From an uncultured Haloferula sp. (GTDB lineage Bacteria; Verrucomicrobiota; Verrucomicrobiia; Verrucomicrobiales; Akkermansiaceae): a stretch of 64,000 bases of DNA. Positions 1 through 64,000 of the stretch are shown here, in pieces. The translations under genes were made by a program, and so were the position numbers. The stretch spans positions 32,001 through 96,000 of the forward strand of contig CBFGTS010000001.1 in the NCBI GenBank assembly GCA_965652295.1, in the 5' to 3' direction. The first letter of the stretch is position 1; every line of letters starts with the position of its first letter. The notes beneath the pieces were generated by a model. The model made no database searches, had not been told where the DNA came from, and saw nothing but the letters and a program-made list of their open reading frames with translations.

Positions 1-27
1 GACCGTTCCGGGTTGATCCTGACTCCG

Positions 28-61
28 ACCCCGGCCGCTGTCGCGCGGCCGGGGTTTTTTT
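28..61 (+). terminator. Rho-independent terminator of a gene upstream of the window
   Basis: ACCCCGGCCGC-tgtcgc-GCGGCCGGGGT stem followed by a T run (55-61). Confidence 0.85.
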
Positions 62-530
62 GTCAAAACGGCAGCCCGGAGCATGCCACGCATTTTCGCC
101 GGTTCCCATAAACGGGGCTGGCCAGTAGGCCCGGATTTGGCTGAAGTCGGGTCGTCAACCCAAGACGCAAGCATGAAAGAAAAGGCACTCGCCCCGGACT
201 CCGGAGCGCGCAGGGCTCTTCGCACGGCCACAGAGGCTGAAGGCGCAGCCTGGGCGCGAGCGGATCCTCCCACTCTAACCATCTCGAAGGCACCATCTCC
301 TCCCGCGGATGGAGGAGGCGAGCCGTCTCCATCCCCCCATTGGGGGAGTCGCTGACGGCATTTCCCGCGGCGCTGCGACGATTTGCGCTGGAACCCCGCC
401 CATCCTCGACTAAAGTCGCCTTACGAAAGGTTTCTTATCGGAATGACCGGTTCCGACGGAAACACCCGGTCCAGCCGGAAAATACTTCAACGACGGCTTC
501 CCGCCGTGTGTTTACATTGCCAACTTTCTT

Positions 531-561
531 TTGACTTGTATTGCGAATGTAGTTACAAGTC
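531..561 (+). promoter_or_regulatory. Putative sigma70-like promoter overlapped by an 8-bp inverted repeat
   Basis: TTGACT(531-536)-N17-TACAAG(554-559); GACTTGTA(533-540)-N13-TACAAGTC(554-561); AT-rich patch just before ATG 571. Confidence 0.45.
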
Positions 562-570
562 TCTCAGCCC

Positions 571-3500
571 ATGAAAAGCCAAGTTTCAAACCCACTCCGG
601 AAAAGCCCCGACGGTTTTTCGCTGATCATCGTGATCGCCCTGATGGTTCTGCTGTCCTTGTTGGCGGTGGGGCTGCTCAGTCTTTCCTCCGTGACCCTAC
701 GAGCCAGCCGCGGCGGCGAAGCCATGGCGGAAGCGCGTTCGAACGCGCGCATGGCCTTGATGGTCGCGATCGGCAACCTCCAGAAAGCGATGGGCCCGGA
801 CCGCCGGGTTTCAGCGAATTCTTCCGCCATCAACGGCGAAGTCGGCGAGGTCAACACTCTCGGCGCCTGGGAAAGCTGGCATTGGAATCCGGAGGCTTCG
901 GATTCCCCCGACTACGGCGAGAAGCAGGATGGCTTCGTCCGTTGGCTGTCTTCTTCCCTGAACGACGAGATGGCGACGAACGTCCGCACGCCCACCCAGG
1001 AGTACGAAGATCCGGTGTGGCTGCTGAATCCCGAGACCGTGGGCGTGACCTCCAGTGACTTGGGAAACACCCCTTCGCTGCGCGCGGAGCGTCAGCGCAT
1101 GGAGCTTTCCGATGACAAACGTGGCGGCTTGGCGTGGGCGGTGATGGATGAATCCCAGAAGGTCACCATCGGCCTTGAGGCGGAGGAAGACGACGACCTG
1201 GAGCGGGGAGAGAAGATCGCCCAGCGCGTGGCTCCCCAACGACCGGCTCCCGAGGTCTTCCTGAGCGGCTTGGAGAAGGCCATCGAGGACGATGAAGTCC
1301 GCAAGTTCGTGTCGCTCGACACCGCCTCGCTCGCCTTGGGAACCGGCACTGAAAAACGCGAAGTGCTCGGCCGTCAGCAATCGATCACAACGCAGTCGAT
1401 CGGTCTCCTGACGAACGTCGTTGACGGCGGCGTGAAATGGGACCTGACCGCCTTGATGGAAGGCGATCCGGAGGAAGAGCTGGGCCGCGAGACGCTTTAC
1501 TTCACCGCCGATGACGGAGCTCCGACTTGGGATTACGTGCAGGACCACTACGCGCTCCACGAGCGGGTGTCGAGTTCGGCCGGTGGCGTGCCGGGAGTGA
1601 CGCTAACCTCTGGCGAACTCCGTCCTCGCAGCCGGGGAATCGACGTGGCTCCGACGACCGAAACGCTGCTCCCGGTGATCGCCAAGATGCAGATCGTGTT
1701 TTCGATTGTGACCCACTACAACCACATTACGCCTCGGGTGAACTTCTTCAATACCCAAGGGTCTCCGCGTGGAAACACACAATACGGAGTGCCGCACTTG
1801 GTGTATGACCCTGTGGTCACGCTGTGGAACCCTTACGATGTGGCCTTGGAGTTGAATCAGCTTCGGGTGAGGATCTGGGATCCGCCGGTGCTCTTTGGAT
1901 TCAAGAAAAACAATGATTGGCTGCGTCAGGAATTCGGCTCCGGGGAATATCACGGCCTCGCGAGGTTCCAGATCGCCAATGAGCATAATAAGAACGCTCG
2001 TCGCTACTTCACCCTCATGCTTACCGATGCGCGCGGGGGCGGCAACGCACGGCCGGGCGAAGCCATCAAACTTCAGCCTGGCGAGGTCAAGGTGTTTTCC
2101 CCCTGGGTGGAACCCAATTGGACGTGGGGATTGGAGACGGGAGGTGGAGATTATAACCCACGCGTATTCTTCGATTGGAACGCCGACAACGACTTCGGCA
2201 ACGTGGACGGACGCGCGACCGCCTACAAGCGGACGTTCGGGGTGAGTTCGATCCCAGGTTGGGATCCACGGGCGGGTTTGCAAACCGACCACTTGTCGTA
2301 TAGCACCCGGCCCAGGGCCACGCGATATCCTTTCGAGATCGCGAACAACTGGGATGGCGGATGGTTGGCCATCATGTTGAATCACGAATTTTCCGTCTAC
2401 TGCCGACCCGGACGGGCGCTTCCGACCAGCGGTGCGGCAGCCAACGAGCCGGATTTCAAGGTCGATGTCCTCGCGGGGATCCGCGAACAGCCGGAGCGCG
2501 ATCTGATCCGGACCTATCAGTTCCGTTTCGACGATGTCCGCACCGAGATCGGTGGGGCTCTGGGCACCGATGAAATCGAGCGGACTTACCGGGTAGGCGA
2601 TCTGCTGCAGACGGCCTCAGACCGTACGGCAGGGGGTAAAACCCCCTTCGCGCTCTTTACCATGGGTGCCAAGACCACCAAGGATGTCCTGGACTATTCC
2701 AAGCCGTGGATGCACGCCCATCCGGTGGTTGAAGGTGTGGAGCAGGATACCCGCTACGTCGGGAATGCTCTGGATGCCTATGACGTGACGCTGCAGGAGA
2801 TGAGTGGTTTCACCGACTTCCCGACCGTGGAGGTGGAGCCGGACACCAACCGGGGCTTCCTCGGTGGGACCAGCTACTCGAACGGAGGTGTGTCCAACGT
2901 GCCGATGTTCCACATTCCCGCGATTCCTTCGGCGAGCCTTGGCGATTTGGTGAACGCCAACCTCGTGCCCTCTGGAGCGCTGCCGCGCGTGACTCACGCA
3001 TTCGGTAACTCCTACAGCCATCCGCTGATTTCCACCGACCGGGTGAGTGAGAGTAACCCCATCCGCGGAACCGTGGTGCGCTTCGGGAACCTTCTCGACC
3101 ACAGCTATCTTCTGAACGACGCCTTGTGGGATCGCTTCTACTTTTCGACGATCGGTGATTATCAGAATGAGATCATCGGCAGCGAGAACGCGGAGGATCT
3201 TCTTGAGGATTTCCTCGCTGAAAATCCACGTCAGCTCAATCGTCGCTTGGTTCCTCTCGTAAGCGGCTCCGCCGCCTCTGAAGCCGCTGCTGAAGTAGGC
3301 AACCTCCCCCCTGGAGAGCGGGCCCGCCGGATGGCCACGGTGATGGGTGTGGCCGGAGCCTTCAACGTCAACTCGGATTCCAAGGAAGCCTGGTGGGCCA
3401 TTCTGACCTCGCTTCGTGATCGGGAGGTCCTGGGCTGGGGCAACAGCGACCTCACCGCGGAAGACAAAACGGCCTATCCGAGGTCGTCGTTCCCGTTGGC

Positions 3501-4167
3501 CGGCGACCCTGAGGAAACGGACTCTGACACCTCGGTGGATGTGGCGGGTGCCAAACGTTGGGCGGGCTTCCGGGCCTTGACCGACGGTCAGTTGGAGGAC
3601 CTCGCTGAAGCCATTGTGGAAGCGATTCGCGAGCGCGGCGACACCGATCAAGCTCCCTTCTGTTCCCTCGGCGAATTTGTGAACCGGAGAATCGGTGGAA
3701 CCAGCGGCACCCATACCGTGAAGGGGCTGCTTCAGACGGCGATCGAGGAATCCGGCGTCAATGCCGACTACCATCGCCTTGATTCGAACGAGATCTCCGG
3801 TGGCACCTCGGAACTTCCCCGCAACGCGACCAATGGCGAACAGAACTCGGCGGCTCGCATGGGCTTTTCCGCCGAGGGGGCTCCTTCGGTGCTCAGCCAA
3901 GGCGACCTGATGACGGCCTTGGCTCCCGTGGCCACCGTGCGCGGTGATACCTTCCGTATCCGCGCCTACGGGGAATCCCGCGACAAAGCCGACCGGATCA
4001 TGGCGCAGGCCTATTGCGAAGCCGTGGTGCAGCGCGTTCCTGATTACGTCGATCCTGTCGATGAAGCGGATGTTCTACCGGACGATCTCTCGAGCGAGGT
4101 CAACGAGATCTTCGGTCGCCGCTTCCGTCTCACCGCCTTCCGCTGGCTTTCGCCCGACGAAATCTGA
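571..4167 (+). CDS. Large PilX/Verru_Chthon cassette A-like pilin-domain protein (1198 aa)
   Basis: N-terminal prepilin-like G|FSLIIVIALMVLL hydrophobic helix without Glu5; C-terminal QGDLM..APV.TVRGDTFRIRAYGE..AYCEAVVQR..FGRRFR..FRWLSPDEI motif typical of verrucomicrobial cassette proteins. Confidence 0.7.
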   Translation: MKSQVSNPLRKSPDGFSLIIVIALMVLLSLLAVGLLSLSSVTLRASRGGEAMAEARSNARMALMVAIGNLQKAMGPDRRVSANSSAINGEVGEVNTLGAWESWHWNPEASDSPDYGEKQDGFVRWLSSSLNDEMATNVRTPTQEYEDPVWLLNPETVGVTSSDLGNTPSLRAERQRMELSDDKRGGLAWAVMDESQKVTIGLEAEEDDDLERGEKIAQRVAPQRPAPEVFLSGLEKAIEDDEVRKFVSLDTASLALGTGTEKREVLGRQQSITTQSIGLLTNVVDGGVKWDLTALMEGDPEEELGRETLYFTADDGAPTWDYVQDHYALHERVSSSAGGVPGVTLTSGELRPRSRGIDVAPTTETLLPVIAKMQIVFSIVTHYNHITPRVNFFNTQGSPRGNTQYGVPHLVYDPVVTLWNPYDVALELNQLRVRIWDPPVLFGFKKNNDWLRQEFGSGEYHGLARFQIANEHNKNARRYFTLMLTDARGGGNARPGEAIKLQPGEVKVFSPWVEPNWTWGLETGGGDYNPRVFFDWNADNDFGNVDGRATAYKRTFGVSSIPGWDPRAGLQTDHLSYSTRPRATRYPFEIANNWDGGWLAIMLNHEFSVYCRPGRALPTSGAAANEPDFKVDVLAGIREQPERDLIRTYQFRFDDVRTEIGGALGTDEIERTYRVGDLLQTASDRTAGGKTPFALFTMGAKTTKDVLDYSKPWMHAHPVVEGVEQDTRYVGNALDAYDVTLQEMSGFTDFPTVEVEPDTNRGFLGGTSYSNGGVSNVPMFHIPAIPSASLGDLVNANLVPSGALPRVTHAFGNSYSHPLISTDRVSESNPIRGTVVRFGNLLDHSYLLNDALWDRFYFSTIGDYQNEIIGSENAEDLLEDFLAENPRQLNRRLVPLVSGSAASEAAAEVGNLPPGERARRMATVMGVAGAFNVNSDSKEAWWAILTSLRDREVLGWGNSDLTAEDKTAYPRSSFPLAGDPEETDSDTSVDVAGAKRWAGFRALTDGQLEDLAEAIVEAIRERGDTDQAPFCSLGEFVNRRIGGTSGTHTVKGLLQTAIEESGVNADYHRLDSNEISGGTSELPRNATNGEQNSAARMGFSAEGAPSVLSQGDLMTALAPVATVRGDTFRIRAYGESRDKADRIMAQAYCEAVVQRVPDYVDPVDEADVLPDDLSSEVNEIFGRRFRLTAFRWLSPDEI

Positions 4168-4181
4168 CCTAGACTTCATTC

Positions 4182-4937
4182 ATGACAAAAAATCCGTTTA
4201 GAAAGCTTTGTTGTTCTGTGGCTATCGCCGCGACCGCGTTGATTTCCGTCGGCAGCTTGTCGGCGCAGATCGAACAGGAAGAAAGTGGTATCCGCGTGCG
4301 GGCGCTCGCCTTCGTTCTGGGTGTTAAGGCTCCCAAAGAGGTCTACGCCTTCGATCCCGCGGGCGGGCAGGCCGGTGGAACCCGGATCCGGGTTAAAACC
4401 TTCCTGAACCACGAGGCGGATATGCTGCCGGATGGCACGCGGAATGTGATCCTGACGACAGACGCGGAGGCGGCAAGCACCCAGATCCCCGAAAAGATCG
4501 TGGCCAAAGCCACGCTGCCTGAGGGCATGAAATCGGTGATCCTTCTTTTCGTGCCCGGCTCGGGTAAACCCGGTGATCCGCCCTTCAGGCTTTTCCCTGT
4601 GGATGATACCCGGAAGGCTTTCCCTGAAGGTTCTCTCAAAGTCCTCAACATGAGCCCCACCGAAGTGGTGTTCCAGCTCGAGGACGAGAAGTTCTCCTTC
4701 AAGAGCGGCTCCACGCAGATCATCGAAGAAATGCCGGTCGGGGATGGCAACCTCACCGACATGCGCGCCTTCTGCCGCATCGGCCCGGGAAATGAGGCCA
4801 AGGATTGGAAGCGGATCGCCTCCGCCCAATGGGTGCCTCCCGGGAAGAAGAGGATTTTTCAGGTGCTTTTCCTGGATCCCATTTCCCAGGAAATCCGCCT
4901 ACGCGGGTTCACCGACATCGCGCAGATCGTCCGCTGA
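4182..4937 (+). CDS. Exported hypothetical protein, probable partner of the pilin-like cassette protein
   Basis: Signal peptide; starts 14 bp after the previous stop; 251-aa ORF followed by a terminator. Confidence 0.7.
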   Translation: MTKNPFRKLCCSVAIAATALISVGSLSAQIEQEESGIRVRALAFVLGVKAPKEVYAFDPAGGQAGGTRIRVKTFLNHEADMLPDGTRNVILTTDAEAASTQIPEKIVAKATLPEGMKSVILLFVPGSGKPGDPPFRLFPVDDTRKAFPEGSLKVLNMSPTEVVFQLEDEKFSFKSGSTQIIEEMPVGDGNLTDMRAFCRIGPGNEAKDWKRIASAQWVPPGKKRIFQVLFLDPISQEIRLRGFTDIAQIVR

Positions 4938-4956
4938 GACCCTTGCTCCGACTCTT

Positions 4957-4989
4957 TCCCTCCCGTGGGTTTCCGCGGGAGGGATTTTT
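4957..4989 (+). terminator. Rho-independent terminator between convergent genes
   Basis: TCCCTCCCGTGG-gttt-CCGCGGGAGGGA followed by TTTTT. Confidence 0.75.
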
Positions 4990-5008
4990 GCTTTATCGGA
5001 GGCCGTGA

Positions 5009-6676
5009 TCAGTCGGCAAGGCCTTCGATCACGACCAGCGAGACGCCTTGGCGGGGGAGCTTGAAGCGCAACAGAGGCCGGCCCGCCGCATCCTTTGAAA
5101 GCCCGGGAGCATCGGTCGTGGCGAGTTTCGACGCCTCCAGCAGCTCGGCTTTCTGATCCGGCTCTGGTTCCTGCGGGGAACCCAGGGCTTTCCACACGGT
5201 GAAGGCATTGGAGTGGGTTTCATCCACCCGGTAGTGGGTGATGGCGTTGGTGGCGACCGATTCCAGCCCCTTCAAGGCGAGCCGGATGTCGGCATCAGGT
5301 CCGGGGAGGTCGTCGTCGTGATAATGCCACACGAAAATGCTGAGACGGTCGCCATCGCGCGTGGCCCGCACGCCGACATCGGGCTGATCGCGGACGCCTT
5401 TGTCGACGATCCGGTCGAGCGGCAGGTCGTGATCGCTCTCGGCGGGCAGTTGGCGGCCGCTCATTTTCGAGAACATCCGGAAAACGTTCAGCACCGGCTT
5501 GTTGATCCCGCCGGTGGACAGGGCACGGAACCCGGCGAACAGCGGCTCGTTCTCGAACTCGAAGGCCCAGGTCAGCGCGCCTTCGAGATTCACGCCATGC
5601 TTCTCCGCAAGGTCGAGCTTCCGCGGAAACGAAGCGGCGGTGTAGCTGGAATACATCGTGCCGTTGCGGTAGGCGAGATTCTCTCCCTGGCAGGCGGCGC
5701 AACCTTCCGGATCGGATTCACCAATGACGATCGGCAGGTCCTTGGTTTCGGGGAATTTGGCGATCACGGCGAAGGCGCGGTCGATGTCGCGGAGCTGGTT
5801 GGCGATCCCCATGCGGACATGACCGTCGACATGCTCCGGCGATCCTTTGGCATGGAAGGAAACGAAATCGAGGGGCGTGCCGGTTTCGCCGCTGGCGGCA
5901 TTCTTTCCTGTCAGACAGTGCCGGATGAAATTCTCCAGGAAATCCCCGCCGGGTCCGCCCGCCACATCGGGTCCACCGACCAAGGCGTTGGGAATCGCCC
6001 GGCGCACGGCATGGATGGCGTGGTCGTGCAGGCGGAAGAACTCCTCCCGGCTCCCCCTCCAGTAGCCGATGTTCGGTTCGTTCCAGGTCTGCCAATACCA
6101 CTGGCGGACCTCGTCCTCGCCGTAGCGTTCCTTGCAGTGGAGCGCCCATTGGAAAACCAGTTCCTCCCATTTCTCCCAGTCCTTCGGCGGGTAGGCCCAG
6201 CCGGTGTAGATTTCGTCGTATTTCGCCCGTGGGGTCCAGTGGTGGCGGTAGGGATGCGACTTCACCGACAGCGCCTCCGGCATGAAACCGAGCTGCACGT
6301 AAGGCCGCACGCCGTTTTCCCGGTAGGCGTCGAAGATGCCGTCGACGATCTCCCAGTCATAGATCGGGCGACCGCGGCCGTCCTCGCCATACATCCCGGT
6401 GGATCCCCACTTCAGCGCCGCGGTGCCGTCGCCCGAGGTCATCAGGTTGTGGGTGCGGAAGAAAACCTGGTCCGGTTTCATTTCGCCGAGGTCGCCGAGG
6501 AGCTTGTGGCCATCGGGCATGGTGGCGTAGTTCGGCTCGTCCGCACCGAAGAACCGCCAGATCGGCTTCACCGGACCGAGGTCGCCGGCGGCATCGACCG
6601 ACATCTCAACCGGAAAACCCTCCCCAGCGTGACAGAACGGAGCGAGCGCGAGAAAAGCGGGAAGGAAACGTTTCAT
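5009..6676 (-). CDS. GH39 family glycoside hydrolase (beta-xylosidase-like)
   Basis: Signal peptide; WQTWNEPN acid/base motif; DFVSFHAKG; IVIGESDP nucleophile region; AYPPKDW. Confidence 0.9.
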   Translation of the reverse strand: MKRFLPAFLALAPFCHAGEGFPVEMSVDAAGDLGPVKPIWRFFGADEPNYATMPDGHKLLGDLGEMKPDQVFFRTHNLMTSGDGTAALKWGSTGMYGEDGRGRPIYDWEIVDGIFDAYRENGVRPYVQLGFMPEALSVKSHPYRHHWTPRAKYDEIYTGWAYPPKDWEKWEELVFQWALHCKERYGEDEVRQWYWQTWNEPNIGYWRGSREEFFRLHDHAIHAVRRAIPNALVGGPDVAGGPGGDFLENFIRHCLTGKNAASGETGTPLDFVSFHAKGSPEHVDGHVRMGIANQLRDIDRAFAVIAKFPETKDLPIVIGESDPEGCAACQGENLAYRNGTMYSSYTAASFPRKLDLAEKHGVNLEGALTWAFEFENEPLFAGFRALSTGGINKPVLNVFRMFSKMSGRQLPAESDHDLPLDRIVDKGVRDQPDVGVRATRDGDRLSIFVWHYHDDDLPGPDADIRLALKGLESVATNAITHYRVDETHSNAFTVWKALGSPQEPEPDQKAELLEASKLATTDAPGLSKDAAGRPLLRFKLPRQGVSLVVIEGLAD

Positions 6677-6725
6677 TCCAGCTACTCAAGATGCTCGGCC
6701 GGGATGAGGCGAGCACTTCCGCAGG

Positions 6726-7964
6726 TCAAATGGAGGAGGCCGCCGCGTGCAGCCATTCGCCCAGGACCTCGCGGAGGCGCCCGGGGCTGTGCATTCGGCG
6801 GTAGCCATCGAAATCCCGTGTAGGATCGGGACTCGCCAGCATGCGGCGGATCGCGTCCATCGCTTCGGGGGCATCGCCCTCGGCAATCGTTTCGCCGAGG
6901 CGGTACTGTTCCACCCGGCCGCCGATGCATTCCCCCCGGGTGGCGATCACCGGGATATTGAAAGCCGCCGCTTTGCCCAGTGTGCCACTGCTTCCTGCGA
7001 AATCGAGATAGGCTGCCCAGGCAATGTCGAAAGCCTGGAAGAGGGCGTTGAACTCCGGCTCCGTCGCGATCCGCGGCGCGGTGGGATCGAAGTGGATGTG
7101 ATCGATCTCGCCCGACTGGATCCTGCTCGCGATGTCATTGATCCGGGCCTGTTCCTGCGCATCGAACTCGTTGCGATCGCACACCCCGGCGAACACGAAA
7201 TACCAAGGGAGTCCCTGCTCGCCGGCCTGCAGGGCCACGTCGAGCATCGTCAGCATCCCCTTCCGGCGCTCCAGGCCGATGAGCCCGATGATTTTCCTGC
7301 CTCCGGCTTTCTTGCGGATCTCAGAGACGAGTTCGGGCTCGGTTCCGGGCAGCTCGGCGAGCGTCACGTCCGGGAAAGGGGTCACCGGCTTGCCGATGTG
7401 GGCGGCGAGCGGTTCGGCGTAACGCTCGTCGAGCACACCGATGCCGCGGCACAGCGGGGAGCGCATCAGCGCGTCGCCCTTCGCCAACAGGCGGGCGGTG
7501 CGGAGCATGGGATTGGCGGAGTCCCGGTAGTGGTGGTTGCGGAGGTAAAGCCCGCCCCATGGCAAGCCGATGGTCGAGGCGGGCACCTCGGGCAGGGGGA
7601 GAAAGCGGAGGTAGGTATCGACGTAGGGGAAGTAGACGGCGTCGATCACGCTGCTACTGGATGTCTCGTAGAGATTGATGGCCTTGGCCGCCTGCTGCCA
7701 GCGGTCGAGGGTGTGGTAGGGATCGCCCTCGAAGCGGCCGTTGAAAAGCGAACGCTTGGCCGGAGGAACCGCATGGGTGTCCCAACCGGTGTCCGAGGCG
7801 GCGGCCAGACGGATCTCCCGCGCTCCGGCTTCCGGGTCCGGGCAGAAGCCGGTGAGGCGGGCACCCAGATCGAGAAACGCGGCGGCGAACTGCCCGAAGT
7901 ACATCGGGTGATGTCCTCCCCAGAGGGGGTCGATCAGCGCGACGTGAGGAGGTGGGTGGCTCAT
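6726..7964 (-). CDS. Glycosyltransferase (GT-B fold, GT4-like)
   Basis: Start reassigned to MSHPPPHVALIDPLWGGHH; C-terminal GLERRKG...SSGTLGKAAAFNIPVIAT; third gene of a GT cluster. Confidence 0.8.
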   Translation of the reverse strand: MSHPPPHVALIDPLWGGHHPMYFGQFAAAFLDLGARLTGFCPDPEAGAREIRLAAASDTGWDTHAVPPAKRSLFNGRFEGDPYHTLDRWQQAAKAINLYETSSSSVIDAVYFPYVDTYLRFLPLPEVPASTIGLPWGGLYLRNHHYRDSANPMLRTARLLAKGDALMRSPLCRGIGVLDERYAEPLAAHIGKPVTPFPDVTLAELPGTEPELVSEIRKKAGGRKIIGLIGLERRKGMLTMLDVALQAGEQGLPWYFVFAGVCDRNEFDAQEQARINDIASRIQSGEIDHIHFDPTAPRIATEPEFNALFQAFDIAWAAYLDFAGSSGTLGKAAAFNIPVIATRGECIGGRVEQYRLGETIAEGDAPEAMDAIRRMLASPDPTRDFDGYRRMHSPGRLREVLGEWLHAAASSI

Positions 7965-7972
7965 CGGAGGAG

Positions 7973-9136
7973 TCAGGATTGGCAGAGGGCGGCGGCCAGG
8001 GTGGTGCCGCGGTCGCTCCAGTGAAACGCGTCCCGGCACCGTTCCAGAGCGGTCCGGGCGTGGCGGTTGAGCAGGTCGAGGTCGTCGATGGAGGAGGCGA
8101 TCTTGGCAGCGAGTTCGGCGGTGGTGGACGCGGCGATCGCCCCGTCGTCCGCGCCCACGGGCAGGCCCGAGAGAGCGCTCCCGATCGAGGCCAGAGGCAG
8201 GCCGCGGAAGATGTAGTCGAGCGCCTTCAGCTTGAAGCCGCCGCCGAGCGCCTCCGGGATCAGGCCGAGGCGGGCGTCGCACAGATAGGGATTCATCGAG
8301 GGCACGTTGGCGTCGAACTTCGCCCACGGGTAACGCTGGGAGAGCGCTTGGAAATATCCGGCGTCCGCCTTGCCCACGATCTGGAATTCGATACCCGCAG
8401 CCGGGAAATGGCGGTCCGCGTCGGCGAGGAAAGCCTCCAGGTTCCGGCGTTTCGCCAGCCATTCGAAGGTCCCGGCGAGCACCACCTTGCGGGGCGTGTC
8501 CGCGGTGATTTCCGGCGGCGGGCCGGGAGGGATCGCGCCCTCGAAGCCGGGCGGCAGCTGGAGGTAGTTCTTGTGCGGAAACGTCCGTCGGAAGGCCGAC
8601 TCGTCGCGCGGGGTGATCGCCGAAATCCACCGTGCGTGGGCGCAGAGCTTTGACTCCAGCCGACCGTATTTCCAGGCATCGAACCGGTAGAGCGGCGCGG
8701 TGAGCCCGCGGCTGTCGGCAGCGGTTTCGGCCCGCACCACCGCCTCGTGATTGTGGGCGAGGTAAAGGATCGGCAGATTCGGCGGAATCAAGTCCACAGC
8801 CCAGCCGCAGGCGGCCTGATCGATCACCACCCGCTGGAAATCCTTCTCCGCCAACAGCTCGCGCAGCCGCCGACGCATCGCGCGGCTGCCCATCCGGTGG
8901 GCGTCCGAAGGCAGCGGGGAAATGAGGCTGGCCACCGACTTCGCGGGCATGAAGCAGGGCAGCTCGAAGGTGACGTTTTCGATTTCCTCCGCCTCGCAGC
9001 GGTCGCGGTGGGCGAGCACCGTCAGCTCGACCCCGCCGGTCGCCGCGAACGCGCGGATCAGCCCGAGCGAATAGATGAGGTCCCCCGCGTTGGCGGCGCG
9101 GGGTTCCTGGCGGGTGATCCAGAGAACGCGCGTCAT
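7973..9136 (-). CDS. Glycosyltransferase family 4 protein
   Basis: YLAHNHE motif; GGGFKLKALDYIFRGLP C-terminal GT4 motif; overlaps the upstream GT stop by 4 bp. Confidence 0.85.
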   Translation of the reverse strand: MTRVLWITRQEPRAANAGDLIYSLGLIRAFAATGGVELTVLAHRDRCEAEEIENVTFELPCFMPAKSVASLISPLPSDAHRMGSRAMRRRLRELLAEKDFQRVVIDQAACGWAVDLIPPNLPILYLAHNHEAVVRAETAADSRGLTAPLYRFDAWKYGRLESKLCAHARWISAITPRDESAFRRTFPHKNYLQLPPGFEGAIPPGPPPEITADTPRKVVLAGTFEWLAKRRNLEAFLADADRHFPAAGIEFQIVGKADAGYFQALSQRYPWAKFDANVPSMNPYLCDARLGLIPEALGGGFKLKALDYIFRGLPLASIGSALSGLPVGADDGAIAASTTAELAAKIASSIDDLDLLNRHARTALERCRDAFHWSDRGTTLAAALCQS

Positions 9137-10323
9137 TCGGTGAGGATGCGTTCGAATTGATCGGTGATCGGCGAGATGCGGAAGGTCGATTCCGCATACT
9201 CACGGGCCTTGGCACCCAGCGTGGCGCGCAGCTCGGGGGACTGACGCAGGGTCGATGCTGCTTCCAGAAATCCCTCCTGATCTCCCGGCTCGACGCTCAG
9301 GCCGCTGCCACTTTCCCGGGCGATGCGGGCGGCGAGGTTGGCGGACGGGACCGCCATCAGTAGCGGACGCCCGGCGCAGTGGTAGGCGAGGATTTTCGAG
9401 GGTACGGAAAACACGCCGGCCTCTTCCTCCAGCAAGGCCATGAGAACATCGCCGCTTCCGAGCACCTCCGGCAGATCCTCGAAAGGCTGGTAGGGCAGGA
9501 TCAACAGGTTCCCGAGGTCCGCACCTTCGCGCTTCAACCAATCGGCCCCCAGGCCTTCGGAAATGACGACCACCCGCACGGCGGGGTCGTCGCGGTGCCG
9601 CTGCGCCAGCTCCAGCAGCATCGCCGGGTTGTGCTTCATGCCGATCGTTCCGGTGTAGAGGAAGACGAACTTGTCGTGCAGCCCATGTCGCCGCGACCAG
9701 CCGTTGTCCTTCTCGGTCTGCGGAAGGTCCTCGATGACCGCCCAGTTCGGGACCACATCCACACGGTGGGCATCGACTCCGAATTCCGCCTCGAGGATCG
9801 GGTTGAAGTCCTCGGTGATCGTCACGATGCGATGGCTTTCGCGGAACTGCTTCAGGTCGAGATGCCGGTAGTAGCGTCCCAGCAGCCCGCCGATGACCGG
9901 GATCTTGTCCTTGAGCAGCCGCTCCACGGCGAGGCTATAGAAATCCTGCACCCAGTAGCAGAACCGGGCACCGCCGGCGACCGTGGCTTTGACGATCGGT
10001 CCCTGGGTTTCGGTCGGGGTGTTGCCGGAAAGCACGACTTCCGGCTTCCACGCGCGGATGAACTCCGCGACGCGTTTGCCGTAATCCACCTCCATCCGCC
10101 GCCTGCGGATGAAGGAGTACTTGTAGCGCGGGTATTCCGGATCCATGGCGATCTCGCGGAATTCCACCGACGCTGGATCGTCGGCGCGGCGCTTCAATGC
10201 GCCCCGCGGGGTTTGCAAGGAACTGGCGAAAGCGTGGACAACCTCGTGACCACGCCTGGAAAGCTCGCGGCTCAGGGCAGGGGCAAAGGGATGTCCCGCG
10301 TAGTCGTGGACTACGATTCTCAT
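9133..10323 (-). CDS. Glycosyltransferase family 4 (WbuB/WcaI-like)
   Basis: MRIVVHDYAGHPF start; WVQDFY; YTGTIGMKHN; FSVPSKILAYHCAGRP. Confidence 0.9.
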   Translation of the reverse strand: MRIVVHDYAGHPFAPALSRELSRRGHEVVHAFASSLQTPRGALKRRADDPASVEFREIAMDPEYPRYKYSFIRRRRMEVDYGKRVAEFIRAWKPEVVLSGNTPTETQGPIVKATVAGGARFCYWVQDFYSLAVERLLKDKIPVIGGLLGRYYRHLDLKQFRESHRIVTITEDFNPILEAEFGVDAHRVDVVPNWAVIEDLPQTEKDNGWSRRHGLHDKFVFLYTGTIGMKHNPAMLLELAQRHRDDPAVRVVVISEGLGADWLKREGADLGNLLILPYQPFEDLPEVLGSGDVLMALLEEEAGVFSVPSKILAYHCAGRPLLMAVPSANLAARIARESGSGLSVEPGDQEGFLEAASTLRQSPELRATLGAKAREYAESTFRISPITDQFERILTE

Positions 10324-10401
10324 CGGGGGTGGGGGGGGAGGGCCGGCAGAATACAAAAACGCGTAACCCACGCAACCGCCCCGGGGCTACGTGATCGCGG
10401 A

Positions 10402-11265
10402 TCACTCCTCCTCCGCCGGCGCGTCGTCGGGGTCCTCCGCCGGGGCTTCCGTGGCCGGGTCCTCGGGGGCGAGCGTCGCCATCCACGCATCGAACAGTTC
10501 CTTCCTGGCGGCCGCGATGGCTTCCACTTCCCGGGGCTCGAGGAAAACCGGCAGCACCTTCTTCAGGCCGTCATCGATTTTCTTCCACTCCTCCTCGAAC
10601 CGCTCCGGGGCCGTCCCGGTGGCATGGAAAGGCAGCGCCTCGGGTGAATTCCAGTCCATGCCGCCGATCGTCATGCGGATCTGGTGGAGCGCCTCGATGA
10701 AGCGGGCTTCCTTGGTTTTCGTCAGCGTCGCGCCCTGCACCGAGAGATACGGCGCCAGTTGACGATAGAGGTCGCGGTCGGGCTGCATGGAAAGCCCTGC
10801 CCGCAGCGCGGCGAGATCGTCCTCGTTCTGGAAAAATTCCCGCAAGGCCGTGTCGGTCTCCTCCTCGGCTTCGCGCATCCGGGTTTCATACGCCATCCGC
10901 TCGCCCACCGGTGCGGCCAGCCACGCCGCGGCCAGTTCCTGCTGCTGCATGCGGAGGCCGGAGATCAGGCCATCGACGTAGACCTGCTCGGTGGAGTTCA
11001 GCCCGAGATCGAGGTAGAGATCAGCGCGATCGCTTGTCGCCAGTGCCTGGATCTGTTCGTCGGTCGGCTCGGGGAAATCGGGCGGAAGCTGACGGCTGGC
11101 GGCGACCTCCGGAGCCGGCGGCTCTGCCATGGCATCGACCTCGGCCGCGCGCAGCGAGCGCAGGTCTTCGAGTTCGATGCGAAGGTTCCGGATCCGCGTT
11201 TCCTCGACCACCACGGTCGCGAGCACGGCGATGACAACGAGCGAAAGGGTGGCGGCAGGCTTCAT
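10402..11265 (-). CDS. Hypothetical membrane-anchored helical protein
   Basis: Start at MKPAATLSLVVIAVLATVVV (TM helix), then coiled-coil and acidic tail. Confidence 0.65.
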   Translation of the reverse strand: MKPAATLSLVVIAVLATVVVEETRIRNLRIELEDLRSLRAAEVDAMAEPPAPEVAASRQLPPDFPEPTDEQIQALATSDRADLYLDLGLNSTEQVYVDGLISGLRMQQQELAAAWLAAPVGERMAYETRMREAEEETDTALREFFQNEDDLAALRAGLSMQPDRDLYRQLAPYLSVQGATLTKTKEARFIEALHQIRMTIGGMDWNSPEALPFHATGTAPERFEEEWKKIDDGLKKVLPVFLEPREVEAIAAARKELFDAWMATLAPEDPATEAPAEDPDDAPAEEE

Positions 11266-11531
11266 GAACGGGCGCAGGTTGCCGTAATCCGCGGGGGACT
11301 GCAAGCCGCCGCGGAAAGGCTGGGGCGAGAACCCGGCAGGAGTGGCGAGTAACGGGGAAAAAGGAGAAAGTGGCAAGGCGAGCGGCCGGGCGATCAAGGC
11401 TCAGGTAGTGTGCCCGGATCTTTATCCTGCCTATCCTATGGATTCCCTCCCGGCTTGATCACCCCGCGTGCCGGGGCGGTGGAATTCTCTTGTGTTGTGT
11501 TAGGGAACGAATAGTTGAAATCCATCATCCA

Positions 11532-12161
11532 ATGAAAAAAGTCCTTTCGGGGGTCCTCCTCCTCATGACGTGGGCGAATTCGGCTCCCGCTGCCATTGTT
11601 CACAGCGGGTTACAAAACCTGTCGGTCTCGGCAGTGGACCTCGAAGGGGTTTATATCAACTTCGAAACGGGTGAGATCGCGGCCCTGTTTCCCGATGACT
11701 TCTACGAGAAACCCTGGATCAACATCACCTTGGGAGGCTATGGGATTTTCAACGCCGATGTCCTGCGGCCCATCGCGGTGACGGGCGGGGCGAGCTACGA
11801 TCCGGATGCGTTGACGGATCACTACGTCAACGTTCCCGAGAGGACGACGATCGATGTGTCATCCCTGTTCGTCGTGGATGGCTGGGCCTCCCAGAACCAC
11901 ATCGGCAGTTCCGGCGATCCCGACAAGTTCGTGGTGGGCGAAGCGGGGTTCCTCGCCTTCGTGTTCACGAACACGGACAGCTCGACCACCCACTACGGTT
12001 GGTTGCAGTTCGTTCCCGGGAACGATTCGGGAACGATCGTGGACTGGGCATTTGAAGATGTGCCGGACGCGTCGATCCAGGTCGGGGCGGTTCCCGAGCC
12101 ATCGATGCTTTTCACTGCGGCGCTGTCGGTGGCGGGCCTGCTTTCCAGACGCAGGCGTTGA
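11532..12161 (+). CDS. PEP-CTERM sorting-domain surface protein
   Basis: Signal peptide MKKVLSGVLLLMTWANSAPA; C-terminal VPEPS-hydrophobic-RRRR; HYGW motif. Confidence 0.9.
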   Translation: MKKVLSGVLLLMTWANSAPAAIVHSGLQNLSVSAVDLEGVYINFETGEIAALFPDDFYEKPWINITLGGYGIFNADVLRPIAVTGGASYDPDALTDHYVNVPERTTIDVSSLFVVDGWASQNHIGSSGDPDKFVVGEAGFLAFVFTNTDSSTTHYGWLQFVPGNDSGTIVDWAFEDVPDASIQVGAVPEPSMLFTAALSVAGLLSRRRR

Positions 12162-12175
12162 GCCCCGTCATTTTT

Positions 12176-12305
12176 GGAGGGGGGACGCCCTCGTCCCCCA
12201 ACAGAGGCGCCGGCCTCCGGTGTTGGTGAAACGAAGCACCTCCCGCTGCCGGCCTCATCGGCCCTCCGTGCTGCAAGGGCTGCGGCACGAGGGCGTGCCG
12301 CCTCC
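12176..12305. repeat. Inverted pair of GGAG-type REP-like palindromes (family B)
   Basis: GGAG-GGGGG-ACG-CCCT-CGT-CCCCC at 12176-12199 (+) and GGAG-GCGGC-ACG-CCCT-CGT-GCCGC at 12305-12282 (-); third copy at 41272. Confidence 0.75.
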
Positions 12306-14605
12306 TATTTCTTCTTCGCCTGGCCCATCGCCTGGCTGAACCAGTCGTTGCCACCGGCGGAGGGAGGACGCGGGTCGCGGCGTGGCGGGCGCGGGCCCCG
12401 ATCATTACCACCCCCGCCGTTGGAACGGCGGGGTTCCATGTCGGGCGCGGATTTCATCGAAAGCGAGATCCGGTTCCGCGGGATGTCCACCTCAAGCACG
12501 GTGACGTTCACCTTCTGCCCGACTTTCACGACCTCGGCCGGGTCGCGCACGAAATTGTCGGAAAGCTGGCTGACGTGGACCAGCCCGTCCTGGTGGACGC
12601 CGACATCGACGAAGGCACCGAAGGCGGCGACGTTGGTGACGATGCCGGGAAGCTTCATCCCGGGCGAGAGATCGGAGGGCTTCTCGACGCCTTCGGCGAA
12701 AGAAAATGCCTCGAACTGCTTCCGCGGGTCGCGGCCGGGCTTGGCCAGCTCGGCGAGGATGTCTTGGAGCGTCGGCAGCCCGACCTCCTCATCGACATAC
12801 TTCTTCAAATCGATCTTCTTCCGCAACTCGGCGCTGGTCAGCAGGTCGGCGACTTCACAGCCGAGATCCGCGGCCATTTTCTCGACCAGTCCGTAACGTT
12901 CCGGGTGGACCGCGGAGGCGTCGAGCGGGTGTTCGCCATCGCGCACGCGGAGGAAACCGGCGGCCTGCTCGAAAGCTTTTTCGCCGAGCCGCGGGACGCT
13001 TTTCAGCTCGGCGCGCGATTTGAACCCGCCCTTCTCGGTGCGGAAGGCGACGATGTTCTCGGCGAGCGTCGCGTTCAGTCCGGAAACGTAGGCGAGGAGC
13101 TGCTTGGAGGCGGTGTTCAGCTCGACACCGACGGCGTTCACCGCGCTTTCCACGGTGTCGTCGAGGCTGGTCTTCAGCAGGCGCTGATCCACATCGTGCT
13201 GGTACTGGCCGACGCCGATCGACTTCGGATCGATCTTCACCAGCTCGGCGAGCGGGTCCATGAGCCGGCGGCCGATCGAAACCGCGCCGCGCACGGTGAC
13301 GTCCTCGTTGGGAAACTCCTCGCGGGCGGCCTCCGAAGCGGAGTAGATCGAGGCGCCGGATTCGTTGACCATGATGATCTGGATCGAGGCGGGCAGCTTG
13401 AGCTTGCGGACGAAGGTCTCCGTCTCGCGGCTGGCGGTGCCGTTGCCGATCGCGATGGCTTCGATCTTGTATTGGCCGACCAGCTTGGTGAGTTCCACGG
13501 CGGCCTCGTAAAGCTGGTTGTTCGAGCCGGCGGTGGCGTGGAGCACGGTGTGGTGGAGCAGCGCGCCCTGGGCGTCGAGCACGACGGTCTTGCAGCCGGT
13601 GCGGAAGCCGGGGTCGATCGCGAGCGTGCGCTTGCGGCCGAGCGGCGAGGCGAGGAGCAGTTCGCGGAGGTTGTCGGCGAAGACGCGGATCGCGGTTTCA
13701 TCGGCGGCCTTCTTCCCGGCGAGACGCATTTCGGTTTCCATCGAGGGCATCAGCAGGCGCTTGCAGCCGTCCTCGACCGCCTGGCGGACCTGCTCGCCGG
13801 CGGGGCCGGTGGTTTTCACCCAGTCAGGGATCGCCTCGTTGGCGACGCGGTCGAGCGGGACATCGACCCGCATGATCAGGAAGGCTTCCTTTTCGCCGCG
13901 GCGGATTGCCAGCATGCGGTGGGACGGGATGGTCTTGAAGGGCTCGCTCCAGTCGAAGTAGTCGCGGTATTTCGCGGCGTCCTTGTCCTCGTCCTTTCCA
14001 TACATCACACGGGAGGAAACGGTGGCCTCGCTTTCGTAAATGCGGCGCACGCGGCCGCGCAGGTCGGCATCGTCCGCCACGCGCTCGGCGATGATGTCGC
14101 GCGCGCCGGCGAGCGCTTCCCCGGCATCGGCCACCTCCTTTTCGGCGCCGACGTATTTCGCGGCCTCCTCGGCGGGGTCGGCGCTCTGGTTTTCCAGCAG
14201 CCAGTCGGCGAGCGGTTCGAGGCCCTTTTCCTTCGCCTTGGTCGCGCGCGTCTGGCGCTTCGGGCGGAAGGGGGCGAAGATGTCCTCCAGCTTCGCCATC
14301 GTGTCGGCGGCGGCGAGTTTCTTCTTCAGCTCGTCGGTGAGCAGGCTGCGTTCTTCGAGCGACTTGAGGATGGAAACGCGGCGGCCGTCGAGTTCGGCGA
14401 GCTGCACCATGCGGTCGCGGACGGCCTGGATCTGGACTTCGTCGAGCGAGCCGGTGGCTTCCTTGCGGTAGCGGGAAATGAAGGGGACGGTGGCGCCTTC
14501 CGCGAGCAGCTTGGCGGTCGAGGCGACCGAGTTGACGTGGATGCCGGTCTCGGCGGCGATCTTGGCGATGTGGGCGGCGGCGGCTTGGGTCGGGACGTCG
14601 GACAT
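12305..14605 (-). CDS. tex: Tex family RNA-binding transcription accessory protein
   Basis: GATVPFISRYRKEATGSLDE; IDPGFRTGCK; VNESGASIYSAS; DPKSIGVGQYQHDV; C-terminal S1 domain. Confidence 0.97.
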   Translation of the reverse strand: MSDVPTQAAAAHIAKIAAETGIHVNSVASTAKLLAEGATVPFISRYRKEATGSLDEVQIQAVRDRMVQLAELDGRRVSILKSLEERSLLTDELKKKLAAADTMAKLEDIFAPFRPKRQTRATKAKEKGLEPLADWLLENQSADPAEEAAKYVGAEKEVADAGEALAGARDIIAERVADDADLRGRVRRIYESEATVSSRVMYGKDEDKDAAKYRDYFDWSEPFKTIPSHRMLAIRRGEKEAFLIMRVDVPLDRVANEAIPDWVKTTGPAGEQVRQAVEDGCKRLLMPSMETEMRLAGKKAADETAIRVFADNLRELLLASPLGRKRTLAIDPGFRTGCKTVVLDAQGALLHHTVLHATAGSNNQLYEAAVELTKLVGQYKIEAIAIGNGTASRETETFVRKLKLPASIQIIMVNESGASIYSASEAAREEFPNEDVTVRGAVSIGRRLMDPLAELVKIDPKSIGVGQYQHDVDQRLLKTSLDDTVESAVNAVGVELNTASKQLLAYVSGLNATLAENIVAFRTEKGGFKSRAELKSVPRLGEKAFEQAAGFLRVRDGEHPLDASAVHPERYGLVEKMAADLGCEVADLLTSAELRKKIDLKKYVDEEVGLPTLQDILAELAKPGRDPRKQFEAFSFAEGVEKPSDLSPGMKLPGIVTNVAAFGAFVDVGVHQDGLVHVSQLSDNFVRDPAEVVKVGQKVNVTVLEVDIPRNRISLSMKSAPDMEPRRSNGGGGNDRGPRPPRRDPRPPSAGGNDWFSQAMGQAKKK

Positions 14606-14661
14606 GGGTGTGGGCGGGAAACTAGGCAGGCCGCGTCCGGCGTGGCAAGCGGTGGGGGGTG

Positions 14662-14715
14662 GGAACGCGAGCTTCAGCTCGCCCGGCCATATGAGCGAGC
14701 TGAAGCTCGCGTTCC
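14662..14715. repeat. REP doublet (REPIN) copy 1, family A
   Basis: GGAACGCGAGCTTCAGCTCGC - 12-nt spacer - GCGAGCTGAAGCTCGCGTTCC. Confidence 0.92.
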
Positions 14716-14717
14716 AA

Positions 14718-15326
14718 TCATGGATCGGGCTGCCACGCCACTCCGGCAGAGGAGAAAGGCCAGTCGGCGGGCTCGGTGCAGAGGCTTGCTTTGACCGGAT
14801 TGTCCCGGATGTAGCACTTGGCGCGGTGGTAGTGCTGTTCGTTGCGGATAAAGCGGTCGAAGAAATCGCGGGACCAGAGCGGCCCTTCGCGGCCGAGAAC
14901 CCGGTTGATCTTGAACGACGAGCTGCCTTTCCAGCGGTGGGTGATGTCGCCCAGGCGATGACCGTCCGTCACGCGGATCATGACGTGAACGTGGTTGGGC
15001 ATGATGCACCAGTCGTGGAGGCGGTAGCTCTTGCCGTGATCCTGGATCAGGATTTCCTGAACCACGCCGGCAGCCTCGGGTAGGGCGAGGATGCAGCTTC
15101 CGCGGCCCGCGTCCTCGTACTTCGCGATGCGGCGGTGGAGCTGAAGGATGGCTTCGTTGCGAAGGGTGGTATCGCGTGAGTCCAATTCGACAGCAAGCTC
15201 CTTGCGCCACTTGAGGATGACTTCCTTGGGGACGGAATCGGCCAGGCGGAAAGTGATCGCCTGGAGCGAGTTGGCGTAATCGCGGTGGGGAAGATAGCCG
15301 CGGGTGTAGGTGCCACGATGGTCCAT
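14718..15326 (-). mobile_element. rayT: REP-associated tyrosine transposase (RAYT, Y1/HUH family)
   Basis: GYLPH..ITFRLADS; WCIMPNHVH (HUH); WKGSSS; W.RDFFDRFIR; catalytic YIRDNPVKA..WPFSSA; flanked on both sides by REP doublets. Confidence 0.92.
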
Positions 15327-15338
15327 GATCTGCGGGAA

Positions 15339-15396
15339 TTGGAACGCGAGCTTCAGCTCGCCCGTGGATGGTAGCGAGCTGAAGCTCGCGTTCCAA
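15339..15396. repeat. REP doublet (REPIN) copy 2, family A
   Basis: TTGGAACGCGAGCTTCAGCTCGC - ccgtggatggta - GCGAGCTGAAGCTCGCGTTCCAA. Confidence 0.92.
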
Positions 15397-15507
15397 TGCG
15401 GATGACACCAGGCCCGGATGATCGGAGTGAAAAGTGGGCTTCAGCCGACACCTGCGTGGCGCGCTCCGGCGTTGTCTGCGGAAGACGGCGGTCCGATAGT
15501 GGGAGCC

Positions 15508-16245
15508 ATGCAGGAGCAACCGCCGCCGGGATCCGATGAGTGGGTGAAGGAGAGACCCGACAGGGTGAGAGGGGGCACGAGCAGGAGAAGCTTCATCGCG
15601 ATGTGCGTGGTCGGGGTAGTGGCGGTTTTGTTCTGCGGGGCGGTGATTTTCTCATCGCTGGTGGTCCGCCATGGCCGGCGGGACCACGACAAACATCAAG
15701 CGATCAACAATGCCAAGCAGGTGGGGATGTATTTGTTGGAGTTCGACATGGAGTTCGGCTCGTTTCCCGGCGACAACACCGCCGCGGATGTGGTGAAAGC
15801 TACGGGCAGCACCCTGGACTTTTCCGATGGCAGCTCGAACGCAGCCTTCCGCCAGTTGATCGCCTATGGTTGTGACAACGAGGGCATCTTTCACGTTCGA
15901 CACCCCGAGACCGCGACCCGCCGACCGGACTGGAGGATCGACGGAGCCCATGCCTTGGAAAGCGGGGAGGTGGGCTTCAGCTATGTTCACGGGCTGGACT
16001 CCAGCTGCCCCGTGGAAACGCCCGTCTTGCTCACCCCGATGAACTCGGGGAGCCATGACCGGTTCTGGGCGACGGAATTGTTCAAGAAGCAGGCCATCGT
16101 GCTTCGTGCCGACAATTCGATTTTGATGGCCCCCGTCCGCACGTCTGACCAGAAGGCGGTGGATGAGGTGGGGGTGCCCGTTCTCGATGTCTCCCAGTCC
16201 TATCTCGGCGGCAAATGGCCGGACATCCGCCATCCAGAGTTTTAG
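15508..16245 (+). CDS. Membrane-anchored pseudopilin-like hypothetical protein
   Basis: TM helix followed by AINNAKQVGMYLLEFDMEFGSFP, resembling verrucomicrobial type II secretion/pilin-like proteins; GGAG RBS before ATG 15508. Confidence 0.65.
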   Translation: MQEQPPPGSDEWVKERPDRVRGGTSRRSFIAMCVVGVVAVLFCGAVIFSSLVVRHGRRDHDKHQAINNAKQVGMYLLEFDMEFGSFPGDNTAADVVKATGSTLDFSDGSSNAAFRQLIAYGCDNEGIFHVRHPETATRRPDWRIDGAHALESGEVGFSYVHGLDSSCPVETPVLLTPMNSGSHDRFWATELFKKQAIVLRADNSILMAPVRTSDQKAVDEVGVPVLDVSQSYLGGKWPDIRHPEF

Positions 16246-16281
16246 TGGAAACGGGAGCGCGGAGCAAGCGGCGGGGGGCTT

Positions 16282-16335
16282 GGAACGCGAGCTTCAGTTC
16301 GCCCATGTGGCCGGGCGAGCTGAAGCTCGCGTTCC
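16282..16335. repeat. REP doublet (REPIN) copy 3, family A
   Basis: GGAACGCGAGCTTCAGTTCGC - ccatgtggccgg - GCGAGCTGAAGCTCGCGTTCC. Confidence 0.9.
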
Positions 16336-16384
16336 CATGCCGGATTTCACCGCGAAGCCCAACGCTTCGCCCTCCCTCAAACGC

Positions 16385-16870
16385 TCAGTCATCCGGGCCG
16401 AAGTAAGACGTCTCCCTTCCCTCCGCATCGACACAGAGGCGCTGCGGTTTGAGGAAGCGTTTGCCGCTCTCCGGATAGCTGCACACATCCTCTCGCGGAT
16501 GGTCCGCCACCAGCAGATAGCGCAGGTCCGTCTCTCCCGTGTTCTCCAGCCGGTGTGCCTCGCCCGGTCCGCAGAAGATCACGTCTCCCGCTGACACCGG
16601 CCGCCGCGCGCCGTCGCTGCCGTGCATCACCCCGCAGCCTTCGAGGAGCAGGTAAAGCTCGGACTGGGCCGAGTGGTGGTGCAGCGGAAAATTCGACCTC
16701 CCCGCCGGAAGCCGGGCCAGCTCCAGATCGAAGGGATGTCCACCGCCCCAGGTCCCCACGTCCTTGAGCCCGCCCACCGCCCCACTCAGCCATTTTCGGA
16801 ACAGGAGGAACCGTCCTCCCGGCGAGCCCCACCGCTCCTCCTCAATGCTGTCCAGGTTCACCTGTTTCAT
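16385..16870 (-). CDS. Cupin domain protein
   Basis: FPLHHHSAQSELYLLLEG and GDVIFCGPGEAHRLEN cupin motifs; CSYPESGK; start at MKQVNLD. Confidence 0.88.
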   Translation of the reverse strand: MKQVNLDSIEEERWGSPGGRFLLFRKWLSGAVGGLKDVGTWGGGHPFDLELARLPAGRSNFPLHHHSAQSELYLLLEGCGVMHGSDGARRPVSAGDVIFCGPGEAHRLENTGETDLRYLLVADHPREDVCSYPESGKRFLKPQRLCVDAEGRETSYFGPDD

Positions 16871-16910
16871 CGTTCCATCCTGCCACCGCTTCCCCGGGGT
16901 GAACAGATAC

Positions 16911-16976
16911 AGATGGGAGATCGAGGATGGAGGATCGTGGATCGCAGCCCGAAAGAGCCTTCCAAGTTCGCAACCC
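16911..16976 (+). repeat. Heptamer tract plus 38-bp core, left copy of an inverted repeat
   Basis: AGATGGG AGATCGA GGATGGA GGATCGT GGATCGC then AGCCCGAAAGAGCCTTCCAAGTTCGCAACCC; reverse-complement match at 20012-20091. Confidence 0.8.
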
Positions 16977-17268
16977 CGCAAGAGCCCTCTCCTCCTCGAT
17001 AGAAAGCCCAACCGGCACTCGGCCGCAGGCGAAAAGGAGCGGCGGGCATCGACCGCCGGGCAGGGTCCCCTCGCGGCCTTTCCCCCCCCCCAAGCACCCC
17101 GGGCCGGATGCCCAGGCGGTCCTGCATCAGATCTGCTGGCGCCTGAATTGCATCGATGATTTGCCATGCTCCGAAGAGCGCGTCCAGCTACACGGAGCAG
17201 GTAACCCGCTCGCCCCTTTAAGCAGCAATTTGAATCGAATTCCTCCTATCGAACGAACCGCAAACACA

Positions 17269-18249
17269 TCAAATCGCCGCTTTAAGAAAAATTTGCGTCC
17301 GGTGGTAGTCGAGGAAGTGACGCTGGTCCCCGTTAAAGCGTCCGACAAAAAAGGGCCGATCGACCCTCACTCCCATCTTTTCTACCGAGTCTTTGTCGGC
17401 CACGGGCGAAAGGAGCACCTCCCCGTCGTCGGCGAAGGAAATGAACCCGCGATCAAAGAGATGGTCAATTGAGGGGGTTAGCATCAGCCCGTTGCCTCCA
17501 CTGAGCCGCTCGTCATCCGTCGATTCTCGCCATGGCTTAATGTGACTGGCGACGAGATGAGCCGTATTCCGGACGTGGGTGATTCGGCATTCATGCTCGA
17601 AACGGTGCACATCATGCCGGAACCTCCCCTGGCCTTTCCGTGCCGAAACGAGAGCTTTCCTGGTTGTCTCTGGCAAATCGGTCCGGGCAAGGATCAAAGC
17701 TTGAATTTGTTCTTCCCAGTCAAAAAGGGCATTTGGCTCATCGATGCAAATTGGGCTTTCCTCCTGAAGCGTCCTGTCGAGCTCCACAAGGGCGAGGAGT
17801 CCGGGCTCCGCGAGCTGGATAAGGGTCACTGCGAGAGACCGGGGAATCTCTGAGAGGTAGGCACCTTGGTTTCCATGCCCATTTTTTTGGATCGGTGAAT
17901 ACTGTTTGGGTAGCAGATGGACGATCCTCCTGATCACACCCTTGACCCGCAAAGGCTGACGAAATTGCTGAAACGCAACATCCACTCGCCAGCCAAGATC
18001 ATTCCAGGCATCGCCGATCTTACCAAATTCGCCGGGCTTGGGACACGAGTAGCAAGTGATCTTGGCTGGCCCAACCGCTTGGAGTTGGGCGAAGGCGAAA
18101 GAGAAAATCAGGTCGCCCTGCCGAACTTCGCGCAATGTCTCGTAGTAGTGATTCCGGCGACCGTTTTTCTTCACTTTGGGACACCAAATGTAGCCGCTTC
18201 CCACCTCGTGATGGAACGTCTGCCTGTGATTGACCCACCAGAATCGCAT
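17269..18249 (-). CDS. EVE/PUA-like + HNH endonuclease, putative modification-dependent (type IV) restriction enzyme
   Basis: N-terminal FWWVNHRQT..GYIWCPK..GDLIFSF..GNQGAYL; C-terminal ARKGQGRFR..CRIT..ASHIKPW..NGLMLTPSIDHLFDRGFISF (HNH_2); visibly lower GC than its neighbours. Confidence 0.85.
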   Translation of the reverse strand: MRFWWVNHRQTFHHEVGSGYIWCPKVKKNGRRNHYYETLREVRQGDLIFSFAFAQLQAVGPAKITCYSCPKPGEFGKIGDAWNDLGWRVDVAFQQFRQPLRVKGVIRRIVHLLPKQYSPIQKNGHGNQGAYLSEIPRSLAVTLIQLAEPGLLALVELDRTLQEESPICIDEPNALFDWEEQIQALILARTDLPETTRKALVSARKGQGRFRHDVHRFEHECRITHVRNTAHLVASHIKPWRESTDDERLSGGNGLMLTPSIDHLFDRGFISFADDGEVLLSPVADKDSVEKMGVRVDRPFFVGRFNGDQRHFLDYHRTQIFLKAAI

Positions 18250-18513
18250 TGAATTGGCTGATATCAAACTCTGGGACGCGGATTGGCAATCCCAAGAAAT
18301 CGTAGATGGCGCGGGCCTTGACTCTGAATCGTCGGCTGGCGCTCAGGACCACGTCACAAAAGCTTCCATATCCCATGGGTCTACTGTCGTTTAGGATGTT
18401 TTGGATCTGCTGGCCCGGCTCAGAGGGCACGACGGAGTAGAATGGAAATTTCGAAACGCGGCGAAGGCGGAAACGGGAGCGTTGCGGGGGGCTGTGGATG
18501 CCTATAAGCCCCT

Positions 18514-19764
18514 TCAAACAGCAGAAGACTTTGCAACAGGAACGCACGCTTGATGCAGAGCCCCTTCCAGAGCTTGTAGATCGTTCATGCCTGTCACCGG
18601 AACCCGGATGAGCGGAACGAGAGTGTGGCGGAAGAGGGCATTGAGGAAATCGTCGCGCTCGATGCGGTCAGGGCGTTGATGGCTCGCGTCGTCGAGTTCA
18701 ATGGCGGCGAGAATCCGGCTGGTGGAGCGCTCGGTGAGGACGAAGTCCAAGTGTTTACAGGAAATCCGATTGAAGCGGGATTGAAAGCCGGGGACGTGCG
18801 CGAGGTGGAACAAATCAGCGAGGCGGACTTTGCAGGAGATGGAGATGCCGGACGGGAGGAGGGTTTCTAGCGTGTCCAGAAACCGATGTTCGGTGGGCGA
18901 GTTCAGCAACGTCTTGGTGGAGATCCCACGGAAATCGTAGGCGTCGGACTTCTCCACCTCTGCGGGAAGGGGAGGTGGGGTGGGTGATGGGCGACGGGTA
19001 CAAGGTGGGTCTGGTTTGAGCCGGCGGAGGCCGAAGATGACAAGGGCCAGGGCAAGTCCGAGGCCGGAGGCGACGAGGAGGGGGCGAAGTCCATGAACGA
19101 AGGAGCGGGTGATTTTGTCGGCGGAGGGCGTCTGCGGGGGACGTGACGGTGGAACGGGGGCCTCGGCGCGGCGGGTGGAAGCCTGAGGTAGGGTGTTCGC
19201 CGGCGAACGAGCAGGCGGGATGCGCTGGGGCTCGGCTGAGGCGGCTTTCGAGGGGAGAATCTTCGACGGAATGACAAGTGGGCGATCGTTGACCGGACGC
19301 AGATAGGTCGAGGCAAACGAGGACGCGGTCCATTGTCCCGAACGTTGTTCGACGCGGACCGTGGGTGGGAGGCCGAGCGGGAGGCCGCTCTGCCATGGAC
19401 CCCAGAGGGAGTCCTTGCCCTGTCGGCGGTAGGCGGCGGCATCCACGTGGATGAGAATCCGCTGTTGGATGCCATTGGCGCGATCGGCCTCTGACAAGGC
19501 GTCGAGGGTGAGAAGGGAGAAATGTAGCCCTTTGACCTCCGTCCACAGCGAGCTGCCCGCGACGGTTGCGCAGCAGAAGTTCTCCCCGTATTTGCGGAGA
19601 AAGGGTGAGAGGTGGAGTGTGGCGGCATCAATGGCTTCCTTTGCCGTTCTTTCGGGGATGGGCTGTGTCAACGCCGCTGCTTTTCGAAGCCCGAGGAAAA
19701 CCGGATTCTCTGCCCTCACCGTGACGGCGGTAAGAAAGAGGAAGAAGATGAAAGCAAGGCGCAT
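18514..19764 (-). CDS. Exported/TM protein with C-terminal DUF2726 domain
   Basis: Signal peptide, Pro-rich linker, TM helix, then LLNSPTEHRF..KVRLADL..KHLDFVL..AIELDDASH..RDDF. Confidence 0.8.
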   Translation of the reverse strand: MRLAFIFFLFLTAVTVRAENPVFLGLRKAAALTQPIPERTAKEAIDAATLHLSPFLRKYGENFCCATVAGSSLWTEVKGLHFSLLTLDALSEADRANGIQQRILIHVDAAAYRRQGKDSLWGPWQSGLPLGLPPTVRVEQRSGQWTASSFASTYLRPVNDRPLVIPSKILPSKAASAEPQRIPPARSPANTLPQASTRRAEAPVPPSRPPQTPSADKITRSFVHGLRPLLVASGLGLALALVIFGLRRLKPDPPCTRRPSPTPPPLPAEVEKSDAYDFRGISTKTLLNSPTEHRFLDTLETLLPSGISISCKVRLADLFHLAHVPGFQSRFNRISCKHLDFVLTERSTSRILAAIELDDASHQRPDRIERDDFLNALFRHTLVPLIRVPVTGMNDLQALEGALHQACVPVAKSSAV

Positions 19765-19985
19765 GACGGGATGATGATAGGTCATGCTGCTCGCGGGTGG
19801 TCTTACGTGAAGGAGGGGCGGAAAGAAGGAACGACGTCAGTTGTCAGCGGGAGCCGGGGTCGCCTGTCTGGTGCTTGGTCGAGAGGCAGGAGCGAACGTT
19901 TGGGTTCCTTATTCGATCTGCCGTCGGCCATCTGCTTCGCGACCTTGGCGGTGCGTCGATTGCCGGGGGTGCAGGGACAGTGAAA

Positions 19986-20005
19986 CCGCCTGAAGGCGGA
20001 ACTAC
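19986..20005 (-). repeat. Single GTAG-type REP-like palindrome (family C)
   Basis: Minus strand GTAG-TT-CCGCC-TTCA-GGCGG. Confidence 0.55.
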
Positions 20006-20011
20006 ATACGC

Positions 20012-20091
20012 GGGTGGCGAACTTGAAAGGTCCTTTCGGGCTGCGATCCGTGATCTACCATCTGCCATCCACAATCTTCCATCTCCCATCA
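20012..20091 (-). repeat. Heptamer tract plus 38-bp core, right copy of the inverted repeat
   Basis: Seven NNNATCN heptamers at 20043-20091; core 20012-20049 is 34/38 identical to the reverse complement of 16939-16976. Confidence 0.8.
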
Positions 20092-20430
20092 AGGCCGCTT
20101 GCCCTTCGGCAACGAGGCGACGACCAGGGCGTAGGAATGGTCGATCCACTCTGCGATGAGTTCGGAAGGGATGGAGCCGTCGAGGGTGACGGTGTTCCAG
20201 TGCTTCTTGTTCATGTGGTAGCCGGGGATGACGCCATCGAAGGATTCGCGGAGCTCGAGGGCGCGGTCGGGATCGCACTTCAGGTTCATGCGCGGCGGGA
20301 AGTCGGAGGGATCGGCGAGGGCGAACATCTTGCCGGCGACCTTGTAAACCAGCACGTCCGGACCGAAGGGGGTGGTCTCCTCGGCGGCGGGCTTGGAGAG
20401 GCAGTAGGCGATCGCGTCGGGGAGGTCCAT
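20089..20430 (-). CDS. MmcQ/YjbR family DNA-binding protein
   Basis: PFGPDVLVYKVAGKMFAL; NLKCDP; PGYHMNKKHWNTV; IDHSY.LV. Confidence 0.95.
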   Translation of the reverse strand: MDLPDAIAYCLSKPAAEETTPFGPDVLVYKVAGKMFALADPSDFPPRMNLKCDPDRALELRESFDGVIPGYHMNKKHWNTVTLDGSIPSELIAEWIDHSYALVVASLPKGKRP

Positions 20431-20435
20431 GGGGA

Positions 20436-20536
20436 GAGTTTGCTGGTTTTCAGCCCCGACGGGTCGGGGTGCCTGCCGGCATTTTCAGGAGAGGCGGGGG
20501 AGGGAGTTTGCTAGTGTTCAGTTTTCAGTGTTCAGG
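20436..20536 (+). repeat. About 100-bp dispersed repeat, copy 1
   Basis: GAGTTTGCTGGTTTTCAG-CCCCGACGGGTCGGGG-TGCCTGCCGGCATTTTCAGG...GTTTTCAGTGTTCAGG; near-identical copy at 22639-22736. Confidence 0.88.
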
Positions 20537-20627
20537 CAAAAGGCAAAAGGCAAAAGGCAAAAGGCGAAAGGCGAAAGGCGAGAGCGGGAGAGCGGGAGAG
20601 CGGGAGAGCGGGAGAGCGGGAGAGCGG
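20514..20627 (+). repeat. Compound tandem repeat: ten in-phase heptamers then five octamers
   Basis: GTGTTCA GTTTTCA GTGTTCA (GGCAAAA)x4 (GGCGAAA)x2 GGCGAGA (GCGGGAGA)x5. Confidence 0.92.
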
Positions 20628-20642
20628 TTGGGATGGGGACGC

Positions 20643-21311
20643 TCAGTCCCAGGTCTCGCGTTTGAGGATTTCGAGGAGGCAGCGGTTGTCGTAGGTGGTC
20701 AGGCGGATCCAGTCGAAGTGGAGTGCGGCCAGACCGAGGCCGACGCCGCCGAGGAAGCCGCCGATATGGGCCCAGTAGGCGATCATCCCGCCGCCGGTGG
20801 CGGCACCCCAGACATCGAAGGCGAACCAGGCGAGGATGACCCAGAAGGCGCGGCAGGAAAAGGTGCCGCCGCGGATCAGGAAAACCCAGAAGAGATAGAC
20901 GCGGTTCAAGGGATACATGGCGAAGACGACGCCGACGATGCCGTTGATGGCGCCGCTCGCACCGATGGCGGGGCTGCCGTCCATCAGGTTGTGGACGGTC
21001 GCGGAGACCAGCGTGGCGGCGAGGAACAGCGTCAGGTATTTGAGGTTGCCGATGTTGGAGCAGATGGCGTTTCCAAAGACCCAGAGGAAGATCATGTTGC
21101 CGATCAGGTGGATGAGATCGGCATGGATCAGGACGTGCCCGAAAAGACCGGGCAGCGTGAACCCGTCGAGCACGAGGGGCTCGACCCAGCTTCCCTCGCC
21201 GGCGAACATGGCCAGCAGGGAGACGAGGGAGCAGGAGGCCACGATGAGCCAGTTCGCCCACGGGCGCTCCTGGATCAGGGTTTCGATTTCGTAGGGGACG
21301 AAGAAGAGCAC
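20643..21311 (-). CDS. Rhomboid family intramembrane serine protease
   Basis: HADLIHLIGNMIFLWVFG; GASGAING catalytic Ser; AYWAHIGGFLGG catalytic His. Confidence 0.95.
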   Translation of the reverse strand: MLFFVPYEIETLIQERPWANWLIVASCSLVSLLAMFAGEGSWVEPLVLDGFTLPGLFGHVLIHADLIHLIGNMIFLWVFGNAICSNIGNLKYLTLFLAATLVSATVHNLMDGSPAIGASGAINGIVGVVFAMYPLNRVYLFWVFLIRGGTFSCRAFWVILAWFAFDVWGAATGGGMIAYWAHIGGFLGGVGLGLAALHFDWIRLTTYDNRCLLEILKRETWD

Positions 21312-21764
21312 GGGAGGGCCGTTCTAACAGATTACGGAAGGGTTTGGAATGGGAAAGAGAGGCATGTTTACAAGCCCGATGGCGGTGCTGATTCGCCATC
21401 TGCGGCTATCTGTGACCCGGAGGTGAATCCATCTCCCGCAGAGGCGCACGGAGGCGGAGGATGAGTCTTCCCTCCGTGACCTCCGTTTTCTCCGCATCTC
21501 CGTGCCCGGAAGAATGCCTGTCCAACCGGGAACCATCCCGATGTCTTCTGACGACGTCCGGTGAATCAAGCCCGATCGGTGATCATCTCCTGCATCTGCG
21601 GTTCTTTCCCTCCCGGGTTCGATCGCCGGCAGCAAAACCGCCTGGAGGCAGAACGACATGCGAAGGTGGCGAGCCGGAAACGGTTGCTTGGTGCTGTCGC
21701 TGGAGGTTTGCGGGGGAGCCTTCTTCCGTTTGGCCGGGCGGAGGAACCGGGCTATGGGGAGGGG

Positions 21765-22631
21765 GTGAAACGATGGTGCCGGAGATTCGGAGGTGCTCTG
21801 CTGGTCGCTTGCTGCCTGGGCAGGGCGGCGGCGGAAGGGGAGCAGGGGTTTTCCAGGAAGATGCAGGAACTGGAGGGCCGGCACGGGGGAAGGCTGGGGG
21901 TGGCGGTTGTGGAGGTGGGGAAACCGGAGCGGCACAGATCGCATCGGGGCGGAGAGCGCTTCGCGATGTGCAGCACGTTCAAGTTCCTGCTGGCGGCGGC
22001 GGTGGCGGCGCGGGTGGACGCGGGGGAGGAAAGTTGGTCGCGACCGATCTCCTATGGAAAAGACGACCTGCTGGAGTGGGCTCCGGTGACGGGCAGAGCG
22101 GAGCATCTGGAGGCGGGTTCGATGACCGTCGGGCAGCTCTGCGAGGCGGCGATGATCTGGAGCGACAACCCGGCGGCCAATCTGCTGCTGGCGACGATGG
22201 ACGGGCCGGCGGGGCTGACGCGTTTTCTTCGGGGAATCGGAGACGAAACGACCCGGCTGGACCGGACGGAGCCGGAGCTGAACACGAACCTGCCGGGAGA
22301 TGTGCGGGACACGAGCACGCCGGAGGCGATGGCGGCGACGATGGAGAAAATCCTTTTCGGCGAGGTGCTGACGGAGGCGTCGCGGAAGAAGCTCGAAGGC
22401 TGGCTGGTCGATAATCGCACGGGCGACAAGCGGCTACGCGCGGGGATGCCGGCTGGCTGGCGGGTGGGCGACAAGACGGGCACCAGTGGCAATGGCGCGG
22501 CGAATGACATCGCGGTGGTCTGGCCGGATGAGGGACTGCCCTTCGTGGTGGTGGTGTTCTACGACGTGAAGGATGCGACGGCGGAGGAACGGGATGCGGT
22601 GATTGCGGGGGTGGGAGCGGCGAGTAGGTAA
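21765..22631 (+). CDS. bla: Class A serine beta-lactamase
   Basis: ERFAMCSTFK (SxxK), SDN, RLDRTEPELN (Glu166 omega loop), GDKTGT; GTG start after GGAG with a signal peptide. Confidence 0.95.
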   Translation: MKRWCRRFGGALLVACCLGRAAAEGEQGFSRKMQELEGRHGGRLGVAVVEVGKPERHRSHRGGERFAMCSTFKFLLAAAVAARVDAGEESWSRPISYGKDDLLEWAPVTGRAEHLEAGSMTVGQLCEAAMIWSDNPAANLLLATMDGPAGLTRFLRGIGDETTRLDRTEPELNTNLPGDVRDTSTPEAMAATMEKILFGEVLTEASRKKLEGWLVDNRTGDKRLRAGMPAGWRVGDKTGTSGNGAANDIAVVWPDEGLPFVVVVFYDVKDATAEERDAVIAGVGAASR

Positions 22632-22638
22632 GTGGTGG

Positions 22639-22802
22639 GAGTTTGCTGGTTTTCAGTCCCGACGGGTCGGGGTGCCTGCCGGCATTTTCAGGGGGAGCGG
22701 GGAGACTTTGCTGGTTTTCAGTGTTCAGTGTTCAGGAAGAAGCGGTAGGCGACTGAAAAGGGCGGTAGCCATCTCTTATCTGCTATCGACGATCTCCCAT
22801 CT
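22639..22802 (+). repeat. About 100-bp dispersed repeat copy 2, followed by a heptamer tract
   Basis: 22639-22736 matches 20436-20536; GCCATCT CTTATCT GCTATCG ACGATCT CCCATCT at 22768-22802. Confidence 0.85.
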
Positions 22803-22919
22803 GCCGACAGGCGGGGATGGCTGAAGCCTGCCCTGACTTTCGCAAACCGGAGGTTCGCGCCACAGGTCGCGGGGCACTGGGGGTTTGAGCTGGAAGGGAA
22901 ATGGCGGTAGGGGGTGAGG

Positions 22920-25700
22920 ATGACAAAATGGTTCGTGGCCGGGATTCTGGGGTGGGTGCTTCCGGTGTCGGGGCAGGAGAACGCGCTTCGATACGAGGCG
23001 GGCATCCTGGCTCCGAACCAGCAGAACCGGGTGGTGGCGGTGGAGGCGAGCGGGAACGTGGGGCTGGTGCTGCGGCCCGTGCCGGGAGGCGCGGAGGCGG
23101 CGGTGTACCGTCGGAACGGATCGGGGGTGTGGGCGGAGGAGGACGTGCTGACAAGCGGCGAGATCACGGCGGTGGCACTGGATGCCTCATCGGAAATGGC
23201 AGCGGTGGGGGTGGACAATGTGGTGGAGGTCCACCGGCCGTCGTTTCCGCCGAACTGGACGTATTTCGGCACGGCGGGAAGCATGGTGCTGCCGGTGGAC
23301 GAGGAGGTGGTGGGTGTGGCGGTGGACGGGCCGTATGCGGCGGTGCTGGCGGAGTCGTCGGGCTCGCTGGGCGGCGATCAGCGGGTGCGGATGTTCGAGC
23401 TGGCGGGCGGGGCGTGGTCGGAGGTGGCGGATTTCACGCTGGCGCTGCTGCCGGGGGACCTGTTTCCGCCGCGGATCTCGGGCCTGGCGCTGGAGGGGAC
23501 GCGGCTGGCGATCACGGGGGCGGCGGGGGATGTGATCGAGATCCACGAACGGGACGCGCCGGGCGGGGCGTGGGGGACGGTGGCGACGATCGATGGCGGG
23601 ACGTTGGGGCTGGAGGAGTTCGGGGATGTGGCGCTGGCGGGCGACCGGCTGGCGGTGACGGCGGTGCAGGCGGGCTCCGAGGTGCCGAGAGTCGAGGCGT
23701 TTTCCCGAAACCTGGGTGGTGCGGATGCGTGGGGGCATGCGGGGACGGTACATGTGGCCCCGGTGGGAATCGGTGGGCTGCGGCTGGATGCGGACGGTGA
23801 TCGGTTGGTGGTGATGGGGCTTCCGGAGCTGTCGTTGTTTTTCTTCGGGGGGCTGGCGGAGGCGAATTTCTATGGTGCGGGTGGGGGTGCGACGGGGTGG
23901 GCGCACGAGGCGAGGCGGGATCTGGGGCGGCTGAATGGTTTCGGCGTGTTGTCGCTGGGTCCGGCGGCCGCGGCGGATTTGCTGGCGGTGACGGGGGAGG
24001 ATGCGTGGTTCGGCCTGGCGGATGAGGAGTATTTCGAGGGCGCGGCGGGTTGGGCGGCGGTGGTGCACCGGCGCGGCGGAGGGGGATGGGGCCAGGTGCA
24101 GTTGATCGAGGGGCCGGGGGTGGCGGACGGGTTGGGGAAATCGCTGTCGATGGAGAACGGGGTGCTGGCGGTGGGGATGCCGGACGATTCGTGGATGGGA
24201 GCGGAAACGGGGTCGGTGATGTTATGGTGGGTGGCGGTTTCGGGCCAGGAGGGAGGCCAGGCGATGGTGCCACTGGGGCGGATCACGAGTCCTTCGCCGC
24301 AGGCCGGTGAGCGGTTCGGTGCCTCGGTGGCGGTGTTCGCGGGCGGGGATGGATTTTTCCCGGCGGATGTGGTGGTGGCGGTGGGTGCGCCGGGGCGGAA
24401 TGGCGGGGCGGGGGCGGCGTATGTGTTCGAGCCGGGTCTGAGTGGGAATTCGGCAGGAATGGCGCTGGAGCCGGCGGAGGGTTTGGCGGCGGGCGATGCG
24501 TTCGGGAGTTCGGTGGCCGTGGGCGGCGGGACGGAGGCGGATTGGATCGGTGTGGGAAGTCCCGGGGACGATGATGCGGCGTCGAACGCGGGCGCGGTGT
24601 TTGTGTTCGAGCGCGATCTGGGTGGGGTGGATGCGTGGGGGCGGCGGGCGAAACGGACGCGGCCGGCGGGGGTGAGCGGAACGGGCTTCGGGACGAAGAT
24701 GAGCGGGTTCGAGGATGACGGGGATTTCCTGCTGGCGACGCGGCCGCCGGTCTTGGGCAGCCCGGGACAGGTGGCGGTGTTCGGTCGCGACGAGGGAGGG
24801 ACGGATGCGTGGGGGGTGGACGCGGTGATCGAGGCACCGGCGGGCTCGCCTCCGGGGTTCGGAGCGAGCGTGGACGGCGGGTTCTTTTCGATGGCGATCG
24901 GTGCTACGGGAAATGCGGGCGGAACGGGCAAGGCGTATGTTTACAGTCGCGGCACCGGAGGTTGGGCACCGGTGCTGGAGGCGACGGGGACGGCGACGGA
25001 GGGGCCGAGTTTCGGCAGTGAGGTGGCCGTTTCCTATCTGCATCTCTGCGTCGGCTCGCCGGCGGCGGGCGGGGGAAACGGACGGCTATCGGTATGGGGG
25101 CAGAGGGGCCCGATCCTGGCGGACTGGGGACTGCTTTACCATCAGAGCGGCTCGTCGGGCGAGGGTCTGGGAAGCGCGGTGGGGTCGTGGATCATCTACG
25201 GCGCGGCGGGCGCGCCGGGCTCGAATTTTTCGGGGCCGGGAAACGGGCAGGTGGTGGTGAACCGGGCGGGGAGCTACGAGGTGTGAGCGAAATCGCACGA
25301 GCCATCGATCCTGCCACGCTGGAAACCGGAGCAGGACGCGGACGAGGACGGGCAGGCGAACCTGATCGAGTTCGCACTGGAATCGGACCCGACTTCGGCA
25401 GCGAGTCGCGGGATTTTCGCGCTGGAGCGTGGCGTGTATCATCCGACGACGACGGCGGATCCGGCGATGGTGTGGATGGTGCCCGATCCGGCCTATGCGA
25501 CGACCTTCCTGGACTTGAAGGTGGAGGTGAGCCCGACGCTGGAGTCGTGGACGACGGCGGAGTACGAGGGCGCGAGCACAGAGCGCTACTACCTGACGGG
25601 AGGGGCGCTGCGGCGGTTCTACCGGTTGAGTCCGCTTTATCCGTGGTTCGACTCCCCGAGCGGCGGCGGAGGGGGTGGGGTCATTGAGCTCGGGGAATGA
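22920..25700 (+). pseudogene. FG-GAP/integrin-like repeat surface protein interrupted by an in-frame TGA at 25284-25286
   Basis: Repeated FG.SVA..VGAPG..GAAYVF motifs; the same frame continues past the stop as SYEV*AKSH..DADEDGQANLIEFALESDP..RRFYRL to the stop at 25700. Confidence 0.75.
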
Positions 25701-25793
25701 GAGGAGGCTTCGTTTTTGAACCGTGACGTGCGGTGGGGGTGGAATACGCGATACGGTGATGCTCTGGATCCGAAGTGAAGCTAATATCAACGC

Positions 25794-26453
25794 ATGTCTT
25801 CCGCCTCTTCCATACGCGTGAACCATGTGTTCGTGGACTTCGAGAATGTACGGAGGATCGATCCCGAAGTCCTCGGGACAAAGACCTTTTCCCTGCAGAT
25901 CTTCCTCGGTCCTCAGAACAAGAAGCTGGATGTCGAGGTGGTGCAGGCGCTGCTGGAGCACTCCCATATGGTCAGGCTGGTGCGGAGCCCGAAGGCAGGA
26001 AACAACGCCTTGGACTTCGTGCTGGCCTTCGATCTCGGTCAGGCGGTGTTGGCCGATCCAAAGGGCTTCTTTCATATCATCTCGCGGGACGAGGGGTTCG
26101 ATTCATTGGTCGAGCTGCTGCGTGAGCGGAATGTGAAAATCCGCCGCCATGCGGATTGGGCGGGTCTTGCGACGGCGCTGGCGGTGCCGGTGAAACCGGA
26201 GCCGCTGAAGGAATCCCAGGTGCCGGCGAACGAGAGTGCTTCTTCGTTGAGCGAGCCTGCGAAGAAGATGCTGGAGGTGCTGAAGAAATCGGCGAAGAAC
26301 CGCCCGGCGCAGCGGAAGACGCTGGTGAATCACGCGATCCAATTCGTGGGAAAGGATGCGGGCCTGAAGGCGCAGGAAGCCGTCGTGGCGGAGCTGCAGA
26401 AGGCGGGCCGTTTGGCTTTCGATGAGAAAGGGAAGGTGACGTACCGGGTGTAG
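25794..26453 (+). CDS. PIN-like domain protein
   Basis: VFVDFENV; GNNALDFVLAFDLG; IISRDEGFD acidic PIN motifs; C-terminal winged-helix-like extension. Confidence 0.8.
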   Translation: MSSASSIRVNHVFVDFENVRRIDPEVLGTKTFSLQIFLGPQNKKLDVEVVQALLEHSHMVRLVRSPKAGNNALDFVLAFDLGQAVLADPKGFFHIISRDEGFDSLVELLRERNVKIRRHADWAGLATALAVPVKPEPLKESQVPANESASSLSEPAKKMLEVLKKSAKNRPAQRKTLVNHAIQFVGKDAGLKAQEAVVAELQKAGRLAFDEKGKVTYRV

Positions 26454-26488
26454 GAAGCTGAGAGCCATGCCAACAAAGGAGCGGCGGC

Positions 26489-27247
26489 TCAGTCGTAATG
26501 CACGGCTTCCAGGTAGAGTCCGTCGGCAGGCGCACAGTGGGAGCTGCGGCTGTGGGGGAGGCCCGCGGGTTGATCGAGCAGGGAGGTCATTTCCTCGAAG
26601 GGCATGCGGCCCTGGGCGACGTGGACGGCGCTGCCGACGAGGAGGCGGACCATTTTGTAGAGAAAGCCATCGCCGGTGAAGGTGAGGCGGAGGCCGTCTT
26701 CGATCGGTGAAACGGAAGTCCGTGTGAGCGTGCGGCGGTGGTCGGTGGCTTCGGTCTCGTTGCCGCGGCGGGCGCTGAAGGCCTCGAAGTCATGGTATCC
26801 ATGGAAGACGGCGAGGGCGGTGTCCAGCCGTTCCGGATCGAGCCCGCGCGGCAGATGCCAGGCGAGGCCGTGGCGGAAGGGGGAGAGGACGGGCGACGTA
26901 CTAAGATCGTAGTGGTAGGTTTTTCCGCGGGCGGAAAAGCGGGCGTGGAAATCCGGCGCGACCTCGGCGGCCTCCATCACACGGATCGTCCGGGGGAGTT
27001 TGGTATTGAGGGCGGCGAGCCAGTTCCCGGGGCGCATGGTGAGTGCGGCCGGCGCATCGAAATGGGCCGTCTGGGCGAGCGCGTGGACGCCGGCATCGGT
27101 GCGGCCGGAGCCGTGGACGCGGACGGGCTCGCGGGCGATGGTGGAGGCGGCCTTTTCAAGCAGGTCCTGGACGGTGTTTCCCCCGGGCTGCGATTGCCAG
27201 CCGTCGAAGGGGCGTCCGTCATAGGCAAGGGTGAGTCGCAGTCGCAT
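26489..27247 (-). CDS. truA: tRNA pseudouridine(38-40) synthase
   Basis: LAYDGRPFDGWQSQ; GSGRTDAGVHA; FHARFSA; GDGFLYKMVRLLVG; APADGLYL. Confidence 0.97.
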   Translation of the reverse strand: MRLRLTLAYDGRPFDGWQSQPGGNTVQDLLEKAASTIAREPVRVHGSGRTDAGVHALAQTAHFDAPAALTMRPGNWLAALNTKLPRTIRVMEAAEVAPDFHARFSARGKTYHYDLSTSPVLSPFRHGLAWHLPRGLDPERLDTALAVFHGYHDFEAFSARRGNETEATDHRRTLTRTSVSPIEDGLRLTFTGDGFLYKMVRLLVGSAVHVAQGRMPFEEMTSLLDQPAGLPHSRSSHCAPADGLYLEAVHYD

Positions 27248-27358
27248 CCGGACGCGACGTTGGCGGATCGATGCAGGCAGGTCCAACTTCGAAATGTCCC
27301 TCGCAGGGCCCGAGGATGGGGCTTTTCACCGATCCCGGCCCCGGCTAGACAGGCTCGA

Positions 27359-29596
27359 ATGAAAGCACCCTGGGTGGTTGGAAGTGTGTTGGTGGCGTTG
27401 CTGGCAGGCTGGGGTCTCGGCCGCATGAGCGATTCCGACGGACGGGACGGGGAGAACCAAAATGGAGTGGCGAGGGCTTCCGAGCGCACGGCGGGCAGAT
27501 CGCGCTTCGAAGGAGGAGCGGAGGCGGGCGTGCGGACTTTCGAGGAACTGCTCAATTCGGGTGGCTCGGACCGCCGTATCCTCAATGCCCTGACGCGGCA
27601 GCTCGATGGCTGCGGCGAGGAGGAACTGAGGGAGATGCTCAAGGTGCTGGACACCGCGCAGGTCCGGGGCTCGTGGGGCAAGCGGATGATCGCCGTGCAG
27701 ATGGTGTTCGAACGCTGGGCGGAGATCGATCCCAACGCGGCGCTGGGGGAGGCGCTGGAGCTGGACCGCTGGGAGGCGGGCGAGGCGATGCGGGCGGTTT
27801 TTTCCACGGTGGTGGAAACCGATCCGCAGGGGGCGTGGGCGCTGGCGCGGTCGGTCGCGGAGGGTCCGCTGCAGCGGCAGGCTTCGGAGATCGTGCTGGG
27901 CGAGATGGCGGAGGCGGATCCGCAGGGCGCGTTCGCCTTGCTGAAGGCGACGCCGGGCTTGCAGCCGGCGGCGCTGTTCGCCTCGTGGGCGAGGGTCGAT
28001 CCGGTGGGAGCGCTGGAGGCGAGCCGGACGCTGCCGGGCTCCGGTCGCACGGGGATTCTCGGCTCGGTGTTTTCGCAGTGGTTCCGCGATGACGAGAAGG
28101 CGGCGATGACGGCTTTCGAGGGGCTGGAAGGGCTTGAGCGGCGCTCGGCGGCGGATTCGATTCTGGGAACCTGGCAAGGGCTCGACGTGCAGGCCGCCGC
28201 GGCGTGGGCGGCGGAGCATGCGGGCGAGATTTCGGACCGTGCCTTGCAGGGGCTCTGCCGGGAGATGAGCCGCGAAGATCCGCAGGCGGCGGTGGCGTGG
28301 GCCACGGAACATCTGAAGGACAACGTGCGGGTCGAGGCCCTGGAAGGCGTCTTCGGCGAATGGGCGAGCCGCTCGCCGGCCGAGGCGGCGGAGTGGTTGA
28401 AATCGATCCAGAACCCTGCCGAGCAGGTCCGGATCGCCCGCAATGGTTTCTGGTGGCTGGCGTGGTCGTCGCCGCAGGATGCCGTCGGCCTGGCGAAGGA
28501 CATCGGCGAGAGCAATTTCGATGGCTGGTTCGTGAGGCAGATCGGCGAACAGCTGGCGGGGCTGGACATGAAGCGGGCGATGGAGATCGCCGACACCTTT
28601 GATACCGATGGTTTCAAATCCGGAATGCGGCAGGGGATCGTGGAAGCATGGATGGACGTGGATCCGGAGGGTGCGGTGGCTTTCGCGATGAGCGAGGAGA
28701 ACGAGGCGAAGCGAACCGGGCTGCTGGGGGTGATCGCGGGTGAAATGGCGGAACGCGATCCGGCGCGGGCCCTGGCGCTGGCGGAGGGCCTGCCGCCGGG
28801 GCAAGCGCAAACGCAGGTCGTCACCGCGGCGGTAGCGCAATGGGTGGGGAAATCGCCGCAGGAGGCCTCGGCCTACGTCGCCGGCCTGACGGATCCGGTG
28901 GTGAAGGAGGCGGCGATCCAGACGCTGATGCAGCGCTGGGCGTGGCAGGATGGCGAGGCGGCCTTCAAGTTCGCGGAAACCCTGGGTGCCGGAGGCGCGA
29001 CCCATCAGGGAATGATCCAGGCCGCGGGGCAGTGGGCGACGCGCGATCCGGAGGGAGCGTTCGACTACATCAGCGGTCTCCCCGCCGGAGGATCCGCCGA
29101 TCGGGCGCTCGCCGCCGTGCTGGAGCGCTGGGCGGGCGAGCATCCGGACCAGGCTGCGGCGGCCCTGGAGGGGGTCGGCAGCGGCACGCCCCAAATGTAT
29201 GAGTCCTTGGCGGATACCTGGTCGGCGAAGGAACCGGATGAGGCGCTGGCCTGGGCGGCGAGGCTCCAAGATCCCACCGCCCAAGCGGGGGCGTACGAGG
29301 CGATTTCCGAAAACTGGGCCGAGCGCGATCCCACGGCCGCCGGCGGGTGGCTCAGCGGGCTGGGCGAGGGCGAGCCGCGGGACAAGGCCGTGATGGCTTA
29401 CGCCAGAGAGGTGGTCGGCGTGGATGCCGCCTCCGCGCTGGGTTGGGCGAACTCGATCAGCGACCGCTCGCGGCGATGGGATACGGTGAAATCGCTGGCC
29501 AACCAATGGTATCAGCGCAATGCCGAGGAGGCCGTCTCCTGGATGCAGGATCAGGGTTTCAGCGCCGACCAGATCCACGAAGCGACGCGGGATTGA
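27359..29596 (+). CDS. Membrane-anchored alpha-helical repeat protein (W..DP..A..W repeats)
   Basis: N-terminal TM MKAPWVVGSVLVALLAGWGLG; many roughly 30-aa W.x.DP.AA..W units typical of Verrucomicrobia. Confidence 0.75.
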   Translation: MKAPWVVGSVLVALLAGWGLGRMSDSDGRDGENQNGVARASERTAGRSRFEGGAEAGVRTFEELLNSGGSDRRILNALTRQLDGCGEEELREMLKVLDTAQVRGSWGKRMIAVQMVFERWAEIDPNAALGEALELDRWEAGEAMRAVFSTVVETDPQGAWALARSVAEGPLQRQASEIVLGEMAEADPQGAFALLKATPGLQPAALFASWARVDPVGALEASRTLPGSGRTGILGSVFSQWFRDDEKAAMTAFEGLEGLERRSAADSILGTWQGLDVQAAAAWAAEHAGEISDRALQGLCREMSREDPQAAVAWATEHLKDNVRVEALEGVFGEWASRSPAEAAEWLKSIQNPAEQVRIARNGFWWLAWSSPQDAVGLAKDIGESNFDGWFVRQIGEQLAGLDMKRAMEIADTFDTDGFKSGMRQGIVEAWMDVDPEGAVAFAMSEENEAKRTGLLGVIAGEMAERDPARALALAEGLPPGQAQTQVVTAAVAQWVGKSPQEASAYVAGLTDPVVKEAAIQTLMQRWAWQDGEAAFKFAETLGAGGATHQGMIQAAGQWATRDPEGAFDYISGLPAGGSADRALAAVLERWAGEHPDQAAAALEGVGSGTPQMYESLADTWSAKEPDEALAWAARLQDPTAQAGAYEAISENWAERDPTAAGGWLSGLGEGEPRDKAVMAYAREVVGVDAASALGWANSISDRSRRWDTVKSLANQWYQRNAEEAVSWMQDQGFSADQIHEATRD

Positions 29597-29679
29597 TACC
29601 ACCAGCGGCGATTTTCCGAGCCCTCGTCGGGCGCGGTTGATTCGAGCCGGGCGGCAGGTATGATCCGCGCCGACCGCCC

Positions 29680-31326
29680 ATGCTCACACTCCTGAAAATC
29701 CGCAACCTCGCCCTCGTCGATGAACTCGTGTGGGAACTCGGGCCCGGATTGGTGGGCGTCACCGGTGAGACCGGCGCGGGCAAGTCGGTCATCGTCGGCG
29801 CGCTGAAGCTGGTGCTCGGCGAGCGCGCGGACAAATCGCTGATCCGTTCCGGCGAGACCCAGTGCACGGTGGAGGCCGTTTTTGAACTGGAGAATCCGGC
29901 GGAGGTCGATGCCGTGCTGGAGGAAGGCGGACTGGAGCCCTGCGGGGGTGAGGCGCTGATCGTGCGGCGGGTGATCGGCCAGACCGGCAACCGCCAGTTC
30001 GTCAACGACTCGCCGGTCACGCTGAACCTGCTGAAACGCCTCGGCGAACACCTCGTGGACCTGCACGGTCCGCACGATCACCAGTCGCTGCTTTCCACCG
30101 AGCGCCAGCTGGCGATGCTGGATGCCTATGCGGACGCCGACCTCGACGGCTTCCGCGACCTGTGGCGGTCGTGGCGGGAGAAGCTGAACGAATGGGAGGA
30201 GCTGCGCGAGGCCGAGAGCGCGGGCGAGACCGAGCTGGAGCTGTTGCGGCACCAGGTGGCGGAGATCGACGCGGCCGAGCTGAAGCCGGAAGAGGAGGAC
30301 GAGATCACCGACCGCTGCCGCCGGGCTGGAAACGCCACGCGCCTGGTCGAGCTGGCCGGGGCCGCGGCCGGGCTGCTCGGCGGCGAGGACGGCGGGATCG
30401 TGACGATGCTCGGCGAGGTCCAGCGGTTGGTGCGGGAGATCGAAAAGCTCGATCCGAGCGTGGCCGAGCGGACGCTGGGTCTGGAAGGTGCCGTGCTGGA
30501 ACTGCAGGAGCTGGAGCGGACGTTCAACGACTACGCCGAGGACCTCGACCTCGATCCGCGGGAGGCGACGGCGCTGGAGGACCGGGTGAATCTTTTCGAA
30601 ACGTTGAAGCGGAAGTACGGACCTACGTTGGACGCCGTACTTGCGCACCGCGACCGCTGCGCCGGCCGGCTCGATGCGGTGGACAACCGCGGCGAACGGC
30701 TCGACGCGCTGGCGGCCGAGGTGGCGGCGCTGCGCGAAAAGGTGGACAAGGAGGGCCGGGCGATCGGCCTGAAGCGCAAGAAGGCCGCGCCGAAGCTCGC
30801 CAAGGAGATCGCCGGCCAGTTGCGCGACCTGGGTTTCAAGCAGTCGTCCTTCGAGATCCAATTGGCGGTCCACCGCGAGCCGACGGCGGCGGGTTTCGAA
30901 TCGGTCGAGTTCCTCTTCGGCCCGAACCCGGGCGAGCCTCTGCAGCCGATGCGGCAGATCGCCTCCAGCGGCGAGGTGAGCCGCGTGATGCTGGCGGTGA
31001 AGAGCGCGCTGGCGGATCAGGATGCGACGCCGTTGATGGTCTTCGACGAGATCGACGCCAACGTCGGCGGCGAGATCGCGAGGGCGGTCGGGAAGAAAAT
31101 GGCGACGCTGGGCGAGCGGCATCAGGTGGTGGCGATCACGCATTTTCCGCAGGTCGCGGCCACCGCGGCGCGGCACTACGTGGTGCTCAAGGAAGTCACC
31201 GGCGGTCGTACGCGTTCGACGCTTTTCCCGGTGACCGGAGAGGAGCGGATCGACGAACTCGTCCGCATGCTCGGCGGCGGCGGCAAATCAGCGCGCGAGA
31301 TGGCGGTGAGTTTGTTGGAGGGGTGA
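29680..31326 (+). CDS. recN: DNA repair protein RecN
   Basis: TGETGAGKS Walker A; ASSGEVSRVMLA signature; VFDEIDANVGG; ITHFPQVAA. Confidence 0.97.
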   Translation: MLTLLKIRNLALVDELVWELGPGLVGVTGETGAGKSVIVGALKLVLGERADKSLIRSGETQCTVEAVFELENPAEVDAVLEEGGLEPCGGEALIVRRVIGQTGNRQFVNDSPVTLNLLKRLGEHLVDLHGPHDHQSLLSTERQLAMLDAYADADLDGFRDLWRSWREKLNEWEELREAESAGETELELLRHQVAEIDAAELKPEEEDEITDRCRRAGNATRLVELAGAAAGLLGGEDGGIVTMLGEVQRLVREIEKLDPSVAERTLGLEGAVLELQELERTFNDYAEDLDLDPREATALEDRVNLFETLKRKYGPTLDAVLAHRDRCAGRLDAVDNRGERLDALAAEVAALREKVDKEGRAIGLKRKKAAPKLAKEIAGQLRDLGFKQSSFEIQLAVHREPTAAGFESVEFLFGPNPGEPLQPMRQIASSGEVSRVMLAVKSALADQDATPLMVFDEIDANVGGEIARAVGKKMATLGERHQVVAITHFPQVAATAARHYVVLKEVTGGRTRSTLFPVTGEERIDELVRMLGGGGKSAREMAVSLLEG

Positions 31327-31418
31327 TCCTTCGAGCCTCCGTTTCCACGGTAACCCGTTTTGCCGGGGTGCCCGGGTAATAGGTGGAAGGAGCGGCGCGT
31401 AGATTCCCGCCTACGATC

Positions 31419-32875
31419 ATGCATGTCGCCGCTCGTTTCTTCTGCGCTTTGGTGGGTCTCGTCCCGCTCTCTGTTTCCGCCGGCCAACTTGCCGTCCATC
31501 CCGCTCCGAAAGGTGCGGAGCTGAACGACGATTTCGACGTTCGTGTCCGCGTGCCGGGGGGCGAGTGGAAAGAACTGTCGGAGTATCTGGTCCGGGTCTG
31601 TTGCCAACAAGGCGCGCCGGGAAGGACCAGGGAAGCTTCGATGGCTTTCTTTGACTTCGAGGGTGAAGTGGAGGTTTCCGTGAAACACCGCGGAGGGCCG
31701 GTCGGGGCCGCGCGCGTCCGTCCGCTGTCGCTGGGGATCGAATCCGCCATCGAGGGCGATCAGGTCATCTTCAAGCTGGACCAACCCTGTGACCTCTCGG
31801 TCGAGATCAACGGAGACATTTTCGGGAACCTCCACCTGTTCGGCCGCTCGATGCCGGAGCCTGCGCCCGATCCTTCTCGGGACGGCGTCATCTATTTCGG
31901 TCCCGGCGTGCATGAACTTGAGGGCGGCAGACTGGACGTGCCGTCGGGCGCTCACGTTTACCTCGACGGAGGGGCCTTGGTGCGCGGGGTGCTCAACGTG
32001 GAAGGCGCGGAGGATGTGGTGATCTCCGGTCGCGGGGTGCTGGAGCAGGACAACCGGGAGGAGCCCAGCCATGTCCGCATTTTCAAATCGAGGAACGTCC
32101 GGGTGGACGGCATCTTTTCCGGCAAGGTGCTCACGGCGAACTCGAGCGATGTAAACATCCACGATGTGAAATCGATCACCTACGACTCATGGGGCGATGG
32201 GATGAACGTCTTCGGCAGCCAACGGGTGGTGATCGATCACGTGTTCAACCGCAACTCGGACGACTGTTTCACGGTGTACGGCAGCCGGGGGAATATCGGG
32301 GCGGCGCGTCCGGCATCACGCTGAAGAACTCCGTGCTCTGGGCGGATGTTGCGCACCCGATCCTGATCGGCACCCACGGCAATGCCGAGGGGCAGGATGT
32401 GCTGGAGGACATCACGATTTCCAACATCGACATCCTCGATCACATGGAGCGTCAGCTGGACTACCAAGGCTGCATGGCCATCAATGCCGGCGACAACAAT
32501 CTGGTGCGCCGCGTGAAATTCGAGGACATCCGGGTGGAGGACTTCCGGCAGGGGCAGTTGGTGAACCTGCGGGTCTTCTACAACCGGAAGTACTGCGCCG
32601 CGCCGGGTGGCGGGATCGAGAATGTCGTGTTCGACAACATCCGCTACCGCGGCACGGGTGAGAACATCTCGATCATCGCCGGGTACGATGAGAGCCGTAG
32701 CATCCGGGACGTGGTTTTCAGGGGCCTTGTCGTCAACGGTGTGGCCATCTCCGACGGGATGAAAGGCAAGCCCGGGTACTTCAAAACCAGCGACATGGCG
32801 GGGATGTTCGTTGGCGAGCACGTCCATGACATCCGCTTCGAGGCTTCGGAGAAGGTCGAGCCGGTGTTGCGGTGA
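31419..32875 (+). pseudogene. GH28-like/beta-helix glycoside hydrolase split by a frameshift at 32287-32291
   Basis: Frame 1 gives IYFGPGVH..WGDG..NRNSDDCFTVYGSRG; frame 2 continues EYRGGASGITLKNSVLWADVAHPILIGTHG; one added G in the G5 run joins them. Confidence 0.8.
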
Positions 32876-32905
32876 AACGGCCGGGGCTGTTGCTTGGCGA
32901 GGCCA

Positions 32906-34312
32906 TCAGTTTCCAGCGCCGCCCGCGAGTTCGGGGCCTTTGTCGGCGGGCATCGAGCGGTGCCAATCGACCACGAGGCGGGTGAGACGATCCACGACGG
33001 CCTTCCGATCTCCGGCGAGGTTTTGGGTTTCCCCGGGATCGGTGGGGAGATGATAGAGGGTCGGCCGCGAGCCGTCGTAGTCGCAGAGGAGCTTCCATTC
33101 TCCGTCGCGCACCGCGAGATCGGGCAACGGCCCGGAGTTGCCGATGACCTTGCGGTCCGGCGGGCGACGCCAGAACACGGGCTGTTGGCGCCCTGAGTCG
33201 GACTTGCCGAGGAGGGTGGCGGAAACGTCCTGGCCATCGAGTTCCGCGGTGGACTCGGCGCCAGCGAGCTTGAGGAGGGAGGGAGCGAGGTCGAAGGCGG
33301 CGAAGATGGAGGCATCGTTCGCGCTGCCGGCCTTCGACGGCTCCATCCAGCCGGGTGCCCAGGCAATGAGCGGAGAGCGGATGCCGCCTTCATAGAGCGT
33401 GCCCTTCGCCCCGCGGAAGGGGCCTGCGGAACCGGCACCGGGTTCAGGGCCGTTGTCCGAACAGACGAGGACGATGGTGTTTTCCCGCAGCTCAGGGTTT
33501 CCGCGGATGTGGTCGAAGAGACGACCGAACTGCGTGTCCATCTCCTGCAGGACGGCATGGTAGAGGCCGCGCTTGCTGCCCGACCAGTTCTTCAGCGAAG
33601 GGAAGAACGGCGAGTGGACGTCGTCGGGCCAGAGGTTCACGTAGAAGGGTTTTCCCTCTTTCGCCGCGCGGTCGATGAACGAGATGGCGGGGTCGATGAA
33701 GCCGGTCGTGATCTCGCTGCGCAGCATCCACGTGAACGGGAGACCGAGGCGTTCGGCATCGGCCCAGATCTTGAAAGGCTTCTTCTTCTGCGGGGTGCGG
33801 ACCAGGGGCAGCAGCTTCGCGCCCATGCCTTCGAAATTGGTGAGGCTCTCGTCATATCCGTAGGCGGAGATGGGCGGAGCTTCATCGACATCGCGCTGTC
33901 CGCCCAGATGCCATTTCCCGAAATGCCCGCAGGTGTAGCCGGACCGCTTGAGGGATCGCGCGAGGGTGGGTGCGGCGGGGTCGAGCCACTGGGCCATGCC
34001 GCGGCGCTTGTTGTCCCGGCGGTCGCTGAGATACGACGTGATGCGCCAGCGCTGCGGATACTGGCCGGTGGTGAGGGCGCAACGCGAGGGCGAGCAGATC
34101 GACGAGTTCACGTAGAAGCTCTTGAAACGGATGCCCTCGGAGGCGAGGCGATCGACGTTCGGCGTCTCGACTTCCTCGTTTCCGAAACATGAGAAATCCC
34201 CCCAGCCCATGTCGTCGATGAAGACGATGACGAAATTCGGTCGGCGGCTTTCGGCATGCGCGGGCGGCACCACGAGGCATGCCGCCACCAGAATGAGGAG
34301 CAGGGTTTTCAT
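32906..34312 (-). CDS. Sulfatase (S1, Cys-type)
   Basis: RPNFVIVFIDDMGWGD; CSPSRCALTTG; GKWHLG; SDNGP; KGTLYEGGIRSP. Confidence 0.95.
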   Translation of the reverse strand: MKTLLLILVAACLVVPPAHAESRRPNFVIVFIDDMGWGDFSCFGNEEVETPNVDRLASEGIRFKSFYVNSSICSPSRCALTTGQYPQRWRITSYLSDRRDNKRRGMAQWLDPAAPTLARSLKRSGYTCGHFGKWHLGGQRDVDEAPPISAYGYDESLTNFEGMGAKLLPLVRTPQKKKPFKIWADAERLGLPFTWMLRSEITTGFIDPAISFIDRAAKEGKPFYVNLWPDDVHSPFFPSLKNWSGSKRGLYHAVLQEMDTQFGRLFDHIRGNPELRENTIVLVCSDNGPEPGAGSAGPFRGAKGTLYEGGIRSPLIAWAPGWMEPSKAGSANDASIFAAFDLAPSLLKLAGAESTAELDGQDVSATLLGKSDSGRQQPVFWRRPPDRKVIGNSGPLPDLAVRDGEWKLLCDYDGSRPTLYHLPTDPGETQNLAGDRKAVVDRLTRLVVDWHRSMPADKGPELAGGAGN

Positions 34313-34450
34313 GAAAACAAGGGAACGGCCAGCGAGGCGCGGGTCTTCCAGTGTGATTCCCTCCGGGCCCGATCCGTTCGGGGAAATGCCACGGTATTCG
34401 CGGAATAGTTCCTTGACCCGGGGCTCACACTTCACGTGATTGGGGGCATC

Positions 34451-34852
34451 ATGCGACGGCTCATCGCCAGCCTGCTTCTCCTCGCCATGGGACTTGCCGT
34501 CCCGGCGATGGCGGTACCCTCGCGCATTTGTTTCACCTCGCTCTGCGAAAAGCCGTCGGCCAGCTGCTGCGGTGGGAGTTGCATCGATTGCTGCCAGGAC
34601 GATTCTTCCGGGGAAAACGGCACGTCGTCGGGGCCGAGCTGTTGCATGGATGCACCCACGCTCCCGGATGCCACGCCGCCCACCACCGCGCCGGTGCTTC
34701 CAGAGCTGGACATCATCGATCTCGGCTGGATCACCGCGGTGCCGCCGCTCCGCCTTGAGCTGGAGGACACGCCGGTGAAATCCAAGGCGCGCATCCGTGG
34801 GCCCACGCATTCCCCGACGTTCCGGCCGCTGCTGGCCATCTGGAGACTTTGA
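34451..34852 (+). CDS. Small Cys-rich exported protein (DUF2946-like) heading the exporter operon
   Basis: Hydrophobic N-terminus, CC clusters (SCCGGSCIDCC, SCC), Pro-rich spacer, C-terminal RIRGPT..LLAIWRL. Confidence 0.6.
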   Translation: MRRLIASLLLLAMGLAVPAMAVPSRICFTSLCEKPSASCCGGSCIDCCQDDSSGENGTSSGPSCCMDAPTLPDATPPTTAPVLPELDIIDLGWITAVPPLRLELEDTPVKSKARIRGPTHSPTFRPLLAIWRL

Positions 34853-34956
34853 GGCAGGGCACTCCGCCCTCGCACCGTCGTGTCGTCGCGTGACGACCGA
34901 CCTCTTCCATCCCGCCTTTCCCGGGTGGTCCGTCTCCCGATTTCCAGCATGCCCGC

Positions 34957-36312
34957 ATGAACGATTCCACTAGATCCACCGTAGCTCACGGCCGTCGCCG
35001 TCCGCCCGCCTGGACGATCCCCGCCGCCATCGCGCTCGGCTTCGCCCTGCTTTTCCTCGCTCTTTTCCGCGACCGCATCCTGCCCGCGCCGCAGGTCCAG
35101 ATCGCCCCGGTGCTCGCCACCATCGGTGAAACGACCACCACCTCCACACCCGCCGCGGACGCCGCCATGGCCTTCCAGGCCAGCGGCTGGGTCGAGCCCG
35201 ACCCGCTGCCGATCAAGGCCACCGCGCTGGTCGATGGCGTGATCGATGACGTCCATATCCTCGAAGGCGAGGCGGTGAAACAAGGACAGCCCCTCGCCAC
35301 CCTGATTCAGGACGACACGCAGCTCGCCCTTGAAGCCGCCCAGGCCTCCCTGACCACGGCCGAGGCCGAACTTCGATCGCAGCGCGAAACGCAGGCGGCC
35401 ATGGAACGGAAGCTCGCCGCCGCGAAAGCCGGTGCCGGTGCCGCGTCCAGCGTCGTCGCAGAGACCGGCGACCGCGCGCGGCGCATCGAAGGACTCAGCA
35501 CCGGAGCCCTGGCGGAGGCCGATCTCGTGGGCATCCGCAGCGCGCATGCGAAAGCGCAGGCCGAAGAAGCCGCGGCCCTTGCCTCCGTCGAAGAAGCCGC
35601 CGCCAACCTCAAAGCCTACGAAGCCCGCATCGAGGTTCTTGAAACCGAGGTCGTTGCCGCCCGGATCGCACTCCGCCAAGCCGAACTCGCCCATTCGCGG
35701 ACCCGCATCGTTTCCCCAGTCGATGGTCGCGTGCTCCGCCTCCTCGCCGCGCCGGGACAGAAGAAGATGCTCGGCATGGACGATCCCGACAGCGCCACCG
35801 TCGCGATTCTCTACCAGCCCGGTCGCCTGCAAGTCCGCGTCGATGTCCCGCTCGCCGACGCCGCCGGCCTCCAGATCGGCCAGCGGGCGCGCATCCTCTG
35901 CAACCTGCTGCCCGACCAGGTTTTCCACGGCGAAGTCACCCGCATCACCGGCGAGGCCGACCTCCAGCGCAACACGCTCCAGGCCAAGGTCCGCATCGAT
36001 GACCCCAGCGACCAGCTCCGTCCCGAAATGCTCTGCCGCGTCGAGTTCCTCCAGGCGTCCCGTGACGGGGCGGGGGAAACCACGACGTCCACCGTACTCG
36101 TGACCTGGATCCCGGAGGACGCGCTGCAGGGGGATCACGTCTGGGTCTGCGATCCTGATACCAACCGCGTTTCCCGCCGATCCGTCACCCCCGGGAACGA
36201 AACCAAGGACGGCCACGTCCGCATCGACGACGGCCTCCGGCCGGGCGAACGCGTCGTCGTGTCGCCCGAAAACCTTCACGAGAACCAACGCGTTCAACCC
36301 ACCCAGCCATGA
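34957..36312 (+). CDS. Efflux periplasmic adaptor subunit (membrane fusion protein)
   Basis: FQASGWVEP; V.EG..V.GQPLA; coiled-coil hairpin; IVSPVDG; LRPEM. Confidence 0.9.
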   Translation: MNDSTRSTVAHGRRRPPAWTIPAAIALGFALLFLALFRDRILPAPQVQIAPVLATIGETTTTSTPAADAAMAFQASGWVEPDPLPIKATALVDGVIDDVHILEGEAVKQGQPLATLIQDDTQLALEAAQASLTTAEAELRSQRETQAAMERKLAAAKAGAGAASSVVAETGDRARRIEGLSTGALAEADLVGIRSAHAKAQAEEAAALASVEEAAANLKAYEARIEVLETEVVAARIALRQAELAHSRTRIVSPVDGRVLRLLAAPGQKKMLGMDDPDSATVAILYQPGRLQVRVDVPLADAAGLQIGQRARILCNLLPDQVFHGEVTRITGEADLQRNTLQAKVRIDDPSDQLRPEMLCRVEFLQASRDGAGETTTSTVLVTWIPEDALQGDHVWVCDPDTNRVSRRSVTPGNETKDGHVRIDDGLRPGERVVVSPENLHENQRVQPTQP

Positions 36313-36988
36313 CCGACCTGATGATCCAATGCCGCGGCGTTTCGAAAAACTACCGCAAGGGGGCGACTGTCGTGACCCCGCTCGAAGCCCTCGATCTCGA
36401 CGTGCCCAAGGGCGAGTTCCTCGCGTTGATGGGACCATCCGGTTCGGGAAAAACCACGCTGCTCAACCTGCTGTCGGGCATCGACTCGCCCAGCGCCGGC
36501 TCGCTCGTCATCGCCGGTGCCGAGATCGCCAAGCTCAACCGCCGGGCGCTCACCGCTTGGCGTGCGCGCAACGTCGGCTACATCTTCCAGCTCTATCACC
36601 TCGTGCCGGTGCTCACTGCGTTCGAGAACGTCGAGCTGCCTCTGCTGCTCGCCGATCTGTCGAAGAAGGAACGCCATGCCCGCGTCGCCCACGCGCTGGA
36701 GCTGGTCAGCCTTTCCGACCGCGCCCACCACACGCCCACCGAACTTTCCGGTGGCCAGGAGCAACGCGTCGCCATCGCCCGCGCGATCGTCGCCGATCCG
36801 CCCCTGCTGGTGGCCGATGAACCGACCGGCGACCTCGATCGCGAGTCCGCCACCCGCATCCTCGAGCTGCTCCGCGGCCTCGCCCGCGACCACGGCAAGA
36901 CCATCGTCATGGTTACCCACGACGCCAAGGCCGCCGCCGCCGCCGACCGCACGCTTCATCTCGAAAAAGGCCAACTTCTCGAAAACGC

Positions 36989-37004
<16 letters not shown>
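36309..37004 (+). CDS. ABC transporter ATP-binding protein (LolD/MacB-like)
   Basis: [36 protein letters not shown]. Confidence 0.96.
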
Positions 37005-38137
<1,133 letters not shown>

Positions 38138-38138
38138 C

Positions 38139-39287
38139 ATGCTTCCCTTCAGCTACGCCGCGCGGAACCTGTTCCGCTCGAAATCCCGCCTGCTCCAGAC
38201 CATCGGCGGCAGCGCGCTCGTCGTGCTTCTCGTGATGGCCGCGGTGGCCATCAACCAAGGCATGAACCGCGTGCTCTCCGCCTCCGGTTCGCCGCGGAAT
38301 GTCATCCTGCTCGGCACCGGGTCCGAGGAAAGCGTGCAGCGCAGCGAGGTCCCGGAAAAGGCCGCCGGTATCGCCGCCGCCAGCATCGCGGGCGTCAGCG
38401 AAACCCTCGGTGTGCGCGCCGTCTCGCCGGAGATCCACTACATGAACTACCTCATGCTCGACGATGGCGACAAACGCCAGGCGCTCATGCGTGGCGTCAC
38501 GCCGGAGGCACTGCGCGTCCACCCCGAGGTGCGCCTCACGGAAGGCACCTTTCCGCAGGCGGGGCAGGTCATGGTCGGCCGTCTCGCCTGGCGGACCCTC
38601 GGGCTTCCCAAGGACGCGCTGAGCCTCGGCTCCACGCTCACGCTCGGCGACCAACGTTTCAGCATCTCCGGGCTCTTCGCCGCGCCCGGGACCGTGCTGG
38701 AGTCGGAAATCTGGGCAACGCTCGGCGATGTCCGCGTTCTGGCGCAACGCGACAACGTTTCGTGCGTCGTCCTCCGTCTCGATGATCCCGCCGATTTCGC
38801 CGAGGCCGATCTTTTCGCCAAACAGCGGCTCGACCTCGAACTCACCGCCCTGCGCGAAAGTGATTACTACGGCAGGCTTAGTAGCTTCTTCGGGCCTCTG
38901 CGCGGCATGATCTGGATCACCGCCGGCCTCATTGCCGCCGGTGCGCTTTTTGGTGGCATCAATACGCTCTACGCCGCCTTCGCCTCCCGCGTTCGCGAAA
39001 TGGGCACGCTGCAGGCGATCGGTTTCGGCCGCGCCACGTTGCTGTGGAGCCTCGTCCAGGAAAGCACCCTCGCCTGTCTCACCGGCGCGCTCGCGGCCTC
39101 CGCCGTCGCCATGTTTCTCCTCGATGGCCGGACCGTCCCGTTCTCCATCGGTGCGTTCACCGTCAAGATCGGCCCCGGCGTCGCCCTCACCGGCATCGCC
39201 ACCGGCCTGTTTCTCGGTCTCCTCGGCGCGCTTCCGCCCGCCATCCGCTGCCTCAAACCCTCCCTGCCCACCGCTCTCCGATCCTGA
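38139..39287 (+). CDS. ABC transporter permease (MacB/FtsX family)
   Basis: Start MLPFSYAARNL; RVREMGTLQAIGF; LGALPPAIR. Confidence 0.92.
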   Translation: MLPFSYAARNLFRSKSRLLQTIGGSALVVLLVMAAVAINQGMNRVLSASGSPRNVILLGTGSEESVQRSEVPEKAAGIAAASIAGVSETLGVRAVSPEIHYMNYLMLDDGDKRQALMRGVTPEALRVHPEVRLTEGTFPQAGQVMVGRLAWRTLGLPKDALSLGSTLTLGDQRFSISGLFAAPGTVLESEIWATLGDVRVLAQRDNVSCVVLRLDDPADFAEADLFAKQRLDLELTALRESDYYGRLSSFFGPLRGMIWITAGLIAAGALFGGINTLYAAFASRVREMGTLQAIGFGRATLLWSLVQESTLACLTGALAASAVAMFLLDGRTVPFSIGAFTVKIGPGVALTGIATGLFLGLLGALPPAIRCLKPSLPTALRS

Positions 39288-39301
39288 AATCAACAGCACC
39301 C

Positions 39302-39389
39302 GTGGCATGACCGTCCGGTCATGAACGCCGGCAATCCGAACCCGATAAAAACCTGCTCTTCCGGTCCATGACCGGGACGGTCATGCCAC
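39302..39389. repeat. Inverted pair of GTGG-type REP-like palindromes (family D)
   Basis: GTGGCATGACCGTCCGGTCATG (39302-39323) and CATGACCGGGACGGTCATGCCAC (39367-39389). Confidence 0.8.
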
Positions 39390-39416
39390 AAGGCCCACTC
39401 CAATCATCACCGAATC

Positions 39417-39950
39417 ATGAAACCAAAACACACCTGCATCCTGTTCGCCGCCGCCCTTTTCACGGCCTGTGGCGAAAAATCATCCACCGCGGAAGCTCCG
39501 ACGGTGAACGACCCGAGCCCCGCGCTGAGTTCCGTGATCGACGCCGAGCCCGAGGGCGACGCCCAGCCGATCCACCTCGCCCGCGAGTCCGTCAAGCCCG
39601 GCGAAACGATCACCCTCAGCGGTCGGGTCATGGGCAATGTGACTCCCTTCGTCGAAGGCCGCGCCGCCTTCATCCTCGGCGATCCCGAGGTGCTCACCGC
39701 ATGCAGCGATCGCCCCGACGATGCATGCGAGACGCCGTGGGACACCTGCTGTGACACCGCCGCCGACAAGAAACGCGGCACCGCCACCATTCAGATCGTC
39801 GGCGACGATGGCCGCGTGCTCAAGGAAGGCATCGAAGGCGTGGGGGGCATCGAAAAACTCAGCACCCTCACCGTGACCGGAACCGTTGCCGAGGGCTCCA
39901 CGCCCGAGCTTCTGGTCGTCAACGCCTCTGCCATCGACGTCGTGAAATGA
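39417..39950 (+). CDS. Lipoprotein with Cys-rich loop
   Basis: Lipobox FTAC; ACSDRPDDACETPWDTCCD motif. Confidence 0.8.
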   Translation: MKPKHTCILFAAALFTACGEKSSTAEAPTVNDPSPALSSVIDAEPEGDAQPIHLARESVKPGETITLSGRVMGNVTPFVEGRAAFILGDPEVLTACSDRPDDACETPWDTCCDTAADKKRGTATIQIVGDDGRVLKEGIEGVGGIEKLSTLTVTGTVAEGSTPELLVVNASAIDVVK

Positions 39951-41272
39951 AACCCGCCCTCGCCTTCGCCACTCTCCTGCTGGGTGGTTGCGCCACGCCC
40001 GTTCCTCGCGGTCCCGCACCGCCGCCGGGATGGATTCACTCGCCTTCTAACAGTACCGCGCTTTCCGGCGAGTGGTGGCGTGGCTTCGGCGATCCCGCGC
40101 TCGATCGCCTCATCGGCGAGGCCTGGCAAAACAATCCCGACCTCCAGGTCGCGCTGCACCGCGTCGGGACCGCCCGTGCGGACCGCTTCGAGGCGATGGC
40201 GAACCTGTTTCCCCGCGCCGGCGTGGCCGTCGGCTTCCGCGAGGGGCGCGAGCAGGACCGCACCACCGGCATGCGCCCGGTCGACCTCGAACCCTGGATC
40301 GCAGAAGGTCTCATTTCGTGGGAACCCGATCTCACCGGCCGGCTTGGCGCGCGCCTCGCCGTGTCGAAATCCGCCGAGGCCGCTGCCTACGCCCGCTGGC
40401 AGGGTGCGCGGCTGCTCATCGCCACCGAGGTCGCCGCCGCCCGTTTCGAGGATCTACTGCTTTCCTCGGAGATCGACCGCCAGCAGGCCCAGCTCACCGA
40501 TGAAAGGCAGGCCGCGAAGTTCACCGCCGAGCTTCTCGACCGCGGACTCGTTTCCTCCGTCGATAACGCCGCCACCATCGCCCACGCCGAGTCGCTCCAG
40601 CGGGAGATCTCCGAGCTTGACCGCCTCCGTCAGAACGCCCGGCTGCGCCTCGCGCGCCTGCTCGGCGGCGGCAGGGTTTCGGACCCCGGAACCGACGTGA
40701 AGCTCCCGACCATTCCCGGTCGTGTCCCCGCCGCCGTGTGGCGATCGCGACCCGACCTCATCGCTGCCGAGGCCGAGGTGCGGCAGGCTTTCGCCCTCGG
40801 CGATGCTGCAAAGCTCGACCTCCTGCCGAGTCTCACCTTTGGTGCCGGCGCATCCTTTGGGAACAATTCGCTGACCGGCGACTACCAGATGTGGAAGACC
40901 TCCGTCGGCCCCAGCCTGGAGATTCCCATCTGGGATCCAGCCCGCGTGGCCGCCGTGAAACGCAGCCGTGCCCAAGCCCTCGCCGCCGCCGCGGAGTTCC
41001 GCTCCACCGCCGACAAAGCTGTCGAGGAGATCGAGAGCGCTTACGTCAACCTCACCCGCTACCGCAACCAGATGGCCTCGCTTGAGCGCGAGGCTGAAGC
41101 GCATCGCCGAGCCTGGCAGGACGCGAAGTCGAAGAGCGACAGTGGGCTCGAGTCCGCCATCAGCACCACCGATCTCGCCCGTCGCTACCGTGACACCGCC
41201 GCCATGGCCACCCGCATGAAGCTCCGCGCCCTCACCGCCCATCTCCGACTCATCCGAGCCTTGGGCGGCTAG
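39947..41272 (+). CDS. TolC/OprM family outer-membrane factor lipoprotein
   Basis: LLGGC lipobox; WW..FGDP.L..LI..A..NNPDL; SWEPDLTG; RPDLIAAEA. Confidence 0.9.
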   Translation: MKPALAFATLLLGGCATPVPRGPAPPPGWIHSPSNSTALSGEWWRGFGDPALDRLIGEAWQNNPDLQVALHRVGTARADRFEAMANLFPRAGVAVGFREGREQDRTTGMRPVDLEPWIAEGLISWEPDLTGRLGARLAVSKSAEAAAYARWQGARLLIATEVAAARFEDLLLSSEIDRQQAQLTDERQAAKFTAELLDRGLVSSVDNAATIAHAESLQREISELDRLRQNARLRLARLLGGGRVSDPGTDVKLPTIPGRVPAAVWRSRPDLIAAEAEVRQAFALGDAAKLDLLPSLTFGAGASFGNNSLTGDYQMWKTSVGPSLEIPIWDPARVAAVKRSRAQALAAAAEFRSTADKAVEEIESAYVNLTRYRNQMASLEREAEAHRRAWQDAKSKSDSGLESAISTTDLARRYRDTAAMATRMKLRALTAHLRLIRALGG

Positions 41273-41298
41273 GAGGTGGGACGCCCTCGTCCCACAAC
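41272..41298 (+). repeat. GGAG-type REP-like palindrome (family B), third copy
   Basis: GGAG-GTGGG-ACG-CCCT-CGT-CCCAC-AAC overlapping the TAG stop of the OMF gene. Confidence 0.75.
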
Positions 41299-41506
41299 CC
41301 TCGTTGCACTTTCACCGGGCCGGTCGTTTTATCCTCTCGTCCGCTGGTCCCACAGCCATCGGCACCCGCGACTGCTCTCGGAATCTTCTGCCTTGGGAAA
41401 CTCTGCATCGGCTACCTCCGGCGTTCCGCATCCGTGCCCCCTCCTTTTTGACACAAGAAAGATCCTCGTGGAGAAACGCGTTGGTTGATATCCGGACCGG
41501 ACACCC

Positions 41507-43246
41507 ATGCGCTGTTTTCGTTTCATCTACCTTTCCCTTCCGGCCTGTCTCGGGGCCGTGGAGCCCACCTTTGCGCCTTCGCCGGGATGGTCGCTGGATT
41601 CGCCGCCGGAGGTTCCGGCTCCCGCACCGCTGATGAGCAAGGAGCCGGCCGATCCCGCAGGGTTCGACGAAGTGAAGATGGATTTCAGGATCGCATTCGG
41701 TCCCTTCGAGCCGACGTGGGAGTCGATCCGCGGAAACTATCCGGGCACGCCCTCGTGGTTCAATGAAACGAAGTTCGGCGTCTTCGTCCACTGGGGCCCG
41801 CAGGCGTCGGGGGAGAGCGGCGACTGGTATGCGCGCAAGCTCTACCGCGAGGGAGAGGAGGCGTACAAGAACCACCTCCGGAACTTCGGCCATCCCTCGG
41901 AGGTCGGCTACAAGGAGGTGCTGCGGGACTGGACGGCCCCGAAGTGGGACCCGGTGGAACTCACGCGGCTCTTCCACGAGGCCGGCATGCGGTTCATGAT
42001 GGTCGTCGGCGTCCATCACGACAACTTCGACCTATGGGACTCATCGTACCAACCGTGGAACTCGCTCAACATCGGGCCGAAGAAGGACATGATCGGTGGC
42101 TGGGCGCGCGAGGCGCGGAAGCACGGCATGCGTTTCGGAATCACCTTCCACCACGAGTACAGCTGGTGGTGGTGGGCGGATGCTTATCGCGCGGACCAGC
42201 GGGGGCGGAAGGCGGGGGTGCCGTATGATGGCAACCTGACGTTGGCCGATGGGCGGGGAAAGTGGTGGGAAGGCTTCGACCCGCGGCTGCTCTACAACAT
42301 CGACCTCGGCGAGTACACCGATGGAAGAGGCAACCCGGTCACGGAAATCCCGTGGAGCGAGGGGGTTTTCCAGGATCACCAGGCTTACGCGGAGTGGTAC
42401 GCCGAGCGCTGGGCGCTGCGGATCATGGACGCGATCGACCGCTACGATCCCGACATGTTCTACACGGATGGCAACGGGGCCGAGCCGTTCTGCGGCGATC
42501 ACAGCGGGTCCGGGTTCAAGTGCGACGCTGGCCGTCGCGTGGTGGCGCACTACTACAACCGCTCGCTCGCCCGCCATGGCGAGGTGGACACGCTCGCGTT
42601 GATCAAGTTTCAGAAAGACAACCCCGCCGTGGGCATGACCTACGAGGTCAACGTGCCGAAGGACATCCTGCGCGGCCAGCCGTGGATCGGGGAAAACCCG
42701 ATCGGCGATTGGTACTACGCGCCCGGGTACACCTATGAGCCGGAGCTGCTGGTCCGCAGCCTGCTGGAGTATATTTCCCGCGGCGGCAGCTACGCCTGCG
42801 CGATCCCGATCGATCCGGAGGGCGGCATGGACCCCGCATGCGTGAAGATGCTGCGTGAGATGGGCGAATGGATGGAAGTGAACGCTGAAGGGATCTACGG
42901 CTCGACCGCGTGGCGGAAGTGGGGCGAAGGCCGGGTCGTCATGCCGAATGGCAAGCTCGGTCCGAAGCAGGTCGCAACGCCGTACACCAGCGAGGACATC
43001 CGCTTCACCATGAAGGACGGAAAACTCTACGCCTGGCTCATGGCCTGGCCGCGCGACCGGAAGATCGTGATCCGCTCGCTGCCGGAAGGCGCAGGCAAAC
43101 CGACGACAATCAATCTGCTGGGGAGCAAGGACCGACTGGAATGGCGGCAGACGAAGGACGGCCTGGAGGTCGAATTGCCGCGGAGGCAACCTTGCGAATT
43201 CGCGTGGTGTCTGCGGATCGACGGTGTGCCTGCGGCGGGGGAGTGA
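41507..43246 (+). CDS. Alpha-L-fucosidase (GH29)
   Basis: FEPTWESI; WF..KFGVFVHWGP; HHDNFDLWDS; NIGPKKD; W..VNAEGIYGS..W; DIRFT. Confidence 0.93.
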   Translation: MRCFRFIYLSLPACLGAVEPTFAPSPGWSLDSPPEVPAPAPLMSKEPADPAGFDEVKMDFRIAFGPFEPTWESIRGNYPGTPSWFNETKFGVFVHWGPQASGESGDWYARKLYREGEEAYKNHLRNFGHPSEVGYKEVLRDWTAPKWDPVELTRLFHEAGMRFMMVVGVHHDNFDLWDSSYQPWNSLNIGPKKDMIGGWAREARKHGMRFGITFHHEYSWWWWADAYRADQRGRKAGVPYDGNLTLADGRGKWWEGFDPRLLYNIDLGEYTDGRGNPVTEIPWSEGVFQDHQAYAEWYAERWALRIMDAIDRYDPDMFYTDGNGAEPFCGDHSGSGFKCDAGRRVVAHYYNRSLARHGEVDTLALIKFQKDNPAVGMTYEVNVPKDILRGQPWIGENPIGDWYYAPGYTYEPELLVRSLLEYISRGGSYACAIPIDPEGGMDPACVKMLREMGEWMEVNAEGIYGSTAWRKWGEGRVVMPNGKLGPKQVATPYTSEDIRFTMKDGKLYAWLMAWPRDRKIVIRSLPEGAGKPTTINLLGSKDRLEWRQTKDGLEVELPRRQPCEFAWCLRIDGVPAAGE

Positions 43247-43314
43247 CAGAAACCGTGCCGGTACCGTGGGACGGCCGCCTCGACAGAGTGGGGATGCTTC
43301 TGAGACCTTTCCGC

Positions 43315-45858
43315 ATGCTGAATCGGTGCCTTCGTCTTGCACTCGCAGTGGGAATGGCTGGAGGGGCGGCGGTGTGGGCCGACGAAGCGCCGCGTCCCTA
43401 TGCGGTGGATGCGCACACCTTGCATCTCTGGCACCTTGATGAGGATGCGCCTCCCTTCCTTGATGCGGGGCTGGAGGCAAAGCCTCTGCTCGGTTTGTTG
43501 AATGGTGCCGAGGCAGGCCATGCCGCGACCCCGGGGTTCGGCCGCAGCGTTTCCTTTCACCACCTGCTGGGTGAGACACACGATCCCGCCGCGATGCGGG
43601 GTGGCATCCTTCTCGCCGAGCGAGCCTTGGATCGAGGACAGGGGGACGATGTTTCCGCGCCCTTTTCCTGCACCGGACCGGATGGCGCGTTCACTTTCGA
43701 GGCCTTGGTGAAGTTGGATATTCTTCCGCAGGACGCAAGGGGTGTCGCGTTGGGAATCCTGTCGATGGAGGATGACGAGGGCGGGACCCGGGTGTTCAAC
43801 TTCAGGATCGAGAAGTCGGGTTTCCTCGCGTTCATCCCGCTCAACCGGCCGTCGGCGATCGGCGGCTGCCTCGCTCCGCTTCCCACCTCGGGGCCGCATG
43901 CCTTGAACACCTCCGATTGGTTTCACGTCGCCGTGGCCTACAACGGACGCGAGGGCACCGCCGGAAATCTCACGTTTTACTGGACCCGTCTTCAGCCCGG
44001 CCTGCGGAGCGCCCATGCGATCGGTCGGTCCGCCCTTGCCGAGGATCTGCCGAATCTTCTCGGTGACTTCGCCATCGGCAACGAGGCGCGCAGCCTCGGC
44101 CCGGCCAACGCCGAGGCGGAACCTTTCCCCGGTTGCATTGACGAGGTTCGCATCAGCTCCGGGGCGCGGCACCCGAGCGATTTTCTTCTGGTTCCGGCCG
44201 AACATCGCCGGGCGATGGTCACTCCGGCTGAAACCGAGAGGGATCGCCCGGCCCAACCCTTCGGTCTGGAGGTGGCATCGGTGAGCGTCGATGGCACGCC
44301 GGTCACCGATGTGCCCTCGCTCGCGAAGCTGAATCTCTCGCCGGGTCTCCACCGGCTCGACTTCGACTTGAAGCTCTCGCCCGACAGCCTCGTCGGCTAC
44401 TCCGGCATCCGTTGCCAGCTGGCGGGCCTGGATGAGCGTTGGCAGACCAGCACCAACGGCATGGATCTGATCGTCGAATGCCTGGGACGCGAGGACGCGG
44501 TGTTGGGCTCGACGACCTTCTCCGCCGGAGGCGTGAGTCCGAACTGGAACACCTCGTTCGAAGATACGCGTCCCGAGGCGCGGAGCGAAGCGGTGTTCGT
44601 CCCTGCGGGAACCGAACGGTTGAGGGTGCGGCTGTCTTCCGGTGCGCCGGATACCACCGGGCTGCTGATGATCGATGATCTGGATGCCTTGCTGCCGGGG
44701 GAAAGCGGGGAGTGGACGTCGGTTTGGTTCAATTCCCGGTTCTCCGAGGGCGAAAGCCTGAGCTCCTCGGCCGGTCTGCCGAGCGGGTGGCAACGAGGTG
44801 GCTCGGATCCCTCGATCGCCCGCTTGGTCACGGAGACCCGGGACCCGGCGCTCGCCTTGGTGGATGCGGACCGCGACCACCATGCGGAGTGGATCGCCAG
44901 CTCGCCGCTGCCTCCGTTTTCCGGCTCGCGCACGCTGCTGCTGAAATGGAGGGAGGCCTTCAACGTGATCGGCGGGAATCTTCACCGGGCGACCTACACC
45001 AAGGTCCCTCCCGGCGAATACACCTTCCGCGCCGCGGTCTCTTCGAACGAAGATGACAAAGTCGCCTGGCTTGAGCTTCCGGTCCGCATCCGTCCCCCGC
45101 TCATGGAACGGCCGTGGTTCCGCTGGCTGCTGGGAGCCGTGCTGATCACCGCGGCGGGTTGGCTGGTGATCGATAACCTCCGCCGCCACCACCGCCGACG
45201 GCTCCGGCTTCTTGAGCAAAGGCAGATGCTCGCCGAGGATCGCGCCCGGATCGCACGCGACATGCACGACGACCTCGGCACCCGGATCACCCTCATGACC
45301 CTCAGCGCCGCGCTCATCGAACGCGACATGGGGGAAAACCCGGCGCAAATCGGTCACCACCTTGACCATCTGAAGTCGTCCGCCCGCCAGCTGGTCACGG
45401 CCATGGACGACCTCGTCTGGTCGGTCGATCCCACCAACGATTCCCTCAAAAGGCTCGGCAGCTTCATCACCCGCACCGCCGATGAAATGTTCCGCGACGC
45501 CCCCATCCGTTGCCGGCTCGAACTTCCGCCCGTCCTGCCCGACCAGCCGATGCGCTCCGACGTCCGCCACCACCTCGCCCTCTCGGTCAAGGAGGCGCTC
45601 CACAACGTCCTCCGTCACGCCGGGCCGTGCGAGGCCTCCGTGCGGTTGCAGATCGAGCAGGGGTTTCTCACGGTCGAGATCAGCGACACCGGTCGTGGGT
45701 TCGACGAAGCCGAGAGCGACTCCGGCAATGGCCTCGCCAATCTCCGCAAACGCATGCAAGAATGCGGAGGAGCTTGTGAAATCCGCTCCGTGCCCGGCCA
45801 AGGAACGCTCGTCCGCCTGACCCTGCCTCTCACCGAAAGCCTCACCGCCCATGCCTGA
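43315..45858 (+). CDS. Sensor histidine kinase (HisKA_3) with extracellular LamG and split Y_Y_Y domains
   Basis: Signal peptide; TLHLWHLDE..WFHVAV..IDEVRIS (LamG); YTKVPPGEYTFR; TM; RIARDMHDDLG; KEALHNVLRHA; DTGRGF..GNGL; start may be 43294. Confidence 0.9.
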   Translation: MLNRCLRLALAVGMAGGAAVWADEAPRPYAVDAHTLHLWHLDEDAPPFLDAGLEAKPLLGLLNGAEAGHAATPGFGRSVSFHHLLGETHDPAAMRGGILLAERALDRGQGDDVSAPFSCTGPDGAFTFEALVKLDILPQDARGVALGILSMEDDEGGTRVFNFRIEKSGFLAFIPLNRPSAIGGCLAPLPTSGPHALNTSDWFHVAVAYNGREGTAGNLTFYWTRLQPGLRSAHAIGRSALAEDLPNLLGDFAIGNEARSLGPANAEAEPFPGCIDEVRISSGARHPSDFLLVPAEHRRAMVTPAETERDRPAQPFGLEVASVSVDGTPVTDVPSLAKLNLSPGLHRLDFDLKLSPDSLVGYSGIRCQLAGLDERWQTSTNGMDLIVECLGREDAVLGSTTFSAGGVSPNWNTSFEDTRPEARSEAVFVPAGTERLRVRLSSGAPDTTGLLMIDDLDALLPGESGEWTSVWFNSRFSEGESLSSSAGLPSGWQRGGSDPSIARLVTETRDPALALVDADRDHHAEWIASSPLPPFSGSRTLLLKWREAFNVIGGNLHRATYTKVPPGEYTFRAAVSSNEDDKVAWLELPVRIRPPLMERPWFRWLLGAVLITAAGWLVIDNLRRHHRRRLRLLEQRQMLAEDRARIARDMHDDLGTRITLMTLSAALIERDMGENPAQIGHHLDHLKSSARQLVTAMDDLVWSVDPTNDSLKRLGSFITRTADEMFRDAPIRCRLELPPVLPDQPMRSDVRHHLALSVKEALHNVLRHAGPCEASVRLQIEQGFLTVEISDTGRGFDEAESDSGNGLANLRKRMQECGGACEIRSVPGQGTLVRLTLPLTESLTAHA

Positions 45859-46489
45859 AGATCTCCGCACCCTCGCCATCGTCGAGGACGACAAGGACCT
45901 CCGCGAAGCCCTTGCCAAGCTGGTCGCCACGGCACCGAACTGGCAGGTGAAAGCCGCCTTTCCGAACGCCGAACGGGCCCTGCCGGCACTCATCGCGGAG
46001 CCGGTGGACCTGGTGCTCATGGACATCCAGCTCCCCGGTATGAGCGGGATCGAATGCGTCGCCCGGCTGCGTGAGGCGCATCCCTCCGTACGCGTGCTGA
46101 TGCTGACCGTTTACGATCACTCCGAGCGGGTCTTCGAGGCGCTGTCCGCCGGAGCATCAGGGTATCTGTTGAAACGGGACATTCCCTCCCGTCTCATCGG
46201 GTCGCTCAACGAGGCTTTCCAAGGCAGCACCCCGTTTTCCAGCGCGGTCGCCCGGCATATGCTGGAGCACTTCCTGGTCCGCAAGCCCACGCCCTCCGAA
46301 CCGGATTGGAACCTTACCCAGCGCGAGTCGGAGATCCTCAAGCTGTTGGTCCAAGGCGCGCTCTACAAAGAGATCGCCGACCAGCTCGGCATTGGCATCA
46401 CCACCGTCCGTTTTCATCTTCGCAACATCTATGACAAGTTGCACGTCAGCACCCGCACCGAGGCCGTGGTGAAATATCTCGGTCACTGA
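45851..46489 (+). CDS. NarL/LuxR family response regulator
   Basis: AIVEDD; LMDIQLPGMSG; GYLLK; LTQRE.EIL..YKEIA..NIYDKLHV. Confidence 0.96.
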   Translation: MPEDLRTLAIVEDDKDLREALAKLVATAPNWQVKAAFPNAERALPALIAEPVDLVLMDIQLPGMSGIECVARLREAHPSVRVLMLTVYDHSERVFEALSAGASGYLLKRDIPSRLIGSLNEAFQGSTPFSSAVARHMLEHFLVRKPTPSEPDWNLTQRESEILKLLVQGALYKEIADQLGIGITTVRFHLRNIYDKLHVSTRTEAVVKYLGH

Positions 46490-46602
46490 GGTCCCGTCTT
46501 TTGATATAGGAAGCGGCGGCATCCTTGGAAGTGGGAAGGAATCCGATCCATCTTGGCCGGTGACGGGCCGGGAATCTGGTCCGGAAAAACCTGCACCAGA
46601 CC

Positions 46603-49110
46603 ATGATGAAAAACCGCCTGCTCCTGTTCTGCGGAGGCGTGGCCCTATCCCTGCCACTCCAGGCCGCGGATGTGACGCTCACCGCCTCCGACCCGCTCGG
46701 CACCTCTTCTTTCGAAACCGCCGGCCTTTGGTCGAACGCCGCTCCTCCGTCGGCGGGCAACGCTTACTTCACCGGGGAATTCACCCTCCGCACGCCCACC
46801 ACCGCACCCTCCGGTCCGTTTGCAGGAGACTCACTCACCCTCGCACCGTCCACTTTCGATCTATCGAAAGCCTTCATGTTCAAGGGGCCCGGCTACACCG
46901 CCACGGTCAACAATTTCACCATCAATGGCGGCTACCTCCGCCACGCCGAGGGCACGGTCACGACCTTTGTTCTCGATGGAACCCTCACCATCGGCCCGAA
47001 CGGTGCCCGCACCAACCTCCAGGGCCCGGTGGAAATCGCATCGCTCATTTCCGGTTCGGGGACCCTCACGTTGGATGCCGTCGCCAACGCGGCCAACGTC
47101 CTCACCCTTTCCAACGCCGCGAACACCTACACCGGCGACATCGTCAACAACGGCCGCTTCACCTCCACCGGCCGGCTCAACTTCGTGATCGGTGCCAACG
47201 GTGTCACCAACTCCGTTTCCGGCACGGGGCCCGACACCACGATCAACGGCGAATTATTCATCGATGTCACGGGTGCCTCCAGCGACGATGGCGACAGTTG
47301 GTCGCTCGTCCCCGCCACCAACAAGACCATCTTCCTCTCCGATGTCACCGGCCCCGGCGGGGACTGGACGCTCGACGGCAGCACCTGGGTCGATCCTTCG
47401 AACACCTACCAGTTCTCCGAAACCAGCGGCACTCTCACCGTGATCCCCTCGGATGGAGCTTCGGACGACGACCACGACCTCTACACCAAGAACGAGGAAC
47501 TCGTCGCCGGCACCGATCCCGATGACGTCTTCTCCAGCCCCGACTCGGATGCCGATGGCCTCGCTGACGGCTTCGAGGTGTTCTATTTCGGCGACTATCA
47601 AACCGAAGATCTTTTCGTGATCATCGGTCGCCAGAGCGGCGGCGACGATGCTGACAGCGACGGTTACACCAACCTTGAGGAAGCCAACGCCGGACCGACC
47701 GATCCGACCGACGCCCTCTTCACCCCGCTCGACACCGATGGAGACGGGCTCATCGATGGCTGGGAGCTGGCTCACTTCGGGGATCTGGACGAGGCGGCTT
47801 CCGGCGATCCGGACGGCGACTCCGCCACCCATGCCGCCGAGCAGCTCGCGGGCTCCGATCCGAACAACATTGCCTCCACTCCAACCGACACCGATGGCGA
47901 TGGCCTCGCCGACGTCGAAGAGGTGTTCCAACCCTACGCCGCGGACTCGCAGACCCTGCACCTCTGGCACCTCGACGAGCTGGAAGCGACTTCCGTGAAC
48001 CCCGCGATCGATGCCGGCAGCGAGCCCGTTCCGCTGACTTCGCTCGCGGGTGGCGCGACGCTTTGGCAGTCGTCTCTACCGGGCTTCGGTACCGCACTTG
48101 ATCCCTCCGCCAACTTCGGCACTCCCAATGGCGGCATCCTTTCCGCGCTGCCTCTGGCCGCCGATGCCACCGATGATGTCACCATGACATTGGCCGGCCC
48201 CGATGGCGCCTTCACCTTCGAAGGCCTCGTCCGCCTCGACTTCGACCCGGCCGCGCCTCCCGGCACAGCGGAGATGCAGATCCTCAGCGGCGAGAATGAC
48301 GATGACGCCAACCGCATCTTCCAATTCCGGATTCTTCCGGGAACCGGCGGAGGATTGGACATCGAGTTCATCGCCATCAGCCTGAACGGCATCGGCACCG
48401 ACGTTTACTCCTTCCGGACTCCGTTGCCATCCGCCGCCGATCCGGACGCTCCGGTCCAGGGTGCCTGGTTCCATGCCGCCGTGACCTATGATGGCAACGA
48501 GGGTGGGCAGGACAGCCTGAAGATCTACTGGACCCGCATGGAGGAAAGCCGCACCCAGGCCCGCCTCCTGCTCAGCGATGTCCTCGGCGAGGACCTCACC
48601 GCCGGCACGCCGGATTTCGCGATCGGAAACGAAGGCCGTACCAACGGCGGTGCCTCCAACAACATGGTCGGCCTGGTGGATGAGGTGCGCATCAGCTCGG
48701 TGGCCCGCACCGCCACCGGTTTCTACTTCAGTGGCGGGGCCGACTACGATGACTGGGCCGGTGTCCAGGGTGTCACGGGCGGCCCGGAGGACGATGACGA
48801 TGGCGATGGCCTCAGCAATGACTTCGAGCGTCTCTTCGGGCTCGATGCGACCTCCGCGTCGTCGGTCAATCCCATCGTGATTTCTGTCGATCCCACCGCC
48901 GGGACGCTCAGCTACACCCGCCGTTCCATCAGTCTTACCGGTGCCGGCTATGAAATCTGGACGTCCACCGACCTCCAGGACTGGAGCCAGGACACCGGAG
49001 CGGATCAGACCGTCACCGGCACGACCGGAGAGGTGGAAACCGTTCAGATCACCCTGAGCCCCGCGCTGCTCACGACACCCAAGCGTTTCATCCAGATCCG
49101 CGTCAACTGA
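46603..49110 (+). CDS. Secreted surface protein: beta-helix-like N-terminus, DxDxDG Ca-binding repeats, LamG domain, verrucomicrobial C-terminal domain
   Basis: Signal peptide; ISGSGTLT..LTLSNAANTYTG; DSDADGLADGFE and DTDGDGLIDGWE repeats; TLHLWHLDE..VDEVRIS; YDDWA..DDDGDGLSN..KRFIQI. Confidence 0.85.
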   Translation: MMKNRLLLFCGGVALSLPLQAADVTLTASDPLGTSSFETAGLWSNAAPPSAGNAYFTGEFTLRTPTTAPSGPFAGDSLTLAPSTFDLSKAFMFKGPGYTATVNNFTINGGYLRHAEGTVTTFVLDGTLTIGPNGARTNLQGPVEIASLISGSGTLTLDAVANAANVLTLSNAANTYTGDIVNNGRFTSTGRLNFVIGANGVTNSVSGTGPDTTINGELFIDVTGASSDDGDSWSLVPATNKTIFLSDVTGPGGDWTLDGSTWVDPSNTYQFSETSGTLTVIPSDGASDDDHDLYTKNEELVAGTDPDDVFSSPDSDADGLADGFEVFYFGDYQTEDLFVIIGRQSGGDDADSDGYTNLEEANAGPTDPTDALFTPLDTDGDGLIDGWELAHFGDLDEAASGDPDGDSATHAAEQLAGSDPNNIASTPTDTDGDGLADVEEVFQPYAADSQTLHLWHLDELEATSVNPAIDAGSEPVPLTSLAGGATLWQSSLPGFGTALDPSANFGTPNGGILSALPLAADATDDVTMTLAGPDGAFTFEGLVRLDFDPAAPPGTAEMQILSGENDDDANRIFQFRILPGTGGGLDIEFIAISLNGIGTDVYSFRTPLPSAADPDAPVQGAWFHAAVTYDGNEGGQDSLKIYWTRMEESRTQARLLLSDVLGEDLTAGTPDFAIGNEGRTNGGASNNMVGLVDEVRISSVARTATGFYFSGGADYDDWAGVQGVTGGPEDDDDGDGLSNDFERLFGLDATSASSVNPIVISVDPTAGTLSYTRRSISLTGAGYEIWTSTDLQDWSQDTGADQTVTGTTGEVETVQITLSPALLTTPKRFIQIRVN

Positions 49111-49136
49111 CCGGACCGGTTCAACGACAGGTATCA

Positions 49137-49165
49137 AGAGGTGGGGAGGAGCCCTCCCTACCTCT
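49137..49165. terminator. Hairpin between convergent genes, overlapping the atzF stop
   Basis: AGAGGTGGGGAGG-agc-CCTCCCTACCTCT; no clear U tail. Confidence 0.4.
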
Positions 49166-50882
49166 GTGCCAACCAAGCTTTCCAGCCGCCGAAGGAGGTG
49201 ATCTCTTCGGCTCCCTCCGTGGCGCGAGGTTCGGCGATGAATCCCGGAACCTCGCTGCCATCTTCCAGCTGTACTTTGCCGATCCCGAGAGGACCGGGGA
49301 TCTTGGAGACGAAATGGCCGAAGGCTTCGGGCGCGAGCGACCAGACTTCCACCTCAATCGCAGCACCGGAGGCGTCATCGCGCATCAGGGCCGGGCGCGG
49401 TGGGATGCCGTCGGCCGCGGGGATCGCGAACATCCGATAGATGGGTGCGGTGCGGGTTCGTGAAACGAGCCGGGCACCCCGATCGCTGAGCTGCCAGTGC
49501 AGGGGCAGGCCTTCCAGGTGGGCACCGCAGACGACCACGGGAATCCCGCCCTCGGCAGAACGAGTCCAAGTTTCACCGGTGAAACGGGAGGCCATTTCCA
49601 AGAGCGCCGCGTCCGTCCCTGCCGGTGCGGCCAGCGTCACGCCCCACGGCACCAGGCCGTCCCGAGCCCGTCCCGCGGGCACCGCCACCGCGCAGAGGTC
49701 GAGCAGGTTCATGAAATTCGTGTAGCGGCCGAGCGTGGCATTCGTTTGGTACGGATCTTCCAGTAATTGCTCCACCCGGTAGAGGCATGGCGTGGTTGGC
49801 AGAAGCAGCGCATCCACCGTTTCCCACACGGCTTCCGCCATCCGGGCGAAGGCTTTCAGCTGGTCCTGAGCCTTGAAAGTCGCCGCCGCGTTCCAGCCCT
49901 GCGAGGCTTCGAGGATCTTACGCGTCACCGGAAACACCGAGTCCGGCTTGGCGGAGACAAAATCACCCACCGCCGCCCAGCGCTCCGCCACCCACGGACC
50001 TTCGTAGAGCAGCTTGGCGGCCTCGACGAAAGGCGTGAGATCGATCTCCACCAGTTCGAATCCCAGCGCGGCCAGCCTTTCGGTTGCCGCCACGAAGAGC
50101 CCGGGTGTATCGGGATCGTCTGCAAAATCGAGCACCTTGGGCACGCCGATGCGCTTGCCCAGAGCTCCTTCCACCCCGATCCGGCGCGAGTAGGGATCCT
50201 CCGCGTCGAAGGTGCCCGCCACATTCATGACCTCCGCCGCGTCCGCCACGGTGTTGGCGAAGACCGAAACGCAGTCGAGCGAGCGACACGCAGGCACCAC
50301 GCCGCGGGTGCTGAGGAGGCCTTTCGAGGGCTTCCAGCCGATCAACTCCTGGAACGCCGCCGGCACACGGCCCGAGCCCGCGGTATCGGTGCCGAGTGAA
50401 AACACACACAGCCCGGCCGCCACTGAGGACGCACTGCCGGAGCTGGAGCCGCCGGGCAGCCAGCCGGGTGCGACGGCGTTCAGCGCCACGCCATACGGCG
50501 AGCGGGTGCCCACCAGGCCGGTGGCGAACTGGTCGAGGTTGCCCTTGCCGATGGGGATCGCGCCGGCCTCGCGCAAGCGCCGTACCACTCCGGCGTCCGC
50601 TTCTGCGACGTAGGTGTAATCCGCACAGCCCGCGGTCGTCGGCCAGCCGGCGACATCGATGTTGTCCTTCACCACGAACGGCACGCCCCACAAGGGCAGC
50701 GTCCGATCCATGGCCTCGACCTCCGCGGCCATCGCCTTGAGTTGTTCCTGCGACGGCAGGAAAATGAAGGTCGCCGGATTGTCCCACGCCGTGATGCGGC
50801 TGGAAACCTCCTCCAACACATCCACCACCGTAGCGCCATCCGCGAAGCGCGCCCTCACCCAGCTCAACGTCATCCTTTCCAT
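49158..50882 (-). CDS. atzF: Allophanate hydrolase
   Basis: PFVVKDNIDVAG; NLDQFATGLVGTRSPYG; GGSSSGS; LGTDTAGSGRVPA; C-terminal VVCGAHLEGLPL domain. Confidence 0.96.
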   Translation of the reverse strand: MERMTLSWVRARFADGATVVDVLEEVSSRITAWDNPATFIFLPSQEQLKAMAAEVEAMDRTLPLWGVPFVVKDNIDVAGWPTTAGCADYTYVAEADAGVVRRLREAGAIPIGKGNLDQFATGLVGTRSPYGVALNAVAPGWLPGGSSSGSASSVAAGLCVFSLGTDTAGSGRVPAAFQELIGWKPSKGLLSTRGVVPACRSLDCVSVFANTVADAAEVMNVAGTFDAEDPYSRRIGVEGALGKRIGVPKVLDFADDPDTPGLFVAATERLAALGFELVEIDLTPFVEAAKLLYEGPWVAERWAAVGDFVSAKPDSVFPVTRKILEASQGWNAAATFKAQDQLKAFARMAEAVWETVDALLLPTTPCLYRVEQLLEDPYQTNATLGRYTNFMNLLDLCAVAVPAGRARDGLVPWGVTLAAPAGTDAALLEMASRFTGETWTRSAEGGIPVVVCGAHLEGLPLHWQLSDRGARLVSRTRTAPIYRMFAIPAADGIPPRPALMRDDASGAAIEVEVWSLAPEAFGHFVSKIPGPLGIGKVQLEDGSEVPGFIAEPRATEGAEEITSFGGWKAWLAQR

Positions 50883-50887
50883 GGCTT

Positions 50888-53800
50888 TCAATCGGCAATC
50901 ATCAAATCTTCCACCGGCAATTCCCTCAGGATCGCCACGACTTGTCCGGCACGGACGCTGCCGCCTTCGGCAACGAGCAGCTCGATGACCTCGACGGATG
51001 TCTCCGTCTCCACCGGCATTTCCATCTTCATCGCTTCGAGAATCATCACGCCCTTGCCGGCTCCGAGTTGCCCGCCCGCCGCGGCGAGGACCTTCCACAC
51101 GCTGCCCGTCACCGGGCTTTCGAGCGCGATGCAGCCGTGGGGGATGACGAGTTCGTCCTCATCCACGACTTCGGTTTCCACCGGTGCATCCATCACCAAT
51201 CCGGCCGCTTCCCAGCGCTCGCGTTCTTCCTGAAAGGCCCGGCGCTGGTCGGTGCGGAAGGCATCGATCTCCTCCGCGTGGTCATCGAGAAAGCGTTCGT
51301 AGTCCGCGAAACGGAACACGGTTTCCTCGATCTTCAGCTTGTGTCGACCCAGGGGCACGTCCTCGCGGAAACGCAGGAGTTCCTCCGCGCTCACCGGGTA
51401 GAACCGCAGTTGGTCGAAGAATCGCAGCAGCCAGGGCTCGGAGAAATCCTCCGTTTTCCGCCAGCGGTTCCACACCGGGATGGTGCGTCCGGTGAACTGG
51501 TATCCGCCGGGGCCCTCCATGCCGTAGATGCACAGGTAGGCGCCGCCGATGCCGACCGCGTTCTCCGGCGTCCAAGTACGGGCCGGGTTGTACTTCGTCG
51601 TCACCAGCCGGTGCCGCGGATCGAGCGGCGTGGCGACCGGCGCGCCGAGGTAGACGTCGCCCAGGCCCATCACGAGATAGGAGGCGTCGAAGAAAATACG
51701 ATAAACGTCATCGATCGAGTCGAGCCCGTTGATGCGGCGGATGAACTCCAGGTTGCTCGGGCACCATGGTGCGTCGGGCCGCACGCTCTGCATGTACTTG
51801 CGGATGGCTTCCTGCGTGCTCGGGTCGTCCCAGCTCAGCGGCAGGTGGACGATCCGGGTCGGCACCTCGATTTCCGCCAGCGGCGGCAGCGACCGGAGGC
51901 CTTCATCAATGATCGCCCACAAGGCGTCGCGAGCGATCACCCGCGGGTCGAAGTGAACCTGCAACGACCGGATCCCCGGCGTGAGATCGACGATCCCGTC
52001 GATGCCCTTTTCCTTCAGCCACTCATAAACGACGTGGACCTTGAAACGCAGTTTCAGATCGAGGTGATGCGGGCCGAACTCGATCAGGAAATAGCGGTCG
52101 CCCGCACGGCGGACGACGACGGCGTCGTCCTGCTCGCCGAAGCTGGCGAGGATTGCCGATTGAAGATCGAGGATTGCCGGCTGAGGAAGAGGTAGAGCGT
52201 CGAGCGTTCCCGATAGATAGGCATCCAGAGCCTGGCGTTGGTTTTCCGCCCAGGATTCATCGACCGGGACGAAGGTGATCTTGTCTCCCGGGTGGAGCTG
52301 GCCGAGTTTCCACAGCTCGGCCTCGACCACCACGCAGGGGCAGACGAAGCCGCCGAGGCTCGGGCCGTCGGGGCCGAGAATGACGGGCATGTCTCCGGTG
52401 AAATCCACCGCTCCGATGGCGTAGGCATTGTCGTGGAGGTTCGAGGGGTGGAGTCCCGCCTCACCGCCGTCCTTGCGCGCCCACTTCGGCTTCGGACCGA
52501 TCAGGCGGACGCCCGTCCGGGCCGAGTTGTAGTGCACCTCCCAGCTGGTGTCGAAGAAGGTCCCGATGTCTTCCGGTGTGAAAAAGTCCGGGGCACCATG
52601 CGGCCCGTACAAGACCCCGATCCGCCACTCGTTGCTGATCGGAATCTCCTTCCCACAATCTTCCATCTCCAATCTCCAATCGGCAATTCCGAGCACGTCT
52701 CCCGGCAGCAAAGCCCGGCCGAACGGCCCTCCGAACCGGCCGAGCGTGAAGGTCGAGGCGCTGCCGAGATAGAGGGGCGACTCGATCCCGCCGCTGACCG
52801 CGAGGTAGCAGCGCATGCCCGCACCTTCGATGCGACCCACTTTGACGACATCGCCCGCGGCGACATCGAAAGCTCCCTCCACGGCCTCACCGTTCAGCGT
52901 CACCTTCGCCGCCGCGCCGACCACCGCGACCTTCACCGGCGTGTTGAAGCGCAGCGTCGGGCCGGTCATGGTGATCTCCAGCGCAGGCGCTCCTTCCGGA
53001 TTGCCGACGAGGCGGTTGGCGAGGCGGAACGACAGGGAATCGAACGGCCCGCAGGGCGGGACGCCGACCTCCCAATAGCCGGTGCGGCCGGGGAAGTCCT
53101 GGACTGTCGTCATGGTGCCCGGCGATTGCACATCGATGGTGCGCGGCCGGTAGTCGAAACCCGCCATGTCACGCATCGCCACGCCGCCCGTAATGTACGG
53201 CGTCCACCGTACGACCTGCCGCAGGTAGCGGAGGTTGGTTTCAATGCCGGAAATTCGCGACTCGTCGAGCGCCTGCGTCAGTTTCCTCACGGCCGAGTCA
53301 CGGTCGTCGGCATGGACCATCACCTTGCACAGCAGCGGATCGTAAAACGGGCTGACTTTGGTGCCGGGCCGCACCCAGCCGTCGCAGCGGGTCCATTGCG
53401 GGAAATCGGCCTCGGTTAGGAGTCCGGCGCTGGGGCGGAAATTCTGGTTCGGGTCTTCGGCGTAGACGCGGGCCTGGATCGCGCAGCCCTGCGGCGCCGG
53501 TACGACCCCGGGCATGACCCACTGTGGGTCGAGCGCCAGCCGGATCATCCATTCGACGAGATCGACGCCGGTGACCATCTCCGTGACCCCGTGCTCGACC
53601 TGAAGGCGGGTGTTCACTTCCAGAAAAAAGAAGTCGCTGCGATCGGCGTCGTAGATGAATTCAACCGTGCCGGCGGAGCGGTAGTTCACGCTTTCGCCGA
53701 GCTGCACCGCCGCGGCGTGAAGTGCCGCGCGGGTTTCGTCGGTGAGGCCCGGCGCGGGCGTTTCCTCGAAGACCTTCTGATTGCGGCGCTGCACCGAGCA

Positions 53801-54508
53801 ATCGCGCTCACCGAGCGCGAGCACACGGCCGTTGCCATCGCCGAAAATCTGCACCTCGACGTGGCGTCCGCGTTCGATGAAACGTTCGACGAACACCCCG
53901 CCCGAGCCGAAACTGCGTTCGCTGAGCCGCACCACGCTTTCGAACTCGCGGCGCAGCTCCTCCGGATCGCGGCAGACCTTCATGCCGATTCCGCCGCCGC
54001 CCGCCGTGCTTTTGAGCATGACCGGGAACCCGATCTCCGCCGCCGCCGTGACCGCCGCTTCGGCGTTCTCCAACAAGTCTGTCCCCGGAACCAGTGGCAC
54101 GCCCGCTTCACCTGCCAGACGACGTGCCTCATGCTTCAGTCCGAAGGCGATGATCTGTTCCGGCGTCGGCCCAAGCCACTTCACGCCGGCTTCCTCGCAC
54201 ATCCGGGCGAAGTCGGTGTTTTCGCTGAGCAGACCGTATCCAGGGAAGACCGCGGCCGCACCGGCTTCGCGGGCGATCTCGATCAGACGGTCCTTGAGAA
54301 GATAACTCTCCGAAACCGGCCCCGGCCCGAGTCGATGGGACTCGTCTGCGAGATCGACGTGGGGTGAGGCGCTATCGGGATCCGAGTAGACCGCCACGGC
54401 CTCCATGCCGAGAGCGTGTATCGTGCGGATGGCCCGAGCGGCGATCTCGCCGCGGTTGGCGATGAGGATCTTCGATTTTCGATTGATGATTGACGATTGA
54501 GACATCAT
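50888..54508 (-). CDS. uca: Urea/guanidine carboxylase (biotin-dependent)
   Basis: LIANRGEIA biotin carboxylase; FLEVNTRLQVEH; HPSNLHDNAY..DFTGD..DGPSLGGF; TKYNPARTWT; LEAMKME biotin site. Confidence 0.97.
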   Translation of the reverse strand: MMSQSSIINRKSKILIANRGEIAARAIRTIHALGMEAVAVYSDPDSASPHVDLADESHRLGPGPVSESYLLKDRLIEIAREAGAAAVFPGYGLLSENTDFARMCEEAGVKWLGPTPEQIIAFGLKHEARRLAGEAGVPLVPGTDLLENAEAAVTAAAEIGFPVMLKSTAGGGGIGMKVCRDPEELRREFESVVRLSERSFGSGGVFVERFIERGRHVEVQIFGDGNGRVLALGERDCSVQRRNQKVFEETPAPGLTDETRAALHAAAVQLGESVNYRSAGTVEFIYDADRSDFFFLEVNTRLQVEHGVTEMVTGVDLVEWMIRLALDPQWVMPGVVPAPQGCAIQARVYAEDPNQNFRPSAGLLTEADFPQWTRCDGWVRPGTKVSPFYDPLLCKVMVHADDRDSAVRKLTQALDESRISGIETNLRYLRQVVRWTPYITGGVAMRDMAGFDYRPRTIDVQSPGTMTTVQDFPGRTGYWEVGVPPCGPFDSLSFRLANRLVGNPEGAPALEITMTGPTLRFNTPVKVAVVGAAAKVTLNGEAVEGAFDVAAGDVVKVGRIEGAGMRCYLAVSGGIESPLYLGSASTFTLGRFGGPFGRALLPGDVLGIADWRLEMEDCGKEIPISNEWRIGVLYGPHGAPDFFTPEDIGTFFDTSWEVHYNSARTGVRLIGPKPKWARKDGGEAGLHPSNLHDNAYAIGAVDFTGDMPVILGPDGPSLGGFVCPCVVVEAELWKLGQLHPGDKITFVPVDESWAENQRQALDAYLSGTLDALPLPQPAILDLQSAILASFGEQDDAVVVRRAGDRYFLIEFGPHHLDLKLRFKVHVVYEWLKEKGIDGIVDLTPGIRSLQVHFDPRVIARDALWAIIDEGLRSLPPLAEIEVPTRIVHLPLSWDDPSTQEAIRKYMQSVRPDAPWCPSNLEFIRRINGLDSIDDVYRIFFDASYLVMGLGDVYLGAPVATPLDPRHRLVTTKYNPARTWTPENAVGIGGAYLCIYGMEGPGGYQFTGRTIPVWNRWRKTEDFSEPWLLRFFDQLRFYPVSAEELLRFREDVPLGRHKLKIEETVFRFADYERFLDDHAEEIDAFRTDQRRAFQEERERWEAAGLVMDAPVETEVVDEDELVIPHGCIALESPVTGSVWKVLAAAGGQLGAGKGVMILEAMKMEMPVETETSVEVIELLVAEGGSVRAGQVVAILRELPVEDLMIAD

Positions 54509-54898
54509 GGCGCTTTGCGCGTTATTCAGAGTTCTTCTTTGATGCGACCATGATGGCGCAGATTTCGTCGGCTTCCTGCAGTAGCGGTTGGACTCGTTCG
54601 GCAGGCAGGAGTTCGGCTTCGATGATCATTTCCAGCCAATAGGCAGACTCGTCGGCTTCTTCGATCACGATCCCAAGCTTGGCTTGAAACTCGGCGGTGG
54701 ATTGTCCGCGACAGGCAGCACGATAGTTCGCTCCCACCGACGACCCGGAGCGAGCGAGTTGCATCGCGATGGTTTTTCCGACGTAGGACTTGGGCAATGC
54801 CTCGACCACGCGAAATGCCCGCAGCCCGAACTGCTTGGTCCGCTTCTTGAGTTCTTCCGGTGTCATGTCTTCCAATCGTCAATCTTCAATCGAAAATC
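54474..54898. repeat. 26-bp heptamer-built inverted repeats enclosing the four-helix-bundle gene
   Basis: 54474-54499 GATTTTCGATTGATGATTGACGATTG versus reverse complement of 54873-54898 GATTTTCGATTGAAGATTGACGATTG (25/26). Confidence 0.92.
54522..54866 (-). CDS. Four-helix-bundle protein (23S rRNA intervening-sequence protein/bAvd-like family)
   Basis: ELKKRTKQFGLR..LPK..QLARSGSSVGANYRAACR.QSTAEF.AKLGIV.EEADES.YWLE..EADEI family signature. Confidence 0.93.
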   Translation of the reverse strand: MTPEELKKRTKQFGLRAFRVVEALPKSYVGKTIAMQLARSGSSVGANYRAACRGQSTAEFQAKLGIVIEEADESAYWLEMIIEAELLPAERVQPLLQEADEICAIMVASKKNSE

Positions 54899-55518
54899 AG
54901 AGCTTCCACCGGTGTCGGGTTCCAGCCGTTGCAGGGGTTGTTCAATTGTGGACAGTTCGAGATCAGGCACACGACGTCCATCGCCGCTTTCATTTCCACA
55001 TATCTTCCCGGAGCCGAGATTCCGTCGGCGAAGGAAAGCTGGCCGTCGGGGGTGACGGGGACGTTCATGAAGAGGTTGATGTTGCAGGTGAGGTCGCGCT
55101 TGGTCAGCCCGCCGCGCCATTCCTGTGCGCCGCGGATGAAGCTGTCGCGGCAGGCGTGCATGCATTCCTTGTCGTGGGCGTAGCGCATGGTGTTCGACTC
55201 GCGCGAGCAGGCACCGCCAAGCGTGTCGTGGCGGCCGCAGGTGTCGGCGGTGATCTCGAGCAGCACGTGGCCCTCGGTGCTCATCAGTCGGGTGCCGGTG
55301 GTGAGGTAGAGCGCCTGCTGGGCCTGGATGGTGCGGTCGGCGCTGTAGCGGTCGGTCGGGTCGGCGGCGCTGTAGAAAAGCGTGTCCGCGGCCTGGTTGC
55401 CTTCGAGGTCGAGGATGCGCAGCGTCTGTCCGGCCTTGATTTCATGCGTCCACCAATCGCCGGCGGGGATGATTTCCCGGTAAACGGCGGCGGCGGGATC
55501 GAGCGGGCTCTCTTTCAT
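54886..55518 (-). CDS. cgdB: Urea carboxylase-associated protein 2 (DUF1989), carboxyguanidine deiminase subunit
   Basis: [56 protein letters not shown]. Confidence 0.9.
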
Positions 55519-56234
55519 CAGAAACGAAGGGCGTGATAGGTTTCGTTGTTTTCCCAGGCTCGGAGGTTTTCCGGCCGGACGGTGAGGCTCGGGTCCCCGG
55601 CGGCGGGTGCCTCGCCGGAGAGGACCTCCAGCTTCACCCGGCGCGGATGGTAGGTGGGATCGGGATCGAGCGGGTGCTGGCAGGTGTTGAGGACGACCAA
55701 GGTGTCGATCTCGAAACGCAGCTCGATGTGATCGCCGGGCTTCGAGTGATCCGGGACGAAGGACAATGCGCCCTCGTCATTGCTGACGACCTTGCTGAAC
55801 CAGTTGAGGTTCGGCACGAGGTCCTTCTTGCCGAGGCCCCACTTGGCGAGTTCGATCAGGAAACAGTCGCGCGCGTTGCGATACCAGTCGTTGCGGGCGT
55901 CCTGGAAACTACGTTCGCCGTACTTCGACGTCACCAGCGCGGCATCCGAGTGGCCGCAGACCGTATCGTGCCAGCCGACGCTGTCAGACACGATCGAGGC
56001 GAGCAGCCGGCCCATGTCCGAGTGCAGGCAATAGGGGGCGCGGAGGTAGAAAATGTGCTGGCCCTTGAGTGTGTCCGGCATGTTGTAGCGCTCGTGCCGC
56101 TCCAGCGCGTTGTAGAGCAGCATCCCGACGTTCGCGCCGCCTTCGAGGTCGGTCAGACGCAGGCGTTTGCCACGGGAGATCACGGCCGACCACATGCCGG
56201 CGCCTTCGAGGGTTCGTTCGAGGAGGGTCTTCAT
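55518..56234 (-). CDS. cgdA: Urea carboxylase-associated protein 1 (DUF1989), carboxyguanidine deiminase subunit
   Basis: [50 protein letters not shown]. Confidence 0.9.
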
Positions 56235-56267
56235 TTCTTTCAATCGGCAATCTCCAATCGTGAATCT

Positions 56268-56726
56268 TCAGTCCATCATCCGCTTCGCGTGGAGTGGCGG
56301 AATGAGGTGCGGGGTGAGGGTGAGCTGGGCGGTTTTGACGCCCTTGCAGGTGACGAGTTTGTTGGCGATGTCGCGCAGGGTTTTCGCCGGGCCCTGCATG
56401 AGGATGACCTCGAGCATGTGGTCGTCCTCCAGCAGCACGTGCTGGGAGGAAATGACCTCGGCGATGTGCTCGCGGAAGATGCGCGAGAGGTCGCGCAGGA
56501 GCGTGCTTTTCGACTCGTCGTAAACCAGCGTCAGCGTGCCGGCCATGACCTCGGTGCCGATGCGGCTGAGGTGCTGGGCGGCGTGCTGGTGGATCATTTC
56601 GGCGACCGCCTGCGAGCGGCTGTCGAAACCGCGGGCGACCACCAGCCGGTCGAGGAACTGGTAGGTTTCCTCGGGCATCGACACGGTCACCCGCTTCACT
56701 CCTTCGTTGGTCTCGTCGTTCGGCAT
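56268..56726 (-). CDS. NikR-like CopG/ribbon-helix-helix transcriptional regulator
   Basis: KRVTVSMP..LD..V..RGF.SRSQA (RHH); GTLTLVYD and LEVILMQG (NikR C-terminal ACT-like domain). Confidence 0.88.
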   Translation of the reverse strand: MPNDETNEGVKRVTVSMPEETYQFLDRLVVARGFDSRSQAVAEMIHQHAAQHLSRIGTEVMAGTLTLVYDESKSTLLRDLSRIFREHIAEVISSQHVLLEDDHMLEVILMQGPAKTLRDIANKLVTCKGVKTAQLTLTPHLIPPLHAKRMMD

Positions 56727-56756
56727 CGCCGACCGCTTACAGCACATCGGGGGCCA

Positions 56757-56784
56757 GTATGAAGAAATTTTTCATTCGTCACAC
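56757..56784. promoter_or_regulatory. NikR-type operator upstream of the carboxylase operon
   Basis: GTATGA-N16-TCACAC, one mismatch from the E. coli NikR operator GTATGA-N16-TCATAC; AT-rich spacer; 30 bp before the regulator ATG. Confidence 0.8.
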
Positions 56785-56924
56785 TTTGTGCAGGGAAAAA
56801 GAAGCGTGGGACCCCGGGGCAAATCATGAAAGACCGTAGAAATTCGCCAAAACCCGGGCCGCGGAGCTTCCTGACACCGGCAAGCGGTTCCACGTCCGGT
56901 TTCAGGAGTGAGAGGGCGGTGTCG

Positions 56925-58115
56925 TCATCTCTTGGCTGCGGTTCTGAGGCTCTCGACGCGTGCGCGGTAGGCGAGCCCGAACCGGTCCTGATGGGTGAGG
57001 ACGTTCCATTTCATGGCGTCGTCCTTGGATTCCGACTCGGAAAGCCGAAGCCATTCGCGCTCCTGTCGAGGACGCAGCACCTCGGAGCGACCGACGATGA
57101 CGCGCACCTGCTTGTCCGGAGCCGGGGTCACGTTCAGCGGAAGGATGGCTTCGGTCCGGGATTCCGGCAGAATCCAGAACACCCGCAGCCCCGGAGCTTC
57201 GAAGTAGCTGTGCCACCAGGTTTGCACCATCGCCTCGGCCTCGGACGGGAGAAGTCCTTGGGCCGTGAGGTGGGAGGTCAGTTCTTGATAGAGTTCGGTA
57301 TCGAAGCCGGTTGGGCGTGAATCGAGCTTCGACTGTGGAATTTCAGCGATGGCATTTTCTCCGAGCGGAGCGTCGTGCTGGAACCAGCGGGTGGTGCCGT
57401 CCGCCTCTCTTTCATAAACCAGAAGATAGGGAATCGCGCCTCCAGTCCGGTTCTCAAGCGTGAGCGTTTCGGAATTGTCGATGGTTGTGTGGAGTCCGGG
57501 CACGAAATGTCCGACGCCCCGGTAGAAGAGGAATCCCTCCGTGGTTCCGTCTTCGGACTGGACGACATTGGCTTCGGGGATCCGCGCACGGGTCCATTGC
57601 AGCAAGTCATCGGGTTTGAAAAGAACGGTCTGACGGCTGGCTTTGGAGTTCAGCACCTCGATATCCCACTCGATGGAACCGGTGTAGGGCTTGGAGAAAT
57701 CGAGAAGCTCCAAAGAGAGAGGGTCTTCGGAAGGAGGTGGCGCGAATGTTTCTCCACCGCTTCTTTCCGGATACCACTGGCTGATCGTGCCACCGTTGAA
57801 GCCGACTTTCACATGGGCGCGAAAGCCTTCCTCTGAGTGAAAATAAATGACCGGCGTCTCCATTTTCACCGTGACGCTCCGGACCGGACGGGCTGTCTTT
57901 TTCATGAGGAACACGCCTGGGTTCGGCAGAGGCGCGAACCCGGGGTGATGGCGGACATAGGCGGGCAGCGCTTCTTCTTCCCGTTCGAGACCGGAGAGGA
58001 GCGTGCCGTCGGAACCCGACACAGTGGTGAAGGTGCCCCACTCGTGGAGGTCGTAGGCTGACGATGCGGACAAGAGGGTGAATGTCGCGATGCTGGCGAG
58101 ATGGATCGTTTTCAT
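56925..58115 (-). CDS. Exported conserved hypothetical protein (HEWGTFT / ETPVIYF family)
   Basis: Signal peptide; LHEWGTFTTV; VKMETPVIYF; FLFYRGVG; GL..SEA.AM..TW. Confidence 0.75.
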   Translation of the reverse strand: MKTIHLASIATFTLLSASSAYDLHEWGTFTTVSGSDGTLLSGLEREEEALPAYVRHHPGFAPLPNPGVFLMKKTARPVRSVTVKMETPVIYFHSEEGFRAHVKVGFNGGTISQWYPERSGGETFAPPPSEDPLSLELLDFSKPYTGSIEWDIEVLNSKASRQTVLFKPDDLLQWTRARIPEANVVQSEDGTTEGFLFYRGVGHFVPGLHTTIDNSETLTLENRTGGAIPYLLVYEREADGTTRWFQHDAPLGENAIAEIPQSKLDSRPTGFDTELYQELTSHLTAQGLLPSEAEAMVQTWWHSYFEAPGLRVFWILPESRTEAILPLNVTPAPDKQVRVIVGRSEVLRPRQEREWLRLSESESKDDAMKWNVLTHQDRFGLAYRARVESLRTAAKR

Positions 58116-58169
58116 ATCACTCGCAAGGATGAGGCCGGGCTTCGGCCCGGACAAGATCGCGGCGGCTGC

Positions 58170-58212
58170 TTTACGGGGAATTTACCGGGTCCCGAATTTA
58201 CCATGCCTTTAC
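58170..58212. promoter_or_regulatory. Two TTTAC-N6-TTTAC direct-repeat pairs, putative OmpR-family binding sites
   Basis: TTTAC at 58170, 58181, 58197 and 58208 (11-bp period within each pair) in the divergent intergenic region. Confidence 0.6.
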
Positions 58213-58247
58213 GGACGTCAGAGGTGCGGGCGGGTAAGGTTCTCCTC

Positions 58248-58775
58248 ATGAAGATCTACATTGCCATGGCCGCTCTCCTCTTCACGTGTGTCGTGGTCGG
58301 GGAGGAGAACGGGCGCATTGACTATCAGGCATTCCTGAAGCTGACCCGTGAGGTGGAGCCCTACCGGCAGAGCCGGCGGATCAGCGAGGACGAGTTCCTG
58401 AGGATGGCGGCGGAGGAGGGGACGGTGGTTCTCGATACCCGGAGCAAGGAGAAATACGACCTCCGACATGTGAAGGGCGCGGTGCACCTCAATTTTTCCG
58501 ATTTCACCGACCAAGCCCTTGCCAGGGTGATTCCATCCAAGGACACGCGCATTCTGATCTACTGCAACAACAACTTCATCGGCGATTCACGGTCGATGTT
58601 CGGGAAAATGGCTCCGTTGGCGTTGAATATTCCGACCTTCATCAATCTCTATGGCTACGGATACCGCAATGTCTACGAGCTGCAGCCTGCTCTCCCGCTA
58701 TTCACCACGAAGATTCCCTTCGAGGGCACGATGATCTTGCCGGGGGGGCGACAGGAGGATGAGATGAGCAGGTGA
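58248..58775 (+). CDS. Exported rhodanese-like domain protein
   Basis: VVLDTRS; HVKGAVHL; RILIYCNNNF. Confidence 0.85.
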   Translation: MKIYIAMAALLFTCVVVGEENGRIDYQAFLKLTREVEPYRQSRRISEDEFLRMAAEEGTVVLDTRSKEKYDLRHVKGAVHLNFSDFTDQALARVIPSKDTRILIYCNNNFIGDSRSMFGKMAPLALNIPTFINLYGYGYRNVYELQPALPLFTTKIPFEGTMILPGGRQEDEMSR

Positions 58776-59458
58776 TGGAAGCGCCCCTGCTGGTCATCGA
58801 GGACGATGCCGCCGTGCGGCAGGGCGTGGTCGACGCTCTGGAGTACGCCGGGTATCGTACCCTGCAGGCTGCCGACGGGATTGCGGGTCTGGAGCTGGCG
58901 TTGCGGGCCAATTACCGTTTGTTGCTGCTCGATCTCGTGATGCCTGGCCGGGATGGGTTGGAACTCTTGGAGGAACTCAAGCGCAGCCGCCCCGGGCAGG
59001 CGGTGATCATTCTTTCCGCCAAGGGCGGGGAGGACGACCGGGTGCGGGGTTTGCAGCTGGGTGCGGATGACTACGTGATGAAGCCGTTCAGCGTCAGAGA
59101 GCTGCTGGCCCGCGTGGAAGCGGTGCTTCGCCGCACCTGCGAACGCGGCACTCCTTCCGATGTGCGGGCGTTCCCTGGCGGGCGGGTTGATTTCTCCCGG
59201 GGTGCGATCGATTTCGACGACGGCGGGTGCGAGGAACTCACGGAGCGCGAAGCTGGGCTTTTGCGCTACCTGTATGCCTCCGAGAACCGGGTCGTTTCCC
59301 GCGCCGAGATCCTGCATCACGTCTGGGGTCTCGATCCCGAACGCACCGAGACGCGAACGCTCGACATGCACATCATGCACCTGCGCACCAAGTTACGGGA
59401 CCGCGGCCAATCTTTCCTGGTGACCGTGCGAGGGAAAGGATGGAGGCTGACGACATGA
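58772..59458 (+). CDS. OmpR/PhoB family response regulator
   Basis: LVIEDD; LLDLVMPG; GADDYVMKPF; TRTLDMHIMHLRTKL; TVRGKGW. Confidence 0.96.
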   Translation: MMEAPLLVIEDDAAVRQGVVDALEYAGYRTLQAADGIAGLELALRANYRLLLLDLVMPGRDGLELLEELKRSRPGQAVIILSAKGGEDDRVRGLQLGADDYVMKPFSVRELLARVEAVLRRTCERGTPSDVRAFPGGRVDFSRGAIDFDDGGCEELTEREAGLLRYLYASENRVVSRAEILHHVWGLDPERTETRTLDMHIMHLRTKLRDRGQSFLVTVRGKGWRLTT

Positions 59459-61107
59459 GCGGCCGACATCGATGGGTGCTGTGGACCGCGTTGCCGGCCT
59501 GCGCGATGCTGATCCTGATGTCGATGGGCTGGCTGACTCACAGCGTGCTGCGGGCAGAGTCAGAGCGCGCCCGGACAGAGGCGAGGGCGCGACTGGAAGA
59601 GAAGATCCGCCTTTCGCTATGGCGGATGGATACTCTGGCGGCATCTGTGGCCATCGAGGAGAACCAGCGCGTGGTCCTGCCGGGCACCCCGGCTCCGGAG
59701 AACCCGCTGGTCAGGACCCGCTTCCACGTCGGCCCCGACGGTCGGGCTGCTCCGGTCGGTGGCGCCGTGGAAGAAGAACTGGCGCAGATAGACGACCTGC
59801 TCGACCGGCAACACGTCGAAACGACCCGCTTCGCCTTCATGTGCGCCGCGTTGGCAGTGGATAACCAATGGCTTTCCAACACGCACGCCGCCGCTCAGCC
59901 CAAGGCGGAGATCACCGATGGAGCCGATCAAATTTCGCAATCTTCTTGGAATCTCAACGAGCGGGCAAGCCGAGGGAAGGTGGTCAATCGGGCTGTGATG
60001 AAAGCGGGTCTTGAGCAGCGACTCCCGGAAATGACCGGCATGACACCGCTGGCATCCGGCTCCGGTTCGTTTCAACCCACCTGGCTTGGCGATGAGCCGT
60101 TCTTGCTACGGGTGGTCCGGGGGACGTCGGGGATCGCGGGCATCGAAGGAGTGTGGCTCAAGAAGGAGGCTTTCAGCAGGCTTTTGCTCGCAGAGGTCAG
60201 CGAGCTGCTTCCTCACGCCCGCCTCGTTCCTTCGACTCCGGGCTCGGCAGGCGCGGAAGCGCTTGAGCTCGCTTCATTTCCCTGGCGGCTCATTCCCGGC
60301 GAGTCGGCGGCGGCCGATCCGAGGCTGCGCGAGCCGGTGGTGCGTTCGCTTGTTGCGGGCTGGCTGGCGGTGTTGGTCGCGTTGGCGGCCGGGGTTGCGA
60401 TGATTCTCGCGATCGTAAGGCTCAGCGAACGCCGCGCCTCCTTCGTCTCCGCCGTGACCCACGAACTGCGCACGCCGCTGACCACCTTCCGCCTGTACTC
60501 CGGCATGCTCGCGGCTGGCATGGTAAAAAGCGAAGACAAGCGCAGGAGCTATTTTGAAACGATGCATCGTGAGTCCGACCGGCTCTCCCATCTCGTGGAG
60601 AACGTTCTGGCTTTTTCCCGCATCGAGGGCCGCAAGAAGACTCCGGATCTGGTCGCTCTTTCGATCCGGGATTTTCTCAAGTCGTTGCGGGAACGCTTTG
60701 AGGTCCGGTTGGAGAGCGTAGGGTTGGCTCTGGAGATTGAGGTGCAAGGGGATCCTGTGGCGGAAGCGGATGCGGCATCGGTGGAGCACATTCTTTTCAA
60801 CCTTATCGACAACGCAGCAAAGTATGCCGTTGGAGGCGAGCCCGCGGTGGTAACCATCCTTGGGCGTTCTGAGAGAGGGCGGGTGGTCATTGAAGTGATC
60901 GATCACGGTCCGGGCATACCGCTGCGGGAGCGCCGGCGTATTTTCCGGCCCTTTCACAAGTCTGCGGCAGAAGCGGCGCACACGAAGCCCGGCGTCGGGC
61001 TCGGCCTCAATCTGTCCCGGCGGCTCGCCCGCGAACTTGGTGGAGATCTGAAATGTTGCGACGGAAAGGGAGCCAGGTTCAGGCTGACGCTTCCGGGCTG
61101 TTGCTGA
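59455..61107 (+). CDS. Sensor histidine kinase (HisKA)
   Basis: Two TM helices; AVTHELRTPLT; NLIDNAAKY; DHGPGI; GVGLGL. Confidence 0.95.
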   Translation: MSGRHRWVLWTALPACAMLILMSMGWLTHSVLRAESERARTEARARLEEKIRLSLWRMDTLAASVAIEENQRVVLPGTPAPENPLVRTRFHVGPDGRAAPVGGAVEEELAQIDDLLDRQHVETTRFAFMCAALAVDNQWLSNTHAAAQPKAEITDGADQISQSSWNLNERASRGKVVNRAVMKAGLEQRLPEMTGMTPLASGSGSFQPTWLGDEPFLLRVVRGTSGIAGIEGVWLKKEAFSRLLLAEVSELLPHARLVPSTPGSAGAEALELASFPWRLIPGESAAADPRLREPVVRSLVAGWLAVLVALAAGVAMILAIVRLSERRASFVSAVTHELRTPLTTFRLYSGMLAAGMVKSEDKRRSYFETMHRESDRLSHLVENVLAFSRIEGRKKTPDLVALSIRDFLKSLRERFEVRLESVGLALEIEVQGDPVAEADAASVEHILFNLIDNAAKYAVGGEPAVVTILGRSERGRVVIEVIDHGPGIPLRERRRIFRPFHKSAAEAAHTKPGVGLGLNLSRRLARELGGDLKCCDGKGARFRLTLPGCC

Positions 61108-61165
61108 GGTTTCGGCTCCGGACCTTTCCATTTCGCCTCCCCGCGACCGGTCGAGAACTGGTTGG

Positions 61166-64000
61166 TCATTGCTCCGCCAGCGCGAGGCGGACGCGGTAGA
61201 ACTGGAACATCTGTCCGTCCGGGACGGGAGGCAGGGTGATGCGGTAGAGATCGCCGCCGAGATGACTGAGGACGGCACCGACGATTTCCTCGAAGCTGCC
61301 GGGGCTCATGTCGGGCGAGCCTTCGACGATGAAATCCATCTGGTCGAAATACTCCTCGGGCCAGATGAAATCGATCGTGAACTCGCCGGGATCGGCCGGT
61401 GCGATGGCGAGGCCGGGGAGCGACAGGGCGGCGGGCGTGCCTGCGGGGTCGGAGCCGCCCCGGGGATCGCTGCCGGCCAGGTAGTGTTCGAGCAGGGTGA
61501 AGGCCGAGTCCGCCGGAACGGAGAAGGGATCGTGGCCGGTGGTGCCGAAGAAAAAGCGCTCCCATTCGTCGTCGAGCAGGTTGGCGTCCTGATCGCGCGC
61601 GCTGGCGGCGGGCAGCGAGTTGTAAACGATGGCCGTGACCTCCATGGCGGGGAAACCGGTCGGCGAGGTGACGTCGGTGAAGCCGGTCACGGACATGGTG
61701 GTGCCTTCGAGGATACCTAGACCTTGTTCGAACAAGAAGGGCTCGCCGGTGGGACGGAGGAGGGCGACGGAGGTGGTGCCGAGCGGGCGGTAGGCCACGC
61801 CCGGAGCGGCGGAACCCTGCGGCAGCACCTCGATGGCCCAGGTGTCCACCGGGCGGAAGGCGTTGGCGGAAAGCGCGCGGATGGCGGCGACGGCGGTGCC
61901 GGCGTTGTTGAGGGTGGTGGCGGGGACGGTGCCGGCGTAGTCGGCGGGCAGGCTGCCGGTGGCCAGCCATTCGCGCAGGGCATCGAGCGGATGAACCATT
62001 GCCGGGTTTGCCGCGAAGCTGGCGATGTGGCGGTTGTAGACCCCGTTGGCGAGGGTGCGGAGGGCGGTGGCATTGGTGTTGCCGGCATGGACCCCGGTTT
62101 CCGCCAGGTCGAGCAGCTCGGAGAAATCGAAGCCGGCCGCGGCGAGGGTGGCGACCATGGTGCGGTCGAGCGGCGTGCGCGGGGCGTCCTGCGAACGCCA
62201 CGGCAGGGCGGTGAAGCCGGTCAGCGCCGGGGCGGGATCTCCGAGCAGGTCGGCGGCGGCGAGCTGGTCGTAGAGCATCGCCTCGCAAAGTACGGCGATC
62301 ATCGTATGAACCGGACGGATGTCGGTGAGTTCGTCGATCGGTGACCAGCCGGCGTAGGCGGTTTGTGCGGCAGCGATCCAGTTGGCGGCGTCGCCGGCGA
62401 GGTTGGTGCCGGTGGCGGTGAAGGCGATGGACGGGCCGGACGGGACCGGAATGTCCACGAAGCGGACGACCTCGCGGCCCTGCGGGCTGTTGGAGAGACC
62501 GACGCCGAAGAAGGTGTCGGTGGAGAGTGAGGCCCACTCGGTCTGTGCCGGGCTGGAGTTCGACACCGGCTCGGCCGCGCGCTGGCTGCCGAGGGTGGGG
62601 TGGACCACGCTCTCCACGTCGTCGCTGGCCAGCAGCGCGCCGGCGATGTCGCGAGCGTGGATCATCTCACCGGCGGAAATCCGTGCGGTGGTCTGGTGGG
62701 TGAAGGCGGCGGCGAGCCATTGGACGCCTTCGCCCTGGGGGACCGGGTTGCGGGGCGAGGGGACGTCGGTGTCGTCGCCGGGTTTGGTGCCTTCGAGCAG
62801 TTCCTCGAGGTCGGAAGCGCCGTCGCCGTCGGTATCCGCCCCACCGAAGGGATCGAGGCCAGCCTGCATTTCGACGAAATCGGGCACTCCGTCGGAGTCC
62901 GAGTCGATGTCGGCGAGGTTGGCCGCAGGGATCGTCCACTGGCGGCCGGTGATCGGGCCGGGCGTGCCGGTGGCGTTGTCCCTGAGGTGGAAATACCAGG
63001 TGGAGGAATAGGCGACGGAGAGCGAGCCGGGCCATTCCTTCCACGCGCTGGAGCTACTAGATTCGCGGTAGTAGAGCGTGTGCCGGGCGGTGTCGTAGAG
63101 GGCGCTGACCTCGACGGTGGAAGGCGACGCGCCGGACGGCGGGCTGATGGTAAGGGAAGGATTGAGGATCTGGTCGTTGGCGCGCAGGGCGGAGATGCTG
63201 AGCTCCGGTTGGTGTTGGTTACTGAGCAGGTAGTTCGCCCCGCCGGGAGCGGAAAACGAGCGGTTCGAGGGCGAGCCGAGGCCGGTGGAGGCATTGACGT
63301 AGGTTTCCCCGGTGATCGAGGCGGGGAAGGGGGCGGCGGTGGAGCCGGTGGTCCAGTCGGGCAGGATCTCCAGGCCGAGCAGGGCGGCGGTGTCGGTGAG
63401 GAAGGGCTCGCTGTCGAAGTAGAAGAGCGTCGCGAAGTCGGTGCCGACGTCGAGCAGGTCGGGGATCGAATCCGGCTCCGAGGCCTTCCACTCCGAGCCG
63501 TCCCAGAGGTGGTTGGTGAAGACGGTCGATGCCCCCTTGTCGAGGCCATCGAGTTGGACGATGCCGTGATTCTTGACGGGAACCAGACCGTGGAGGCGGA
63601 GCTTTTCGTCCACCGGCGAAAAGGCATTGAGCAGCTTGAGGGTTTTTCCGCCATCGACCCGCGCCCACACGCCCTCGCTGCCGTCGGCGGAGATGGCGAG
63701 GAAGCCGTCGGGTGCGCCGGGGAGTTCGACGCGCTGGATCGAGCCGATGCCGCCGGAGAGGTTGAGCAGTGGCTCGCCGGTCAGGGAGAGGGTGGCACCG
63801 GCCCCGATGCCGCCGTTCAGGGTGTAGAGCTTGAGTTCTTTTTCGCCGAACTGCCAGCAGACCACCAGTGTGCGGCCATCGGCACCGGGCACGGACGAGG
63901 CGAGGCGCCATTCGCCGGGCAGGCTGTCCTGGACGTCGAGGATCGCGGTGGCGCCGGAGCGGTAGGCGAGGAAAACATCGGTCGAGGCCCCGACGATGCG
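61166..64000 (-). CDS. Large secreted/surface protein with DxDxDG repeats (5' end outside the window)
   Basis: Frame stays open to the window edge; DSDSDGVPDFVE, DTDGDGASDLEE, DQDANLLDDEWE repeats; C-terminal FQFYRVRL motif. Confidence 0.8.
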   Translation of the reverse strand, partial: RIVGASTDVFLAYRSGATAILDVQDSLPGEWRLASSVPGADGRTLVVCWQFGEKELKLYTLNGGIGAGATLSLTGEPLLNLSGGIGSIQRVELPGAPDGFLAISADGSEGVWARVDGGKTLKLLNAFSPVDEKLRLHGLVPVKNHGIVQLDGLDKGASTVFTNHLWDGSEWKASEPDSIPDLLDVGTDFATLFYFDSEPFLTDTAALLGLEILPDWTTGSTAAPFPASITGETYVNASTGLGSPSNRSFSAPGGANYLLSNQHQPELSISALRANDQILNPSLTISPPSGASPSTVEVSALYDTARHTLYYRESSSSSAWKEWPGSLSVAYSSTWYFHLRDNATGTPGPITGRQWTIPAANLADIDSDSDGVPDFVEMQAGLDPFGGADTDGDGASDLEELLEGTKPGDDTDVPSPRNPVPQGEGVQWLAAAFTHQTTARISAGEMIHARDIAGALLASDDVESVVHPTLGSQRAAEPVSNSSPAQTEWASLSTDTFFGVGLSNSPQGREVVRFVDIPVPSGPSIAFTATGTNLAGDAANWIAAAQTAYAGWSPIDELTDIRPVHTMIAVLCEAMLYDQLAAADLLGDPAPALTGFTALPWRSQDAPRTPLDRTMVATLAAAGFDFSELLDLAETGVHAGNTNATALRTLANGVYNRHIASFAANPAMVHPLDALREWLATGSLPADYAGTVPATTLNNAGTAVAAIRALSANAFRPVDTWAIEVLPQGSAAPGVAYRPLGTTSVALLRPTGEPFLFEQGLGILEGTTMSVTGFTDVTSPTGFPAMEVTAIVYNSLPAASARDQDANLLDDEWERFFFGTTGHDPFSVPADSAFTLLEHYLAGSDPRGGSDPAGTPAALSLPGLAIAPADPGEFTIDFIWPEEYFDQMDFIVEGSPDMSPGSFEEIVGAVLSHLGGDLYRITLPPVPDGQMFQFYRVRLALAEQ

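Follow-up and report, generated by a model that had tools for sequence, protein, structure and literature searches.

The window analysed here, a stretch of 64,000 nt, carries a urea (or guanidine) carboxylase operon on the minus strand. Six tracts of 7-nt period (T1 to T6 in mRNA order) and a small four-helix-bundle gene were located within it, and a seventh array of the same superfamily lies elsewhere in the window. The features are listed in the order of the mRNA, with the distant array last.

56268..56747, minus strand: NikR-like regulator (RHH plus NikR_C, profile matches)
56240..56274, minus strand: T1, solo heptamer array, sense AGATTCA CGATTGG AGATTGC CGATTGA
55518..56243, minus strand: UAAP1 (cgdA in the initial annotation), TIGR03425, E 2.5e-94
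54886..55518, minus strand: UAAP2 (cgdB in the initial annotation), TIGR03424, E 4.7e-97
54873..54898, minus strand: T2, 5' cassette arm, sense GATTTTCGATTGAAGATTGACGATTG
54522..54866, minus strand: four-helix-bundle gene, 114 aa, PF05635 (23S rRNA intervening-sequence protein), Pfam E 4.5e-15
54474..54499, minus strand: T3, 3' cassette arm, read as carboxylase codons 3-11
50888..54508, minus strand: urea (or guanidine) carboxylase, 1206 aa, TIGR02712, 1776 bits
52655..52689, minus strand: T4, in-frame array, GATTG-type in sense, no TGA, encodes GIADWRLEMEDCG
52150..52177, minus strand: T5, in-frame array, CAATC-type in sense, encodes PQPAILDLQSAIL
50888..50910, minus strand: T6, 3'-terminal array of the carboxylase gene, encodes EDLMIAD and the stop
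49158..50882, minus strand: allophanate hydrolase, NF006043, E 2.7e-228
20053..20090, minus strand: seventh array of the superfamily, GATGG/GATTG units in sense

All six tracts that the initial annotation had reported were present in the sequence and belonged to one family, which reads GATTGNN on the mRNA strand and CAATCNN on its complement. On the plus strand, four were CAATC-type (56240-56274, 54872-54899, 52655-52689 and 50888-50910) and two were GATTG-type (54473-54500 and 52150-52177), and period 7 was also called by TRF at three of them (52656-52681, 54480-54500 and 54868-54898). The strict alternation of orientation described earlier did not hold, the order along the mRNA being G, G, C, G, C, G. 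T1 occupied the spacer between the stop codon of the NikR-like gene (56270-56268) and the ATG of UAAP1, likely that at 56235. T1, T2 and T6 each ended exactly 6 nt before an ATG (GATTG-AAAGAA-ATG, GATTG-GAAGAC-ATG and GATTG-AAAGCC-ATG, respectively), which for T2 was that of the four-helix-bundle gene and for T6 that of the allophanate hydrolase (50882). The UAAP2 stop TGA (54888-54886) fell inside T2 and the carboxylase stop TGA (50890-50888) inside T6. The carboxylase began with MMSQSSIINRKSKILIANRG and ended with ...ELPVEDLMIAD, in agreement with the earlier statement that the tracts write the termini of this enzyme, and T4 and T5 lay in a variable-length loop (about residues 607-618) and a linker (about residues 778-787), respectively. 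T1 and T6 had 16 nt in common (GATTGCCGATTGAAAG). The 18-mer CCACAATCTTCCATCTCC, previously noticed as shared, occurred exactly twice, in T4 (at 52653) and at 20069 in the distant array, whose start coincides with the stop codon of a 113-aa ORF (20089-20430); 0 were expected in 100 shuffles.

T2 and T3 formed a 26-nt inverted repeat with one mismatch (25/26 complementary), which enclosed the PF05635 gene in a cassette of roughly 425 bp (54474-54898). The proposed tie between the repeat family and this gene was thus upheld, two of the tracts being the inverted arms of the gene. The PF05635 match scored 56.2 bits, above the cut-off of 33.8, and ran from profile position 7 to 104 of 106; the protein also matched PDB 2rld_A (E 4.5e-15); 2rld, its nearest solved relative, comprises five chains of one sequence. 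The conserved motif of the family is quoted as GxxRxxxSxxxNxxE (PMC3936711). R39, S43 and N47 of this motif were present, and the nearly invariant E column read A (SVGANYRAA) in our reading of the alignment blocks; ANYRAA was also found in the protein of the closest relative (G021) and, by translation of DNA, in the homologue of genome G023. The dN/dS of 0.074 against the G021 orthologue indicates that the gene is under purifying selection. The terminal inverted repeats of the cassette are a MITE trait; the outermost 13 nt of its 5' arm belonged to the native coding sequence of UAAP2, and an inverted copy of them ended the 3' arm. By eye, neither the cassette nor the copies in genome G016 showed a target-site duplication, and no short derivative of the cassette was seen in this genome. 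An insertion in a 23S rRNA helix was ruled out, since the cassette sits between UAAP2 and the carboxylase gene, and the 64-kb window gave no hit to rRNA or to any other Rfam family.

Family arrays were counted genome-wide (4.37 Mb) as three CAATC/GATTG cores with up to 2 mismatches at fixed spacing. Spacing 7 yielded about 33 occurrences, compared with 10, 5, 4, 8 and 3 at spacings 5, 6, 8, 9 and 10, and tandem arrays of any unit numbered 35 at period 7 and 3 at period 8; the tracts thus have three or more head-to-tail units of a period that is commoner than the others. Seven of the 33 family arrays fell in the window, six of them within 5.4 kb, where about 0.04 would be found under uniform spread, and a chance origin of the tracts is excluded. 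Many other family arrays, inspected by eye, lay directly against a start codon on either strand. The idea that the family spreads around four-helix-bundle genes was borne out in part. Cognate arrays clustered not only here but also in G023, where 12/61 pattern matches (six arrays) lay within 1.7 kb around the homologous cassette, and extra cognate arrays were present in the flanks of 6/25 other cassettes versus 0/100 non-cognate comparisons. However, 64/74 period-7 arrays in the genome had no inverted partner within 900 nt, only three four-helix-bundle genes and three short hairpins of any heptamer family were found there, and genus member G013, with no PF05635 match, still had 15 CAATC-array matches.

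Among 20 orthologous operons, the cassette was present at the UAAP2-carboxylase junction only in this genome (G000) and in G021. At the remaining sites, T1 was missing from the same junction in G021, and T6 was present there with a different unit count. GATTG arrays occurred at the T6 site in L005, L007, L008 and L015, and CAATC or CCATC arrays at the T5 site in L001-L005, L007-L009 and L011. Depending on the species, arrays in one and the same carboxylase linker are of CAATC or CCATC type or have the opposite orientation. The carboxylase loop of relatives also holds small palindromic inserts. The initial annotation would have given up the link if tracts were equally present in orthologous operons lacking the four-helix-bundle gene, and this was partly the case: heptamer arrays occurred at matching linker and terminal positions in the carboxylase orthologues of five species that have no local four-helix-bundle gene, so strict dependence on the gene fails. 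In relatives the same genes are translated without arrays, and native UAAP2 ends in relatives read GATTTTCGAyTrA. Unit number was polymorphic between close strains, as a near-identical strain (run X3) had one extra T2 unit, CAATCGT, inserted at 54872 and read on a contig spanning the whole cassette. The same run had a 1-nt deletion at 54653 in the four-helix-bundle gene, and runs X3, X6 and X10 had GG in place of TC at T4 positions 52675-6.

Inverted arms flanked all three PF05635 genes in this genome. Within the genus, an inverted repeat of score at least 12 was present at 22/25 PF05635 genes, with best period 7 in all, and in the phylum sample 19/30 reached this score and 13/30 passed the period-7 criterion. 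Across phyla, 41/79 genes passed it and none of the controls did (0/300 and 0/52, or 0/352 together), which confirms that inverted heptamer arrays flank such genes widely; inverted complementary arms were present at 45/79 versus 1/300 and 0/52 controls, and the best period was 7 in 42/43 long arms. PDDEXK_3 genes also had inverted arms (25/29), with a best period of 9 in 15, 8 in 5, 10 in 2, 7 in 1 and 6 in 1. The period of the arms tracks the cargo: it is 7 nt at four-helix-bundle genes, in support of the earlier idea that ties the 7-nt register to them, and about 9 nt at PDDEXK_3 genes, although period conservation could also come from the descent of two separate cassette lineages. Arm-unit similarity followed protein identity only above about 50%. 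Homologues 52-60% identical to the four-helix-bundle protein carried other units (GAAAAxT, CGGAACG and GCGGAGT), and a genome with a 56%-identical homologue (G169) had 0 CAATC matches. G016 contained at least 13 short elements (146-312 bp) and one gene-bearing four-helix-bundle cassette, with which they shared termini of about 45 nt and subterminal sequence.

The predicted T2:T3 duplex (-38.7 kcal/mol, z -12) spans two start regions, and in the minimum-free-energy fold of the cassette the paired arms enclose the entire ORF (z -3.12; 0/100 shuffles as stable). T5 was the best predicted partner of T4 (-36.7 kcal/mol, z -5.2), and cross-pairings were predicted for T2:T5 (-30.3 kcal/mol), T1:T5 (-28.4 kcal/mol) and T1:T3 (-27.6 kcal/mol) with z of -5 to -7 against shuffles. 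The long-range mRNA pairings suggested earlier are therefore energetically plausible, but that of T4 with T5 cannot form in L008, because both linker arrays are CAATC-type in sense there.

Leptospira is a further case, beside Coxiella, of ORF-bearing 23S rRNA intervening sequences. The helix-45 intervening sequence of Coxiella burnetii carries an S23p ORF with three tandem heptamers (GACAGAT x3) upstream of it at the 5' end, and RNase III cuts at the first repeat (PMC4990558). As far as the consulted parts of that source describe it, the resemblance to our cassette lies in the cargo, which is of the same protein family (PF05635), in termini that pair (by prediction here) into a long stem looping the ORF out of the host RNA, and in tandem heptamers at the 5' end whose number varies between strains. 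Unlike the rRNA case, the host RNA here is a polycistronic mRNA, both arms are arrays of four heptamers, one arm is translated within a neighbouring enzyme, and additional solo arrays of this family lie around the cassette.

Cyanobacterial STRR sequences are heptameric tandem repeats. Over-represented heptameric repeats are published for Xanthomonas (GGGAATC) and Nostoc (GGGGAYT) (PMC4692102), and TAACTGA repeats for Beggiatoaceae, cyanobacteria and Bacteroidetes (PMC4679880). In the passages of these two papers that were searched, such repeats share with ours a unit of 7, typically about 4 units, a location mainly at gene borders and in many cases immediately before a start codon, occasional inverted pairs and a length that varies between close relatives; the same passages make no mention of four-helix-bundle or intervening-sequence genes. 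Here, in contrast, two arrays are the arms of a four-helix-bundle gene around which the family clusters, and in-frame arrays inside an enzyme are prominent. The system, put forward earlier as a candidate undescribed one, is not wholly new to the literature: both heptamer arrays and rRNA intervening sequences that bear ORFs have been published. In the portions of the literature consulted, the cassette architecture was found described for the Coxiella sequence only.

Rickettsia palindromic elements, palindromes of roughly 100-150 bp inserted in frame in protein genes, resemble the present arrays as repeat DNA tolerated in frame within the surface loops of essential enzymes but differ from these tandem heptamers in structure. 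MITEs, REPINs and Correia elements (PMC2229807, PMC3116915, PMC2649163, PMC10969869) are, in the parts of these sources consulted, likewise short inverted-repeat elements at gene junctions able to form RNA hairpins, Correia elements being RNase III substrates according to one abstract, and the G016 short elements have termini in common with a gene-bearing copy, which is the relation of MITEs to their parent. Unlike these elements as described there, the cassette has no transposase or RAYT-type gene, its only cargo being a 114-aa helical bundle, and its arms are internally periodic (7 nt).

The data suggest that the tracts are probably the arms of an intervening-sequence-like PF05635 cassette together with locally accumulated solo arrays, the register being read by the bundle or by the agent that mobilises the cassette. 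The element of which T2 and T3 are the inverted arms probably inserted between UAAP2 and the carboxylase gene before this genome and G021 diverged. Its arms are predicted to form a 26-bp helix with one mismatch in the transcript, looping out the small gene, burying the start regions of the cassette gene and the carboxylase and bringing the UAAP2 stop beside the carboxylase start. By analogy with rRNA intervening sequences, RNase III may cut the helix, or ribosomes that terminate within the 5' arm may open it; in both cases the operon would tolerate the insertion. T1, T4, T5 and T6 are solo arrays of the same family that would have accumulated locally, T1 and T6 filling gene junctions and T4 and T5 lying in frame in two variable surface linkers, with the N- and C-terminal carboxylase residues supplied by T3 and T6. 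Array orientation appears to follow coding constraints: GATTGA units carry TGA and would persist only at gene ends, or inside genes as TGG/TGT variants, whereas CAATC units are open in all frames. The solo arrays come and go between genomes and change length in steps of 7 nt, and turnover would proceed by whole units and by copying from array to array. Because the 7-nt register is kept with the cargo while the unit sequence is not, and PDDEXK_3 arms have about 9 nt, we infer that the arrays are nucleic-acid sites, read by a ring of four-helix bundles or by the cassette mover, and that this activity may seed cognate arrays nearby.

A more specific version, which we regard as possible but rather doubtful, is that the bundle reads single- or double-stranded nucleic acid one 7-nt unit per subunit, with the arms as cognate sites, making the cassette a self-recognising, transposase-less element that sheds short derivatives and seeds arrays in cis. 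If this were true, a hairpin cassette would propagate while shedding short non-coding derivatives, its seeded arrays would reach neighbouring gene junctions and even reading frames inside neighbouring enzymes, and the PDDEXK_3 cassettes would form a second, parallel system whose register is roughly 9 nt.

Other origins of the tracts were weighed against the cassette with its solo arrays. Host regulatory switches, in which alternative pairings of the four GATTG-type and two CAATC-type tracts set the expression or stability of operon mRNA segments, would fit cross-pairings far stronger than those of shuffles and a T2:T3 helix over two start regions. Yet the tract set is not conserved, with T1 missing in the closest relative and the cassette in 18/20 orthologous operons, linker arrays differ between species in orientation and unit, and no Rfam family matched, which makes switches improbable. 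We give equally little credence to the junction arrays being portable translation-initiation or coupling modules, each providing the stop codon of the preceding gene together with a leader, either unstructured or attractive to ribosomes, at a fixed distance of 6 nt from the following ATG, with the in-frame copies as by-products. The exact 6-nt spacing at T1, T2 and T6 and the many arrays seen by eye to abut starts agree with such modules, as do the TAACTGA repeats of Beggiatoaceae just upstream of start codons in the part of PMC4679880 consulted. Relatives translate the same genes without arrays, however, arrays abut starts in either orientation, and inverted arms and a cargo-specific period are left unexplained.

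The strongest of these competitors, though still unlikely, holds that the arrays are slippage-prone simple-sequence repeats of unit 7, grown from native seeds, for example the GATTGA where UAAP2 stops and the GCAATCC within the S-A-I-L codons, in which bundle genes merely insert or persist, with no function and no link to the protein. It draws on the published over-representation of heptamer repeats (in the searched passages of PMC4692102 and PMC4679880), the 7-nt unit indel of run X3, the native UAAP2 ends of relatives, the predominance of solo arrays (64/74) and the arrays of G013. Slippage leaves unexplained, by contrast, the inverted complementary arms at 22/25 genes in the genus and 45/79 across phyla, the arms of about 9 nt period at PDDEXK_3 genes, the 16-18-mers recurring between arrays and the short G016 elements that share the termini of a gene-bearing cassette.

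The six heptamer tracts that the initial annotation had placed in the carboxylase operon (T1 to T6, in mRNA order) were all present in the window sequence at the positions listed here, and three of them were called at period 7 by Tandem Repeats Finder.

Operon genes (minus strand) and heptamer tracts in the window; on the plus strand, four tracts are CAATCNN and two are GATTGNN
56747-56268, minus, NikR-like regulator
56240-56274, T1, CAATCNN
Ending at 55518, minus, UAAP1
55518-54886, minus, UAAP2
54872-54899, T2, CAATCNN
54866-54522, minus, PF05635 four-helix-bundle protein, 114 aa
54508-50888, minus, urea carboxylase (TIGR02712, 1776 bits)
54473-54500, T3, GATTGNN
52655-52689, T4, CAATCNN
52150-52177, T5, GATTGNN
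50888-50910, T6, CAATCNN
50882-49158, minus, allophanate hydrolase

UAAP1 and UAAP2 are the cgdA and cgdB of the initial annotation, which we take to be carboxyguanidine deiminase subunits. Since the operon genes all lie on the minus strand, the tract types in the mRNA run GATTG, GATTG, CAATC, GATTG, CAATC, GATTG; both orientations are present, as had been claimed, in a mixed rather than strictly alternating order. Tracts do write the carboxylase termini (N-terminus MMSQSSIINRKS..., C-terminus ...EDLMIAD), and the exact 18-mer said to be common to 52653 and 20069 was found (0 expected).

Across the whole 4.37-Mb assembly, CAATC and GATTG pentamers recurred at 7-nt steps 29 and 10 times; no other spacing between 4 and 30 occurred more than 7 times. 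Runs of three such cores, with at most two mismatches allowed, numbered 33 at period 7 and 3-10 at each of periods 5, 6, 8, 9 and 10. Seven of the 33 period-7 runs fell in the window, six of them within 5.4 kb. When tandem arrays of any unit were counted, 35 had period 7 vs 3 with period 8.

T2 (54873-54898) and T3 (54474-54499) form a 26-nt inverted repeat with one mismatch, and these arms bound a cassette of about 425 bp (54474-54898) carrying the PF05635 gene. In the predicted fold of the 451-nt transcript, T2 and T3 make a closing helix that encloses the whole small ORF (-161.9 kcal/mol, z -3.12, with 0 of 100 shuffles equally stable), the T2:T3 duplex itself was computed at -38.7 kcal/mol (z -12), and the start codons of the small gene and the carboxylase are both within the extended stem. 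The UAAP2 stop codon lies inside the 5' arm, the four-helix-bundle ATG follows 6 nt past it, and carboxylase codons 3-11 are the translated 3' arm. Native UAAP2 coding sequence makes up the outermost 13 nt of the 5' arm (GATTTTCGATTGA); cassette-free relatives have this stretch too, and an inverted copy of it closes the 3' arm.

The four-helix-bundle gene was present at the UAAP2-carboxylase junction in just two of 20 orthologous operons, those of this genome and of its closest relative (G021, with a carboxylase 89% identical). Between these two genomes the small gene is under purifying selection, with a dN/dS of 0.074; the values for UAAP2 and the carboxylase are 0.10 and 0.085. In operons without the cassette, 20-255 nt separate UAAP2 from the carboxylase (386 nt in the outgroup L017), and the gap often holds unrelated hairpin repeats or, in locus L012, a GATTG...CAATC pair with no ORF. 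Rfam gave 0 matches in the window at gathering scores and 0 in 50700-56900 even at E up to 1. A joint skipping the cassette (54462-54926) was discarded (one contig, depth 2.8, a 20-nt side at 90% likeness). Contig matches broke off at 54472/54473, the edge of the conserved biotin-carboxylase N-terminus, in 4 of 4 runs; the contigs ending there are presumably carboxylase contigs of other organisms. By eye, in alignment blocks, the stretch that is SNIAEG in most family members is ANYRAA in the window protein (54522-54866) and in its close homologues, a loss of the family motif's nearly invariant glutamate.

Near-identical DNA was present in contigs of independent metagenomes. A contig of run X3 covers the entire cassette; its T2 has one more unit (CAATCGT), and its small ORF has lost 1 nt. 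A T4 unit is changed from CAATCTC to CAATCGG in runs X3, X6 and X10. The arrays change by entire 7-nt units.

A phylum sample contains hundreds of PF05635 proteins. All three genes of the family in this genome lie between inverted arms with a best period of 7, each with a different unit.

Units of the PF05635 cassettes in this genome
Window cassette, GATTG
Cassette at pheS-pheT, GATGG
Cassette on contig 28, TTCAGTG

The GATGG-armed cassette (G000:C7:152104-152640, L178) is inserted between pheS and pheT. In the genus, an inverted repeat score of at least 12 was obtained at 22 of 25 PF05635 loci, with a best period of 7 in all; in the phylum (30 loci from 30 genomes), 19 reached this score and 13 a stricter period-7 criterion. 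A cross-phylum set covering many bacterial phyla and two archaeal records gave 45 and 41, respectively, of 79 full-flank loci; owing to the narrower search alignment, this set (80 loci in all) comprises relatives of the mainstream subfamily and not of the window protein. The controls gave 1/300 and 0/300 at random places in this genome, and 0/52 on both measures at shifted places in the same loci. Heptamer arms at four-helix-bundle genes across phyla are supported (41/79 vs 0/300 and 0/52). The best period was 7 in 42 of 43 long arms of the cross-phylum loci, and arms had a median length of 30 nt, or roughly four units. Of 45 cassettes, 37 had a G-rich 5' arm and 4 were ties, and pooled 5' arms were C-poor (G 480 vs C 174; L051-L130 for both). 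Because an inverted repeat is the same from either strand, this G-richness is a real asymmetry of the element.

PDDEXK_3 (PF13366) genes were also found between arms made of inverted tandem repeats (example units CACGGAGGx and CACGAAATA), in 3 of 3 cases in this genome and 25 of 29 in the phylum.

PDDEXK_3 genes
G000:C6:28946-29284, this genome
G000:C8:100371-100709, this genome
G000:C12:8307-8624, this genome
L180-L209, phylum loci

Their arm periods were 9 in 15 cases, 8 in 5, 10 in 2, 7 in 1 and 6 in 1, whereas the 7-nt register belongs to the PF05635 cargo. The unit sequence is common to PF05635 cassettes only where the proteins are close: the best-rotation match was 6.0 of 7 for proteins above 70% identity, 4.43 for those at 60-70% and 3.99 for those at 50-60%, and the background was 3.69. 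Since unit match tracks protein closeness, the unit sequence drifts but the period remains tied to the cargo. A strict rule of one unit per protein branch was only partly true, the match being above background solely beyond about 50% identity, where common descent of whole cassettes also explains it. The idea that the gene tracks biotin carboxylases (homologues of 52-63% near accC in genomes G024, G018 and G023) was rejected; the gene does not keep one position with respect to the carboxylase, and in G023 the two are separated by thiE.

The solo arrays T1, T4, T5 and T6 have the core (A)ATTGCCGATTG or its complement in common, T1 and T6 share 16 nt, and the next ATG lies exactly 6 nt past the end of each of T1, T2 and T6. 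In G021, T1 is missing at the same junction (stop-start distance 4 nt), and T6 is present with another unit count. The T4 and T5 sites are carboxylase positions that vary in length and sequence among the 20 orthologues. At the T5 site, CAATC arrays were found in L001-L004, L008 and L009, CCATC arrays in L005, L007 and L011, and no arrays in the outgroups. The T4 site (52655-52689) has GATTG-type arrays in L001 and L002, CAATC-type arrays in L005, L008 and L009, and small in-frame palindromes without heptamers, such as GGAGGACAGGAGTGTCCTCC, in L003, L004, L006, L007 and L011. This carboxylase loop and the UAAP2-carboxylase junction are hot spots for repeat DNA. GATTG units in frame contain TGG and TGT and no TGA, and junction arrays contain GATTGA units, the source of stop codons.

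Of the long-range pairings claimed, T4 has T5 as its best partner in the computed duplexes (-36.7 kcal/mol, z -5.2), but the same pairing is impossible in L008 because both linker arrays there share one orientation. A 1950-aa open frame with UvrA-type domains (G000:C7:140860-146712; L178:861-6713, minus) has five in-frame period-7 arrays of several unit families, so heptamer arrays inside large enzymes are not unique to the carboxylase. An in-frame CGCTCCC/CGTTCCG array also occurs in thiE (G000:C10:178314-178347 and G023:C2:304590-304620), in this genome without a nearby four-helix-bundle gene and in G023 with a cassette at the thiE stop.

The initial annotation had tied the repeat family to the four-helix-bundle gene; the arrays do cluster at cassettes, but strict dependence fails, and the expectation that arrays would be absent where the gene is absent was partly contradicted by five gene-free orthologous operons with strong carboxylase arrays (L005, L007, L008, L011, L015). 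In this genome, 64 of 74 period-7 arrays had no inverted partner inside 900 nt. Across the genus, CAATC-array hits ranged from 0 to 371 per genome; genome G013 (96% completeness) had 15 hits with no PF05635 match, and G169 had 0 hits yet a 56%-identical homologue. Clustering was evident in that 30 of the 74 arrays lay within 6 kb of another (random mean 13, maximum 28 in 1000 trials). Of 25 cassettes, 6 had extra cognate arrays in their 1.5-kb flanks, vs 0 of 100 non-cognate comparisons. The G023 homologue, downstream of thiE with CGGAACG arms, is accompanied by six CGGAACG-unit arrays in 1.7 kb, which account for 12 of that genome's 61 pattern hits; one of the six is in frame inside thiE.

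Three other explanations, namely that the arrays arise as plain slippage repeats, act as a host riboregulatory switch or serve as translation-initiation modules, would each account for part of these data, but all three leave the inverted, cargo-specific arms unexplained. Under the mechanism that we propose, the T2:T3 helix would form in vivo and might either be cut by RNase III, by analogy with rRNA intervening sequences, or be unwound by ribosomes that terminate within it; the four-helix-bundle protein or a mobilising machinery would read the arrays in 7-nt register, and this array-reading activity would seed arrays close by.

Heptamer arrays are, to our knowledge, a known yet unexplained oddity of bacterial genomes. 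The locus joins them with PF05635 proteins: the gene's arms are heptamer arrays, the 7-nt register is cargo-specific, and cognate arrays pile up at the cassette and even encode linker peptides and the ends of a metabolic enzyme. For annotators, starts, stops and linker residues beside such cassettes can be repeat-derived. Passages of earlier papers describe three tandem heptamers at the RNase III site of the Coxiella intervening sequence, their number varying by strain (PMC4990558), a four-helix-bundle gene inserted between cas genes (PMC3936711), the gene in rRNA insertions (CPR preprint), and heptamer arrays (PMC4692102, PMC4679880); four-helix-bundle genes are unmentioned in the searched passages of the last two. 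A general link between PF05635 genes and flanking heptamer arrays was not found in the literature searched; other papers and closed supplements may hold more. The function of PF05635 is given as not known in passages of PMC4990558 and the CPR preprint. The first descriptions of rRNA intervening sequences date back decades. What the locus adds is that solo cognate arrays accumulate locally and are used in frame in an enzyme, that the arm period contrasts with that of PDDEXK_3 cassettes, and that strains are polymorphic by a 7-nt unit.

The related genome G016 contained at least 13 elements of 146-312 bp (MITE-like family; L153, L166-L177; CAATC-heptamer termini, two kinds of inner end), whose termini of about 45 nt and subterminal sequence are as in its four-helix-bundle cassette, and one 526-bp copy of the family with the four-helix-bundle gene. 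The short elements stand to the cassette as a MITE to its parent. Their polarity, 5'-CAATC...GATTG-3', is the reverse of the window's cassette.

A compound repeat region was also observed at 20440-20627 of the window, upstream of a small ORF (20089-20430). It contains TTTTCAG/TGTTCAG heptamers, which belong to the same family as the arms of the contig-28 four-helix-bundle gene, followed by GGCAAAA x6.6 and the octamer GAGAGCGG x6. A further TTCAGTG array is present at 22717-22735.

Follow-up and report, generated by a model that had tools for sequence, protein, structure and literature searches.

The urea-carboxylase-type biotin carboxylase that hosts the two tracts is encoded on the minus strand at 50888..54508 of the window, the whole 64,000-nucleotide stretch of an uncultured Haloferula sp. 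genome that was analysed. The protein of 1206 amino acids matches the family profile TIGR02712 (urea carboxylase) with 1776 bits, but it is possibly a guanidine carboxylase instead; its Pfam domains are CT_A_B (residues 481-748) and CT_C_D (residues 799-1018). A small four-helix-bundle gene of family PF05635 ('23S rRNA intervening sequence protein'; 54522..54863, minus strand) separates the second DUF1989 gene from the carboxylase. Heptamer arrays occur at three in-frame sites of the carboxylase and also fill gene junctions. A short minus-strand array at 50889..50906 supplies the last carboxylase codons and the TGA stop, lies 5 nt before the ATG of the allophanate hydrolase, and shares the 16-mer GATTGCCGATTGAAAG with the minus-strand intergenic array at 56241..56266, located between the stop codon of a NikR-like gene and the ATG of the first DUF1989 gene. 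Unit numbers at the carboxylase/allophanate-hydrolase junction, counted by eye in 7 relatives, range from 2 to 10. A role of the arrays as NikR operators was rejected, since they are found genome-wide and in many phyla.

Tract 1 (52656..52689, minus strand) is an in-frame array with the GATT strand as sense strand, comprising five units (AATTGCC GATTGGA GATTGGA GATGGAA GATTGTG). Its core 28-mer (window positions 52662-52689, reverse-complemented) is GAATTGCCGATTGGAGATTGGAGATGGA. The translation, IADWRLEME(DC), covers residues 608-618 inside CT_A_B and falls in a variable loop flanked by GDVLG and W.IGVLYGPHG. Tract 2 (52147..52187, minus strand) is likewise in frame and has the AATC strand as sense; its core 28-mer (52150-52177, reverse-complemented), GCAATCCTCGATCTTCAATCGGCAATCC, is translated as AILDLQSAIL (residues 778-787; PAILDLQSAIL for the whole array), a stretch of the linker that joins CT_A_B to CT_C_D. 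On the plus strand this tract shows four units in GATT phase (GATTGCC GATTGAA GATCGAG GATTGCC). It contains a 21-nt tandem duplication (52147-52166 / 52168-52187, 85%), and its last, 3'-most unit encodes a semi-conserved S-A/P-I-L. Aligned antiparallel, the two tracts form 21 Watson-Crick and 3 G-U pairs with 4 mismatches over 28 positions, and a repeat search returned them as a 23-nt inverted repeat, 83% complementary, with 490 nt between the arms. The sequence-only reading had described just such a complementary, in-frame pair, placed in linkers on either side of the HPSNLHD..DFTGD stretch, and this observation was confirmed.

Linker conservation was assessed in an alignment of 25 carboxylase orthologues and by comparison with the K. 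lactis urea carboxylase (3va7). Both sites are hypervariable and unconserved among the orthologues and are gapped or of low identity relative to the K. lactis enzyme, and linker length is nearly constant at both sites in relatives with or without arrays. The 490 nt enclosed by the tracts are conserved catalytic sequence, part of CT_A_B, in 25/25 orthologues. AlphaFold2 modelling of residues 455-1030 from a 22-row alignment yielded a low-quality model (mean pLDDT 61.6, with values under 50 in the conserved catalytic stretch) that was not relied on; in it, both tracts fall in coil (model residues 155-172, pLDDT 64-74, and 313-331, pLDDT 71-80).

Both tracts are arrays of one period-7 repeat, (GATTGNN)n. 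The window contains 21 occurrences of the pattern GATTGNNGATTG as compared to 3.8 expected, and the genome contains 39, as compared to 2-9 at other spacings. GATT triples number 47 in the genome at period 7 versus 0-1 at periods 4-12, and a relaxed genome scan detected 30 arrays at period 7 versus 0-3 at control periods. In 5 relatives, (GATTGNN)x3 was present 15-212 times, with controls at 0. The arrays measure 25-40 nt, vary in length and are not self-complementary. Six of the 30 were confirmed inside genes, five of these with the reverse (AATC) strand as sense, and several arrays abut start codons; array-to-start-codon distances determined automatically are confounded by the TTG inside the units and were not used for counts. 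Weak array-like matches in a DegT aminotransferase and a molybdopterin oxidoreductase were also excluded from the counts. Five of the 30 arrays fall in this 5.4-kb locus, a crowding in one operon that could hint at locus-specific use. Comparing individual arrays, tract 1 matches an array on contig C26 over 23 nt (96%, 22/23), and its 3' half is identical over 18/18 nt to positions 20069-20086 of the window, 32 kb away, where a minus-strand intergenic GATGGNN/GATTGNN array (20060..20090) directly follows a stop codon. Tract 2 matches a C26 array over 25 nt (92%). Each tract is thus nearer to remote arrays than to the complement of its partner, and tract 1 resembles a patchwork of arrays located elsewhere.

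Two of the five locus arrays flank the neighbouring PF05635 gene as the inverted arms of its cassette. The left arm (54873..54898, minus strand; GATTTTC GATTGAA GATTGAC GATTGGA) ends 4 nt before the ATG of the cassette gene, and the right arm (54474..54499, minus strand, AATC strand as sense) is translated as the carboxylase N-terminal extension SQSSIINRKSK; the 26-nt arms are 96% complementary. The genome has three PF05635 genes, each flanked on both sides by heptamer arrays in inverted orientation; the other two pairs of arms measure 44 nt (95%) and 25 nt (84%), and the spacings among the three are 373-506 nt. The tract pair in the carboxylase matches these cassettes in polarity (GATT arm 5', AATC arm 3') and in its spacing of ~490 nt, but no PF05635 ORF lies between the tracts. 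A limited full-text search found no literature link between heptamer repeats and the intervening sequence (IVS) protein.

Among the orthologues, designated by L numbers, the tract 1 site (loop 1) shows turnover. L001 and L002 have the array in forward orientation there, L005, L008 and L009 in reverse, and according to a quick tree its orientation flips between near-sister genomes. In at least five orthologues (L003, L004, L006, L007, L011, L023), loop 1 instead harbours in-frame palindromes; a hairpin core, GGACAGGAGTGTCC, is present at this position in L004, L006, L007 and L023. These four genomes carry 43, 24, 20 and 8 copies of GGACAGGAGTGTCC, respectively, with controls at 0-2, whereas this genome has none. 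A tract-2 array without a forward tract-1 array was present in L003, L008 and L009, and the unit type at tract 2 differs by relative, being GCAATC (A-I-L) in L001, L002, L003, L008 and L009 and CCCATC (P-I-L) in L004, L005, L007 and L011. In-frame heptamer arrays were also found inside MutS, aconitase and AlaRS. In 24 of 26 aconitase and 23 of 30 AlaRS orthologues, the array is absent and the site has no extra residues, the net gain where it is present being 24 nt and 18 nt, respectively. The MutS site is occupied by several different heptamer families among 30 relatives.

Folding of naked RNA in contexts of 641 nt and 1041 nt around the tracts predicted an ensemble dominated in both cases by the tract1-tract2 helix (22.5 expected pairs, p up to 0.999). 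The predicted duplex energy of -39.6 kcal/mol ranks 126th among 12380 window pairs in the gene, within the top 1%; when 60-nt windows were compared, 12% of background pairs in the gene were as stable as the tract pair. Long-range pairing was predicted in only 2 of 22 orthologues, namely in this genome (33.5 expected pairs) and in its nearest relative L002 (31.8), whereas the next best values were 12.5, 11.1 and 7.8 and the remaining 17 reached at most 5.6. In L005, L008 and L009, the tract-1 array is oriented like tract 2 and therefore no pairing is possible. Of the 38 duplex pairs compared between L001 and L002, 12 are broken at the same positions and 1 shows a compensatory change. Loop 1 of L001 is predicted to form 0.0 local hairpin pairs, and no Rfam family matched in window positions 49000-58000 at E up to 1. 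Among the sequencing runs searched, none of RNA contained this stretch, and just two metagenomic runs shared 0.05 of its words. According to these predictions, a naked-RNA duplex could form here and in L002 were the region untranslated. The sequence-only reading is supported in part: both tracts lie in hypervariable linkers, where repeat DNA is tolerated and the frame is kept, but selection for an RNA duplex finds no support, since orientation and pairing are not conserved. The accompanying idea that the two tracts were inserted as a directed pair finds no support either, given that more relatives have a tract-2 array than have tract 1 in forward orientation and that tract 1 turns over between near-sisters.

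The tracts belong to the known class of heptameric bacterial repeats, and their reading as an RNA device does not hold up. They probably represent repeat DNA that is tolerated in permissive linkers, with the pairing arising automatically, unselected and without any need for a role of an mRNA duplex. The repeat (GATTGNN)n is dispersed through genome and genus, also fills gene junctions and forms the arms of PF05635 cassettes, and two oppositely oriented, translated copies sit in the permissive linkers flanking carboxyltransferase subdomain B. In this explanation, they persist there because the linkers are permissive and hypervariable and the reading frame is kept. The arrays would be neutral or nearly neutral passengers, which may arrive or be reshaped through slippage together with recombination or gene conversion involving other arrays. 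As one periodic sequence present in opposite orientations is bound to be self-complementary between copies, the complementarity of the tracts looks like a by-product of their orientation.

The tolerated-repeat explanation has to be weighed against the possibility that the arrays grew in place from linker codons, through replication slippage and templated homogenisation of adjacent 7-nt segments, with the likeness among arrays reflecting the same mutational bias everywhere. We regard this as a serious but rather doubtful possibility. It accounts well for the 21-nt tandem duplication within tract 2 and for linker lengths that stay near constant with and without arrays, and the latter fit in-place remodelling better than simple insertion. 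Moreover, the 3'-most unit of tract 2 coincides with the semi-conserved S-A/P-I-L and its type tracks the local codon, so that part of this array may be locally grown, not imported. It is harder to reconcile with tract 1, whose 18-mer recurs exactly in the intergenic array 32 kb off and which has 22/23 nt in common with an array on another contig, with the flips of loop 1 orientation among near-sisters and the unrelated dispersed palindromes at the same site, or with the net gains in aconitase and AlaRS. Plain coincidence of two unrelated linker sequences hardly deserves credence. The complementarity by itself is not significant, given that at least 21 matches in 28 nt within 50-1000 nt arose in 37 of 100 sequences obtained by shuffling the synonymous codons of the gene, and the gene contains 47 inverted pairs of at least 12 nt, three of them longer than the tract pair. 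However, both tracts follow the GATT phase, at period 7, of a repeat family over-represented ~10- to 50-fold, and they have in common the 11-mer ATTGCCGATTG, with 6 window matches (at most 1 mismatch) compared to 1.4 expected; a pure chance origin is contradicted by these family statistics.

Two further alternatives would make the pairing itself meaningful. That the tracts act here and in L002 as a long-range mRNA helix with a function, for example as a site for RNase III or as a stability switch coupled to translation, is improbable, even though the helix dominates the predictions in both sequence contexts and in L002, ranks in the top 1% by energy and resembles the PF05635 cassette arms in geometry. 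Its restriction to 2 of 22 orthologues, the ratio of 12 broken pairs to 1 compensatory change, the equal stability of 12% of 60-nt background pairs and the lack of an Rfam match in the region searched all count against it. In addition, ribosomes would unwind a helix whose strands lie 490 nt apart inside a translated ORF. A joint origin of both arrays in a single cassette-like event, as two arms placed around subdomain B, is more improbable still. Polarity and spacing are as in the three PF05635 cassettes, and wherever two arrays of the genome lie within 1 kb of each other (4 pairs), GATT precedes AATC. In contrast, the conserved catalytic 490 nt in 25/25 orthologues imply that nothing was inserted between the arms, L003, L008 and L009 have the tract-2 array without the forward tract-1 array, and the quick tree suggests that the arrays arose on different branches. 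The arms are also only 83% complementary as compared to 84-96% in the cassettes, and each is nearer to other arrays. A further reading, in which arrays and PF05635 cassettes constitute an active copy-and-replace system that repeatedly targets a few permissive sites in essential genes across the genus, and opposite arrays in one gene yield a cassette-like, RNase III-cleavable mRNA stem tying decay to translation density, strikes us as unlikely.

Taking the tracts as tolerated repeats, conserved enzymes such as the carboxylase, MutS, aconitase and AlaRS carry translated heptamer repeats, of a kind common in bacteria, at a few permissive loops, where different repeat families replace one another between close relatives. 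The array sites thus mark enzyme loops tolerating arbitrary sequence. For annotation, the lesson is to treat unusual peptides like QSSIFNLQS or IADWRLEME as read-through of repeats. The genus is also suited to resolving by comparison how heptamer arrays originate, by slippage or by copying between loci.

Several described repeat classes resemble the arrays in part. Like heptameric SSR or STRR repeats, they consist of head-to-tail 7-nt units, are over-represented at period 7 only and vary in unit number between orthologous sites. The sections of Rehm et al. (2015; PMC4692102) used here describe GGGNATC-type heptamer repeats (Xanthomonas GGGAATC, Nostoc GGGGATT) that are genome-wide, variable in unit number and frequently arranged in convergent (inverted) pairs, and mention the STRR heptamers of Calothrix/Anabaena. 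Tandem 7-nt units and an ATC/GAT core are common to both, and the Nostoc (GGGGATT)n is the same string as the GATTGGG arrays of this genome. The GGGNATC-type repeats are reported there to be mostly non-coding, to lie near ORF ends and to be under-represented within coding sequence; those sections contain no description of enzyme linkers with translated copies. The variable three bases of our arrays are mixed and mostly not G-rich, making a G-quadruplex reading inapplicable to the two tracts. TAACTGA direct repeats, as presented in the parts of MacGregor (2015; PMC4679880) used here, occur in marine Beggiatoaceae, some Cyanobacteria and Bacteroidetes, with 10 sets inside ORFs in reverse orientation and a post-transcriptional regulator proposed. 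The arrays at 54873, 56241 and 50889 similarly end a few nt before start codons, and the AATC-sense orientation of 5/6 intragenic arrays parallels the reverse-oriented intra-ORF sets; the unit differs, however, and those parts do not describe how repeats at a single protein loop turn over within a genus. With RPE, the arrays have in common that short repeats lie in frame at reused permissive sites of unrelated, conserved housekeeping genes without destroying them. Whereas RPE is a palindromic element of ~100-150 bp with a conserved encoded peptide, the arrays are 25-40-nt tandems that have neither such a peptide nor fixed length or ends, and are therefore SSR-like, not MITE-like. In 23S rRNA intervening sequences, a PF05635 ORF lies between inverted repeats. 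The carboxylase tracts are reminiscent of these as inverted arms ~370-510 nt apart that are able to form a long stem, but the segment between them is conserved enzyme sequence, whereas the neighbouring PF05635 cassette has exactly the intervening-sequence form, with heptamer arms.

The two complementary in-frame tracts of the carboxylase gene 'uca' each consist of tandem 7-nt units that share the core GATT(G). Tract 1, the first of the two 28-mers (52662-52689, reverse complement), encodes IADWRLEME(DC), residues 608-618, with AATTGCC GATTGGA GATTGGA GATGGAA GATTGTG as its sense sequence. Tract 2, the second 28-mer (52150-52177, reverse complement), encodes AILDLQSAIL, residues 778-787, and reads GATTGCC GATTGAA GATCGAG GATTGCC on the antisense strand. 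The sequence-only reading of these complementary 28-mers was correct to the letter in positions, peptides and pairing: laid antiparallel, the tracts form 21 Watson-Crick and 3 G-U pairs with 4 mismatches, and a repeat search lists them as a 23-nt pair of arms, 83% complementary and 490 nt apart. When the codons of the gene were shuffled synonymously, at least 21 matches arose in some 28-nt window pair in 37 of 100 shuffles; as bare complementarity, the match is no more than chance. The gene contains 47 inverted pairs of at least 12 nt, three of which exceed the tract pair in length, and the duplex, at -39.6 kcal/mol, comes 126th in energy among 12380 pairs of 40-nt windows lying 300-700 nt apart in the same gene. 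Partition-function folding in 641-nt and 1041-nt contexts predicted the tract 1/tract 2 helix to be dominant, the expected number of pairs being 22.5 and the probability of single pairs reaching 0.999, and these predictions favour a duplex in the naked RNA.

The heptamer family extends well beyond the two tracts. Allowing one mismatch, GATTGNNGATTG occurs 21 times in the window as compared to 3.8 expected, and its exact pattern is found 39 times in the 4.37-Mb genome, where other spacings gave 2-9 and the two-period spacing 26. Three GATT words at period 7 recur 47 times in the genome, as compared to 0-1 at other periods between 4 and 12, and a scan relaxed to 4 units with at most 2 mismatches returned 30 arrays, where control periods gave 0-3. 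The 11-mer ATTGCCGATTG, which is the perfect core of the predicted tract duplex, is at the same time a two-unit word of the family, present 6 times in the window at up to one mismatch (1.4 expected). Over 23 nt, tract 1 differs from an array on contig C26 at a single position, and it has an exact 18-mer in common with an intergenic array at 20069-20086; tract 2 is 92% identical to another C26 array over 25 nt. By these matches, the tracts are closer to other arrays than to each other. The repeat is abundant across the genus, exact three-unit matches numbering 15 to 212 in five relatives (controls, 0), and at least 123 stretches, spread over many phyla, hold four-unit GATTGNN arrays.

The host gene is a minus-strand open reading frame (54508..50888) whose 1206-aa product matches the NCBIfam urea carboxylase model TIGR02712 over its full length (1776 bits, cut-off 1304), with the Pfam domain order Biotin_carb_N, CPSase_L_D2, Biotin_carb_C, CT_A_B (481-748), CT_C_D (799-1018) and Biotin_lipoyl. 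Its operon (49158-56747) comprises a NikR-like regulator, two DUF1989 genes, the carboxylase and allophanate hydrolase. Because the guanidine carboxylase pathway, as outlined in PMC12186494, consists of the same gene set, 'uca' may be a guanidine carboxylase. Five of the 30 genome arrays fall within 5.4 kb of this operon sequence, namely the two tracts, an array (56241-56266) in the spacer that separates the NikR-like gene from the first DUF1989 gene, and two 26-nt arms (54873-54898 and 54474-54499; 96% complementary). A short sixth array (50888-50906) supplies the last codons of the carboxylase (..LMIAD) and its TGA stop; at this junction relatives stop 0-7 residues earlier or later, inside arrays of 2-10 units.

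The two arms enclose a PF05635 gene ('23S rRNA intervening sequence protein', 113 aa, a four-helix bundle) within 54474-54898, with the second DUF1989 gene on one side and the carboxylase on the other. In most relatives the carboxylase begins with MN-ILIANRG; here the right arm has taken the place of this start, and its translation reads MMSQSSIINRKSK. Inverted heptamer arrays, 373-506 nt apart and of a different unit type in each cassette, flank all three PF05635 genes that the genome has. The arms of the other two (L040 on contig C28 and L041 on contig C7) consist of GTTTTCA/GTGTTCA and GATGGNN units, and the C7 cassette lies between apparent pheS and pheT genes, recognised by the end sequences of these genes.

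In-frame heptamer arrays are general in the source genome. Pfam confirmed them within three further genes: MutS (C5:22958-22996, QSTIFNLQSSIFEH, in frame inside domain III), aconitase (C10:76943-76981, KSTIGNQESEIF, in frame) and AlaRS (C17:92539-92570, KSEISNLQSSI, in frame after the catalytic core and before the SAD domain). The aconitase site reads SKDG-VYYPD in 24 of 26 orthologues, whereas a heptamer array lengthens it by 24 nt in the source genome and, likewise, in one non-sister genome. Among 30 AlaRS sequences, 23 have no extra residues at the array site; in the source genome and three others a 13-residue array takes the place of 7 residues, and the other three differ otherwise. The aconitase and AlaRS arrays recur in non-sister genomes at the same site and size. 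At the MutS site, a hot spot, at least three heptamer families and, in about a dozen of 30 relatives, a short plain linker were counted by eye. In some relatives (L216-L221) the MutS loop holds 40-60 extra residues from (GGGGTCA)n, CACTNNN heptamers and short palindromes. Aconitase has a second hypervariable segment (residues ~430-480 of the source protein; L166-L191) that differs among relatives by up to ~50 residues in length and splits several search matches. In the nearest relative, the AlaRS match (L237) shows unusual divergence near the array site (73% over that segment, with a different loop), which sets it apart from the carboxylase and MutS of that relative. In five of the six confirmed intragenic arrays the AATC strand is the sense strand, tract 1 being the exception; on the GATT strand, none of the 5 tract-1 units holds a stop triplet as compared to 35 of 129 units of other arrays, numbers too few to test.

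The alignment covered the carboxylase orthologues of 24 further genomes from the genus and order of the source. Both tracts lie in unconserved segments with nearly invariant flanks, the sequence-only reading being right about their placement in linkers, and a comparison with the solved K. lactis enzyme (3va7) gave the same picture; a semi-conserved S-A/P-I-L overlaps only the last unit of tract 2. The content of loop 1, the tract-1 site, varies: the nearest relative (L002) carries a forward array like that of the source genome, L005, L008 and L009 carry arrays in opposite orientation, L003, L004, L006, L007, L011 and L023 carry in-frame palindromes with TAAGGAG...CTCCTTA-like ends, and the remaining relatives lack an obvious repeat. 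The palindrome core GGACAGGAGTGTCC, a hairpin, is present in loop 1 of L004, L006, L007 and L023, is dispersed in 43, 24, 20 and 8 copies in their respective genomes (controls, 0-2), and was not found in a search of the source genome. In a rapidly built maximum-likelihood tree (with the loops masked, without the partial genes L023-L025 and with SH-aLRT as the sole support measure), L005 with its reverse array is sister to L007 with its palindrome, and L003 and L008 also belong to that tight clade; loop 1 has therefore been rewritten several times. The tract-2 array is commoner than the forward tract-1 array, being of CAATC type in L001 (the source gene), L002, L003, L008 and L009 and of CCATC type in L004, L005, L007 and L011. 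Upstream of the carboxylase start, the spacer of L003, L005, L008 and of L004, L007, L011 holds REP-like hairpins of the GCGGACTTTAGTCCGC or GCGGAATTCATTCCGC types in paired copies, at the position of the PF05635 cassette in the source genome.

Folding of ~650-nt contexts from 22 orthologues gave 33.5 expected pairs between loop 1 and linker 2, the tract-2 site, in the source genome and 31.8 in L002; the next three gave 12.5, 11.1 and 7.8, and the other 17 at most 5.6. In L005, L008 and L013 the two sites form the worst-pairing window pair of the whole gene. DNA identity between the source genome and L002 is 67% in loop 1 and 83.5% over the whole gene. At the same L002 positions, 21 of the 38 source duplex pairs stand as they are, 4 still pair after a change on one side, 1 shows a compensatory change and 12 no longer pair. 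The L002 tracts pair in a different register, a shift that is open to any two oppositely oriented periodic arrays. In these predictions the pairing is high in the source genome and L002 and does not survive in the other relatives.

The proposal of a selected coding-region RNA duplex is therefore not supported, given strong predicted pairing in no more than 2 of 22 orthologues and 12 broken pairs against one compensatory change. Nor is directed insertion of the tracts in pairs, since loop 1 varies in content and orientation among relatives and the tract-2 array is found more widely than forward tract 1. In their behaviour the arrays resemble long simple-sequence repeats, with variable unit number (2 to 10 among relatives at the carboxylase 3' junction), common convergent pairs and positions by ORF ends, and the mosaic matches of tract 1 suggest copying between arrays. 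The constant linker length and the agreement of the tract-2 unit type with the codons suggest homogenisation of the linker sequence in place, a rival route that seems to us less likely than not. By copying or homogenisation alike, the complementarity of the tracts requires no selection.

The tracts belong to a known class of repeats and are of modest interest as such. The GGGNATC heptamers of Xanthomonas and the (GGGGATT)n arrays of Nostoc were characterised by Rehm et al. (2015, PMC4692102): most lie outside coding sequence, convergent pairs are frequent, and the majority are transcribed. The account of TAACTGA arrays by MacGregor (2015, PMC4679880) places them directly upstream of start codons, with 10 sets within ORFs in reverse orientation, and the Rickettsia RPEs, covered in a review (PMC10969869), are the classic case of repeats inserted in frame.

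Follow-up and report, generated by a model that had tools for sequence, protein, structure and literature searches.

A four-helix-bundle gene enclosed by inverted heptamer arrays between the UAAP2 and urea carboxylase genes of an uncultured Haloferula

Introduction

Heptamer repeats have been known from bacterial genomes for a long time without an explanation, the cyanobacterial STRR being a further class of such arrays, and the ORF-bearing intervening sequences (IVS) of rRNA have been regarded as a peculiarity of rRNA. The protein family PF05635/TIGR02436 is very large and has solved structures, and to our knowledge no function is established for it outside DGRs.

The IVS in helix 45 of the Coxiella burnetii 23S rRNA is described as an element of about 430 nt with an S23p/PF05635 ORF and a 28-bp terminal stem (PMC4990558). 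According to the available text of that report, tandem heptamers GACAGAT, whose number varies among strains, lie upstream of the ORF, and the ORF itself is reported to be decaying and probably untranslated. Heptamer arrays have been described with the units GGGAATC in Xanthomonas, GGGGA(C/T)T in Nostoc and TAACTGA in Beggiatoaceae and cyanobacteria, mostly in intergenic positions, close to where the upstream ORF ends or with their last unit just ahead of a start codon (PMC4692102, PMC4679880), and 70-75 convergent, i.e. inverted, heptamer pairs are given per Xanthomonas genome (PMC4692102). In the available portions of these texts, neither 'S23' nor 'four helix' nor 'intervening sequence' is found in PMC4679880, and 'S23' is likewise not found in PMC4692102.

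Here, we analysed a stretch of 64,000 nt from an uncultured Haloferula sp. (the window, to which all coordinates refer unless a contig is given), in which a gene of the PF05635/TIGR02436 family lies between inverted heptamer arrays in an operon of urea/guanidine breakdown.

Results

The cassette is located between the gene coding for UAAP2 (urea amidolyase-associated protein, DUF1989; 54886..55518, reverse strand; TIGR03424 323 bits, cut-off 284.7), called cgdB in a preliminary description of this DNA, and the downstream urea carboxylase gene uca (50888..54508, reverse strand; TIGR02712 1776 bits), the AUG of which is supplied inside the cassette. The four-helix-bundle gene codes for 114 amino acids (54522..54866, reverse strand), with its stop 13 nt upstream of the uca AUG. 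A repeat search returned two arms of 26 nt (54474-54499 and 54873-54898), 373 nt apart and complementary at 25 of 26 positions (96%). The 5' arm of the mRNA (54873..54898, reverse strand) reads GATTTTC GATTGAA GATTGAC GATTG and holds the UAAP2 stop UGA (54888-54886), and the 3' arm (54474..54499, reverse strand) reads CAATCGT CAATCAT CAATCGA AAATC. After a 2-nt bulge (GA), the stem is extended on the same strand by AGACAU (54865..54870, read 54870-54865), which overlaps the AUG of the four-helix-bundle gene (54866-54864), paired with AUGUCU (54500..54505, read 54505-54500), which lies directly next to the 3' arm and includes the second uca AUG (54505-54503); the first uca AUG (54508-54506) likewise lies to the loop side of that arm. 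The preliminary description had proposed 25/26 inverted repeats around the 114-aa gene, a 2-nt bulge followed by a pairing that covers both start codons, and a cgdB stop within the 5' arm, and the repeat search, the letters and the folds bear out all of these.

Both predicted folds of a 453-nt RNA, MFE and centroid, contain the closing stem with its 6-bp extension; this RNA gave a z-score of -2.74 with 0 of 100 shuffles folding as well, and the arm duplex alone was predicted at -40.7 kcal/mol. The ungapped inverted-repeat score was 23, compared to a mean of 8.8 and a maximum of 14 for 300 random placements in this genome, and the inverted repeat exceeds chance. TRF detected arrays of period 7 at each arm. 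These arms consist of tandem heptamers of the unit GATTGNN, with at least three tandem units at the gene ends as in the described heptamer tandem-repeat arrays, and the complementary termini form a long stem around an ORF (25/26 + 6 bp) as in an rRNA IVS. A search of Rfam over positions 48000-58500 at E <= 0.1 gave no matches, neither a guanidine or other riboswitch nor rRNA.

We then considered the encoded protein, which exceeds the curated cut-offs of both TIGR02436 (79 bits, cut-off 24) and PF05635 (56.2 bits, cut-off 33.8); PF05635 is the sole Pfam match of the cassette gene, with no transposase or HUH domain. The structure model (pLDDT 96) has predicted helices at residues 3-23, 28-52, 57-83 and 89-112 and TM scores of 0.85-0.90 to 2RLD and 0.83-0.85 to 2GSC, which assigns the modelled protein to the four-helix bundles, and the sequence also matches 2RLD (E 4.5e-15). 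The entry 2RLD contains five chains, and a homopentameric state has been reported for Xcc0516 (Lin 2006, cited in PMC4990558 and PMC10053308). PF05635 is said to resemble Avd, the DGR accessory protein (PMC10053308), and the model gave TM scores of 0.79-0.82 to 8UB7 chain E and 0.75-0.79 to 4DWL, although the sequence identity to Avd is about 9%. Unlike Avd, however, the gene has no adjacent reverse transcriptase, template or variable repeat, its neighbours being UAAP2 and uca, and by this measure it is not a DGR accessory gene. The predicted S23p/Avd fold agrees with the structural kinship with Avd that had been stated in the preliminary description, and its statement that the family is rooted in stem-bounded rRNA IVS excised by RNase III is in accordance with the available text of PMC4990558. 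Compared with the ortholog of G021, one of the related genomes, the gene showed a dN/dS of 0.074 at a dS of 1.29, with values of 0.10 and 0.05 for the neighbouring genes, indicating that the four-helix-bundle protein is under purifying selection.

The orthologous UAAP2-uca junctions (n = 22) comprised 16 empty ones, three with a cassette (G000, G021, G031), two with gene-less heptamer runs (G002, G006) and one with another gene. The empty junctions have a gap of 8-193 nt without any hairpin, and uca begins there with ATGAAC|ATCCTC, i.e. MN-ILIANRG. In the operon tree, the occupied states do not form one clade. This comparison shows that the cassette entered the UAAP2-uca junction as DNA, where it took the place of the native spacer together with the native start of uca; the empty alleles at 16 of the 22 junctions thus uphold the earlier view of an inserted cassette. 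Moreover, these empty junctions lack the hairpin, and the gene and its arms therefore occur together at this site. No trace of a four-helix-bundle coding sequence was found in the junction inserts of G006 and G002; the heptamer runs are what suggests that these inserts might be cassette remnants, weakly in the case of G006. Neither a target-site duplication nor another footprint of known transposition was seen when occupied sites were compared with the 16 empty ones. A gain of one unit (+CAATCGT) was found in contigs from two other studies. The strain is present in soil and sludge communities, and none of the 19 sequencing runs found to contain this DNA is listed as RNA. Two contig joints that skip from 54462 to 54926/54927 (X6 and X11) were considered as possible empty alleles, but their sides of 20-23 nt with 85% likeness led us to take them as carboxylase genes of other organisms.

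At this locus, uca has an N-terminal extension (MMSQSSIINRKSK-ILIANRG), residues 4-12 of which come from translation of the 3' arm, and the TIGR02712 alignment begins only at residue 13. The next in-frame ATG/GTG/TTG past the 3' arm lies at +67 nt, inside the conserved fold element ILIANRGEIA. On the other side, UAAP2 itself contributes the outer 13 nt of the 5' arm, which are its native final codons; in the empty sites of relatives, this end reads ctgatYttYgaYtRa. An outer arm made of native coding sequence is not a general property, the arms at pheS-pheT lying wholly within the insert. In each of the five occupied or remnant junctions, the uca AUG stands on the loop side. Among the cross-phylum loci, such a position of the downstream start is rare (2 of 66), which indicates that it is particular to the UAAP2-uca junction.

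The generality of this design was examined at three levels. All three family genes of this genome (3/3) have heptamer arms, and among 41 related genomes 73 of 94 loci have arms above the 99th percentile of 300 random placements, with lag 7 as the best period in 64 of the 73. For the closest protein subfamily, 77 loci from many phyla were gathered with a single protein as query (protein identity 52-70%); 66 of them have significant arms, and the best period is lag 7 in all 66. Homologous genes are thus generally armed, which supports the preliminary description, where a survey of their flanks for heptamer inverted repeats had been proposed. Of the 66 cross-phylum loci, 29 have the stop of a co-directional upstream ORF inside the 5' arm and 28 have it ahead of the arm, by a median of 4 nt; in the relatives, this stop is within the arm at 21 of 73 loci and a short distance ahead of it at 46. 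The same family is found in unrelated operons too, e.g. nrdB-nrdA and pheS-pheT. In a literature search that covered mainly open-access journals, we found no paper that connects the family with heptamer arms outside rRNA.

In the cross-phylum loci, the most frequent bases at positions 1-7 of the unit have frequencies of 0.90, 0.96, 0.88, 0.93, 0.58, 0.45 and 0.32, that is, a core GATT(G/T) is conserved in the closest protein subfamily and positions 6-7 are free. The information of the unit is 7.31 bits versus 3.82 ± 0.23 (maximum 4.43) after shuffling. Other protein subfamilies carry different units, and the GATT(G/T) core is characteristic of the closest subfamily. In 115 orthologous pairs, the identity between genomes was 0.60 for the arms and 0.74 for the gene, with a within-genome arm complementarity of 0.93, indicating that the arms diverge fast between species yet stay about 93% complementary. 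The arm mismatches showed no excess of G:U over A:C (34 vs 33 by the strict count, 81 vs 95 by the lenient one), in a test of low power where many mismatches are differences between units. A stop-bearing 7-nt unit that closes all three frames at the 5' arm and leaves the 3' arm open was also considered and found partial support: of 73 loci, 31 have stops in the 5' arm and none in the 3' arm, 10 the reverse, 18 stops in both and 14 in neither, all three frames are closed in 12, and the conserved core GATT(K) itself has no stop codon.

Further heptamer arrays were found in the same operon. The genome has 27 GATTK arrays, five of which are within the 7.6-kb operon. A solo sense array, GATTCAC GATTGGA GATTGCC GATTG (56241..56266, reverse strand), takes up the gap between NikR and UAAP1, stopping 5 nt short of the UAAP1 ATG; it is present in G019, G015, G014 and G012 and absent in G021. 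Two GATTG-type runs are in the coding sequence of uca, one in a hypervariable loop around residue 610 (52656..52681, reverse strand) and one, read as CAATC on the mRNA, in a linker around residue 780 with the sequence ILDLQSAIL (52151..52176, forward strand). Gene-less inverted GATTK pairs are located at C15:23531/23586 and C6:146802/146869, and the genome also has array families without a cognate gene (e.g. GGAGCGG, GGAAAAA and CTTGAAA). The numbers of GATTK windows were 352 in G012, 202 in G019, 157 in G022 and 154 in G015, and these four genomes and G014 (range 72-352) have no homolog above 36% identity; of the 11 genomes that do have a homolog at 45% identity or more, 10 have 10-77 windows and the remaining one (G020) has 2. 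The array load, counted in incomplete assemblies of related and thus not independent genomes, does not appear to follow the presence of the gene.

Discussion

The locus resembles the rRNA IVS of Coxiella burnetii and Leptospira in its 26+6-bp stem, its heptamer units (here GATTGNN) and its one-unit polymorphism in other samples. It differs from them in its place, between the protein-coding genes UAAP2 and uca and not in 23S or 16S rRNA, in its gene, which is under selection here and reported to be decaying in Coxiella, and in the expected consequence of excision, harmless in rRNA whereas here it would behead uca. The solo array and the gene-less pairs look like the published heptamer arrays, but the arrays of the cassette bracket an S23p/four-helix-bundle gene. 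One gene between inverted short repeats that are also found gene-less at many intergenic sites recalls REP/RAYT systems and MITEs; however, the cassette has no transposase or HUH domain, the array load does not appear to follow the presence of the gene, and the tandem arrays that form its arms vary from one orthologous site to another. It has inverted arms as a transposon or MITE does, but no target-site duplication, and PF05635 is its sole ORF, which sets it apart from these classes. With empty, occupied and gene-less alleles in relatives, the locus indicates that the PF05635/TIGR02436 family, the heptamer repeats and the ORF-bearing rRNA IVS belong to one architecture, which is also present in ordinary operons.

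We consider the chances to be about even that this is an IVS-type passenger cassette, i.e. a promoter-less S23p/Avd-fold gene in inverted heptamer arrays that hitch-hikes on the operon by translational coupling. Such a cassette would live as a passenger on the transcription and translation of the operon. Ribosomes terminating UAAP2 at the UGA in the 5' arm would melt the predicted -41 kcal/mol stem and could restart at the cassette AUG 20 nt downstream, and those finishing the small gene could restart 13 nt later, reading from the AUG through the 3' arm into uca, so that the stem would tie the small gene, and probably uca, to upstream translation. In the fold model, holding open the nucleotides to +13 of the UAAP2 stop led to the loss of the arm duplex; with a ribosome on this stop, the predicted unpaired probability of the four-helix-bundle start rose from 0.34 to 0.55, a modest opening, and the uca AUG was not freed (0.42 to 0.19). 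Translational gating or coupling fits the anatomy of the locus. It fits better than excision from the mRNA, because the 3' arm is translated into uca and a cut by RNase III would behead it. A true IVS behaviour in mRNA, in which RNase III cuts the 26+6-bp stem and separates the UAAP1-UAAP2 message from that of uca and allophanate hydrolase, appears unlikely to us in spite of a stem that is long and nearly perfect and whose size is near that of the 28-bp Coxiella stem, cut mid-stem by RNase III in vitro (PMC4990558). Indeed, the cut would part the uca body from its AUG (54508-54503), leaving as the next start the one at +67 nt, so that the product could not make uca, and the arm mismatches lack a G:U excess, as far as that low-power test goes. 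The earlier claim that the element is cut out of the mRNA is thus not supported in that form, since with the uca AUG on the loop side and the arm translated into uca, excision can only inactivate uca; cleavage of the stem by RNase III on untranslated transcripts may occur, but would destroy the uca message and not splice it.

The heptamer hairpins might instead be primary, slippage-prone or otherwise spreading, with the four-helix-bundle gene as a mere passenger in some loops, in which case it would not have brought the arms with it. The 27 GATTK arrays, the gene-less inverted pairs, the array families without a cognate gene, the array-laden genomes without a close homolog (G012, G019, G015, G022, G014), the native UAAP2 codons in the outer 13 nt of the 5' arm and the gene-less pairs reported from Xanthomonas (PMC4692102) all point that way. 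We nevertheless hold it improbable, as the protein subfamily and the core of the unit travel together across phyla (66/77 armed, GATT core 88-96%), different subfamilies have different units, and 16 of the 22 junctions are empty without a hairpin. A domesticated regulator, a pentameric protein that would bind GAUUK repeats on the operon mRNA (leader, UAAP1 array, uca runs) and tune the translation of the urea/guanidine pathway, would account for five arrays of one unit in one 7.6-kb operon, for a solo array so close to the UAAP1 ATG and for the purifying selection, and is in line with the presence of Avd, a relative by predicted fold, in an RNA-protein complex (8UB7, TM 0.79) and with the role in translation suggested for TAACTGA arrays located immediately ahead of start codons (PMC4679880). 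This seems very doubtful to us: G021, the closest cassette-bearing relative, has no UAAP1 array, the genomes with that array (G012, G015, G014, G019) have no cassette, and the occurrence of the family in unrelated operons such as nrdB-nrdA and pheS-pheT is more readily explained by a selfish passenger than by a pathway regulator.

Returning to the hitch-hiking cassette, the conserved core of the unit implies that the arrays are recognised in a sequence-specific manner, for which the protein of the cassette itself would be the simplest candidate; against this stand the congeners richest in GATTK arrays, which have no homolog above 36% identity. A wider proposal, which we advance as speculative and rather unlikely, is that pentamers of the S23p/Avd fold read 7-nt arrays in general, that the gene with its inverted arrays would be an unrecognised self-propagating cassette of operon stop/start junctions and of rRNA, that gene-less hairpins and solo arrays would correspond to the unexplained bacterial heptamers (STRR, GGGAATC, TAACTGA), and that the protein would act on the four other GATTK arrays of this operon. 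Annotators should note that a cassette of this kind can alter where neighbouring genes start and end, as in the N-terminus of uca.

The cassette between UAAP2 and uca

All genes of the cassette region are on the minus strand, in the order NikR-like regulator (profile match), UAAP1 (TIGR03425, 315 bits), UAAP2 (TIGR03424, 323 bits; previously called cgdB), the 114-aa four-helix-bundle gene (TIGR02436/PF05635), urea carboxylase (uca; TIGR02712, 1776 bits, alignment beginning at residue 13) and allophanate hydrolase (profile match). We take UAAP1 and UAAP2 to be carboxyguanidine deiminase subunits. This urea/guanidine operon is headed by the NikR-like gene without a detected riboswitch, an Rfam scan of 48000-58500 having returned zero riboswitches or other families upstream of or inside it.

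The small gene is enclosed by 26-nt arms at 54474-54499 and 54873-54898, 25/26 complementary and 373 nt apart according to the repeat finder, with a score of 23; under the same ungapped score, 300 random placements in the Haloferula genome (G000) averaged 8.8 and did not exceed 14. Read as mRNA on the minus strand, the 5' arm (54873-54898) is GAUUUUC GAUUGAA GAUUGAC GAUUG and the 3' arm (54474-54499) is CAAUCGU CAAUCAU CAAUCGA AAAUC. The 5' arm contains the UAAP2 stop UGA (54888-54886); next come GA and AGACAU, the latter overlapping the start codon (AUG, 54866) of the 114-aa ORF. Because AUGAUGUCU abuts the 3' arm on its 5' side, AUGUCU pairs with AGACAU. Closing stem and extension were both found in the MFE and centroid structures of the 453-nt RNA (z-score -2.74, with 0/100 shuffles folding as well), the arm duplex by itself giving -40.7 kcal/mol. 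The repeats, the stem extension over the small gene's AUG and the stop codon in the 5' arm thus agree with the preliminary description. For comparison, the Coxiella IVS is described with a 28-bp terminal stem, mid-stem RNase III cuts and a variable number of GACAGAT heptamers upstream of the S23p start (PMC4990558).

The 114-aa product scored 79 bits against TIGR02436 (cut-off 24) and 56.2 bits against PF05635 (cut-off 33.8). Its structure model (pLDDT 96) exhibited four helices and matched best 2RLD (TM 0.85-0.90) and 2GSC (0.83-0.85); a pentameric structure, Xcc0516, is cited in PMC4990558. The proposed family and the relation to Avd, the latter described for PF05635 in PMC10053308, hold at the fold level, with TM values for Avd of 0.79-0.82 for 8UB7_E (DGR complex) and 0.75-0.79 for 4DWL. 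Between G000 and its sister taxon G021, the small gene showed a dN of 0.095, a dS of 1.29 and a dN/dS of 0.074 (UAAP2, 0.10; uca, 0.05), which indicates maintenance of the protein; the Coxiella IVS ORF differs in this respect according to PMC4990558.

Empty and occupied junctions

UAAP2 was detected in 23 of 41 genomes, with a readable uca junction in 22. Of these junctions 16 are empty, with gaps of 8-193 nt, and ATGAAC-ATCCTC (MN-ILIANRG) stands in seven of the empty ones (G016, G007, G019, G013, G015, G014 and G012). The GATTG cassette is present in G000 and G021, and a junction cassette built of GGAATGN units in G031, from another family. The G002 junction has a run of four CATCCAC units with no gene and that of G006 degenerate GATTG/CAATC runs; no trace of a four-helix-bundle gene was found in either insert. 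In G028 (locus L053) the junction holds another gene, for a small membrane protein of ~105 aa with four predicted hydrophobic stretches, presumably similar to guanidinium exporters of the SMR/Gdx family; such a gene would suit a guanidine operon. Occupied junctions did not form one clade in a largely unresolved tree of UAAP2 and a uca segment: G000 and G021 group together (support 89/94), G002 stands beside the empty G001 and G011, and G006 and G031 are elsewhere. The junction has probably been occupied more than once.

In 5/5 junctions with a cassette or a run, uca starts at an AUG immediately 5' of the 3' run, which is translated, giving for example the N-termini MMSQSSIINRKSK-, MNPSTIGNLQSK-, MIPPSAFPNPDLAT- and MPSSTIHHPPST-ILIANRG; the next in-frame ATG/GTG/TTG of uca beyond the 3' arm is at +67 nt. 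In the 5' arm, the outermost 13 nt (GATTTTCGATTGA) correspond to UAAP2's native final codons (LIFD-stop; ctgatYttYgaYtRa at empty sites), so that the 3' arm is complementary to coding sequence of the host gene. The pheS-pheT cassette differs in that both arms are entirely inside the insert. No target duplication was visible at either insertion. From these junction sequences, the cassette at UAAP2-uca is a DNA insertion.

Several empty spacers (L035, L036, L039, L041, L043) contain another palindromic element, GGAGCGCGGAATTCATTCCGC … GCGGAATGAATTCCGCGCTCC or of the GCGGACTTTAGTCCGC type; the junction therefore draws in more than one kind of hairpin-forming repeat. A solo sense GATTG-type array of four units (56241-56266, minus strand) occupies the 24-nt NikR-like/UAAP1 gap and stops 5 nt short of the UAAP1 ATG. 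It is also found in G019, G015, G014 and G012, all without a cassette at uca, and is absent from G021, which has one. Inside uca, heptamer runs code for two hypervariable loops (~residues 610-625 and 779-790), as seen in many congeners (L116-L133). The G000 runs (52656-52681 and 52151-52176) are 479 nt apart and ~20/26 complementary by our own count; loop 610-625 has a GATTG (sense) run in G000 and G021, a CAATC run in G012, G019 and G023, and short palindromes in G015 and G007. The final uca codons (…MIAD-stop, 50889-50900) read GATTGCC GATTGA, and GATTGAAAGCCATG runs into allophanate hydrolase; with two units only, these heptamers may have arisen by chance.

Expression of uca

The UAAP2 stop and the cassette AUG are separated by 20 nt, entirely stem, leaving no room for promoter signals of the cassette's own, and the small-gene stop precedes the uca AUG by 13 nt in G000 and 15 nt in G021, with an ATGA overlap in G031. 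This anatomy fits translational hitch-hiking. When the UAAP2 UGA occupies the A site, the ribosome would cover the arm to about +13 nt. In the fold model, holding the arm open to this point abolished the stem (MFE -174.3 to -132.6 kcal/mol) and opened the small-gene start region somewhat (unpaired probability 0.34 to 0.55); the uca AUG was not opened (0.42 to 0.19). Since the uca AUG does not open further in the melted-stem model, termination-reinitiation from the small gene would account for initiation of uca better than melting of the stem by itself.

The preliminary description also considered that the element might be cut out of the operon mRNA. The 32-bp duplex, when formed, would be a plausible RNase III substrate. 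As a cut in the stem would strip uca of its start, productive excision is unlikely, and cleavage, if any, would be a down-regulating or decay path for uca, not a splice. The interpretation in that description is partly right: the element is a cassette of the IVS type, inserted and apparently mobile.

Heptamer arms at other loci

G000 has three TIGR02436 genes. The other two, at the nrdB-nrdA and pheS-pheT junctions, share the direction of their operons and lie within heptamer-built inverted repeats (arms of 44 nt, 95%, GTTTTCA/GTGTTCA units, and of 25 nt, 84%, GATGGNN units, respectively); the arm sequences of all three loci differ. The family is present in 37/41 related genomes, and 94 of ~190 matches were examined (32 returned directly, 60 fetched from the match list and 2 uca-site loci). 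A survey of homologues' flanks, suggested by the preliminary description, was positive: the flanking inverted repeat exceeded the 99th percentile of the random control at 73/94 loci and the control maximum at 62/94; among the 73, the best lag was 7 at 64 loci. The best 80 relatives of the 114-aa protein in species-representative genomes (52-70% identical) came from records labelled Verrucomicrobia, Planctomycetota, Lentisphaerae, Chloroflexi, Acidobacteria, Desulfobacterales, Spirochaetaceae, Cyanobacteria, Bacteroidetes, Nitrospirales, a Magasanikbacteria MAG and others. Of these, 77 had 200 nt or more on each side; significant arms were present at 66 of the 77, all 66 with period 7.

The stop of the upstream ORF falls in the 5' arm at 21/73 relatives' loci and shortly before it at 46/73; for co-directional upstream ORFs of the cross-phylum loci the counts are 29/66 in the arm and 28/66 ahead of it (median 4 nt). 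The G-rich strand forms the 5' arm at 61/73 relatives' loci (29/34 orthologous sites) and 57/66 cross-phylum loci. Published heptamer arrays include GGGAATC and GGGGA(C/T)T, with 70-75 inverted pairs in Xanthomonas (PMC4692102), and TAACTGA arrays that terminate just ahead of start codons (PMC4679880); in a literature search largely outside subscription journals, we found no paper linking TIGR02436/PF05635 genes to heptamer arms in protein-coding operons.

Evolution of the arms and their unit

Flank matching assigned 73/94 loci to 16 orthologous sites, two with 13 loci each (one being nrd), pheS-pheT with 6 and uca with 3. Over 115 orthologous pairs, between-genome identity was 0.60 for the arms and 0.74 for the gene, and arm-arm complementarity within a genome was 0.93. 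At the nrd site, units range from GTTTTCA via AGTGATC, AGTGAGA and AGTAAAA to AAAGGAT, and the proteins remain 81-93% identical. On these comparisons, both arms turn over together. Arm mismatches carried no signature of selection for RNA pairing in a weak test, G:U not exceeding A:C in strict (34 vs 33; 180 mismatches) or lenient arms (81 vs 95; 438 mismatches). Contigs X3 and X11, one from each of two other studies, have an extra CAATCGT unit after 54872 and T>C at 54879, with no listed change in the opposite arm, and X3 has a 1-nt deletion at 54653, within the small-gene ORF; the extra heptamer and the deletion could represent a near-identical strain, an assembly error being possible with one contig per run.

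The phased consensus unit of the 66 cross-phylum loci is GATT(T/G)NN (top-base frequencies 0.90, 0.96, 0.88, 0.93, 0.58, 0.45 and 0.32 at positions 1-7), with 7.31 bits of information compared to 3.82 ± 0.23 (maximum 4.43) for 200 shuffled-unit sets. Because this conservation is position-specific at such protein divergence, it argues for recognition of the sequence and not of a stem alone. Units of other protein clusters in the relatives include GATGGTA, GTCAGTG, TTGAGAG and AAGTAGC-like.

The conserved core favours the proposal that the protein reads its own repeats, and array and gene counts weaken it; these counts come from non-independent genomes and from assemblies that break at heptamer arrays. 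G000 has 27 arrays of the GATTK core, gene-less inverted pairs among them, and 190 TRF period-7 arrays in total, including families without a cognate gene (GGAGCGG, GGAAAAA, CTTGAAA). Across the 41 genomes, the highest GATTK loads (G012, 352 windows; G019, 202; G022, 157; G015, 154; G014, 72) occur where the best homolog of the small gene is at most 36% identical or absent; of the 11 genomes whose homolog reaches 45% identity or more, ten have 10-77 windows and the other, G020, has 2. A simple model in which the gene makes the arrays is countered by the cognate-less arrays and by these top loads without a close homolog.

Perfect arrays (GAGCGGA, TGGAGGA, GGAGAGC) form four G000 contig ends (C11:1-62, C16:1-55, C17:96714-96768, C8:215277-215331), so that the counts of cassettes or arrays may be too low. 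Several G000 sites without the gene (C1:404525, C15:52742, C17:77659, C8:393, C28:7325) repeat exactly the 23-nt core of the nrdB-nrdA arms (AGTTTTCAGTGTTCAGTTTTCAG), with close inverted pairs at C15:52742/52808 and, in variant form, at C10:153758/153835. In the window, a 113-aa gene that is not TIGR02436 (20089-20430, minus strand) is flanked by a five-unit ATCTACC-type run (20053-20090) and a compound array (20500-20620) of AGTGTTC/AGTTTTC x3, AGGCAAA x6.6 and GAGAGCGG x5, the two sides not being complementary. Further runs are TTCAGTG at 22717-22735 and GATCGAG at 16919-16944.

Follow-up and report, generated by a model that had tools for sequence, protein, structure and literature searches.

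At the head of a set of guanidine-degradation genes in a Haloferula genome stands a gene for a protein with the fold of NikR, a nickel sensor. To our knowledge none of the enzyme families encoded in this operon needs nickel, and the role of guanidine as a widespread nitrogen source and stressor of bacteria has come to light only recently. The locus raises the question of what a NikR-like protein would sense here and which genes it would control. We analysed a stretch of 64,000 nt around the operon (the window), the genome that contains it, and related loci from other genomes and metagenomes.

Genes of the guanidine operon

The operon consists of six tightly spaced genes on the minus strand, which encode the NikR-like protein, UAAP1, UAAP2, a four-helix-bundle protein, a carboxylase and an allophanate hydrolase. 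UAAP1 (55518..56243), a DUF1989 protein resembling the carboxyguanidine deiminase subunit CgdA, matched Pfam DUF1989 at 6.5e-59 and TIGR03425 with 314.9 bits, above the cut-off. Its gene probably starts at the ATG at 56234, and it begins 24-33 nt after the stop codon of the regulator gene. UAAP2 (54886..55518), also a DUF1989 protein and similar to the CgdB subunit, matched DUF1989 at 1.8e-68 and TIGR03424 with 323.4 bits, again above the cut-off. The four-helix-bundle gene (54522..54875; 23S_rRNA_IVP family, Pfam 4.8e-15, TIGR02436) was detected with tblastn in only 4 of 80 related loci and is probably a passenger inserted in the operon. It is followed by the gene for a biotin-dependent carboxylase of the guanidine type (50888..54508, 1206 aa), which scored 1776 bits with TIGR02712. 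The allophanate hydrolase gene (49158..51098) encodes Pfam Amidase and AH_C domains and scored 759 bits with NF006043 and 713 bits with TIGR02713, both above their cut-offs. As listed, this open reading frame overlaps the carboxylase gene and the family match runs from residue 73; the real start probably lies near 50880-50900.

The guanidine pathway has been described as a guanidine carboxylase, a carboxyguanidine deiminase that is heteromeric (PF09347, CgdA/CgdB) and an allophanate hydrolase, and the published criterion for telling guanidine from urea carboxylases is Asp at the positions aligned with 1330 and 1584 of the K. lactis enzyme (Palatinszky et al., PMC11410670). In our alignment with 3va7 and 5i8i, with the offset derived from both chains, the carboxylase has Asp at both positions, D702 at 1330, where K. 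lactis has Asn, and D951 at 1584. Because the carboxylase follows the Asp rule and CgdA/CgdB and the allophanate hydrolase are encoded alongside, "guanidine operon" is a fair name, and by these published criteria the predicted pathway is guanidine-specific. The genome, which is 98% complete, has a urease alpha gene; a PF00491 search found no arginase-family (nickel guanidinase) gene in it.

A NikR-fold protein without the nickel ligands

The nikR-like gene lies at 56268..56726 on the minus strand and would encode 152 aa, counted from M8 of the open reading frame at 56268-56747. The product has an N-terminal ribbon-helix-helix, a C-terminal NikR_C (ACT-like) domain and a PPLH tail. As listed, the open reading frame has 159 aa and begins 21 nt upstream of M8, but the start seems best placed at M8 (ATG 56726-56724), because this is the sole start common to all relatives; several of them have a GTG start codon. 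Pfam assigned NikR_C at 4.5e-22 over the full profile and RHH_1 at 5e-05, above the cut-off, whereas all five NCBIfam NikR models stayed under their cut-offs. The AlphaFold2 model had a pLDDT of 80.2. Its C-terminal domain showed the ACT-like topology beta-alpha-beta-beta-alpha-beta at a pLDDT of about 90, and the tail (residues 139-152) was of low confidence in the monomer. The top Foldseek matches were all NikR, with TM-scores of 0.85-0.93 and an rmsd of 1.0-1.8 Å for the C-terminal domain. The closest record found is a protein of Haloferula luteola (95% identical), and many of these proteins are publicly annotated as "nickel-responsive".

A preliminary description of the locus had called the protein a NikR paralogue. 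This is wrong for the Haloferula genome, in which the gene is the only one for a NikR_C protein. A canonical and a guanidine-type copy do occur together in at least one other genome (G438, loci L187 and L189).

The high-affinity square-planar nickel site of NikR is formed by H87, H89 and C95 together with H76 of the neighbouring subunit (PMC7055735). A phmmer alignment with the E. coli protein (1q5v) placed H76, H87, H89 and C95 opposite R92, H103, L105 and M111 (numbering of the 159-aa frame), and the alignment with P. horikoshii NikR (2bj1) agreed at these positions. The earlier manual alignment, which had read R, H, L and M and concluded that three of four ligands were replaced, was thereby reproduced against the PDB structures. 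Residue E30 of the second cation site of E. coli NikR corresponds to Gln. Judged by its aligned ligands, the protein fails to qualify as a NikR nickel sensor.

We then compared 97 non-identical proteins from guanidine clusters with 27 canonical proteins, which carry all four ligands (HHHC). Cys at the C95 position was found in none of the 97. At the H89 position His was present in 25 of them and Gln, Leu, Met or Phe in the other 72, and the H76 position was Arg in 59, while H87 was kept in 88. The guanidine-linked proteins have a Q-G-P signature where the canonical ones have R/K-G-x, and a P-P-[LIV]-H-type tail ends 95 of the 97 in comparison to none of the 27. Residues at the former nickel site differ widely among subfamilies (RHLx, RHQR, YHLT, HHHY, RQMN). 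The HHHY subgroup, with three His kept and Tyr for Cys, accounts for 9 of 32 guanidine-linked loci in a sample of the phylum. H110, C134 and the tail His are conserved in close relatives; more distant guanidine-linked proteins have lost them. The 27 canonical proteins formed one group (SH-aLRT 87) in a quick maximum-likelihood tree (IQ-TREE), and this group was sister to the guanidine-linked HHHY subgroup. The tree, in which the root is not fixed, is compatible with a single split between guanidine-linked and canonical NikRs.

Conservation of gene order

In a sample of the family, 32 of 151 genomes carry a homologue of the nikR-like gene (G000 included). The regulator was followed directly by UAAP1/UAAP2 at 25 of the 30 loci fetched. 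The others were two canonical HHHC genes located elsewhere, one locus with the carboxylase next, one at a contig edge and one unexplained (L025). A species-level genome collection yielded 390 relatives, and among the best 80 UAAP1 was directly downstream in 76. At the 73 closest of these 80 loci the proteins are 72-95% identical and the frames intact.

For the phylum, NikR-like genes turned up in 135 of the 401 Verrucomicrobiota genomes sampled, and 60 loci were fetched, 58 of them with a tblastn match. The loci divided sharply by their ligands: HHHC was found in none of the 32 loci within a guanidine cluster and in 25 of the 26 loci outside. A search of 1.84 billion proteins provided the seed for a metagenome sister subfamily with 484 relatives, about 50% identical to the protein studied here and with RHQR at the ligand positions. 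In this subfamily the UAAP genes were directly downstream at 69 of 80 loci, and 9 of the remaining 11 have less than 340 nt of downstream sequence.

There were exceptions to the gene order. Two loci (L025 and L291) have room downstream and no cgdA, the gene for an ABC substrate-binding protein (SBP) is next at L127, and the carboxylase is directly next at L018 and L143. Invariable linkage to the regulator was confined to cgdAB and the genes for the guanidine-type carboxylase and the hydrolase, and none of the 27 canonical HHHC genes lies next to cgdAB. These counts come from sequence comparison among related genomes, which are not independent samples. Among bacteria of soil and water, many have the regulator at the head of their genes for guanidine degradation.

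The putative operator and its co-variation with the regulator

A putative NikR-type operator is located at 56757..56784. It reads GTATGA-N16-TCACAC on the plus strand, with GTATGA at 56757-56762 and TCACAC at 56779-56784 exactly as described before, and GTGTGA-N16-TCATAC on the strand of the gene. Its first base is 58 nt upstream of the nikR-like start codon, and it is one base away from the perfect palindrome GTATGA-N16-TCATAC. The consensus of the enterobacterial NikR site is GTATGAT-N13/14-ATCATAC (PMC545781). The strict pattern GTRTGA-N16-TCAYAC occurs twice in the 4.37-Mb genome, where 0.41 sites are expected from base composition, and both sites are directly upstream of guanidine-linked operons. 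Both have the same 6-N16-6 inverted-repeat layout, to which the protein is predicted to bind.

Footprinting across relatives confirmed that the palindrome is conserved at the regulator gene. Of the 76 loci that offer 120 nt or more upstream, 73 have it when up to two substitutions are allowed. Its start lies 53-60 nt before the start codon in almost all of them, within an overall range of -53 to -66 that three outliers (-156, -32 and -33) leave. In 77 non-identical promoter regions the half-site positions carried 1.1-2.0 bits, the flank before the operator about 0 bits, and the spacer was A/T-rich. Variant palindromes with GTAATA or GTATTA half-sites were found in other genera and classes, with the 6-N16-6 geometry kept.

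In E. coli NikR the first, third and fifth residues of the recognition strand (R3, T5 and T7) contact bases. The strand K-R-V-T-V-S-M of the protein studied here was aligned by phmmer with Q-R-V-T-I-T-L of 1q5v. Where the letters of the palindrome change among relatives, the strand changes from R-x-T-x-S to R-x-S-x-S. Proteins with R-x-T have GT[AG]TGA in 123 of 128 half-sites and proteins with R-x-S have GTA[AT]TA in 73 of 84, as counted at 106 non-redundant loci with a palindrome, whose members are relatives and not independent samples. The R-x-S class takes in some canonical NikRs. At 109 loci no palindrome was found within 250 nt, and in many of these the regulator gene is internal to an operon. 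Such co-variation between half-site and strand is what direct recognition of the operator by the regulator predicts.

A candidate sigma-54-type promoter at the regulator gene

On the minus strand, a candidate sigma-54-type promoter at 56741..56756 abuts the operator, which ends 1-2 nt before the -24 element. The candidate consists of TGGC (-24) at 56756-56753, 8 bases, and TGCT (-12) at 56744-56741. As criterion we used GG and GC exactly 10 bp apart within TGGCAC-N5-TTGCW, and the element in the window reads TGGCCC-N5-GTGCT. GGY-N8-YGC was found 29-31 nt after the operator start in 66 of 76 loci and, with a variable spacer, in 73 of 77 non-identical promoter regions. Beyond the operator, conservation in these regions was limited to GGC and TGCT with 8 variable bases between them, columns that had partly been selected for. 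The conserved promoter at the regulator operon is thus probably of the sigma-54 type, GG-N10-GC. Transcription from it would start at about 56730 and leave a 5' UTR of about 4 nt. Across relatives the leader implied by such a start is 1-5 nt, which is unusual.

The genome carries rpoN and three strong bEBP genes, as well as six strict sigma-54 consensus sites, one of them 42 nt upstream of a P-II gene. By eye, no conserved NtrC-type enhancer site was seen upstream of the operator, and the 15 nt before it carried 0-0.6 bits. In a metatranscriptome run (X19, 7% of sampled words) four short contig pieces fell on 54500-57500, three of which were only 90-95% alike and partly unaligned, too little to read expression or a start site from.

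The preliminary description had also pointed out a CATACT hexamer on the minus strand, overlapping the operator, as -10-like. The hexamer is there, but it is probably not a -10 element: it equals the half-site plus one base, a lax sigma-70 consensus scan of 56200-57200 gave no promoter-like site, and the conserved element is GG-N10-GC instead. Where relatives carry a TCACAC or TCACAT half-site, the hexamer changes to CACACT or CACATC.

A second putative operator at a transporter operon

The operator had been described for the regulator's own operon. It is present there, but the predicted regulon is larger and includes at least one further operon outside the window. A second and perfect operator, GTATGA-N16-TCATAC, was found at C1:143051-143078 of the genome, about 54 kb away and 28 nt upstream of an NMT1-type SBP gene. 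The best NCBIfam match of this SBP, below the cut-off, was a "putative urea ABC transporter" family tied to urea carboxylase. The gene is followed by genes for a permease, an ATPase, a type III glutamine synthetase, and creatininase-family, GFA and FGE-sulfatase-like proteins, to which locus L092 adds a Rieske oxygenase gene.

Of the 18 closest loci, 17 have the operator at the SBP gene, with TTGG[CT]A[CT]G-N4-[CGT]TGCT in front of it, and the SBP promoters of many more distant relatives have the near-consensus TGGCAC-N5-TTGCT. The second operator begins 8 nt after the GC of the -12 element and spans the predicted start site of this sigma-54-like promoter. In some relatives a terminator-like hairpin lies directly before the SBP promoter. 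In the genus, the 11 of 15 genomes that have the regulator are also those with the SBP gene. In many relatives the two genes share a contig, the SBP gene being immediately upstream of the regulator, either in the same orientation or divergent.

Search for guanidine riboswitches

Operons of this kind are often under guanidine riboswitches elsewhere, and none had been recognised here from the sequence. Rfam scans bear this out. At gathering score there were no matches in the 64,000-nt window, and guanidine-related families gave nothing at E≤10 in 48500-58500. Guanidine-I (RF00442) had no match in the whole genome, and no guanidine riboswitch was found in locus L041 and ten related clusters (148 kb). 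Only a few nt of intergenic leader are predicted.

Discussion

The proposal of a nickel-blind NikR-fold regulator with an operator on the guanidine operon is supported by the synteny, the operators, their co-variation with the recognition strand, and the clean split between ligands and gene context. We consider it reasonably probable that the protein is a tetrameric repressor of the NikR fold that has no nickel sensing and is dedicated to the regulation of guanidine uptake and degradation. Repression is suggested because the sites abut the -24 element at one promoter and cover the +1 position at the other. The regulator would bind the 6-N16-6 repeats of both sigma-54-type promoters. On the operon that it heads, where the site ends 1 nt before the -24 TGGC, a tetramer would keep the sigma-54 holoenzyme off and thereby autoregulate; at the transporter operon, it would lie over the start site. 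Nitrogen-limitation control of both operons would come from the sigma-54 promoters together with an enhancer-binding protein, and the NikR-like protein would add control by substrate. It would sit on the DNA without effector and leave when a small molecule binds its remodelled C-terminal domain, and would thus do the job of the guanidine riboswitches of other bacteria. Guanidinium, or a close guanidino compound, is the most likely effector because of the regulon and because the same gene sets are under guanidine riboswitches elsewhere. In canonical NikR it is the ligand-bound form that binds DNA. The inducer logic proposed here is the reverse, and we infer it only from the catabolic nature of the regulon.

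A more specific proposal, which we put forward tentatively and would not yet call probable, is that free guanidine has its first protein receptor in this clade. Guanidinium would bind in what was once the nickel pocket, between the subunits of the ACT-like tetramer and closed by the PP[LIV]H tail. In the many members with Arg in place of H76, the guanidinium group of that Arg would fill the old cation site and hold the DNA-binding shape until free guanidinium displaces it. A metal sensor would in this way have turned into a sensor of an organic cation, with the operator kept almost letter for letter. Together with the sigma-54 promoters this would give AND-logic, with expression under nitrogen limitation and in the presence of guanidine.

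The signal could be a different one. The same regulator, operator and repression may serve an effector other than free guanidine, for instance carboxyguanidine, allophanate or urea, or methylguanidine, creatinine or creatine, or a metabolite that reports nitrogen status, such as an amino acid on the ACT-like domain. ACT-like domains commonly bind amino acids, the transporter operon includes the type III glutamine synthetase gene, and the wide variation of the former nickel-site residues between subfamilies is odd for one fixed small ligand. The creatininase-family, GFA and FGE-sulfatase-like genes of that operon, and the Rieske gene of L092, suggest that the true inducer could be a substituted guanidine. 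We hold such an effector to be rather unlikely, as the regulator has no invariable gene partners beyond cgdAB and the genes for the hydrolase and the guanidine-type carboxylase, nitrogen status would already be covered if the promoters are sigma-54 dependent, and the same gene sets elsewhere answer to guanidine through riboswitches (PMC11410670, PMC12186494). The protein might also still sense a metal, nickel or another cation, at a remodelled site, and act as a metal-sparing switch: with ample metal it would shut down the guanidine/urea carboxylase route, which needs no nickel but costs ATP. Such a switch would suit the NikR fold and a genome in which the gene is the only NikR and a urease alpha gene is present, and close relatives might use H110, C134 and the tail His as ligands instead. 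The HHHY subgroup and the retention of H87 in 88 of 97 proteins likewise make a metal site of another kind possible. Against this reading, Cys95 is absent from all 97 and H89 lost in 72 of them, the three possible alternative ligands are missing from distant guanidine-linked members, and genome G438 has a canonical HHHC NikR besides one of the guanidine type. Moreover, the genome has no PF00491 match and so no nickel-dependent guanidine alternative to spare, and the regulon has a dedicated uptake system, as is typical of substrate induction. A metal sensor is therefore doubtful in our judgement, and clearly improbable.

The promoter and the binding protein can be questioned as well. If the operon had a sigma-70 promoter whose -10 element, CATACT, overlaps the operator in the manner of E. 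coli nikA, GGC-N8-TGCT would be something else, for example a site for a second protein or an element of the leader. Many relatives keep the right half-site together with the T, and the leader of 1-5 nt that a sigma-54 start implies is a difficulty that this reading avoids. However, the half-site alone explains the conservation of CATACT, the hexamer is altered in relatives with other half-sites, the lax scan was empty, and GG and GC are invariant at exactly 10 nt with a variable spacer between them. At the SBP gene a near-consensus sigma-54 element is upstream of the operator, so that the half-site cannot be a -10 there. A sigma-70 promoter is accordingly unlikely. It would be very surprising if another factor bound the palindrome, with the NikR-like protein acting elsewhere or being a decaying remnant. 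The assignment of the palindrome to this protein does rest on sequence, but the intact frames at 72-95% identity across the 73 closest of the best 80 genome loci do not look like decay, 6-N16-6 is the geometry of a NikR tetramer, the half-site changes with the recognition strand, and both strict genomic sites are at linked operons.

The dedicated repressor of guanidine genes that we favour can be compared with several known systems. It shares with E. coli NikR, the repressor of nikABCDE, the two-domain fold, the operator geometry and a nearly identical half-site (PMC545781). The recognition strands are also alike (R-V-T-V-S here, R-V-T-I-T in 1q5v), and each protein heads an operon that it controls or is predicted to control. 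It differs from E. coli NikR in three of four nickel ligands, in the replacement of E30 by Gln, and in the extra PP[LIV]H tail and the Q-G-P signature, as well as in its predicted targets for guanidine uptake and catabolism, the sigma-54-looking promoters, and an expected induction by ligand instead of co-repression. The canonical NikRs of Verrucomicrobiota (L178-L209, L030 and L031) belong to the same phylum and the same family; unlike the guanidine type, they have HHHC, lack the tail and were never found next to cgdAB. Several of them have an ABC ATPase gene 2-4 kb downstream. H. pylori NikR is likewise wired to nitrogen-releasing catabolism (urease) and has more than one target promoter, but it keeps the nickel ligands and is nickel dependent (PMC4464171, PMC5385501), whereas the protein described here has lost most of them. 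The Guanidine-I, -II and -III riboswitches (ykkC, mini-ykkC and ykkC-III) control the same sets of ABC transporter, cgdAB, guanidine carboxylase and allophanate hydrolase genes (PMC11410670, PMC12186494), and the signal is presumed to be the same. They are RNAs acting in cis on the leader, in contrast to the protein repressor that we predict to act on the promoters.

A 2025 review names riboswitches as the only guanidine receptors known besides transporters and enzymes, with guanidine-binding transcription factors yet to be discovered (PMC12186494). Our literature search, which covered mainly open full texts, found no NikR-like or ribbon-helix-helix regulator of guanidine or urea-carboxylase genes; an earlier mention is possible. 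Co-occurrences of these topics in PMC10927577, PMC12153308 and PMC2667541 were unrelated. The NikR fold and its DNA code are already known, and what is new here is the sensing site, the tail, the regulon and the promoter type. The label "nickel-responsive", which many of these proteins bear in public annotation, would mislead predictions of their regulons and of metal homeostasis. Biosensors, too, could make use of a guanidine-sensing protein whose operator is known. The clade is abundant and a strong candidate for the first guanidine-responsive switch made of protein and not of RNA, with defined putative operators of 28 bp. If this is true, the scaffold of NikR, the textbook nickel sensor, would have been retuned to another signal with its DNA code unchanged.

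Gene content in and around the guanidine operon

We found a gene of the four-helix-bundle 23S_rRNA_IVP family within the guanidine operon (54522-54875, minus strand), flanked by the cgdB-like and carboxylase genes. Among 80 related loci, taken as the best 80 of 390 relatives in a species-level genome collection, tblastn detected this gene at the same place in only four (L092, L103, L106 and L126), and the gene is probably a mobile passenger.

The upstream neighbours of the NikR-like regulator vary among relatives, and only in this genome is the co-directional neighbour an ORF of 409 aa (56925-58154, minus strand). This ORF had no Pfam match, and neither had two further large minus-strand ORFs in the window, of 908 aa (61166-63892) and 999 aa (43027-46026). 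On the plus strand (58101-61107), opposite to the guanidine operon and 1.3 kb from it, domain matches identified a rhodanese-domain gene followed by a response regulator gene of the OmpR type and a histidine kinase gene; no link was seen between these three genes and the regulator or the guanidine operon.

Variant regulators

A subgroup of guanidine-linked regulators, from a single family within the same class (L169-L177), has kept the three ligand histidines, with tyrosine replacing the cysteine (HHHY), and its tails end in PPLL or PPLR. This subgroup was sister to the canonical NikRs in a quick unrooted tree, and it may be an evolutionary intermediate. In another lineage (L018 and L143) the carboxylase gene directly follows the regulator gene, with cgdAB absent in between, and the regulator has the usual operator together with the GG-N10-GC element.

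Sigma-54 sites and the transporter operon

The strict sigma-54 consensus TGGCAC-N5-TTGCT was found at six sites in the genome as compared to one to three in shuffled sequences. One of the six is located 42 nt upstream of the gene for a P-II nitrogen regulator (C19:46727-47116, L293). Others precede a LysR-like and a ClpX-like ORF, both recognised by visual inspection of no more than their first 30 residues.

In five loci (L046, L048, L049, L052 and L053) a terminator-like G+C-rich hairpin with a T-run, belonging to the upstream gene, stands directly before the sigma-54-like promoter of the substrate-binding protein gene. A nearby enhancer site therefore has no room, and the activator of this promoter may bind elsewhere or work without a DNA site.

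The transporter operon that the second operator precedes lies outside the window (C1:143107-149983, corresponding to L041:7108-13983), and its later members are type III glutamine synthetase, creatininase-family, GFA and FGE-sulfatase-like genes. In the relative L092 (L092:1-6000) the operon is extended by a 349-aa ORF, which had no Pfam match, and by a Rieske/Ring_hydroxyl_A oxygenase gene that immediately precedes the regulator gene. Because the Rieske oxygenase co-occurs with the formaldehyde-handling GFA, this gene content suggests N-demethylation of a methylated guanidino compound, which would supply guanidine to the pathway.
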